This document shows positions 1-29,610 of a DNA stretch of 29,610 nt, piece after piece. Position 1 is the stretch's first letter; the number at the start of each line of letters is the position of its first letter. The stretch is taken from contig JBBDTI010000058.1 in the NCBI GenBank assembly GCA_040904565.1, positions 1-29,610 on the forward strand. Reading direction: 5' to 3'. This stretch comes from Rhodothermales bacterium. Lineage in GTDB: Bacteria; Bacteroidota; Rhodothermia; Rhodothermales; VXPQ01. The notes below the pieces were generated by a model. The model saw only the letters and a program-made list of their open reading frames with translations. It did not search any database and had not been told where the DNA came from. Position numbers and translations under genes: made by a program.

Positions 1-23
1 CGTACCATTCTCAGGCCACGGCC

Positions 24-1733
24 ATGCAAACGGAAGCGCACCCCGTGTTGACTAGTCCCCGCTCGGCGGTCGTCCACGTAGCCCTTTTCACGCTCGTCGT
101 ACTGCTTACATCCTGCGCGTCCGTCGAGGACGTCGCCGCCCAGCGCCATGCCGAGGAGCCCGAACCGATTCAGGCAGGCGTGGCTCCCCCTCCCGGACCG
201 TATGCACCCGGCTTCGATGCCGTTCACTACCATATCAGGCTCGTTCTCCCAGATGAGGGGAATTTCATCGAAGGCACGACGACCGGCAGGTTTCGCGTGG
301 TGCCGCCGCAGCGCGATACGCTGTCGCTCGATCTCACCGGACTCGCCGTGACGAACGTGGAGGTAGGCGGACAGGCGGCAGCCTTCCGGCTGGACGCCGG
401 TAAACTGCACGTTAAGATGCCGGCCGGCGTGAAGGTGGGGGACACGCTCGCGGTTGCCGTGGCGTATCGAGGGGAGCCGGACGACGGGCTGATTATCGGA
501 GCCAACCTGCACGGCGAACCGGCGGCGTTCGCCGACAACTGGCCCAACCGGGCACGGTACTGGTTTCCCTCCATCGACCATCCGAGCGATAAGGCTACGG
601 TAACATTCGAGGTGCACGTACCGCCGGCACCCGGCCGCATGGTGATAGCGAACGGCAGGATGGACGCCGGCACGGACGAATCCGTCTGGAGGTGGAGCAA
701 TCCGGAGCCGATACCGACGTATACGATGGTGATCGGCATGGCCGGTTTTGACGTGACGACGGTGGGGGAGGCGTGCGCGGCGGACGTTTGCACGGACGTT
801 ACGACGTGGCTTTTTCCAGCCGATGCGGAGCGAGGTTCCGGCTCGTTTCGCCGGGCAGCACAGATGGTCGAGTTCTACAGTGAACTCATCGCACCGTATC
901 CCTATACGAAGCTGGCGCACGTTCAGTCGTCGACCCGTTTTGGAGGGATGGAAAACGTGACGGCCGTCTTTTATCCGGAAGAAGCCATCTCTGAGGGACG
1001 AAACATCGAGACGACGGTGGCCCATGAGACCGCCCACCAGTGGTTTGGAAATGCCGTCACCGAATCGGACTGGCATCATCTATGGCTGTCGGAAGGGTTT
1101 GCAACGTATTTCGGCGCGCTGTTTTTCGAACGTGCGGACGGTAGGGAGGCCTTCCGTGAGCTCATGGAATCGAACCGGCAGGGATATCTTCGCTCGGGTG
1201 CGGCGTCGGAGCCGATCGTAAATCCGGAACAGCAGAGCCTGTTCGGACTCCTGAATGCAAACAACTATGCCAAGGGAGGATGGGTACTTCACATGCTGCG
1301 ATCGCAGCTCGGCGACGAGGTCTTCTTCGAGGGCATCCGGTCATACTACCGACGGCACGAACATGGTACGGCCCTGACGGACGACCTGCAGGAGGCCATG
1401 GAGGCCGCAGCCGGCCGGTCGCTCGAAACGTTTTTCGAGCAGTGGGTCTTTCGACCGGGCCATCCTCGCCTGGCCGTGGAGTGGTCGTGGCGAGACGGAG
1501 AGGCCGAGGTAGCCGTCCGCCAGACCCAGTCGGCCGAATGGCCGGAATTTCGGTTTCCACTCGACCTTTCCTTCGAGACACCCGACGGCGCGGTACGACA
1601 TACCGTGCAGATTGAGGACGGCGAAGAGCGGTTCGTTCTGGGAGTGCGTTCGGAGCCGAGTGCGCTCGACCTCGATCCCGATGGTGCGATGCTGATGGAG
1701 ATCGAATCGATCGAAGGAGAGGCGTCCAGGTGA
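24..1733 (+). CDS. M1 family zinc aminopeptidase (PepN-like), probable lipoprotein
   Basis: Has the GGMEN exopeptidase motif (GAMEN variant), HEXXH-x18-E (AHETAHQWFGN...WLSEGFA) and YAKGGWVLHMLR. An N-terminal hydrophobic stretch ends in the lipobox-like LTSC. Confidence 0.95.
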   Translation: MQTEAHPVLTSPRSAVVHVALFTLVVLLTSCASVEDVAAQRHAEEPEPIQAGVAPPPGPYAPGFDAVHYHIRLVLPDEGNFIEGTTTGRFRVVPPQRDTLSLDLTGLAVTNVEVGGQAAAFRLDAGKLHVKMPAGVKVGDTLAVAVAYRGEPDDGLIIGANLHGEPAAFADNWPNRARYWFPSIDHPSDKATVTFEVHVPPAPGRMVIANGRMDAGTDESVWRWSNPEPIPTYTMVIGMAGFDVTTVGEACAADVCTDVTTWLFPADAERGSGSFRRAAQMVEFYSELIAPYPYTKLAHVQSSTRFGGMENVTAVFYPEEAISEGRNIETTVAHETAHQWFGNAVTESDWHHLWLSEGFATYFGALFFERADGREAFRELMESNRQGYLRSGAASEPIVNPEQQSLFGLLNANNYAKGGWVLHMLRSQLGDEVFFEGIRSYYRRHEHGTALTDDLQEAMEAAAGRSLETFFEQWVFRPGHPRLAVEWSWRDGEAEVAVRQTQSAEWPEFRFPLDLSFETPDGAVRHTVQIEDGEERFVLGVRSEPSALDLDPDGAMLMEIESIEGEASR

Positions 1734-1862
1734 CGCGGCCGATGCGGATCGACCGTGTACGGTGGGTAACGATTTCGTGCCCTGTGCGTCGAACCTGTAT
1801 GCCGTATCATAAACGAAGATCGGCGTCGGGACAGAGCACAGCTGAATGACGGGCAGCCAGTA

Positions 1863-2468
1863 ATGCATGAGACGATCGTGCCGGAAGGCGGCGCGGCGCC
1901 GCTCGCGGCGCCGCGGTGGCCATCAGCGGCCGCCCGCTTGGTAGCGATCGGGATCGTCATCGTCGCCATGGGTTGTGGCGAACGGCGGGCGATCGACGAC
2001 GCCGTTTCAGACGACGGCGTCGTGGAGGTGGCCCAGCCGTCCTATCCGCCTGGATACGTAGTCTTCGGGGATGACCGGTTCGGGTACTCCTTTGTATATC
2101 CGGACACCCTGCTCGCGCTATCGGCCGAAGATTCCGTAGCCGGCGTCCGCCGCTTCGTTTCTCCCGAGTCGACCGTCGTCCTGACGGCATCCGCCGAACG
2201 TTGGGACTACTCCGAGGCCGTTCCGGCCGCGTTCCGGGAGCGAATTCGCCGCAGGCAGTCGGAGGGCGGCGTCGTCACGTATTCGACCCACCGGGATAGC
2301 TCCTTCGTCGTCAGCGGGACCGTCGACGCGCGGATTTACTATGAGAAGAGCATCTTTTACGACAGCACGAGTGCACGCATCGTCCTGACGTATCCGATCG
2401 GCATGCGATCGGCGATGGACTCCGTCGTCACCCATATCTCGCATTCGTTCGGCGGTCGGATATGGTAG
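1863..2468 (+). CDS. Hypothetical exported (lipo)protein
   Basis: 201-aa ORF co-oriented with its neighbours. A hydrophobic segment is followed by AMGC (lipobox-like). The globular part (RFGYSFVYP...FVSP...VTYS...FVVSG...IYYEK) looks like real protein, but I recognise no function. Start uncertain. Confidence 0.75.
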   Translation: MHETIVPEGGAAPLAAPRWPSAAARLVAIGIVIVAMGCGERRAIDDAVSDDGVVEVAQPSYPPGYVVFGDDRFGYSFVYPDTLLALSAEDSVAGVRRFVSPESTVVLTASAERWDYSEAVPAAFRERIRRRQSEGGVVTYSTHRDSSFVVSGTVDARIYYEKSIFYDSTSARIVLTYPIGMRSAMDSVVTHISHSFGGRIW

Positions 2469-2505
2469 GAGCTCCCCTCGGTCTCAACAATACGCAGGCG
2501 CAGCG

Positions 2506-3486
2506 ATGATTCGAGTGACGGTCGACACGCCGCCCGATTTTCGATTTCGTGCGACGCTGCTGAGCCACGGGTGGGTCCAGCTCGCTCCGTTCGACCACGA
2601 TGAGCGCTTCGACGAACTGGAACGAATCCACCGGTTGCAAGGGGGGCGGCTCGTGCGGCTGACATGTTCGGCCACGCCCGACGACGACCTTCAAGTGGTG
2701 GTCGAGCCGCTCGACGGTCAGACGGCGGCGCCGGACGATACGTCGACACCGTTGGACGATGAATCGGTGACGCTGGACGATAGAGCGGCACAGATCGACG
2801 AAAGACCGGCGGAAGAGATCTCGCGCGCCGTCCGTGACGTGACACGCCGCATCTTCAATCTCGACATCGACCTGACTCCGTTCTACGATCTGCTCGATGG
2901 TATGGATCGGTACGACTGGGTCCGGACGCACGGAGCGGGCCGGCTGCTCCGGGCGGCGTCCGTGTGGGAGGACCTCGCCAAGACCCTCCTCACGACAAAT
3001 ACGTCGTGGGAGATGACGCGTCGGATGGTGGCACGGCTCAACGAGATGGGAGATGGCCGCGGTGGCGAGTACGCCTTTCCGTCAGCCGCCCAGGTCGCCT
3101 CGGTACCCTTTGAGGCGATGGCGGCCCAGGTAGGGGCGGGGTACCGGAATGCCTATCTGTACGAGCTGGCGACGCGCATCGCCGAGGGCGACATCGACGT
3201 CGAAGCCTGGGAACGGTCCGATCTACCCTCTGAAGACCTCTTTCGAGAGCTGCGTTCGCTGTCCGGGTTCGGCCCATATGCCGCCGGCTCGACGCTCAAG
3301 CTGCTTGGCCGCTTCGATTACCTGGCGCTGGACTCGGTTGCCCGATCAACCTATCGAAATGCGTACGGAGATGATGGGCCCGATGCACAGATTCGCAGGC
3401 ACTACGAGCCATACGGACGGTGGCAGGGTCTGGTCATCTGGATGGACGTGATGCGGGCTACACTGCTCGAAAACATGCGTTCGTGA
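2506..3486 (+). CDS. HhH-GPD superfamily DNA glycosylase (AlkA/Ogg-like, probably monofunctional)
   Basis: Ogg-like N-terminus (TLLSHGWVQLAPF), plus FPSAAQVA, GYRNAYL, the helix-hairpin-helix LRSLSGFGPYAA, a conserved Asp in LALDS, and YGRWQG. Tyr rather than Lys at the HhH lyase position suggests no AP-lyase activity. Confidence 0.88.
   Translation: MIRVTVDTPPDFRFRATLLSHGWVQLAPFDHDERFDELERIHRLQGGRLVRLTCSATPDDDLQVVVEPLDGQTAAPDDTSTPLDDESVTLDDRAAQIDERPAEEISRAVRDVTRRIFNLDIDLTPFYDLLDGMDRYDWVRTHGAGRLLRAASVWEDLAKTLLTTNTSWEMTRRMVARLNEMGDGRGGEYAFPSAAQVASVPFEAMAAQVGAGYRNAYLYELATRIAEGDIDVEAWERSDLPSEDLFRELRSLSGFGPYAAGSTLKLLGRFDYLALDSVARSTYRNAYGDDGPDAQIRRHYEPYGRWQGLVIWMDVMRATLLENMRS
2707..2811 (+). repeat. 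Degenerate in-frame 21-bp (7-aa) tandem repeat, 5 units
   Basis: Units are ccgctcgacggtcagacggcg / gcgccggacgatacgtcgaca / ccgttggacgatgaatcggtg / acgctggacgatagagcggca / cagatcgacgaaagaccggcg, encoding PLDGQTA-APDDTST-PLDDESV-TLDDRAA-QIDERPA. Confidence 0.7.
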
Positions 3487-3519
3487 CGCGGTCGCATGGG
3501 GTCCCTCGACGTACCAGGT

Positions 3520-3699
3520 GGAACGTAAATTAATCTGTTTTGAGGGACCAGGCTGCTGCTTTAGAACATTTGCCAGGTTTCTTTGTTACCTTTAATTAAT
3601 CGAAACAATTTAGATAGCTGCGAATGCCGGCGTTTCAGCTTTCAGATAGTACGGAAGGTTGATCGAGTGGCTCAGCGGCTGAAACAGACACTACGAGTT
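3520..3699 (+). promoter_or_regulatory. AT-rich promoter and 5' leader of the cold-shock gene
   Basis: Markedly AT-rich against the GC-rich background (e.g. taaattaatctgtttt, ctttaattaat). Possible extended -10 TGtTACCTT at 3584-3592. Exact elements not established. Confidence 0.5.
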
Positions 3700-3921
3700 A
3701 TGCCCCGCGGAAAAGTTAAGTGGTTCAGCATCGAAAAAGGATTTGGCTTCATCGAGCCTAGCGACGGCAGCAAGGACGTATTCGTCCACCGTAATAACAT
3801 CTCCGGTCTAGGCTGGGATGAAGGCCTTCGTGACGGTGAGGAAGTCGAGTACGACGTTGAACGCACGGACAAAGGACTGAGCGCTACGAACGTCGAGCGC
3901 GTCGAAAGCGACCTGCTCTAA
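3700..3921 (+). CDS. csp: Cold-shock domain protein (CspA family)
   Basis: MPRGKVKWF, RNP1 KGFGFI and RNP2 VFVH. 73 aa from the ATG at 3700; the ORF track's start at 3583 is an upstream extension. Confidence 0.97.
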   Translation: MPRGKVKWFSIEKGFGFIEPSDGSKDVFVHRNNISGLGWDEGLRDGEEVEYDVERTDKGLSATNVERVESDLL

Positions 3922-3945
3922 GCAGTCGTCGAGTATGTTATCACC

Positions 3946-3978
3946 AAAGCCCGGTCGTTCTCGGCCGGGCTTTTTTTT
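3946..3978 (+). terminator. Rho-independent terminator after csp
   Basis: Hairpin AAAGCCCGGTCG-ttct-CGGCCGGGCTTT (one G-U pair) running into a T8 tract. Confidence 0.93.
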
Positions 3979-4007
3979 GTTGTAGGAATTCGCGCGGCGC
4001 TCGCTTG

Positions 4008-5141
4008 ATGACCGGTAGCGTATTGCAGGAGGACGTCGACGTGGCCCGGCGCGTTATACTGGAACACGGGTGGAACGCGACGTGCTATCAGATCCTGAAC
4101 CCAGGTTTCGAGCGGTGGTTTTCGGCGGATCGCGACGCCGTCGTGGGATTTGTACGGCACGGCCGCTACCACGTTGTAGGCGGGGCACCGATCTGTCCCC
4201 CGGAAAGACTGGCCGATGTGGCGGCGGCGTTCGAAGCGTGGACGCGGTCCTGCGGCAAGCGGACGTGTTATTTCGGCGCGGAGGCAAGGCTGGAGCGTAT
4301 GTATCGCGACGACCCGGGTCACGCTGTGATGCTGCTTGGTGGACAACCCTGTCTCGATCCGGGCGACTGGCCGGCGCGAATCGACGCGCACGCATCCCTC
4401 CGCCGGCAGCTGCATCGAGCCGCGAACAAGGGAGTCGTCATTGAGGAATGGGATCCGGATCGCGCTCGGGATCACCCGCAGCTGCGCGCCTGCCTGAAGG
4501 ACTGGCTGGCGACGCGCGGACTGCCGCCGCTCCACTTCTTGATCGAAACGGAAACGTTGCTGCGCGTCTACGATCGCAGGATTTTCGTCGCAGTACGCGA
4601 TGGCGGCGTAATCGCATTTCTTGTTGCGTCACCGATTCCGGCACGTAACGGCTGGCTCGTAGAGCAGCTCGTTCGCGGACACGCCGCCGTAAACGGGACG
4701 TCGGAACTGTTGATCGACGCGGCCCTCCGGGCCGTGGCCTCTACCGGGAGTACCTATGTGTCGCTGGGACTGGCGCCGTTGTCGAACCGTGTCGTGACTC
4801 CTGGGCATGACAATCCCCGCTGGCTGCGATACGTGCTGCGCTGGCTGCGGACGCATGGGACGCGTTCGTATAATTTCGTCGGGCTGGAGGCCTTCAAGGC
4901 CAAGTTCCGTCCCGACCGCTGGGATCCGGTCTATGCGGTCGTGGACCGGTCGGCGATCTATCCGTCGACGCTGTATGCGATCGGATCGGCATTTGCCCAG
5001 GGTTCTCCCGTGCCGCTCCTTGGCCGAGCGCTCTGGAAGACCGTGCGTCGTAAACTGCACGCGTCGGCCGATCAGGTTCGCCGAGTGGGCGGGCCGGCGG
5101 GGGTGGACGAAGAAAGGGCGGGCAAAGAAAGGACCGGCTAA
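4008..5141 (+). CDS. Stand-alone DUF2156 / phosphatidylglycerol lysyltransferase C-terminal (MprF synthase-like) domain protein
   Basis: Motifs VVGGAPIC, LRRQLHRAANKGV, VNGTSELLI, VSLGLAPLS and YNFVGLEAFKAKFRPDRWDPVY are typical of the aminoacyl-tRNA-dependent LPG synthase domain. No membrane flippase domain. Start is TTG 4005 or ATG 4008. Confidence 0.85.
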   Translation: MTGSVLQEDVDVARRVILEHGWNATCYQILNPGFERWFSADRDAVVGFVRHGRYHVVGGAPICPPERLADVAAAFEAWTRSCGKRTCYFGAEARLERMYRDDPGHAVMLLGGQPCLDPGDWPARIDAHASLRRQLHRAANKGVVIEEWDPDRARDHPQLRACLKDWLATRGLPPLHFLIETETLLRVYDRRIFVAVRDGGVIAFLVASPIPARNGWLVEQLVRGHAAVNGTSELLIDAALRAVASTGSTYVSLGLAPLSNRVVTPGHDNPRWLRYVLRWLRTHGTRSYNFVGLEAFKAKFRPDRWDPVYAVVDRSAIYPSTLYAIGSAFAQGSPVPLLGRALWKTVRRKLHASADQVRRVGGPAGVDEERAGKERTG

Positions 5142-5152
5142 GCGCGGGCGGA

Positions 5153-6466
5153 CTAACCGGCATCGGGGAACGCCCAGGGGGCTCGATAGGCCGGGCGGAT
5201 GAGCTGATTGGCGGCACGATTGGCCGCAAACCGGCCCGTATCCTCGTTCCACACGACCCTTGATCGCGTGCGATACGCCACGTTGCCGAGGTGCGCCAGA
5301 AAGGCCGCCGCCCTTCCGTCTTCGACCGTGCATGTCGGTTCTCGGCGCTCGCGGACGGCCTCGATGAAATCGATGGCGTGCGCTTCGTGGTTGCTCCCCA
5401 CGCCCTCGCTGAACGGGACGGATTCCACCAGCGGCGCGCCTTCGCGCTCCTCCGCGATGACCTCCCATCCCGCGCGGTTGACGACGAGTGTTCCGTTATT
5501 ACCGATAAAGGCGATGCCGTAATGCCGGCCATACAGTCCGCGGTCGAGTCCAGCGAGGTGCTCCCACGTGATCGTGTAGTCGCCCATATCGTAGAGCACG
5601 GAGAGCGTGTCGGGTGTTTCGATGGCGCGATCGTGATACGTGTAGATGCCGCCCGAGGCGCTGACCGAACGGGGCGCGGCGTCGATACCCATGGCCCAGA
5701 CCACGATATCGAGCAGATGCACGCCCCAGTCGGTCAGGAGTCCGCCCCCGAAGTCCCACTGGTGGCGCCAGTTGCTATGAAAGCGGCTCGGATTGAACGG
5801 CTGGTCGGGAGCGGGACCGAGCCACATATCGAAATCGACGTGCGCCGGCGGGGGCTGATTCGGTACCCGCGGCTGTCCCTTCCCGTAATCGAAGAATCCC
5901 CAGACCTTGATCTGGCGGATGTCTCCCAGCCGGCCCGACTGCACGAAGTCCACCGCCTCCCGCCAGTGCGCCCCGCTGCGCTGCTGCTGCCCGACCTGGA
6001 CGACCCGCCCGTGTCGACGCGCCGCTGCGACCATGGCATCGAGCTCTCCGATGGAGTTGGCCATCGGCTTTTCGACGTAGACGTCCTTGCCGGCCGAACA
6101 GGCATCCGTCATCTGCAGGCAATGCCAGTGGTCGGGCGTGCCGATGATGACCGCGTCGACGTCCGATCGATCCAGGATCCTCCGGTAGTCGCTGAATGTG
6201 GGAGGGCGCTTTCCCGTCTGATCTTCCACGTCCGCCGCGCGGCCGTCAAGCACGTCCGCGTCGACGTCGCACAGCCCGCCGCAGAGCACGTCCGGCTGCC
6301 TGAGATGATTCGTGAGATCACCGAAGCCCATACCGCGACAGCCGATGAGGGCGACCACGAGGGCTTCATTCGGAGAGGCGCTGGACGTCCGGATCCAGGG
6401 TGCGGCCGCAACCGCGGCCGCCGCCTGTCCGGAACGACGGAGAAAAGAGCGACGGGAAAGAGGCAT
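5153..6466 (-). CDS. Gfo/Idh/MocA family NAD(P)-dependent oxidoreductase, Tat-exported
   Basis: Tat motif SRRSFL after the ATG at 6466. Rossmann ALIGCRGMG, IGTPDHWH, DVYVEKP, QVGQQQRS, FDMWLGPAP and GGGLLTDWGVHLLD. Confidence 0.95.
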   Translation of the reverse strand: MPLSRRSFLRRSGQAAAAVAAAPWIRTSSASPNEALVVALIGCRGMGFGDLTNHLRQPDVLCGGLCDVDADVLDGRAADVEDQTGKRPPTFSDYRRILDRSDVDAVIIGTPDHWHCLQMTDACSAGKDVYVEKPMANSIGELDAMVAAARRHGRVVQVGQQQRSGAHWREAVDFVQSGRLGDIRQIKVWGFFDYGKGQPRVPNQPPPAHVDFDMWLGPAPDQPFNPSRFHSNWRHQWDFGGGLLTDWGVHLLDIVVWAMGIDAAPRSVSASGGIYTYHDRAIETPDTLSVLYDMGDYTITWEHLAGLDRGLYGRHYGIAFIGNNGTLVVNRAGWEVIAEEREGAPLVESVPFSEGVGSNHEAHAIDFIEAVRERREPTCTVEDGRAAAFLAHLGNVAYRTRSRVVWNEDTGRFAANRAANQLIRPAYRAPWAFPDAG

Positions 6467-6586
6467 GTGGAGCTCGCGGTTTGTGAGACATGCGGCCAAG
6501 ATAAGGATCGGACCCATCAATCGAGAACACGTGTCCGAGGCACGTCAGACTTGACGAATCCAGGCGTACAGCTGCATAAAAGGTGG

Positions 6587-6615
6587 TTGATGCCCCTTTC
6601 CGCCCGCGATATATT
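6587..6615 (+). promoter_or_regulatory. Sigma70-like promoter for the large oxidoreductase operon
   Basis: TTGATG-N17-TATATT, ending 33 nt upstream of the ATG at 6649. Confidence 0.55.
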
Positions 6616-6648
6616 ACCCGCAGCCTCGCCTTGATTACTCGGTCGTAT

Positions 6649-9426
6649 ATGCATCGATTTTTCGCTGCTGCCGTCCTGGCGTGCTTCATGAGCATTCCAG
6701 GCGTGCAAGCACAGCAAACCGCATCATCTCCTCCTCCCGGCTCTCCGTATGCGAGCTTCGTAGAGGACGACTTCCCCTTTATCACGACGGCACTCCGGGC
6801 GGGCGAGCTCTCGGATGTCACGCCGGACGATAACTGGAGCGTCCGCGGGATCGTCGTCCAGCTCGGTCACGATACGTATCTTTGTTTCGATCCGGATCTC
6901 TTGAGGATGGCCGTCGCCTGGCAGGGTGAGTTCGTCTCGCTGATGACGATGGCGCAGGTGTCCTATCATCAGCTCGATAAGGGTAACGCGAACCCCCGCG
7001 TTCTGGGCGAACCTCTGGCCGCGACGGGCATGTACGCCGGCTGGATGGCCGATCCTCGCTTCGAGGACCCTCGCCCACCGGGCGACTACCCGGCGGATCC
7101 GGGTAGAGGCCCTCTGCCCGCCTCAATGGGAGCCTACGAGGGGCTGTACGTGCACGGCAACGACGTGGTCTTTTCCTACCGGGTAGGCCGGGCGCATGTC
7201 GACGAGCAGCCCGGCCTGATTCGAGGAGATGTGCAGTCGCTCGTCACGCGAACGTTCCGTATGTCGCGTTCCGACGAGCCGCTGAATCTCGTCACCGCCG
7301 ATGTCGACGGCGCCTCCGTACTCGTGGAATCCCCCGATGAAGTCGTTATCGCCCACGGAGATGGGAACGTGACCGCCGTTTTCTTAGAGGATGCTGCCGG
7401 ACGCCCGGCAGGGTCCAGCGCGATCCGATCGGAATCATCCGGCGGGGGCCTCTTCGTACGGTCGGATCGCTACGTCCTGCTTCGCGTGCCGGCGGCGGAC
7501 GGCGAGCGCCGGTTTCGTGTAGCGATGTGGTCGGGGCCGCGAGACGCCCTCGAGGCGGCGCGCGCCCTCAACGAAACCTCCGTACGTATGGTGGAGGATG
7601 TTCGCGAAGGCGGCCCCGGGCGTTGGCCGGAAGTCGTCGCGACGGGCGTCGAGGTCGCACCCGACACCAACGCGTTCGTCTACGATCACATCGCGTTACC
7701 CGACCCAAATCCCTGGCGGCGCAACGTGCGTCCGGCCGACCTGGCCTTCCTCTCCGACGGGCGTGCGGCCGTGGTGACCTTCGACGGCGACGTATGGATG
7801 GCGCGCGGACTCGCGTCGGAGTCGCCGGTCTGGCGTCGGTTTGCATCCGGACTCTACGAGCCGCTTGCCGTCGAAGTGGTCGCTGATGACGTCTACGTCT
7901 ACGGGCGGGAAGGGATCGTGCGGCTGCACGACGTCAACGGCGACGGCGAAGCGGATTTCTACGAGGCCTTCGCGCCGGGCATCATCCAATCGACCGCCTC
8001 CCGCGAATGGCCGTTCGACCTGGTCGCCCGGCCGGAGGGCGGCTTCTACGTCACGCAGGGAGGTGCCCTCAGCAGTCCAGCAGAACCCGACCGAACCCCT
8101 TTGCTGCCGGGATTCCTGGAAGGATCCCCGCACAATGGCGCGGTTCTCGAGGTTTCACCCGACGGCCGGGAGGTCGCGCGATACGCGACCGGTTTCAGAG
8201 CGCCGTATATCGGCGTACACCCCGAAAGCGGACGGCTCACGGCATCCGACCAGCAGGGGAATTTCGTACCCTCCACGCCGCTGTACGTGGTCGAGCGCGA
8301 TGGATACTACGGCGTGGCGGCGACGGCACATCGGCCCGATCCCCTGCCGCAGGCCCCGCCGCCGCTCACGTGGATTCCCCATCGCGTGGACCCGTCCGGC
8401 ACCAGTCAGGTCTGGATGACGTCCGACGGAAACGGCCCACTAGACGGGGGCCTGGTTCACCTGTCCTACGGCCGGTCCGGCCTCTTCCGCGTGTACGTCG
8501 ACAGCCTGGCGAATCCGGTACAGGGTGCCGTCACGCCGCTCCCCGACGACCGGCTCTCCCCGACGTTGAAGGCGGCACTGCATCCGGTAGACGGCAGGCT
8601 CTACGTCGCCGGCTTCCAGGTCTGGGGCTCCACGGCCGAAAAACTCGCGAGTCTCAGGCGCCTGCGATATACGGGCCGGGAGCACGGCCTGCCCGAGCAC
8701 GTTCGGGCAGGAAAGCAGGGCGTGCTGATTACGTTCGACAAGGCCGTCCAGTCTCCGCGTCCGGATGACGTGACCGTCACCAGATACAACTACCTGCGCA
8801 GCGAGCGGTACGGGTCGGGACACTACCGGCTCGATGGATCGGAAGGCGAAGAAACCCTGCCCGTGGCCGCCGCGCACGTATCGGACGACGGCAGGAACGT
8901 GCTGCTGGTGCTTCCCGACATGCGAGAGGTCATGCAAATGACGGTCGACTACCGCCTCGTCGATCTCGGCGGGACCCCTGTGGAAGGACAGGTCTATCTG
9001 ACGGTCAACGATGCGAGCGGGATTGATCTGTCGCCGTATGGTCTCGCCGGCGTCGACTGGGAAGCCGATCTCGTCGGCGTGTCGGACGAATTCGACAGCG
9101 AAGAAGGGGAGGAGATAGAGGCATCAGCCGTTCGCGGCCGGCACCTGTATCACGAGACCGGGTGCGTCGCCTGCCACAGCAGCGACGGCACGCAAGGCGG
9201 ACGGCTGGGGCCGACGTTCGACGGGCTCTACGGGTCGGAGCGAGAGCTGGCGTCGGGGGAGGTCGTTGGGGTGGACGACGGATACCTCAGGAGGGCCGTC
9301 CTGGACCCTGGAGACGAGGTGGCCGTGGGATTTGAAGGGGAAATGCCGTCTTTTCGCGGTATACTTGGGGATAGCGACATTGAATCCATCATTCTGTTCA
9401 TAAAGACCCTGACGGCGTCGGACTGA
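6649..9426 (+). CDS. Exported multidomain protein: DUF6797-like N-terminal domain, sugar-dehydrogenase-like beta-propeller and C-terminal c-type cytochrome
   Basis: Sec signal MHRFFAAAVLACFMSIPGVQA. FDPDLLRMAVAWQG is DUF6797-like. Propeller motifs WRRFASGLYEPLAV, DVNGDGEADFYE, ATGFRAP and DQQGNFVP. Heme motif CVACH (9163-9177) with GPTFDGLYG and distal Met in GEMPSF. Confidence 0.85.
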   Translation: MHRFFAAAVLACFMSIPGVQAQQTASSPPPGSPYASFVEDDFPFITTALRAGELSDVTPDDNWSVRGIVVQLGHDTYLCFDPDLLRMAVAWQGEFVSLMTMAQVSYHQLDKGNANPRVLGEPLAATGMYAGWMADPRFEDPRPPGDYPADPGRGPLPASMGAYEGLYVHGNDVVFSYRVGRAHVDEQPGLIRGDVQSLVTRTFRMSRSDEPLNLVTADVDGASVLVESPDEVVIAHGDGNVTAVFLEDAAGRPAGSSAIRSESSGGGLFVRSDRYVLLRVPAADGERRFRVAMWSGPRDALEAARALNETSVRMVEDVREGGPGRWPEVVATGVEVAPDTNAFVYDHIALPDPNPWRRNVRPADLAFLSDGRAAVVTFDGDVWMARGLASESPVWRRFASGLYEPLAVEVVADDVYVYGREGIVRLHDVNGDGEADFYEAFAPGIIQSTASREWPFDLVARPEGGFYVTQGGALSSPAEPDRTPLLPGFLEGSPHNGAVLEVSPDGREVARYATGFRAPYIGVHPESGRLTASDQQGNFVPSTPLYVVERDGYYGVAATAHRPDPLPQAPPPLTWIPHRVDPSGTSQVWMTSDGNGPLDGGLVHLSYGRSGLFRVYVDSLANPVQGAVTPLPDDRLSPTLKAALHPVDGRLYVAGFQVWGSTAEKLASLRRLRYTGREHGLPEHVRAGKQGVLITFDKAVQSPRPDDVTVTRYNYLRSERYGSGHYRLDGSEGEETLPVAAAHVSDDGRNVLLVLPDMREVMQMTVDYRLVDLGGTPVEGQVYLTVNDASGIDLSPYGLAGVDWEADLVGVSDEFDSEEGEEIEASAVRGRHLYHETGCVACHSSDGTQGGRLGPTFDGLYGSERELASGEVVGVDDGYLRRAVLDPGDEVAVGFEGEMPSFRGILGDSDIESIILFIKTLTASD

Positions 9427-9429
9427 GGC

Positions 9430-10230
9430 ATGAAACGAATGAACAGGCGCGAAGCACTGACGCGAGTAGGCTATTTGATGGGAGGCGTGCTGGCCGCGCC
9501 AACCGTCGCGGGCGTGCTCGGCGGATGTCGAACCGGAACGGATGCGGCCGGAGGATGGGCCGCGCTCTCCACCGACCAGGCGGGGCTCGTTGCCGCCGTG
9601 ACGAATACGATCGTGCCGGAAACCGATACGCCCGGTGCCGGAGATGCCGGCGTGCCGGGCTTCATCGATCGCATGCTGGCCGAATGGTATCCCGAAAGGC
9701 TGCGAGAACGGTTCCTCACGGGGCTGGACGCGCTCGAGCGAGAAGCCCTGGAAGCGACCGGGTCTTCCTTCGTGGATCTGTCCAACCAGCAGCAGCGCGA
9801 CCTGCTTGTCGGCGCGGCGCCGGACCTGTTCGGAAATGCGAACAGACTGTCCGGCGACGGAGCATCCGAACCGGCGGAGGGCGGTTCCGGTGAGACGGCG
9901 GACGGCGATGCGACGGAGATGCCGGAGACCGTGCGCGGCAGCACGCTCTCCGAAGACCTCAAGCTCAGGGTGACCTCGAGCATCCAGGGTGCCGCGCGCC
10001 GCGTCGCCGCCAGGCGGCCGGACGGCGGACCCGTCGTCCGTGCCGACGTCGCGCACGAGGGTGATCTAACCGGTGATCCGAGCTTTTTCCACATGCTTAA
10101 GGAGCTGACGCTCGTGGGATACTACACGTCCGAAGCCGGCGCGACACAGGAGCTGCGATTCGTCCAGGTACCGGGGCGGTGGGAGGCCTGTATTCCGTTT
10201 TCCGACGTGGGGCGGACGTGGGCGATCTGA
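9430..10230 (+). CDS. Gluconate 2-dehydrogenase subunit 3 family protein (Tat escort/small subunit of a GMC dehydrogenase)
   Basis: Tat motif NRREAL and lipobox-like LGGC. IVPETDTPGAGDAGVPGFID and FFHMLKELTLVGYYTSEAGA are characteristic of the family. It lies directly upstream of a GMC flavoprotein. Confidence 0.92.
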   Translation: MKRMNRREALTRVGYLMGGVLAAPTVAGVLGGCRTGTDAAGGWAALSTDQAGLVAAVTNTIVPETDTPGAGDAGVPGFIDRMLAEWYPERLRERFLTGLDALEREALEATGSSFVDLSNQQQRDLLVGAAPDLFGNANRLSGDGASEPAEGGSGETADGDATEMPETVRGSTLSEDLKLRVTSSIQGAARRVAARRPDGGPVVRADVAHEGDLTGDPSFFHMLKELTLVGYYTSEAGATQELRFVQVPGRWEACIPFSDVGRTWAI

Positions 10231-10340
10231 CGTGGCAGCGGATGGGTCCGGCATCGACGTTCGTGATACGCCGGCCGGTCCGTGCCGGAACGTCCAGCCG
10301 GCCAATCATAGCGACCTCTTGATTCGAAGGGAATGACATC

Positions 10341-12044
10341 GTGAACGTACAGACGAGACAGGAATACGACGCTATCGTCGTTGGTTCAGGCGTTGCCGGG
10401 GGCTGGGCCGCCAAAGAGCTGACCGAGAAGGGGCTCAATACGCTGCTGCTGGAACGCGGCCGGATGGTCGAGCACCAGGCGGACTACGTCACGGAGAATA
10501 AGGCGCCCTGGGAGCTTTATTTCCGGGGACGCGGTGACCGCGAGGAGTTCGAGCGCGACTACCCCGTCCAGCGCAAGGGGGGCGGTTTTGGAGAGGCCAC
10601 ATCCCATTTCTACGTGAACGACCGCGAAAATCCGTATACCTATCCGGAAGACAATCCCTTCATGTGGATTCGCGGGCATCAGGTCGGCGGCCGCTCCCTG
10701 ATCTGGGGACGTCAGTGCTACCGCTGGAGCCGGCTCGACTTCGAGGCGAACGCGCGGGACGGATTTGGGGTGGACTGGCCGATCCGGTATGAGAACGTGG
10801 CACCGTGGTACGACTACGTCGAGCCGTTCGTCGGCATCAGTGGGCAGGCGGAAGGGTTGCCCCAACTGCCCGATGGACGTTTTCAGCCGCCGATGGAGAT
10901 GAACTGCGGCGAGCGCCTGTTTAAGGAGCGCATGGAAGGCGCTTTCCCCGGTCGCCGCATGACGGTGGGACGCGTGGCCAACCTGACCCAGGGAATAAAC
11001 GGCCGGTCGGCGTGCCAGTATCGAAATCAGTGTTCGAGGGGGTGCTCCTACGGCGCCTATTTCAGCTCGCAGAGTGCCACGCTCCCCGCGGCCTTCGCTA
11101 CCGGGAATCTGACGCTGCAGCCGAACAGCATCGTGCACAGCGTACTCTACGACAACCGGAACGACCGGGCTACGGGCGTGCGTGTCATCGACGCGGAAAC
11201 GATGGAAGAGCGGGAATATTACGGGCGCATCGTGTTTCTGTGCGCCTCCGCTCTGGGATCCACCCGAATCATGCTGAACTCGACCTCGCCACGGTTTCCG
11301 AACGGCATCGCGAATTCCAGCGGGGCGCTTGGCCACTATCTTATGGATCACTGCTTCCAGGCCGGTGCGTCGGGCGAACTTCCGGGGAATAAGAACGAGT
11401 ATTTCTACGGCCGCCGTCCGAACGGCATCTACATCCCCCGCTTTCGCAATTTGGGTGATCGTGCGACGGAGCACCCCGATTTTCTGCGCGGCTACGGGTA
11501 TCAGGGCTCTGCCAGCAGGGCGGGATGGGGCCGCGGCGCCGGAGTTCCCGGTGTGGGATCGGGGTTGAAAGAGACGCTGCGAGAGCCGGGCCCGTGGAGC
11601 ATGTGGATCGGCGGATGGGGAGAATGCCTGCCGCGTGAAGAGAATTACGTCGAGCTGGATACGAACGTGACGGACGCCTGGGGAATGCCCGTGCTGCGGA
11701 TCCACTGCAAATGGAGTGACAACGAGGACAGGATGCGGGAGGACATGGCGCTCTCGGCGGCGGAGATGCTCGAGGCGGTCGGCGCGCGCAACATCCAGCC
11801 CTTCATCGAGGAATCGCCGCCCGGACTCTGCATCCACGAGATGGGAACGGCGCGCATGGGGCGCGATCCGGACACGTCGGTGTTGAACGCGCACAACCAG
11901 GCGCACGACGTCAGCAACCTGTTCGTGACCGACGGGGCGTGCATGACGTCGTCGGCGTGCCAGAATCCATCGATCACGTATATGGCCCTGACGGCCCGTG
12001 CCTGCGACTACGCCGTCCGTGAGATGCAGCGCGGAAATCTATAG
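10341..12044 (+). CDS. GMC family FAD-dependent oxidoreductase (glycoside 3-dehydrogenase catalytic-subunit-like)
   Basis: FAD motif YDAIVVGSGVAGG, VGGRSLIWGRQCYR, Cys cluster CQYRNQCSRGC (Fe-S-type), LGHYLMDH, catalytic IHEMGTARMG and QNPSITYMA. GTG start, no signal peptide. Confidence 0.95.
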   Translation: MNVQTRQEYDAIVVGSGVAGGWAAKELTEKGLNTLLLERGRMVEHQADYVTENKAPWELYFRGRGDREEFERDYPVQRKGGGFGEATSHFYVNDRENPYTYPEDNPFMWIRGHQVGGRSLIWGRQCYRWSRLDFEANARDGFGVDWPIRYENVAPWYDYVEPFVGISGQAEGLPQLPDGRFQPPMEMNCGERLFKERMEGAFPGRRMTVGRVANLTQGINGRSACQYRNQCSRGCSYGAYFSSQSATLPAAFATGNLTLQPNSIVHSVLYDNRNDRATGVRVIDAETMEEREYYGRIVFLCASALGSTRIMLNSTSPRFPNGIANSSGALGHYLMDHCFQAGASGELPGNKNEYFYGRRPNGIYIPRFRNLGDRATEHPDFLRGYGYQGSASRAGWGRGAGVPGVGSGLKETLREPGPWSMWIGGWGECLPREENYVELDTNVTDAWGMPVLRIHCKWSDNEDRMREDMALSAAEMLEAVGARNIQPFIEESPPGLCIHEMGTARMGRDPDTSVLNAHNQAHDVSNLFVTDGACMTSSACQNPSITYMALTARACDYAVREMQRGNL

Positions 12045-12051
12045 CCTCTCT

Positions 12052-12068
12052 GACGGCGGATCGCCGTC
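12052..12068 (+). terminator. Hairpin just after the GMC stop codon (possible terminator or mRNA stabiliser)
   Basis: Perfect 7-bp stem GACGGCG-gat-CGCCGTC. No U-tract. Confidence 0.35.
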
Positions 12069-12349
12069 CGACAGCATGTCCGCATCTGCAGAAGTCCTCC
12101 GCCGGCCGAGCGGCAGCCGTCGCGCTACCAAAAATCACCGACCTTGAATCCACACGCCGACTTCCCCGTTGAGTTACGTCGGTCCGGAGCATTCGGCGGG
12201 CACTTCGTGAAACGGTGACGCATGCGTTGCCGGGCGGCGTAGAGGTCGATTGGAACGGGTGGGTCGACGATACCTGCGTGAATGATCGTGGTCAACGCCG
12301 CGGGACGTTTTTTTCTGATGAGTATCAACGAAAACGAGATAGATTCGGC

Positions 12350-14350
12350 ATGAGAAGTTTGATCGTGATGTTGTTCCTGATTCCCGCCACGGCAGCGGCG
12401 CAGGGAACAGATACGTTGGAAGTCGTGCTTCCTGAATTGACGGTGGACGCCGTGCGCGAGACGGAGAGTACGGCCTCAGCGCCGTTCGCGCTGGGAATAG
12501 ACGTTCGGAGTCCGGAGGAGCTCGATTTCGAGCCGGCCCTCGCGCTCGAACGGGTGCTGCGTTCGCTGCCGGGCATCTGGATCAACGACCGTGGCCATTT
12601 CGCCGTAGGGGAGCGCATCTCGGTCCGCGGAACCGGTGCGCGCGCGGCGTTCGGCGTACGCGGGATTCAGGTACTGCTGGACGGGATTCCGCTTACGATG
12701 CCGGACGGGCAGGCCGCGCTCGACGTCGTCGAGTCGTCGCTCGTCCGGCGAACGGAGCTGCTGCGCAGCCCGGCGTCGCTGTTCTGGGGGAACGGTTCGG
12801 GGGGCGTGCTCTTCCTTTCCACAGCCGTAAGGCCCGCGCAGCCGAACGTTCGGGCCCGCCTGCTGGGTGGCTCGTTCGGACAGCGTCAGGTACTGCTCGA
12901 AGGGGCCGTGCCCATTGGGGCGCACGACGTGCGCGTCTACGCGTCGAATCTCCGTCAGGAGGGGTACCGCGCGTATTCCGAGGGTACGCAGCGACGCGTC
13001 GGTGCGATGGGGCGCTTTCGAATTGGAGACGCCGCGCGGCTGCGGACGATGGCGGCGCTCGCCACGCAGGATACCGAGAGCCCGAGCTCGCTGACGCGAG
13101 AGCAGATGGCGGACGATCCGACGCAGGCCCGGCAGGCTTTCGTTGACAATAGGGCCGGAAAGCAGAGCCTTCACGCGCAGGCCGGCGCCACGCTCGATCG
13201 TGAGTCCGGGTTCGGAACGGCGAGCCTCACGGCCTACGGCGTGCGGCGCCTCGTCGAGAATCCGCTCCCGTTCGGGTTTATCGATCTGGATCGGACGGCG
13301 GGCGGCGTGCGGACGGCACTGCGCGGCGAAGAGGGACGTATCCAGTGGGGCGTCGGCGCCGACGGCGCCGTTCAGCACGACATCAACAAGAACTTCGACA
13401 TCGATTTCGGTGAGCCGGGCGACGAGGTGGAGCTCGATCAAACGGAGGACGTGCTCTCGGCGGGCGCGTTCGTCTACGGCGGGTACGAGCTCGCCCCGTC
13501 GCTGAATGCGACGGCGGGCATGCGCTTCAGCCGGGTCCGGTTCGAGATGGACGATGACCTGCTCGCGAACGGGGATCAGTCCGGCGGTCGGACGTTTTCC
13601 GCCTGGAGTCCGACGGTCGGACTCTCCTACCGGCAACGCGGCGTGCTGCTATTCGCCAACTACGGAACGGCGTTCGAGACGCCGACGACGACGGAGCTCG
13701 TGAATCGGCCGGACATGACGGGCGGATTCAACCCGGAGATCGACGCCAAGATTTCGCGGGGCGTAGAGGTGGGAGCGCGTGGCGCCGTTGGCTCTTCGCT
13801 GCTGGTCGACGTGGCGGTCTACACGATGAACGTAAAGGGGCGTCTCGGATCGTTCGAGAACGAGCTCGGCCGCCAGTATTTCCGAAATGTCGGGGAGAAC
13901 ACGCACCGCGGACTCGAAGCGATGCTTTCCTGGTATCCGGCCGCGTCGTGGCAGATCGACGCTTCGTACACGGGAAGCCGGTTTGAGTTCGACGAAGACG
14001 AGCTCTCCGGCAATCTGATCCCCGGTATTCCGGAGCATCGCCTCTTCGGCGCCGTCCGGACGAACCGATCGGGCCTGTGGGCTCGCGTGGAAGGTGAGGT
14101 CGTGAGCGAGTATTTTGTAAACGATGCGAACACGGACGTGAATGACGGCTATGCCGTTTTCGACCTTTCGCTGGGCCACCGCGGCATCGCCTTCGGATCC
14201 GTGCAGGTAGCACCGTTCGCTACCCTTAAAAATGCACTTGACAAGCAGTATGCCGGATCGGTCGTGATCAATGCGTTCGGTGGACGCTACTATGAACCTG
14301 CGCCCGGCCGGGCCATTCTGGCCGGAGTTCAACTTAACTTCTTACCGTGA
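12350..14350 (+). CDS. TonB-dependent receptor, YncD/PqqU-like (candidate PQQ importer)
   Basis: Signal peptide MRSLIVMLFLIPATAAA. Plug motif GVRGIQVLLDGIPLTMPDGQ, FETPTTTEL and the C-terminal YAGSVVINAFGGRYYEPAPGR closely resemble E. coli YncD/PqqU as I recall it. The TBDT call is secure; the substrate is inferred. Confidence 0.9.
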   Translation: MRSLIVMLFLIPATAAAQGTDTLEVVLPELTVDAVRETESTASAPFALGIDVRSPEELDFEPALALERVLRSLPGIWINDRGHFAVGERISVRGTGARAAFGVRGIQVLLDGIPLTMPDGQAALDVVESSLVRRTELLRSPASLFWGNGSGGVLFLSTAVRPAQPNVRARLLGGSFGQRQVLLEGAVPIGAHDVRVYASNLRQEGYRAYSEGTQRRVGAMGRFRIGDAARLRTMAALATQDTESPSSLTREQMADDPTQARQAFVDNRAGKQSLHAQAGATLDRESGFGTASLTAYGVRRLVENPLPFGFIDLDRTAGGVRTALRGEEGRIQWGVGADGAVQHDINKNFDIDFGEPGDEVELDQTEDVLSAGAFVYGGYELAPSLNATAGMRFSRVRFEMDDDLLANGDQSGGRTFSAWSPTVGLSYRQRGVLLFANYGTAFETPTTTELVNRPDMTGGFNPEIDAKISRGVEVGARGAVGSSLLVDVAVYTMNVKGRLGSFENELGRQYFRNVGENTHRGLEAMLSWYPAASWQIDASYTGSRFEFDEDELSGNLIPGIPEHRLFGAVRTNRSGLWARVEGEVVSEYFVNDANTDVNDGYAVFDLSLGHRGIAFGSVQVAPFATLKNALDKQYAGSVVINAFGGRYYEPAPGRAILAGVQLNFLP

Positions 14351-14352
14351 CT

Positions 14353-15120
14353 ATGAAACAGCTCATCCTACTTTTCGCCCTCATGCTCTTCGCCGCACCG
14401 TCATCGTTCGCCCAGGAGGGCCGCGACCCGGCTAACTGGGAGATCCATGACCGAGAGCGGCCGCAGCCGAGGGTCGTCATGCCGCCGACACCCGGCACGC
14501 AGGATAAAGCGGGCCGCCCGCCGTCCGACGCCATCGTCCTTTTCGGAGGTACGGGACTATCCGACTGGGAGACGTCGGACGGCGACCTGGCGCCGTGGGT
14601 ATCCACCACGGAGTATTTTCAGGTACGCCCGGGGACGGGTGGCATTCAGACTAAAGAGGGTTTCGGGGACGTACAGCTGCACGTCGAGTGGACGGCGCCG
14701 AAGCCGCCCGTAGGGGAGGATCAGGACCGTGGAAACAGCGGCGTATTCCTGATGGGCCGCTATGAGGTACAGGTGTTGGATTCGTATACGAGCGAGACGT
14801 ACCCGGACGGACAGGCATCCGCCGTTTATGGCCAGTATCCGCCGCTCGTTAACGCCATGCGCGCACCGGGAGAGTGGAACACGTACGACATCGTGTTCAC
14901 GCGACCGCGGTTCGACGAGCAGGGCGAGCTGGCTTCCCCCGCTTACGTCACGGTGTTTCATAACGGCGTCCTGGTGCAGAACCACGAAGAGCTGACGGGG
15001 CCGTCGGGTCACTACGCGCGGCCGGACTACGAGGCGCACGCGGATCGGCTGCCGATCTCGCTGCAGGATCACGATCACGAGGTGCGTTTCCGCAACATCT
15101 GGGTTCGCGACCTCGAGTAA
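14353..15120 (+). CDS. DUF1080 (3-keto-disaccharide hydrolase / family 16 glycoside hydrolase-like) periplasmic protein
   Basis: Signal peptide, then PPSDAIVLFGG, FGDVQLHVEW, GNSGVFL, YEVQVLDS, PGEWNTYDIVF, HNGVLVQ and LQDHDHEVRFRNIWVR. An alternative GTG start at 14347 overlaps the receptor's stop codon. Confidence 0.93.
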   Translation: MKQLILLFALMLFAAPSSFAQEGRDPANWEIHDRERPQPRVVMPPTPGTQDKAGRPPSDAIVLFGGTGLSDWETSDGDLAPWVSTTEYFQVRPGTGGIQTKEGFGDVQLHVEWTAPKPPVGEDQDRGNSGVFLMGRYEVQVLDSYTSETYPDGQASAVYGQYPPLVNAMRAPGEWNTYDIVFTRPRFDEQGELASPAYVTVFHNGVLVQNHEELTGPSGHYARPDYEAHADRLPISLQDHDHEVRFRNIWVRDLE

Positions 15121-15192
15121 GCAACGCCGGCAAGCGAGAACGGGCGTGTCCGGCCCGATTCTTCTCCGTCACGCGATAGGCTGTCTGTAAGT

Positions 15193-17670
15193 ATGGTGCG
15201 GTTCATGCGATCGGTAGCGGTTCGTTCAGCGCTCGCGGTGCTGACGGCGGCGATCGTCGCGTCGTGTACCTCCACGCCGTGGCCTCCCGGCGTTCAGGAC
15301 GTTCCCGCCGAGGCCCCCGTGCTCGCGCCGGATCGCGCGCTGGAGACCTTCTACCTCCCGCCAGGCTTCGGCATCGAGATCGTGGCGGCCGAGCCGATGG
15401 TGGAGGATCCCGTTGCGATCGACTTCGACGCGGACGGACGCATGTGGGTCGTCGAGATGCGGGGGTATATGCCGAACGTCGACGGGACGGGCGAGCGGAC
15501 GCCGAACGGACGTATCACGGTTCTGGAGGACGTGGACGGCGACGGGCGGATGGACGAACGGGCCGTCTTTCTGGACAGCCTGGTTCTGCCGCGTGCCGTC
15601 AAGGCGCTCGATCGCGGCATCCTCGTCGCCGAGCCTCCCTATCTATGGCTTGCGCGCGATACGACGGGCGATCTCCGGGCAGACGTAAAGGAGGTCGTCC
15701 GCGACGATTACGGCCGACGCGCGTCGAACCCGGAGCGGAATCCGAACGGACTCGTGTGGGGCCTCGACAATACGCTGCTCAGCGTATGGCACGACCAGGA
15801 TCTGCGCGTCGACGCGAAAGGGAACTGGTCCGCCATTCCCACGCTGCACACGGCGCAGTGGGGCGTATCCGTCGACGACTTTGGCTATGCCTTCAAAAAC
15901 TCGAACGCCGATCCTCTACGGATCGACCTGATCCCGGCGACGTACTACGCGCGGAATCCGAACCTGGAGCGCCGGCAGGGGGCCTACGTCGACCTCGTCG
16001 ACGACGACAGCGTATGGCCCGTTCGTCCGACCCCCGGCATCAATCGAGGCTATCAGGATCACATGCTGCGCGAAGATAGCACGCTCGCCATCTTCACGGC
16101 GGCGGGGTCTCCCGTCGTGTATCGTGGAGACCGGCTCCCTCCCGAGCTGGTCAATGACGTCTTTGTGTCCGAGCCGGCGGGCAACCTGGTGCGGAGGTTC
16201 GCCGTGGAACGCGGTGCCGACGGCTCGATGACGGCGGCGAACCCGTATCAGGACGTTCAGGGAGAGTTTCTCGCGTCCACCGACGAACGCTTTCGACCGG
16301 TAAACCTGTACTCCGCTCCGGATGGGACACTGTACGTGGTGGATTTCTATCGGGGGATCGTTCAGCACCGCGATTATTTGACCGAATACCTGGAAGACTA
16401 CATCCTGAAGAAAGGTCTGGATCGGCCTCTCGGGATGGGCAGGATCTATCGGATCACGCATAAGGACTACGAACGAGATGAGCGCCCGCGCCTATCCGAT
16501 CTCAGCGCCGCCGAGCTCGCCGAAGTGCTCAGGCATCCCAACGGGTGGTGGCGGGACGCCGCGCAGCGGCTCATCGTAGAGCGAGGCGACACGTCGGCCG
16601 TCAACGTATTACGGGAGATGGTGACGTCGGCGGGCGACGAAAGCGTGCGCCTGCATGCGCTGTGGACGCTAGATGGATTGAATGTGGATGTGCCCCATGC
16701 GGCCTCCGAGGATGCCTCGCCGTACGTACGCTCGGCATGGGTCCGACATCGGGAGGGTACGCTCGATCTACTGGACGTGCTGGATGAGGTGGATCCGATC
16801 GTACGCCGGCAGGTTGCCGCATCGATCGGCACGCTGCCGGGTGCGCCGGCGCTGGAGTCCGTCGCCGCACTGCTCGTCCGACAGGGCACCGATTCTATCG
16901 CCGTAGACGCGGCCCTCAGCGGCGTGTACGGTCGCGAAGCCGATCTCCTGCTGCATCTCCTGGCCTATCGCGATGTCGTGGCTCTGCGCGATGCCCTCGC
17001 CATGACGACGGCGGCGGCCCTTAACGGTGGTGAACGGGATGTCGTTTTCGCAGCGTCCGGTGAAGAAGACCGGCCGGCGTGGCAGCGCCTCGCCATCCTG
17101 CACGGTATCCTCGCCTTCGCTCCCGAGCCGCCCGAAGACACGACGAGGTGGAGCGAGTTCGAGCCCCACGCGCTGGACGACGTCCCGGCTGGACTGATCA
17201 CCGCGGCGGAGTCGGACGATGAGGACGTACGACGCGCGGCCGGCCAGGCCCTGGATCGGTTCACGTGGCCGGGAAAGCCCCGGCCTGATCGTCCGGATGT
17301 GCGACCGCTGTCCGCGCGGGAGCAGGAGCTTTTCGACCGGGGGCGTGATCTGTATCTTACGACCTGTTCGGTCTGTCACGGCACCGACGGACAAGGACGT
17401 GAGGCCGAGGGGCCCGCCCTCGCCGGGGCGCGATGGGTGAATGGGGACGAAGATCCGCTTATTCGGATTCTTCTGCATGGCCTCGAGGGAAATGGCTTGA
17501 TGCCCCCGCAGCGGCGCCTCTCAGACGGCGAGCTGGCGGCCGTCCTGACGTACATCCGGCGTGCCTGGGGTCATCGAGGCAGTGTCGTTACGGAGGACGA
17601 GGTCGAGGAAGTGCGAGGCCGAACCGCGTCGCGGGACCGGCCGTGGACCGAGCAGGAGCTGGGAGAGTGA
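15193..17670 (+). CDS. Lipoprotein with PVC-type putative membrane-bound dehydrogenase beta-propeller (DUF7133-like), HEAT-like repeats and C-terminal cytochrome c
   Basis: Lipobox VASC. Motifs LPPGFGIEIVAAEPMVEDPVAIDFDADGRMWVVEMRGYM, DVDGDGRMD and EFLASTDERFRPVNLYSAPDGTLYVVDFYRG. HEAT-like segments HPNGWWRDAAQRL and RLHALWTL. Heme motif CSVCH (17365-17379) with Met in LMPP. Confidence 0.9.
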   Translation: MVRFMRSVAVRSALAVLTAAIVASCTSTPWPPGVQDVPAEAPVLAPDRALETFYLPPGFGIEIVAAEPMVEDPVAIDFDADGRMWVVEMRGYMPNVDGTGERTPNGRITVLEDVDGDGRMDERAVFLDSLVLPRAVKALDRGILVAEPPYLWLARDTTGDLRADVKEVVRDDYGRRASNPERNPNGLVWGLDNTLLSVWHDQDLRVDAKGNWSAIPTLHTAQWGVSVDDFGYAFKNSNADPLRIDLIPATYYARNPNLERRQGAYVDLVDDDSVWPVRPTPGINRGYQDHMLREDSTLAIFTAAGSPVVYRGDRLPPELVNDVFVSEPAGNLVRRFAVERGADGSMTAANPYQDVQGEFLASTDERFRPVNLYSAPDGTLYVVDFYRGIVQHRDYLTEYLEDYILKKGLDRPLGMGRIYRITHKDYERDERPRLSDLSAAELAEVLRHPNGWWRDAAQRLIVERGDTSAVNVLREMVTSAGDESVRLHALWTLDGLNVDVPHAASEDASPYVRSAWVRHREGTLDLLDVLDEVDPIVRRQVAASIGTLPGAPALESVAALLVRQGTDSIAVDAALSGVYGREADLLLHLLAYRDVVALRDALAMTTAAALNGGERDVVFAASGEEDRPAWQRLAILHGILAFAPEPPEDTTRWSEFEPHALDDVPAGLITAAESDDEDVRRAAGQALDRFTWPGKPRPDRPDVRPLSAREQELFDRGRDLYLTTCSVCHGTDGQGREAEGPALAGARWVNGDEDPLIRILLHGLEGNGLMPPQRRLSDGELAAVLTYIRRAWGHRGSVVTEDEVEEVRGRTASRDRPWTEQELGE

Positions 17671-17676
17671 ACTTCT

Positions 17677-17760
17677 GCGACACCGAGACGCCGACACTGA
17701 CATTACGAAATCGAGACCACGACAGCGAGACCACGAAATCGAGACCACGAAATCGAGACC
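17677..17760. repeat. 14-bp tandem repeat, 6 units (3 identical)
   Basis: gcgacaccgagacg / ccgacactgacatt / acgaaatcgagacc / acgacagcgagacc / acgaaatcgagacc / acgaaatcgagacc. Confidence 0.9.
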
Positions 17761-17788
17761 GATTCATAGAACTACAGGCATCGAAATA

Positions 17789-18817
17789 ATGAAGACCGTG
17801 ACCTTCGGAGAGATCATGCTCCGGCTATCCCCGCCGGGATACCGCCGTTTCATTCAGGCGCAGTCGTTCGACGTCACGTACGGCGGTGGCGAGGCCAACG
17901 TGGCCGTCGCGCTCGCCAATTACGGGTTCGACAGTCATTTCCTTTCCAAGATACCTCGCCACGAGATCGGCCAGGCCTGCGTCAACCATCTCCGGCGTTT
18001 CGGCGTGTCCGACCGCTTCATCGTGCGCGGCGGCGACCGGTTGGGGTTGTACTACCTGGAGACGGGGGCGAGCCAGCGCGGATCCAAGGTGATCTACGAT
18101 CGGGCGGAGAGTGCCGTAACGACGATGACGCCTGAAGAGGCAGACCTTGACGCGGTGTTCGATGGGGCCGCGTGGTTTCACTGGACGGGGATTACCCCGG
18201 CGCTGGGTGAGCAGCCGCGCCGGACGCTCGTCGCAGCCTGCAAGGCAGCGAAGGCGGCCGGCGCCCGCGTGAGCTGCGACCTGAACTTCCGTGCGAAATT
18301 GTGGACCGAGAAGGAAGCACAATCCGTGATGCAGCCCCTGATGAAGTACGTGGACGTCTGCATCGCCAATGAAGAGGATGCCGAGAAAAGTCTCGGTTTC
18401 ACGGCCGGCTCGTCGGACGTCGAGTCGGCGGCGCTCGACGAGGCGGCCTATTTCCAGCTGGCCCGGCAGCTCAAGACGGAATACGGATTCGACGCCGTTG
18501 CCATTACGCTGCGGGAAAGCTTCTCGGCATCCGTCAACGGATGGAGCGCCGTGCTGCACGACGAGCGGGAATGCGCCGAGCCGCGGCGTTCCTCGCGCTA
18601 CGAGATTCAGCTGGTCGACCGGGTCGGCGGTGGAGATTCGTTTGCATCCGGTCTCATCGCGGGCCTCCTCACCAAAGACGATACCCGCGAAGCGCTCGAG
18701 TTCGCCGTGGCGGCCTCCTGCCTCAAGCAGACGATTCCCGGCGATTTCAACCTTGTTTCGACGGCGGAGGTGGAGAAGCTGGCAACGGGTTCGGGATCTG
18801 GACGTGTCGAGCGATAA
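17789..18817 (+). CDS. kdgK: PfkB family sugar kinase, 2-dehydro-3-deoxygluconokinase-like
   Basis: MKTVTFGEIMLRLSP, YGGGEANVA, GASQRGSKVIYDRA, SCDLNFRAKLW, IANEEDA, DRVGGGDSFASG and KQTIPGDFN. The likely true start is ATG 17789. Confidence 0.9.
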   Translation: MKTVTFGEIMLRLSPPGYRRFIQAQSFDVTYGGGEANVAVALANYGFDSHFLSKIPRHEIGQACVNHLRRFGVSDRFIVRGGDRLGLYYLETGASQRGSKVIYDRAESAVTTMTPEEADLDAVFDGAAWFHWTGITPALGEQPRRTLVAACKAAKAAGARVSCDLNFRAKLWTEKEAQSVMQPLMKYVDVCIANEEDAEKSLGFTAGSSDVESAALDEAAYFQLARQLKTEYGFDAVAITLRESFSASVNGWSAVLHDERECAEPRRSSRYEIQLVDRVGGGDSFASGLIAGLLTKDDTREALEFAVAASCLKQTIPGDFNLVSTAEVEKLATGSGSGRVER

Positions 18818-18884
18818 ACGGATGGACGAAGCGGCGTCAGCACGAGAGCGAATCCGCGATGAACGCCGGTAAGCGTGAAAGGTC

Positions 18885-19679
18885 TCAGATGTTTTCAAGC
18901 CCCAGTCGCTGGGCCAGCTCGTCGCGTCGCCCGCGGCTGACCTTCAGCCGCTGCCCGTTCTTGAGGGTTATCGCGTAATCTCCGCCCGGAGCGTGGTGCA
19001 GCGACTCGATGAGATTCAGACGAACGATGGTCGAACGGTGTATCCGGAAAAAATCGGCGGGATTGAGGCGCTCTTCGAGCGTCTGCATCTGTTCGCGGAT
19101 GAGAAACGTATTTTCATCCGTGTGCAGCTCCGCATACGGACCGCTCGCTGAGATGTAATCGATCTGTTCGACGGGTACGACGCGCACCTTGCCCCGCATA
19201 TCCACGGCAACCCGCTCCAGATACGGCTGCTGAGCTTTCTCTACCTCGTCGTCATCTCGAAATAAAGCCAGCAGGCGATCCTTCACCGCGTCGACCTCTT
19301 TGAGACGCAGCGTCTTTTTAGCGCGTTCGTACGCCTGCTCGAAGCGTTCGTCGTCGAACGGCTTCAAAAGGTAGTCGACCGCAGCCACGTCGAACGCACG
19401 CAACGCATAGCGGTCGTACGCCGTCACGAAGATCGTCAACGGCATGTCTTCCGCGCCGACCTCCTCGACGACCTCCAATCCCGTCTTACGAGGCATCTGC
19501 ACGTCGAGAAAGACGAGATCTATCTCCTCGTCCCGAAGCACGGCGACCGCATCGGCGCCGTTATCGATCTGATCCACGATGACGGCTTCGGGATACGGAG
19601 ACAGCAGATCCTCCAGCCGTTGGCGGGCCAGCGGCTCGTCGTCGACGATGAGGATGCGAAGGTCGTCGTTCTTAGGCAT
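18885..19679 (-). CDS. LytTR family two-component response regulator
   Basis: Receiver domain ILIVDDEPLAR...FLDVQMP...FVTAYD...DYLLKPF and LytTR domain FFRIHRSTIV...KVSR. Its start overlaps the kinase stop codon. Confidence 0.96.
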   Translation of the reverse strand: MPKNDDLRILIVDDEPLARQRLEDLLSPYPEAVIVDQIDNGADAVAVLRDEEIDLVFLDVQMPRKTGLEVVEEVGAEDMPLTIFVTAYDRYALRAFDVAAVDYLLKPFDDERFEQAYERAKKTLRLKEVDAVKDRLLALFRDDDEVEKAQQPYLERVAVDMRGKVRVVPVEQIDYISASGPYAELHTDENTFLIREQMQTLEERLNPADFFRIHRSTIVRLNLIESLHHAPGGDYAITLKNGQRLKVSRGRRDELAQRLGLENI

Positions 19680-20862
19680 TCGTGTCGATGTCTGCGGTGT
19701 CGGTCCGTTTCGCAGCTGGAATATCCGCACGTGTATGATACGGAAGGACGACCTCGGCCACGAGCCCGCCACCCTCCGGACTCATGAACGAAAGCTCGAA
19801 GGCGCCACCATACAGTTCTTCAAGCCGTTCACGTGTATTCCTGAGGCCGAATCCGCGGTCTTCCTCGGGGATGGAATCGCCTTCCAGGCCCGGACCATTG
19901 TCTGCGATGCTTACGATGAGGCGATCGTTCTCTCGTCGTGCACGGATGCTGACGCGACCGATGCCCCGTACCTTGGATGCCCCGTGTTTTATGGCATTTT
20001 CGACGATGGGCTGGAGGATGAGGTTCGGGATGAGGGCGTCGACCACATCGGGAGCAATATCCTTCTTCACGTCAAGTCGGTCCTGAAAGCGGATACGCTG
20101 AATCTCGAGGTATCGGTCGAGGAAATTGATTTCCTGTTGGAGCGGGACCTCGGTCTCCGTTCCGTCTTCCAGAGTGTAGCGCAGCAGCTCGCTGAGCCGG
20201 GCGAGCATGCGCCGTACACCCTGGGGATCGCGCTCGACGAGCGAGGAGACGGCGTGGAGCGTGTTGAAGAGAAAATGCGGATTGATCTGCATCCGAAGGG
20301 CCTGAAGACGCGCTTCCGAAAGCTGGGCCTGCAGGCGGTCGGCTTGTGCCCGCAGCTCCATCGTTTCCTTCTGACGGGCCTGGTATCGGATGAAAAACTC
20401 TCTGGCAAAACCGGCGGCCAGCACGGCCGCATACGTGATCAGCTCGTTGAAAAACCAGAAGCTCGTCAGCGCGCGCAGGGGATCGAACGGCATGGGCCGA
20501 TCGAAAAACGTGAGCCGAATCGCGTCGTCGTACAGATCGACGGAAATCGCCACGATCAGTGCCGCCGCGACGTGCAGAGGTACTCGTGCCATCCAGTTGT
20601 CCCGTTCTACGTTGAAGCGGCCGGCAAACCAGAAGATGAGCGGGGTCAGAAACGCCCACAGGTAGTAATTGATGAACACCGGTCCGGCCTCACGCAGGGC
20701 CTCGGCCGTGGTCTGGTCGGGATTGAAGGGGTCGATGACCCGGCCGCCGGCCGTCAGTACGGCGAGCAGCGTCCAGAAACCGAAGATCGCAGCGGCCTCC
20801 AGCCAGATATTCCGGCGTCGATCCGCGGGGGTATCGGAGATGTCGTGCGCCGCTCCGGTCAT
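19672..20862 (-). CDS. LytS/YehU-type membrane sensor histidine kinase
   Basis: About four N-terminal TM segments, then LRMQINPHFLFNTLH, LQPIVENAIKHG, IADNGPG and GFGLRNTRERL. Start placed at ATG 20862 (uncertain). Confidence 0.94.
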   Translation of the reverse strand: MTGAAHDISDTPADRRRNIWLEAAAIFGFWTLLAVLTAGGRVIDPFNPDQTTAEALREAGPVFINYYLWAFLTPLIFWFAGRFNVERDNWMARVPLHVAAALIVAISVDLYDDAIRLTFFDRPMPFDPLRALTSFWFFNELITYAAVLAAGFAREFFIRYQARQKETMELRAQADRLQAQLSEARLQALRMQINPHFLFNTLHAVSSLVERDPQGVRRMLARLSELLRYTLEDGTETEVPLQQEINFLDRYLEIQRIRFQDRLDVKKDIAPDVVDALIPNLILQPIVENAIKHGASKVRGIGRVSIRARRENDRLIVSIADNGPGLEGDSIPEEDRGFGLRNTRERLEELYGGAFELSFMSPEGGGLVAEVVLPYHTRADIPAAKRTDTADIDTNA

Positions 20863-21244
20863 GAAAGGTTCGCGAGTAAATAGTTCAGAAGATGTCCATG
20901 CGCTCGGGTCGTCAAAATACGCGAACGTCGTGCAGATCCGATGCATTTCGTGACGGGCCCGTGCACTTCGGCTTACACCCCGCGTCTTGTCGGGAAAACT
21001 TACATAGAACAGGCTTCTTGTGTTCGATTTTATCGAACGCTGCCGCACACCTTTCGCGTCAGATCGATGAATAATTCCTGCAGACGGCAATCGTTCATCC
21101 TGCTGTGAATGGCCTAGGTCGAAACCCCGGCGCGGCACTGAATCGGGCGAAGGCGACTTCTACGGCGATTAGGCGTTTTTCCCTCCAGTGCCGTAGGTTG
21201 GGGTAAAGTACGCGTCGTCCTACACTCACCATCGTCAGGGACCC

Positions 21245-22612
21245 ATGGGGAACACCGATCTCGATCGTCGTCGATTTCTTGCCACCGGAGGAGCAGCTGC
21301 CGCCGGCGCCGTGCTTGGCAGTACGTCACAGCGGTCTTACGCTTCGAGACGCCGCTCGTCCAATAAGATCCGCCTCGCGCTCGTCGGCACGGGCATCCGG
21401 GGCACGAGCATGTGGGGACGCGACGTCGTCCGGAATTATAGCGACGTAGCGGAGTTCGTCGGATTGAGCGACATCAACCCGGGACGGCTCGAATACGGCA
21501 GGGAATATATCGGCGCGGACTGCCCGACCTACGTCGATTTCGACCAGATGATGCGCGAGCAGGAACCGGACATGCTCATCGTCACGACGATGGATTCCAC
21601 CCATCACGAGTTCATCATCAAAGGGCTCGAAGCGGGTGCAGATGTGGTGACAGAGAAGCCGATGACGACGGACGACGTTAAGTGCCGCGCCATCCTTGAT
21701 GCGGAGCGCCGCTCCGGGAAGAAGGTTATCGTGACGTTCAACTACCGCTATTCGCCGAATCGGGCACGTATGAAGGAAATGCTCATGAACGGCCGTATCG
21801 GCGAGGTTACGTCCGTCGATTTTCACTGGTACCTCGACATCTACCACGGCGCATCGTATTTCCGACGCTGGCACGGCCAGCGCGAGTACGGCGGAACGCT
21901 GCTCGTGCACAAGGCGACCCACCATTTCGATCTCATGAACTGGTGGCTCGATTCAGAGCCGGAGACCGTCTACGCACAGGGTGCTCTCGAGCACTACGGT
22001 ACCAACAATCCGTTTCGATCCACGAACTGCCGCGGGTGTCCCCACCAGGACCGATGTGATTTCTATATGGACATCACCCAGAACCAGCGGCTCATGGATC
22101 TTTACGTGGCGCACGAAGAGCACGACGGATATCTGCGCGACGGATGCTTGTGGCGGGAGGATATCAACATCTACGACAAGATGGGCGTGCAGGCCCGTTA
22201 TGCCAACGGCGTGCAGCTCACCTACTCGCTGACGACGTATTCCCCTTATGAGGGGTATCGTATCGCGTTCAACGGGACGGAAGGACGTCTCGAGGCCTGG
22301 ATCAAGGAACGGCAGCCGTGGGAGGCGGAGGACTACGACGAGATCCGCGTGACGGATAATTTCGGAGAGACGGAGCTGATTCGCATCTCACACGCCGGAG
22401 GTGGACACGGCGGAGGGGACGTGCGGCTGATGGACCGTGTTTTTCGTGAACCCGATGCCCCGGACCCGCTGCAGCAGTCGGCCGGCTCGCGCGACGGGGC
22501 GATGTCGATCCTTCTAGGTATCGCCGCACGGAAGAGCATCGAGACCGGTCAACCTGTCAATGTGGCGTCGCTGACCGACCTTCAGCCGCGGGCCGTCCGG
22601 CCGCGCGGTTAA
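21245..22612 (+). CDS. Gfo/Idh/MocA family oxidoreductase (YteT-like), Tat-exported
   Basis: Tat motif DRRRFL, then ALVGTGIRG, VTEKPM, VTFNYRY, HGASYFRRWH, LLVHKATHHFD and GGHGGGD. Confidence 0.93.
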   Translation: MGNTDLDRRRFLATGGAAAAGAVLGSTSQRSYASRRRSSNKIRLALVGTGIRGTSMWGRDVVRNYSDVAEFVGLSDINPGRLEYGREYIGADCPTYVDFDQMMREQEPDMLIVTTMDSTHHEFIIKGLEAGADVVTEKPMTTDDVKCRAILDAERRSGKKVIVTFNYRYSPNRARMKEMLMNGRIGEVTSVDFHWYLDIYHGASYFRRWHGQREYGGTLLVHKATHHFDLMNWWLDSEPETVYAQGALEHYGTNNPFRSTNCRGCPHQDRCDFYMDITQNQRLMDLYVAHEEHDGYLRDGCLWREDINIYDKMGVQARYANGVQLTYSLTTYSPYEGYRIAFNGTEGRLEAWIKERQPWEAEDYDEIRVTDNFGETELIRISHAGGGHGGGDVRLMDRVFREPDAPDPLQQSAGSRDGAMSILLGIAARKSIETGQPVNVASLTDLQPRAVRPRG

Positions 22613-22643
22613 AACCGATCCTTCAGCCTCGGGCCGCCCGGCC

Positions 22644-23459
22644 CTATACGCCGCTGAACGCGGAGAATCCGCCGTCAACCGGTACGACGATGCCGGAGAC
22701 GAACGAGGACGCTTCACTGCTGAGCCAGACGAGGGTACCGACAAGCTCTTCCGCCTTGCCGAACCGGCCCATCGGCGTATGATCGATGATGGTCTGGCCG
22801 CGATCCGTCAGCGTCTCATCCTCATTGAGCAGCAGATCACGATTTTGCTCGCCGATGAAGAAGCCCGGCGCGATCGCGTTGACGCGGAGGCCGTCTCCGT
22901 AAGTGCGTGCAAGCTCGACGGACATCCACCGGGTGAAGTTCTCCACCGAGGCCTTGGCCGCCGAGTAGCCGATGACGCGGGTCAGTGTCCGGTCGGCCGC
23001 CATTGACGACACATTTACGATCGATCCGCTGCCGGCTTTCGACATCACCTCACCGAACACCTGCGTCGGGAGAATCGTACCGATCAGGTTGAGATCGAAC
23101 ACGCGCCGGAATGCCGCCTCGGATAGATTGAAGATACTGTCGCCGGGCTTGAGCGTCGCCGCGTCCACGTTCCCTCCGGCGCCGTTCACAAGAATGTCGA
23201 TGCGACCGAAGCGGTCGAGTACGGCGTCTCGCACGTCCATCAGTTGATTCTTCTGGAGTACATCGGCCGTGACGCTCATAGCCGTCCCGCCGGAGGCCCT
23301 GATATCCCCGGCCACGTTGTCTACACGCTCCTGATTGCGAGCCAGGACGACGACGGTCGCGCCCGCTTCGGCAAGTCCGCGGCAGAATTCGGTCCCGAGG
23401 GCGCCCGATCCACCGGTGACGACGGCGACGCGGCCGGAGAGATTAAACAGATTGTCCAT
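22644..23459 (-). CDS. uxuB: SDR family oxidoreductase, D-mannonate oxidoreductase (fructuronate reductase)-like
   Basis: TGGSGALG, DILVNGAGGN, NVSSM, YSAAKA (YxxxK), NAIAPGFF, IIDHTPMGRFG and the C-terminal VDGGFSAFSGV are typical of SDR-type UxuB. Start ATG 23459. Confidence 0.85.
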   Translation of the reverse strand: MDNLFNLSGRVAVVTGGSGALGTEFCRGLAEAGATVVVLARNQERVDNVAGDIRASGGTAMSVTADVLQKNQLMDVRDAVLDRFGRIDILVNGAGGNVDAATLKPGDSIFNLSEAAFRRVFDLNLIGTILPTQVFGEVMSKAGSGSIVNVSSMAADRTLTRVIGYSAAKASVENFTRWMSVELARTYGDGLRVNAIAPGFFIGEQNRDLLLNEDETLTDRGQTIIDHTPMGRFGKAEELVGTLVWLSSEASSFVSGIVVPVDGGFSAFSGV

Positions 23460-23777
23460 GTCGAATAGGTATGTTCTGGCTCCATCGAATTGATAATCGG
23501 TTCTCCAAACGTAGGCTCGGACGGCGGAGAGTTGCAATGGCGGGCGCGTATTACTCTGCGAGTCTTCACGTTGGAGTTCCGGAGCGCATGGTGATGGCTC
23601 CCCAAACGCTCACGTTTCTTACGGCATGCCCCGAGGAACGCGTTAGCGTATATCGAGCGGCGGCGGGACGCGTACCCGCGATGCCCGCTTCGATATCATT
23701 CCTCGCGATCGGCGTAAACGTGCGCGGCTGGTTCCATTGCGCGCCATGTCGTTTATTCTAGCTCACACGAGTATGGA

Positions 23778-25298
23778 ATGAACGAGACCAGGCAACGAGG
23801 CGGAAGAATGGGATCACACATGGACGCGGATAAGGAAACGGGAACGGCAGTGCGTCTCGGTGCGAACGGTCGCGGGGCGGAGCCCGTCACCCTCGGCGTC
23901 GTCGTCGGCAATCGGGGCTTCTTCCCCGATCACCTTTGCGAGGCGGGACGGCGTTCGATCCTCGATCTGCTGGAACGGGAGGGGATCCGGGTGATCGTCA
24001 CACCGGCGGATGCGACGAACAACGGTGCCATCGAGAGCCTCCAGGAGGCTCGGATGTGTGCCGATCTGTTCAAGGAGCATCGTGACGAGATCGCCGGCGT
24101 CCTGGTGACCCTGCCCAATTTCGGCGACGAGCGCGCCGTCGCCAACACACTTCGGTGGGCCGGGCTCGACGTACCCGTGCTGATCCACGCCTTTCAGGAT
24201 ACGGCCGCCGACATGTCGCTTTCCAACCGGCGCGACAGCTTCTGCGGCAAGATGTCCGTCTGCAACAACCTGCGCCAGTACGGGATCAAGTTTTCTCTCA
24301 CGTCAAAACACACCATGGACCCGGAGAGCGATGCGTTCGTGCGGGACCTCCGCCGGTTTGCATCCACCTGCCGCGTCATCCGATCCCTCAAAAACCTTCG
24401 ACTGGGACAGATCGGTGCGCGTCCGGCCGCCTTCAACACCGTTCGCTACAGCGAAAAACTCCTCGAACGGGCCGGCATCTCCGTCGAGACGCTCGACCTG
24501 TCGGAGCTTCTCGGGTGGATTCGCCGCCTGGGCGACGACGAACAGCCCGTAACTGAGAAGATCGCGGAGATGCGGGCGTACACGCGGGTCGACGGCATTC
24601 CGCAAGAAAGCCTGCTGAAGATGGCCAAGCTGGGCGTTTGCATCGACCGGTTCATGGAGGATCAGGGATTGTCGGCGACGGCGATCCAGTGCTGGACGTC
24701 GCTGGAGGAATTCTACGGGGTCGTGCCGTGCACGGCGATGAGTATGATGAGCGACCGGCTGATGGCGAGCGCCTGCGAGGCCGACATCGCCGGGACGCTG
24801 AGCATGTTCGTGCTTCAGGAGGCGGCCCGCGTTCCCGCCGCGCTGCTGGACTGGAACAATAACTACGGCGACGATCCCGATAAGGGCGTCGTGTTTCACT
24901 GTTCGAACCTGCCCAAGGCGTTCTTCTTCGAAAGCGGCGAGGATGCTCACCGGATGGATTTTCAGGAGATCATCGCCGGGTCGGTCGGGAAGGAGAACAC
25001 CTACGGGACCATCGTGGGCCGCGTAGCTCCCGGGCCCTTTACCTTCTCGCGGATATCGACCGACGATCTCGAAGGACGTATCCGTGCCTACGTGGGAGAG
25101 GGTACCTTCACGGAAGACGAACTGCACACCTTCGGCGGCTACGGAGTTTTTCACGTGGAGAACATGCAGGCGCTGCTCCGCCATATCTGCGAGAACGGAT
25201 TCGAGCATCACGTGGCTGCCACCAGAGCGACGGTGGCCGAGAGCGTCCGAGAGGCGCTGGGCAACTACATGGAGTGGGACGTCTACCATCACGCGTAG
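23778..25298 (+). CDS. L-fucose/L-arabinose isomerase (FucI-like) family sugar isomerase
   Basis: GNRGFFP, LPNFGDE, RRDSFCGK and AIQCW, with likely metal ligands in ACEAD (Glu), LLDWNN (Asp) and FEHHV (His). Start could be 23778, 23808 or 23820. Confidence 0.88.
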   Translation: MNETRQRGGRMGSHMDADKETGTAVRLGANGRGAEPVTLGVVVGNRGFFPDHLCEAGRRSILDLLEREGIRVIVTPADATNNGAIESLQEARMCADLFKEHRDEIAGVLVTLPNFGDERAVANTLRWAGLDVPVLIHAFQDTAADMSLSNRRDSFCGKMSVCNNLRQYGIKFSLTSKHTMDPESDAFVRDLRRFASTCRVIRSLKNLRLGQIGARPAAFNTVRYSEKLLERAGISVETLDLSELLGWIRRLGDDEQPVTEKIAEMRAYTRVDGIPQESLLKMAKLGVCIDRFMEDQGLSATAIQCWTSLEEFYGVVPCTAMSMMSDRLMASACEADIAGTLSMFVLQEAARVPAALLDWNNNYGDDPDKGVVFHCSNLPKAFFFESGEDAHRMDFQEIIAGSVGKENTYGTIVGRVAPGPFTFSRISTDDLEGRIRAYVGEGTFTEDELHTFGGYGVFHVENMQALLRHICENGFEHHVAATRATVAESVREALGNYMEWDVYHHA

Positions 25299-25304
25299 CG
25301 GATC

Positions 25305-26978
25305 ATGAGTACGTTCTCCATCGGCATCGACTACGGCACGAATTCCGTCCGCGCCCTCGTCGTAGACGTAGCGACGGGGGAGGAGATCGGCGTGTCGGTC
25401 TACGACTATCCCTCCGGCACGCAGGGCATCCTGCTCGATCCGCGAGAGCCGGACCTGGCCCGCCAGCATCCACCGGATTACCTCCTCGGACTGGAGGCGT
25501 CCCTACTCGGGGCCGTCGGTGACGCCTCCCGGGACGAGCGCTTCGATGCGTCCCAGGTCATCGGCATCGGTGTGGACACGACGGGGTCGACCCCGATGCC
25601 CGTCGATGCCGGCGGACGCCCTCTGGCGTTCGACGATCGGTTTCGCGACGAGCTGGCTGCCCAGGCGTGGCTCTGGAAGGACCATACCTCCCACGAGGAA
25701 GCGGGCGAAATTACGGAGCTGGCCCGTAAGGAGCGCCCGGAATACCTGGCCAAATGCGGCGGGACGTACAGCTCCGAGTGGTTCTGGTCGAAGATCCTAC
25801 GCTGCCTCCGCGTCGCCCCCGAGGTCTTTGATGCGGCGTACACGTGGGTGGAGCTGGCGGACTGGATTCCGGCCGTGCTTACCGGGACCGAGCAACCTTC
25901 CCGCCTCCGCCGCGGCGTATGCGCCGCGGGGCACAAGGCCCTCTTTCATGATGACTGGGGGGGCTATCCCGATGCGGCATTTCTCTCCATGCTCGACGGG
26001 CGGCTGGGCTCGCTGCGGGATCGCCTGCCGAACGAGGCGTTCGACGTATCCGAAAAGGCGGGTCACCTCACCGAGGGCTGGGCGAACAGGCTCGGGCTAC
26101 CGGCAGGTATTCCCGTTGCCGTCGGTGCCTTCGACGCGCATCTGGGTGCCGTCGGATCGGGCGTGCGGCCCGGCACGCTCGTGAAGATCGTCGGGACCTC
26201 GACCTGCGACGTGACCGTGAGCCCGCTTGGCGAAGGGCTCGCCGACGTTCCCGGTCTCTGCGGCATCGTACCGGGTTCCGTGCTGCCGGATCAGTACGGA
26301 CTCGAAGCGGGTCAATCTGCCGTCGGCGACATCTTTAACTGGTTCGTGGAGGTCGTCAAGCCCGATCGTCTCGACCACGACGACCTGACGGCCGGCGCAG
26401 AGGTGCTCCGGCCCGGCGAAAGCGGGCTCCTGGCACTCGACTGGCACAACGGCAATCGCACCGTGCTCGTCGACCAGCGGCTCAGCGGCATGATCCTGGG
26501 TCTCAACCTGCACTCTACGCCCGCGGAGATCTACCGCGCACTCGTCGAATCGACGGCCTTCGGTGCCCGTGTTATTCTGGAACGCTTCGAGGAATATGGG
26601 GTCCCGGTAAATCGAATCGTCAACTGCGGGGGGATTTCCGCGAAAAACCGGCTCGTCATGCAGATTTACGCGGACGTTACGGGCAGGCCCCAGCACATCT
26701 CACGAAGCAGTCAGACGCCGGCGCTCGGCGCGGCCATGGCGGGTGCCGTCGTCGCCGGCAGCGAGGTGGGCGGGCACGCCGACTTCGAGGCGGCCGCACA
26801 GGCGATGACCGGTGTCCAGGACACCGTCTTCGAGCCCATTCCGGAAAACCAGGAGATCTACGAGCGCCTGTTCGGACTGTACCGCCGCCTTCACGACGCC
26901 TTCGGCGAGCAGAATAGCATTGACAACCTGTACGACGTGATGAAGACCCTTCTACTCATAAGAGATCAGGTACGATGA
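25305..26978 (+). CDS. araB: Ribulokinase (FGGY family)
   Basis: IGIDYGTNSVRA, ARQHPPDYL, GVDTTGSTP, LWKDHT, YSSEWFWSK, CAAGHKA, GAFDAHLGAVG, EAGQSAVGDIFNWF and LDWHNGNRT. Confidence 0.95.
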   Translation: MSTFSIGIDYGTNSVRALVVDVATGEEIGVSVYDYPSGTQGILLDPREPDLARQHPPDYLLGLEASLLGAVGDASRDERFDASQVIGIGVDTTGSTPMPVDAGGRPLAFDDRFRDELAAQAWLWKDHTSHEEAGEITELARKERPEYLAKCGGTYSSEWFWSKILRCLRVAPEVFDAAYTWVELADWIPAVLTGTEQPSRLRRGVCAAGHKALFHDDWGGYPDAAFLSMLDGRLGSLRDRLPNEAFDVSEKAGHLTEGWANRLGLPAGIPVAVGAFDAHLGAVGSGVRPGTLVKIVGTSTCDVTVSPLGEGLADVPGLCGIVPGSVLPDQYGLEAGQSAVGDIFNWFVEVVKPDRLDHDDLTAGAEVLRPGESGLLALDWHNGNRTVLVDQRLSGMILGLNLHSTPAEIYRALVESTAFGARVILERFEEYGVPVNRIVNCGGISAKNRLVMQIYADVTGRPQHISRSSQTPALGAAMAGAVVAGSEVGGHADFEAAAQAMTGVQDTVFEPIPENQEIYERLFGLYRRLHDAFGEQNSIDNLYDVMKTLLLIRDQVR

Positions 26979-27682
26979 ACCATGAAGCCCTGAGACACGC
27001 CGTCTGGAAGGCGAACGACGATATCGTGAAGGCCGGCCTGGTCAAGCTTACCTGGGGCAATGCCTCGGGTATCAATCGGGAGGCAGGCGTCGTCGCGATC
27101 AAGCCCAGCGGCATCCCCGCCGCCGAGCTGTCCCCGGAGGATGTCGTTCTCGTATCCCTGGAGAGTGGTGAGACGGTCGACGGCGCGCTGAAGCCCTCCT
27201 CCGACACGCCCACCCATCTGCACCTGTATCGCCATTTTCAAAACGTTGGCGGCATCGTGCACACGCATTCCACGCACGCGGTCGCGTGGGCTCAGGCGAA
27301 CAGCGAGCTGCCGTGCTACGGGACGACGCACGCCGACTATTTTCACGGTCCGGTGCCCATCACCGTCCGAATGCGCCCGGAGGAGATCGCGATGGATTAC
27401 GAGCGGAATACGGGCATCGTCATCGAAGAGTGTTTCCGCAAGAATAACATCGATCCGATGGACGTGCCGGCCGTGCTCGTCGCCGGACATGGACCGTTCG
27501 CGTGGGGAGCGGACGTCGAACGGGCCGTCGAATGTGCCGTCGTACTCGAGTACGCGGCGCGCATGGCCGTCCATACGCTTACGATCAATCCGAATGCTCG
27601 TCCCATCAGCCGCCAGTTGGTCGACAAGCACTTTCGGCGCAAACACGGTCCGGATGCCTATTATGGCCAGGACGACGCGTAA
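26975..27682 (+). CDS. araD: L-ribulose-5-phosphate 4-epimerase
   Basis: TWGNAS, IKPSG, PSSDTPTH, HTHSTHA, GTTHADYF, HGPFAWG and RKHGPDAYYGQ. ATGA overlap with araB. Confidence 0.96.
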   Translation: MNHEALRHAVWKANDDIVKAGLVKLTWGNASGINREAGVVAIKPSGIPAAELSPEDVVLVSLESGETVDGALKPSSDTPTHLHLYRHFQNVGGIVHTHSTHAVAWAQANSELPCYGTTHADYFHGPVPITVRMRPEEIAMDYERNTGIVIEECFRKNNIDPMDVPAVLVAGHGPFAWGADVERAVECAVVLEYAARMAVHTLTINPNARPISRQLVDKHFRRKHGPDAYYGQDDA

Positions 27683-27716
27683 TCATCCCTCATTTACTGC
27701 GCCCTGAGATCTTCGC

Positions 27717-29390
27717 ATGACCCCGATCGACTGGTACATCATCGCCGCCTACTTCCTGCTTATCGTCTGGATCGTCTGGTGGTCGGCCCGCAAGGTGAAT
27801 ACGTCGATGGACTTCTTTCTGGCCGGCCGTGACGTGAGCTGGGTCGTGGTAGGCGCGTCGCTCTTCGCCTCCAATATCGGTTCCGAACATATCGTCGGTC
27901 TGGCCGGCAGCGGGGCTTTAAACGGGATGGCGCAGGCGCACTGGGAGCTGCATGCGTGGATCATGATCCTTCTCGCGTGGGTCTTCGTTTCGTTCTACTA
28001 CCGGTCGGGCGTGTTTACGATGCCGGAGTTTCTCGAGCGACGGTTCGACGCCCGCTCGCGCTGGATCCTGTCGATCGTCTCCCTCGTGGCGTACGTTTTC
28101 ACCAAGGTGTCCGTCACCGTCTACGCGGGCGCCCTCGTATTTCGGACGCTGCTGCCGGAGACCTTCGGTACCCCCGACAACGCGTTCTGGGTCGGGGCCG
28201 TGACCACGGTGGTGCTCACGGGCATCTACACCGTTTTCGGCGGACTCCGAGCCGTCGTGTATACGGAGGTCCTGCAGACCGTGCTGCTGCTGCTCGGCTC
28301 CGTCTTCATCACCATCTTCGGGCTTTCCGAGCTGGGTGGATGGGGTGAGCTCCGTGCCATTCTCGGCCAAAACGCCGAACAGTTTGCGCTCTGGCGCCCG
28401 AACAGCGATCCAAACTTTCCATGGCTGGCCGTGATGATCGCCTCTCCGATCATCGGCATATGGTACTGGTGTACGGATCAGTATATCATTCAGCGAACGC
28501 TCGCCGCTCGGTCGCTCACGGATGCGCGGCGGGGCGCGATCTTCGGAGGCTTCCTGAAGGTGTGGCCCATCTTCATCTTTCTCATTCCGGGCATGATCGG
28601 TTACGCCCTTCACCAGCAGGGCTCGCTAAACATCCCCGTTTCCGCGGACGGCCAGCTTATGGGCGACATGGTCTTCCCGACGATGGTGGCCGAGCTGCTG
28701 CCGATCGGACTGCGCGGGCTGGTCGTGGGGAGCCTGCTCTCGGCCCTGATGAGTTCGCTGGCCTCCCTGTTTAACTCGTGCGCGACCCTCTTTACGGTAG
28801 ACATCTACGAAAAATTGCGGCCGGGAGCCTCCGAGAAAATGCTCGTCCGCGTCGGCCGCATCGCCACGGGCGTCGTCGTCGGATTCGGCCTTATGTGGAT
28901 CCCCATTATGAAGGTCGTCTCGGAAAACAACGAAGGGCTCTACGACTACCTGCAGAACGTGCAGGGTTTTCTGGCGCCGCCCATCACGGCTGTTTTCCTG
29001 CTGGGCATCTTCAGCAAGCGGATTAACGGAAACGGCGCGTTCTGGGGAATGGCCATCGGGTTTTTTCTGGGGATGGTCAAGCTAACGCTGCAAACGCTGA
29101 CTCAGAGCGGCGCCATGGCACCGACCGGCGTGCTGGGAGCCATCGGCGCCTTCAACGGCTATTACTTCGCAGGCGTGCTGTTCTTGATCAGTGTGGTACT
29201 GATCGTTGGCATTTCGTACATGTCCGAGGCCGAACCGATCGAGAAACTGTCCGGATTGACGTGGTGGACCGTCACGCCGGAAGACAAGCTGGATGCGCGT
29301 GCAACCTGGGGCTGGAAGGACGTCGTGGGCACGGTGATCGTGCTGGGTCTCGTCGTCGGCATTTACATCTACTTCAGCTTCTGGCTGTAG
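27717..29390 (+). CDS. Sodium:solute symporter (SSS/SLC5), probable pentose transporter
   Basis: FFLAGR, SLFASNIGSEH, TMPEFLERRF, GGLRAVVYT, WYWCTDQYIIQRTL and LMSSLASLFNS, with many TM helices. Confidence 0.96.
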   Translation: MTPIDWYIIAAYFLLIVWIVWWSARKVNTSMDFFLAGRDVSWVVVGASLFASNIGSEHIVGLAGSGALNGMAQAHWELHAWIMILLAWVFVSFYYRSGVFTMPEFLERRFDARSRWILSIVSLVAYVFTKVSVTVYAGALVFRTLLPETFGTPDNAFWVGAVTTVVLTGIYTVFGGLRAVVYTEVLQTVLLLLGSVFITIFGLSELGGWGELRAILGQNAEQFALWRPNSDPNFPWLAVMIASPIIGIWYWCTDQYIIQRTLAARSLTDARRGAIFGGFLKVWPIFIFLIPGMIGYALHQQGSLNIPVSADGQLMGDMVFPTMVAELLPIGLRGLVVGSLLSALMSSLASLFNSCATLFTVDIYEKLRPGASEKMLVRVGRIATGVVVGFGLMWIPIMKVVSENNEGLYDYLQNVQGFLAPPITAVFLLGIFSKRINGNGAFWGMAIGFFLGMVKLTLQTLTQSGAMAPTGVLGAIGAFNGYYFAGVLFLISVVLIVGISYMSEAEPIEKLSGLTWWTVTPEDKLDARATWGWKDVVGTVIVLGLVVGIYIYFSFWL

Positions 29391-29488
29391 GCTCGACGAC
29401 CCTTGGTCCCGGTGCGTCACGTCACGCGTCGCGCGATTGTAGTTTCTCGGTTAGTTTTTTTGGGTAGCTTCTTGAGTCGGTTCTCAGC

Positions 29489-29610
29489 ATGGCCCCACAT
29501 TCGTTAGCGTCCTCACGCCCCGCGCCGCTGCGCACGGACGGCAGCAATGCCTTCGCGCGCCACTCGATGGCCGTGCGCGTCCCGTCGATTATCGACGACG
29601 TGATCGAGCG
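29489..29610 (+). CDS. 5' fragment of a CDS cut by the window edge, resembling the ARMT1/DUF89 damage-control phosphatase N-terminus
   Basis: Open from ATG 29489 to the window end: MAPHSLASSRPAPLRTDGSNAFARHSMAVRVPSIIDDVIE. The P-x-P-L...S/A-F-A...R-x-P-x-I-I pattern recalls DUF89 N-termini. Not in the ORF track. Confidence 0.55.
   Translation, partial: MAPHSLASSRPAPLRTDGSNAFARHSMAVRVPSIIDDVIE

Follow-up and report, generated by a model that had tools for sequence, protein, structure and literature searches.

Flavoprotein-cytochrome c dehydrogenases have a published architecture that combines an iron-sulfur flavoprotein, a Tat hitch-hiker subunit and a heme subunit, and those of the LacABC type are encoded near DUF1080 genes in Caulobacter and Bacteroidetes. 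In Munder et al. (2025), three residues, Arg365 among them, define PqqU, and the substitution R365E impaired the E. coli protein; the survey in the same paper detected pqq synthesis in none of the PqqU-bearing Bacteroidota and lists Rhodothermia among the holders of PqqU. About 22,000 six-blade PQQ propellers, some of them fused to heme domains, have been described in carbohydrate loci (2026 preprint). [quoted passage not shown] Its source cosmid complemented a Lac- Sinorhizobium meliloti strain, and the purified protein, expressed in E. coli BL21(DE3)pLysS, reportedly liberated glucose from lactose; the Km given, 1.8 mM, is near the LacZ value that the authors quote. Independent confirmation of this hydrolytic activity was not found in the literature searched.

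The stretch of DNA analyzed here (the window, 29,610 nucleotides) comes from a sediment Rhodothermales bacterium, and comparison with relatives shows the locus that it carries to be pieced together from known modules, with two uncharacterized propeller-cytochrome proteins besides (Table 1). All eight genes listed in the first-pass annotation were confirmed with open reading frames (ORFs), Pfam and NCBIfam, at or near the positions given there; in four ORFs, the true start falls within the longest ORF. From the first gene to the last, the successive intergenic gaps are 182, 3, 110, 305, -4, 72 and 118 nt, the small-subunit gene starting 3 nt past the stop codon of the DUF6797 gene and the DUF1080 gene having a 4-nt overlap with the stop codon of the receptor gene. 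Export signals, apart from the match to the TIGR01409 Tat model, were read by eye at the N-termini. A terminator scan gave 4 sites, fewer than in shuffled sequences (mean 9.0). With a probability somewhat better than even, the locus is a mosaic, particular to this lineage, of genes for periplasmic sugar oxidation, built in three layers, rather than one dedicated conserved system.

Table 1. Genes of the locus, with positions in the window.
Product	Positions	Strand	Remarks
Gfo/Idh/MocA oxidoreductase, Tat signal RRSFLRR	5153-6466	-	Divergent from the + strand genes; Pfam N- and C-terminal GFO_IDH_MocA domains
DUF6797 + six-blade GSDH-fold propeller (predicted) + β-sandwich + monoheme cytochrome c	6649-9426	+	Pfam DUF6797 4.9e-25
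Gluconate_2-dh3 (subunit-3-type small subunit), N-terminus MKRMNRREAL...LGGC	9430-10230	+	PF13618 4.3e-32
GMC flavoprotein catalytic subunit, no signal sequence	10341-12044	+	PDB homology, Cys motif
TonB-dependent receptor, PqqU family (predicted)	12350-14350	+	Best NCBIfam model is PqqU
DUF1080/3keto-disac_hyd, signal peptide	14347-15120	+	PF06439 2e-39
DUF7133 (TIGR02604) propeller + HEAT + monoheme cytochrome c, lipoprotein-type	15193-17670	+	DUF7133 4.2e-98
PfkB-family KDG-kinase-like (KdgK), cytoplasmic	17789-18817	+	PfkB 3.2e-35

The resemblance of the receptor to PqqU, proposed in the first-pass annotation, extends over its full length: the YncD/PqqU structures are matched at 3.6e-63 (6v81, residues 33-661) and 4.6e-63 (9c4o), and the next-best receptor matches reach only 1.4e-11, over the plug alone. 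The score against the NCBIfam PqqU equivalog NF041535, a model tuned to close relatives of E. coli PqqU, is 269.1 bits, below the cut-off of 1200. PQQ-contact residues were tallied over 143 full-length representatives of the family, in which the aromatic position 99 is Phe in 139, R304 is present in 141, R365 in 141 and R536 in 116, and position 274 is Lys in 74 and Glu in 60, in agreement with the published PqqU signature and its K/E split. Four of the five contact positions are retained in the window receptor (F99, K274, R304, R536), Phe occupying the place of Tyr99 and Arg304 being present as the signature requires. The position of Arg365 is taken by Asn (codon AAC, 13385-13387), a replacement involving two nucleotide substitutions, present in contigs from three runs and, among the representatives and 11 relatives compared, found in the window receptor alone; Arg is conserved there in 141 of the 143 representatives and in 11 of 11 relatives. 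Of the resemblance to PqqU proposed earlier, the full-length homology and the four contact residues stand, and one of the three published signature residues is missing. Judged from sequence, the receptor is a member of the published PqqU family of PQQ importers; its Asn may weaken or alter binding.

This receptor is the sole PqqU-like gene in the genome. The absence of pqq genes, first noted for the window, holds for the whole genome (94.9% complete): pqqC gave no match and matches to pqqE and pqqB fell far under the cut-off, the pqqC search being without a positive control because its model matched in no control genome. The genome encodes one Asd-like six-blade PQQ-dehydrogenase homolog (GSDH; 2g8s, 2.3e-84) and seven eight-blade PQQ-dehydrogenase ORFs, five of which were scanned, each with TIGR03074 as its best match (322-471 bits). 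With eight homologs of canonical-type PQQ enzymes in the genome, a PQQ importer is already accounted for.

The GMC protein aligns over its full length with the large subunit of fructose dehydrogenase (1e-37) and with FAD-glucose dehydrogenase α (2e-33) in the PDB. Its C-x5-C-x3-C motif (11013-11045), the three Cys of which are invariant across 25 homologs, aligns with CCGNNNCMPIC of fructose dehydrogenase, and homologs 66-67% identical to it bear the JGI name 'glucoside 3-dehydrogenase (cytochrome c) catalytic subunit'. The twin-arginine motif and the lipobox-like LGGC of the small subunit were recognized by eye; TIGR01409 gave no match for this protein, and neither did a PDB sequence search. 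No multi-heme or triheme cytochrome subunit is encoded beside the pair, both flanking cytochrome proteins having a single CxxCH, and the genome encodes another GMC/subunit-3 pair, which likewise is without a cytochrome subunit gene of its own in the neighborhood. The GMC protein and the Tat small subunit are predicted to form an iron-sulfur flavoprotein of the fructose-/FAD-glucose-dehydrogenase type and, together with DUF1080, match by analogy the published LacABC/DUF1080 3-ketoglycoside route. The Gfo/Idh/MocA protein exceeds the TIGR01409 Tat cut-off (18.4 versus 16.7 bits), and its best NCBIfam model is the BT_2158 glycoside 3-dehydrogenase (163 bits over residues 22-291, below the cut-off of 750). 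The DUF1080 protein scores 136 bits against PF06439 (cut-off 26.8) and matches PDB 4qhz at 3.1e-59; KdgK scores 271.8 bits against the KDG/KDGal kinase model NF041332, under its cut-off of 440. As suggested earlier, the set of GMC, subunit 3, DUF1080 and Gfo proteins is consistent with published 3-keto-glycoside chemistry.

Both propellers are predicted to have the six-blade glucose-dehydrogenase (GSDH) fold, which in comparisons of the structural models is that of six-blade PQQ dehydrogenases, for DUF7133 by a small margin over other six-blade propellers. For the DUF6797 protein (heme motif CVACH at 9163-9177), the GSDH-type propeller lies at about residues 340-678. Compared via its predicted model (pLDDT 85.2), this propeller finds only six-blade PQQ dehydrogenases among its top 15 matches, and their Z scores (27.2-24.9) exceed those of lactonases and NHL domains by about 3-5 units, the best match being 3a9g (Z 27.2, rmsd 3.4, 298 residues aligned); a comparison with the GSDH profile in hhalign gave a probability of 74% (E 2.7e-5). 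Its cytochrome domain resembles 1w2l (39% identity). The position of the catalytic H144 of sGDH is Glu453, Glu being found in 30 of 30 homologs, that of R228 is R517, likewise invariant (30/30), and that of N229 is E, G or A in the homologs; K641 is invariant in the last-blade strand that bears R406/R408 in sGDH, by our own count of the blades, as hhalign mis-registers that blade. The DUF7133 protein (heme motif CSVCH at 17365-17379) passes the cut-offs of TIGR02604 (198.7 versus 122.2 bits) and PF23500 (329.6 versus 27 bits). Compared via its predicted model (pLDDT 88.5), its propeller matches 3a9g at Z 23.5, with DFPase and lactonases at about 20, and its cytochrome domain matches that of a Ralstonia nitrite reductase (1.3e-22). 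An R-x-R on its last-blade strand is invariant (hhalign probability 84%). In our own motif alignment, position 178, which would correspond to the catalytic His, is H in 22, S in 4, R in 3 and V in 1 of the homologs, with Arg in the window protein, and position 216, the putative equivalent of R228, has R in 13 of the 30 homologs, the window protein having Thr there. Pfam GSDH and TrAA12 have no match in either propeller protein at E<=0.01, and sequence searches with either propeller found no PQQ enzyme. The two propellers may use PQQ. The idea that imported PQQ arms both of them is not supported by the state of the sGDH catalytic His, which is replaced by an invariant Glu in one and falls at a variable position, Arg in the window protein, in the other.

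The genes of the locus have different distributions among relatives. The order receptor-DUF1080-KdgK and its 4-nt overlap recur in three genera, only within this family, DUF1080 following the receptor in all family-level relatives; these within-family comparisons are non-independent. Five complete relatives have CSD-receptor-DUF1080-KdgK without dehydrogenase genes. Locus L152 reads Gfo(-)-receptor-DUF1080-DUF7133cyt-KdgK-LytTR-HisK, with a Gfo ortholog (73% identical) directly divergent from the receptor and without the GMC block, and locus L057 agrees with the window from the 3' end of GMC onward. DUF6797-cytochrome c, subunit 3 and GMC form a 5.7-kb block present in the window and in one sister MAG, over two contigs; a 6288-base contig encodes a DUF6797 protein 66% identical and a partial GMC 89% identical to those of the window. 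Elsewhere in the phylum, none of 40 PqqU loci has a homolog of DUF7133-cytochrome c, DUF6797-cytochrome c, GMC or subunit 3 within about 9 kb. The receptor has near it none of five DUF6797-cytochrome c orthologs and one of six DUF7133-cytochrome c orthologs, that one in a genome of the same family; the DUF6797-cytochrome c orthologs of five other genomes do not adjoin GMC genes either. These counts largely bear out a gene order without conservation, which the first-pass annotation named as grounds for refuting its reading of one system. A local tie between PqqU and the DUF7133 propeller may exist, because the window, L057 and L152 all have the DUF7133-cytochrome c gene within the conserved receptor run.

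The domain content, homologies and motifs, the genome inventory and the gene order of relatives are observations; which substrates are used, where the electrons go, whether PQQ is transported and whether the genes are co-transcribed is inferred. In the resulting scheme, the first layer would be a family-level backbone, in which the Tat-exported Gfo/Idh/MocA gene diverges from the PqqU-type receptor, DUF1080, in some cases DUF7133-HEAT-cytochrome c, and KdgK. The receptor would import PQQ for the whole cell, which has the Asd-like and seven eight-blade homologs and no detected PQQ synthesis genes. The conserved receptor-DUF1080-KdgK order hints at a functional tie that a general cofactor importer leaves unexplained. 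The second layer would be the inserted 5.7-kb block of DUF6797-propeller-cytochrome c, small Tat subunit and GMC. The latter two would make up a dehydrogenase of the fructose-, FAD-glucose- or lactose-3-dehydrogenase type, an iron-sulfur flavoprotein exported by Tat hitch-hiking. Its periplasmic substrate would be a sugar or a glycoside, and the electrons would go to a c-type heme, in the simplest case that of the domain whose gene ends 3 nt before the small-subunit gene. Any 3-keto-glycosides would fall to DUF1080 and the Gfo enzyme. In the third layer, the two GSDH-fold propeller-cytochrome c fusions would act on sugars and deliver electrons to the respiratory chain via their own heme.

It appears unlikely, if less so than the other alternatives, that the receptor scavenges PQQ specifically for the DUF6797 and DUF7133 propellers, which would act as six-blade quinohemoprotein sugar dehydrogenases beside the flavoprotein route. 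Such a role would fit the uniformly PQQ-type structural matches of the DUF6797 propeller, its invariant R517 and K641, the R-x-R of DUF7133, the adjacency of receptor and DUF7133-cytochrome c in three loci and the heme-fused six-blade propellers of the 2026 preprint, but the His144 position is Glu throughout the DUF6797 homologs and variable in DUF7133, Pfam and sequence searches give no PQQ enzyme, the best DUF7133 match to such enzymes barely exceeds DFPase, and the 40 PqqU loci outside the family have no such genes nearby. In favor of such a role, PqqU-like receptors occur in 22 of 41 DUF7133 genomes of the phylum sample and in 30 of 359 without DUF7133, a comparison of our own lists that is confounded by kinship. 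A PqqU-like receptor and pqqC are both missing from 19 of the 41, which argues weakly against the propellers as the destination of imported PQQ, because 14 of these 19 still hold eight-blade PQQ-dehydrogenase homologs. The activity on lactose reported for a protein of the same architecture made in E. coli with no PQQ added points the same way. It is quite improbable that DUF6797-type proteins are unrecognized six-blade quinohemoproteins, with Glu for the catalytic His and PqqU-imported PQQ, one of which would double here as the missing cytochrome subunit of the GMC dehydrogenase, the three genes moving as one cassette, with DUF7133-HEAT-cytochrome c as a second such enzyme.

A hydrolytic role is also quite unlikely: DUF7133-HEAT-cytochrome c, and perhaps DUF6797, would be a β-propeller glycosidase that splits a glycoside in the periplasm and is one of three 'glycoside hydrolase' families outside CAZy, the others being DUF1080 and Gfo/Idh/MocA. 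The reported β-galactosidase Lac161_ORF7, overlooked when the propeller-cytochrome proteins were said to have no assigned substrate, argues for it, as do the TIGR02604 score of the window protein, a fused ThuA domain in 24 of 120 listed DUF6797 homologs and a planctomycete genome paper that groups TIGR02604, DUF1080 and PF01408 as putative glycoside hydrolase families. However, a covalent heme c domain, kept in 30 of 30 homologs, is of no evident use to a hydrolase, and the comparison of Lac161_ORF7 with the window protein is one of domain architecture. BL21 is lacZ+, so carry-over of the host enzyme is a concern for that protein, the Km of which is close to that of LacZ. The import of an anionic ligand other than PQQ, with chelated lanthanide and a derivative of a sugar acid processed by DUF1080 and KdgK as candidates, is very unlikely. 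The unique Asn, the overlap with DUF1080 and the family-level gene order would be in keeping with it, and a preprint reports lanthanide receptors mis-annotated as YncD/PqqU with 6V81 as top PDB match; those receptors are described as being without the PQQ residues, however, four of which the window receptor has, and the genome has no other PqqU-like gene to supply its PQQ enzymes. Arg365 is retained in each of the 11 relatives that share this gene order, and the conserved order therefore belongs to signature-complete PqqU genes.

Read as a mosaic, the locus can be compared part by part with described systems. Like E. coli PqqU (PDB 6V81, 9C4O), the receptor is homologous over its full length, has an aromatic residue at 99 and K274, R304 and R536, and is present as one copy in the genome of a PQQ non-producer with quinoproteins; it differs in Asn for Arg365, in an identity of only ~27% and in its score below the equivalog cut-off. 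DUF1080 and KdgK follow the receptor here and are absent from 39 of 40 other PqqU loci. The flavoprotein shares a Cys-rich iron-sulfur GMC protein and a Tat small subunit with fructose dehydrogenase (7W2J, Gluconobacter), FAD-glucose dehydrogenase (6A2U, Burkholderia) and Caulobacter LacABC, and the DUF1080 gene close by with the last of these, but there is no triheme membrane cytochrome, the nearby hemes being single CxxCH domains on large propeller proteins, and GMC is separated from DUF1080 by the gene of a receptor. Lac161_ORF7, with the same three-domain architecture as the DUF7133 protein, has a reported activity that is hydrolytic. The predicted fold of both propellers is that of sGDH (1C9U/1CQ1), Asd (2G8S), the Pyrobaculum enzyme (3A9G) and fungal AA12 (6JT5/6H7T), with which DUF6797 shares the R228-equivalent Arg and DUF7133 the last-blade R-x-R, and a heme domain is attached to them as it is to the pyranose dehydrogenase of fungi and to certain bacterial six-blade members. 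Unlike these enzymes, the two propellers lack the catalytic His and a Pfam GSDH/AA12 match, and they have additional DUF6797, β-sandwich or HEAT domains and heme c rather than heme b.

The window forms the opening 29.6 kb of a 110-kb contig, in a genome of 4.02 Mb that is 94.9% complete. The gene content given by the first-pass annotation was borne out by ORF listing, Pfam and NCBIfam.

Genes of the locus and its flanks
Feature	Position	Strand	Basis
M1 peptidase, cold-shock protein, LPG-synthase-C-like gene (upstream flank)			
Tat-signal Gfo/Idh/MocA	5153-6466	-	ORF/Pfam/NCBIfam
DUF6797-propeller-cytochrome c	6649-9426	+	ORF/Pfam/NCBIfam
Gluconate-2-dehydrogenase-subunit-3-type protein, RR motif and LGGC	9430-10230	+	
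GMC flavoprotein without signal	10341-12044	+	ORF/Pfam/NCBIfam
TonB-dependent receptor	12350-14350	+	
DUF1080	14347-15120	+	ORF/Pfam/NCBIfam
DUF7133-HEAT-cytochrome c	15193-17670	+	ORF/Pfam/NCBIfam
PfkB gene, KDG-kinase-like	17789-18817	+	ORF/Pfam/NCBIfam
LytTR response regulator and histidine kinase (downstream flank)	18885-21138	-	
Second Tat-type Gfo/Idh/MocA, twin-arginine N-terminus DRRRFLATGG (downstream flank)	21245-22612		
SDR, araA-like/FGGY/araD/SSF set (downstream flank)			
Eight-blade PQQ-dehydrogenase homolog, 1.4 kb past window end	G000:C58:31011-32927 (= L071:1401-3317)		TIGR03074, 471 bits

Each of the two cytochrome-bearing proteins has a single CxxCH motif. The LytTR/histidine kinase pair is common to the sister MAG contig (L057) and to a locus from a genome of the same family (L152). 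The eight-blade homolog past the window end comes after the araA-like/FGGY/araD/SSF set and is followed by a sulfatase and an enolase-superfamily gene. A promoter and terminator scan of the window gave no signal above shuffled sequence, terminator-like sites being fewer than in the shuffles; within this below-shuffle total, hairpins were seen at 12286-12303 (GMC-receptor gap) and 15141-15157 (3' of DUF1080). Rfam had no match anywhere in the window, so no riboswitch was recognized 5' of the receptor.

In a phmmer search, the receptor, the only PqqU-like gene of the genome, gave full-length matches to both PqqU/YncD structures (3.6e-63), and the remaining receptors match it in the plug only, at 1e-11 or weaker. 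In the available text of the paper defining PqqU (Munder et al., 2025), the signature consists of an aromatic residue at Y99 with R304 and R365, K274 (often Glu) and R536 being semi-conserved (E. coli numbering). E. coli PqqU was aligned with the genes of 10 relatives and with 143 proteins of full length (at least 600 aa), taken from the 150 best 50%-cluster representatives after the seven shorter ones had been left out. Phe occupies position 99 in 139 of the 143, R304 and R365 are each present in 141, position 274 is Lys in 74 and Glu in 60, and R536 is found in 116; judged by these columns, the aligned set is the published PqqU family. The window receptor retains F at 99, K274, R304 and R536 and has Asn at position 365, the sole Asn among the 143 representatives and 11 relatives (Arg in 11/11 of the latter). 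The receptor is thus PqqU-like, as first annotated, though it is a family member failing one defining residue. The Asn codon (AAC, 13385-13387) is a two-base change from CGC/CGG, and is the same in the covering contigs of three sediment runs, all belonging to a single study; one of these runs may be the source of the window. Contig pieces from run X4 and low-depth contigs from X1 matched short parts only and were set aside. Contigs from runs X2 and X3 break just 5' of this codon (ends at 13353/13314, restarts at 13371/13360), and these breaks, at about 13315-13370, may be due to variation among the strains of the population. The Arg365Asn receptor is a natural variant on which the published PqqU signature can be tested.

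The absence of pqq biosynthesis genes extends to the whole genome: pqqC had no match, with a model lacking a positive control, and pqqE and pqqB gave only generic radical-SAM and metallo-hydrolase matches, far under the cut-off. The genome carries a gene for a soluble dehydrogenase resembling Asd/YliI (2g8s, 2.3e-84), together with seven eight-blade ORFs; all five of those scanned had a PQQ glucose/quinate/shikimate dehydrogenase model as best match (322-471 bits), and cytochrome c is inserted in four of them. In each of six eight-blade ORFs that resemble PQQ dehydrogenases and are 748-866 aa long (G000:C11:12097-28394, C3:17563-20142, C51:3512-6109), four of them clustered on contig C11, a CxxCH is inserted in the region of residues 520-630. 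PQQ-dehydrogenase homologs together with no detectable pqq synthesis imply a general need for imported PQQ, which explains the receptor without its neighbours, and we lean towards a putative PQQ importer serving the whole cell.

The first-pass annotation instead read the locus as one candidate system, which may scavenge PQQ to arm two propeller-cytochromes beside an FAD-dependent 3-keto route. The gene order of the locus is shared by close kin only. Among 13 loci found with the receptor, L057 has the window order from the GMC 3' end through the histidine kinase; five complete Rhodothermales chromosomes have hyp-CSD-receptor-DUF1080-KdgK, without any of the dehydrogenase genes; and four distant loci have nothing else in common with the window. 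An additional genome of the family, at L152 (M1-CSD-LPGsynC-Gfo(-)-receptor-DUF1080-DUF7133cyt-KdgK-LytTR-HisK-SDR), has the window order minus the DUF6797cyt/subunit 3/GMC block. In the phylum, 52 of 400 sampled genomes have a PqqU-like receptor, and neighbourhoods of about ±9 kb were examined around 40 of these. None (0/40) held a homolog of DUF7133cyt, DUF6797cyt, GMC or subunit 3; DUF1080 and KdgK were present in one (apparently the same genome as locus L058), and a GSDH-like gene in two. Orthologs of DUF6797cyt occur in 5/400 genomes, always away from GMC, subunit 3, DUF1080 and the receptor, and those of DUF7133cyt in 6/150 genomes of the class, near the receptor in L152 only. Order kept solely in close kin resolves the locus into three layers: a family-level backbone, the DUF7133cyt gene (which two of the three genera have) and an inserted block of three genes, 5.7 kb long. 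As a 'system', the locus is a patchwork, assembled mostly from known parts. A second local pairing, in which DUF1080, DUF6797-like propeller and eight-blade quinohemoprotein-like genes adjoin, was seen at G000:C3:13665-20142.

The arming of the propeller-cytochromes by PQQ can also be weighed on their folds and residues. In confident structure models (pLDDT 88.5 for DUF7133cyt, 85.2 for DUF6797cyt), the 15 top VIA matches of the DUF6797 propeller were all six-blade PQQ dehydrogenases (Z 27.2-24.9), ahead of HHIP (24.2) and of lactonases and NHL domains (about 22); such dehydrogenases also came top for the DUF7133 propeller (Z 23.5-20.5), with DFPase next (about 20). Against PDB sequences, the DUF7133 domain profile found only DFPase (1e-3) and sGDH (0.27), and a search with the DUF6797 propeller by itself gave no relevant match; neither window propeller matched Pfam GSDH or TrAA12. 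Residues were compared by profile-profile alignments and column counts, the sGDH numbering (H144, R228/N229, K377, R406/R408) being carried over via the genome's Asd-like protein. Across the DUF6797 family, Glu is invariant at the H144 position (E453 in the window protein) and Arg at the R228 position (R517), and an invariant Lys (K641) lies at the R408 site, as placed by our own blade count. In the DUF7133 family, an R-x-R on the last-blade strand (R362 and R364 in the window protein) is invariant, and the H144 position, located by motif, is H/S/R/V (Arg in the window), beside an invariant Glu (E177). From these conserved charged residues, both pockets look polar and cation-rich, yet unlike those of known PQQ enzymes. 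The six-blade fold of PQQ dehydrogenases is upheld by the models, more clearly for DUF6797 than for DUF7133, but neither window copy has His at the H144 position (placed by motif in DUF7133), and PQQ-armed propeller-cytochromes seem unlikely; fold and fused heme point to dehydrogenases. Next to DUF6797 orthologs, the genes differed from one case to another (DUF6807, xylose-isomerase-like TIM barrel, enolase-type, SDR, symporter, PBP) and gave no functional lead. A fused ThuA domain (PF06283) occurs in 24 of the 120 DUF6797 homologs listed, and two large GSDH-domain proteins of the genome (C56:13645-16947 and C11:38095-41211) have an N-terminal stretch that is ThuA-like by eye.

Both families, DUF7133/TIGR02604 and DUF6797, are expanded in Planctomycetes, Verrucomicrobia, Bacteroidota and Gemmatimonadota, with more than 7,800 DUF7133-type matches listed and 463 DUF6797-type matches among the 8,000 candidates scored. 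PqqU-like receptor and pqqC are both missing from 19 of 41 DUF7133 genomes; 14 of these 19 hold eight-blade PQQ-dehydrogenase homologs, and five (G040, G220, G163, G223, G227) have none of the three. PQQ six-blade propellers number in the thousands in a 2026 preprint, where they were selected by an AA12 model and nine residues; some have heme domains. Our literature search found no paper using DUF7133, DUF6797 or 'PVC-type heme-binding'; TIGR02604 does occur, in two of the works listed, and in the available text of one paper a TIGR02604-HEAT-cytochrome c protein is reported to be a β-galactosidase, an assay that we view with caution. The locus owes its significance to these very abundant uncharacterised families and to a naturally occurring Arg365Asn variant. 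It is a compact test bed, combining the only putative importer of a PQQ auxotroph, two propeller-cytochromes and an iron-sulfur flavoprotein that lacks the cytochrome subunit usual for its kind. Settling the PQQ requirement of the propellers would aid the annotation of many proteins and reveal how periplasmic sugar oxidation is coupled to respiration in these bacteria.

The flavoprotein part of the locus is of a known kind, given the precedent of LacABC-type 3-dehydrogenases, whose genes lie close to those for DUF1080 in Caulobacter and Bacteroidetes according to the available text of a fitness-genetics paper, where DUF1080 is proposed to be a 3'-ketolactose hydrolase. The earlier assignment of GMC, subunit 3, DUF1080 and Gfo to 3-keto-glycoside breakdown fits this route as far as that text describes it; a literature search on glucoside 3-dehydrogenase and Tat yielded nothing useful. 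The fructose dehydrogenase (1e-37) and FAD-glucose dehydrogenase (2e-33) large subunits are matched by the GMC protein along its entire length, and its C225-x5-C231-x3-C235, invariant in 25 homologs, lines up with the Cys-rich stretch in fructose dehydrogenase. A second GMC (61% identity), followed by subunit 3, lies at G000:C34:38699-41318 beside RND efflux genes, with no cytochrome gene nearby. In the window, 3 nt separate the DUF6797 gene from the small-subunit gene downstream, and DUF6797cyt, subunit 3 and GMC travel as a block, which makes the DUF6797 heme domain the simplest candidate electron acceptor for the GMC pair; electrons would pass from GMC/small subunit to this heme. Complex prediction for GMC, small subunit and the DUF6797 cytochrome domain scored 0.00, which carries weight for neither side. 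Enzymes of the fructose/FAD-glucose dehydrogenase type comprise, in the available text of a structural paper, an iron-sulfur flavoprotein, a Tat hitch-hiker small subunit and a three-heme cytochrome; unlike these complexes, the window has the flavoprotein and small subunit without the three-heme cytochrome, and the GMC pair has its closest hemes in the propeller proteins, each of which has one single-heme domain.
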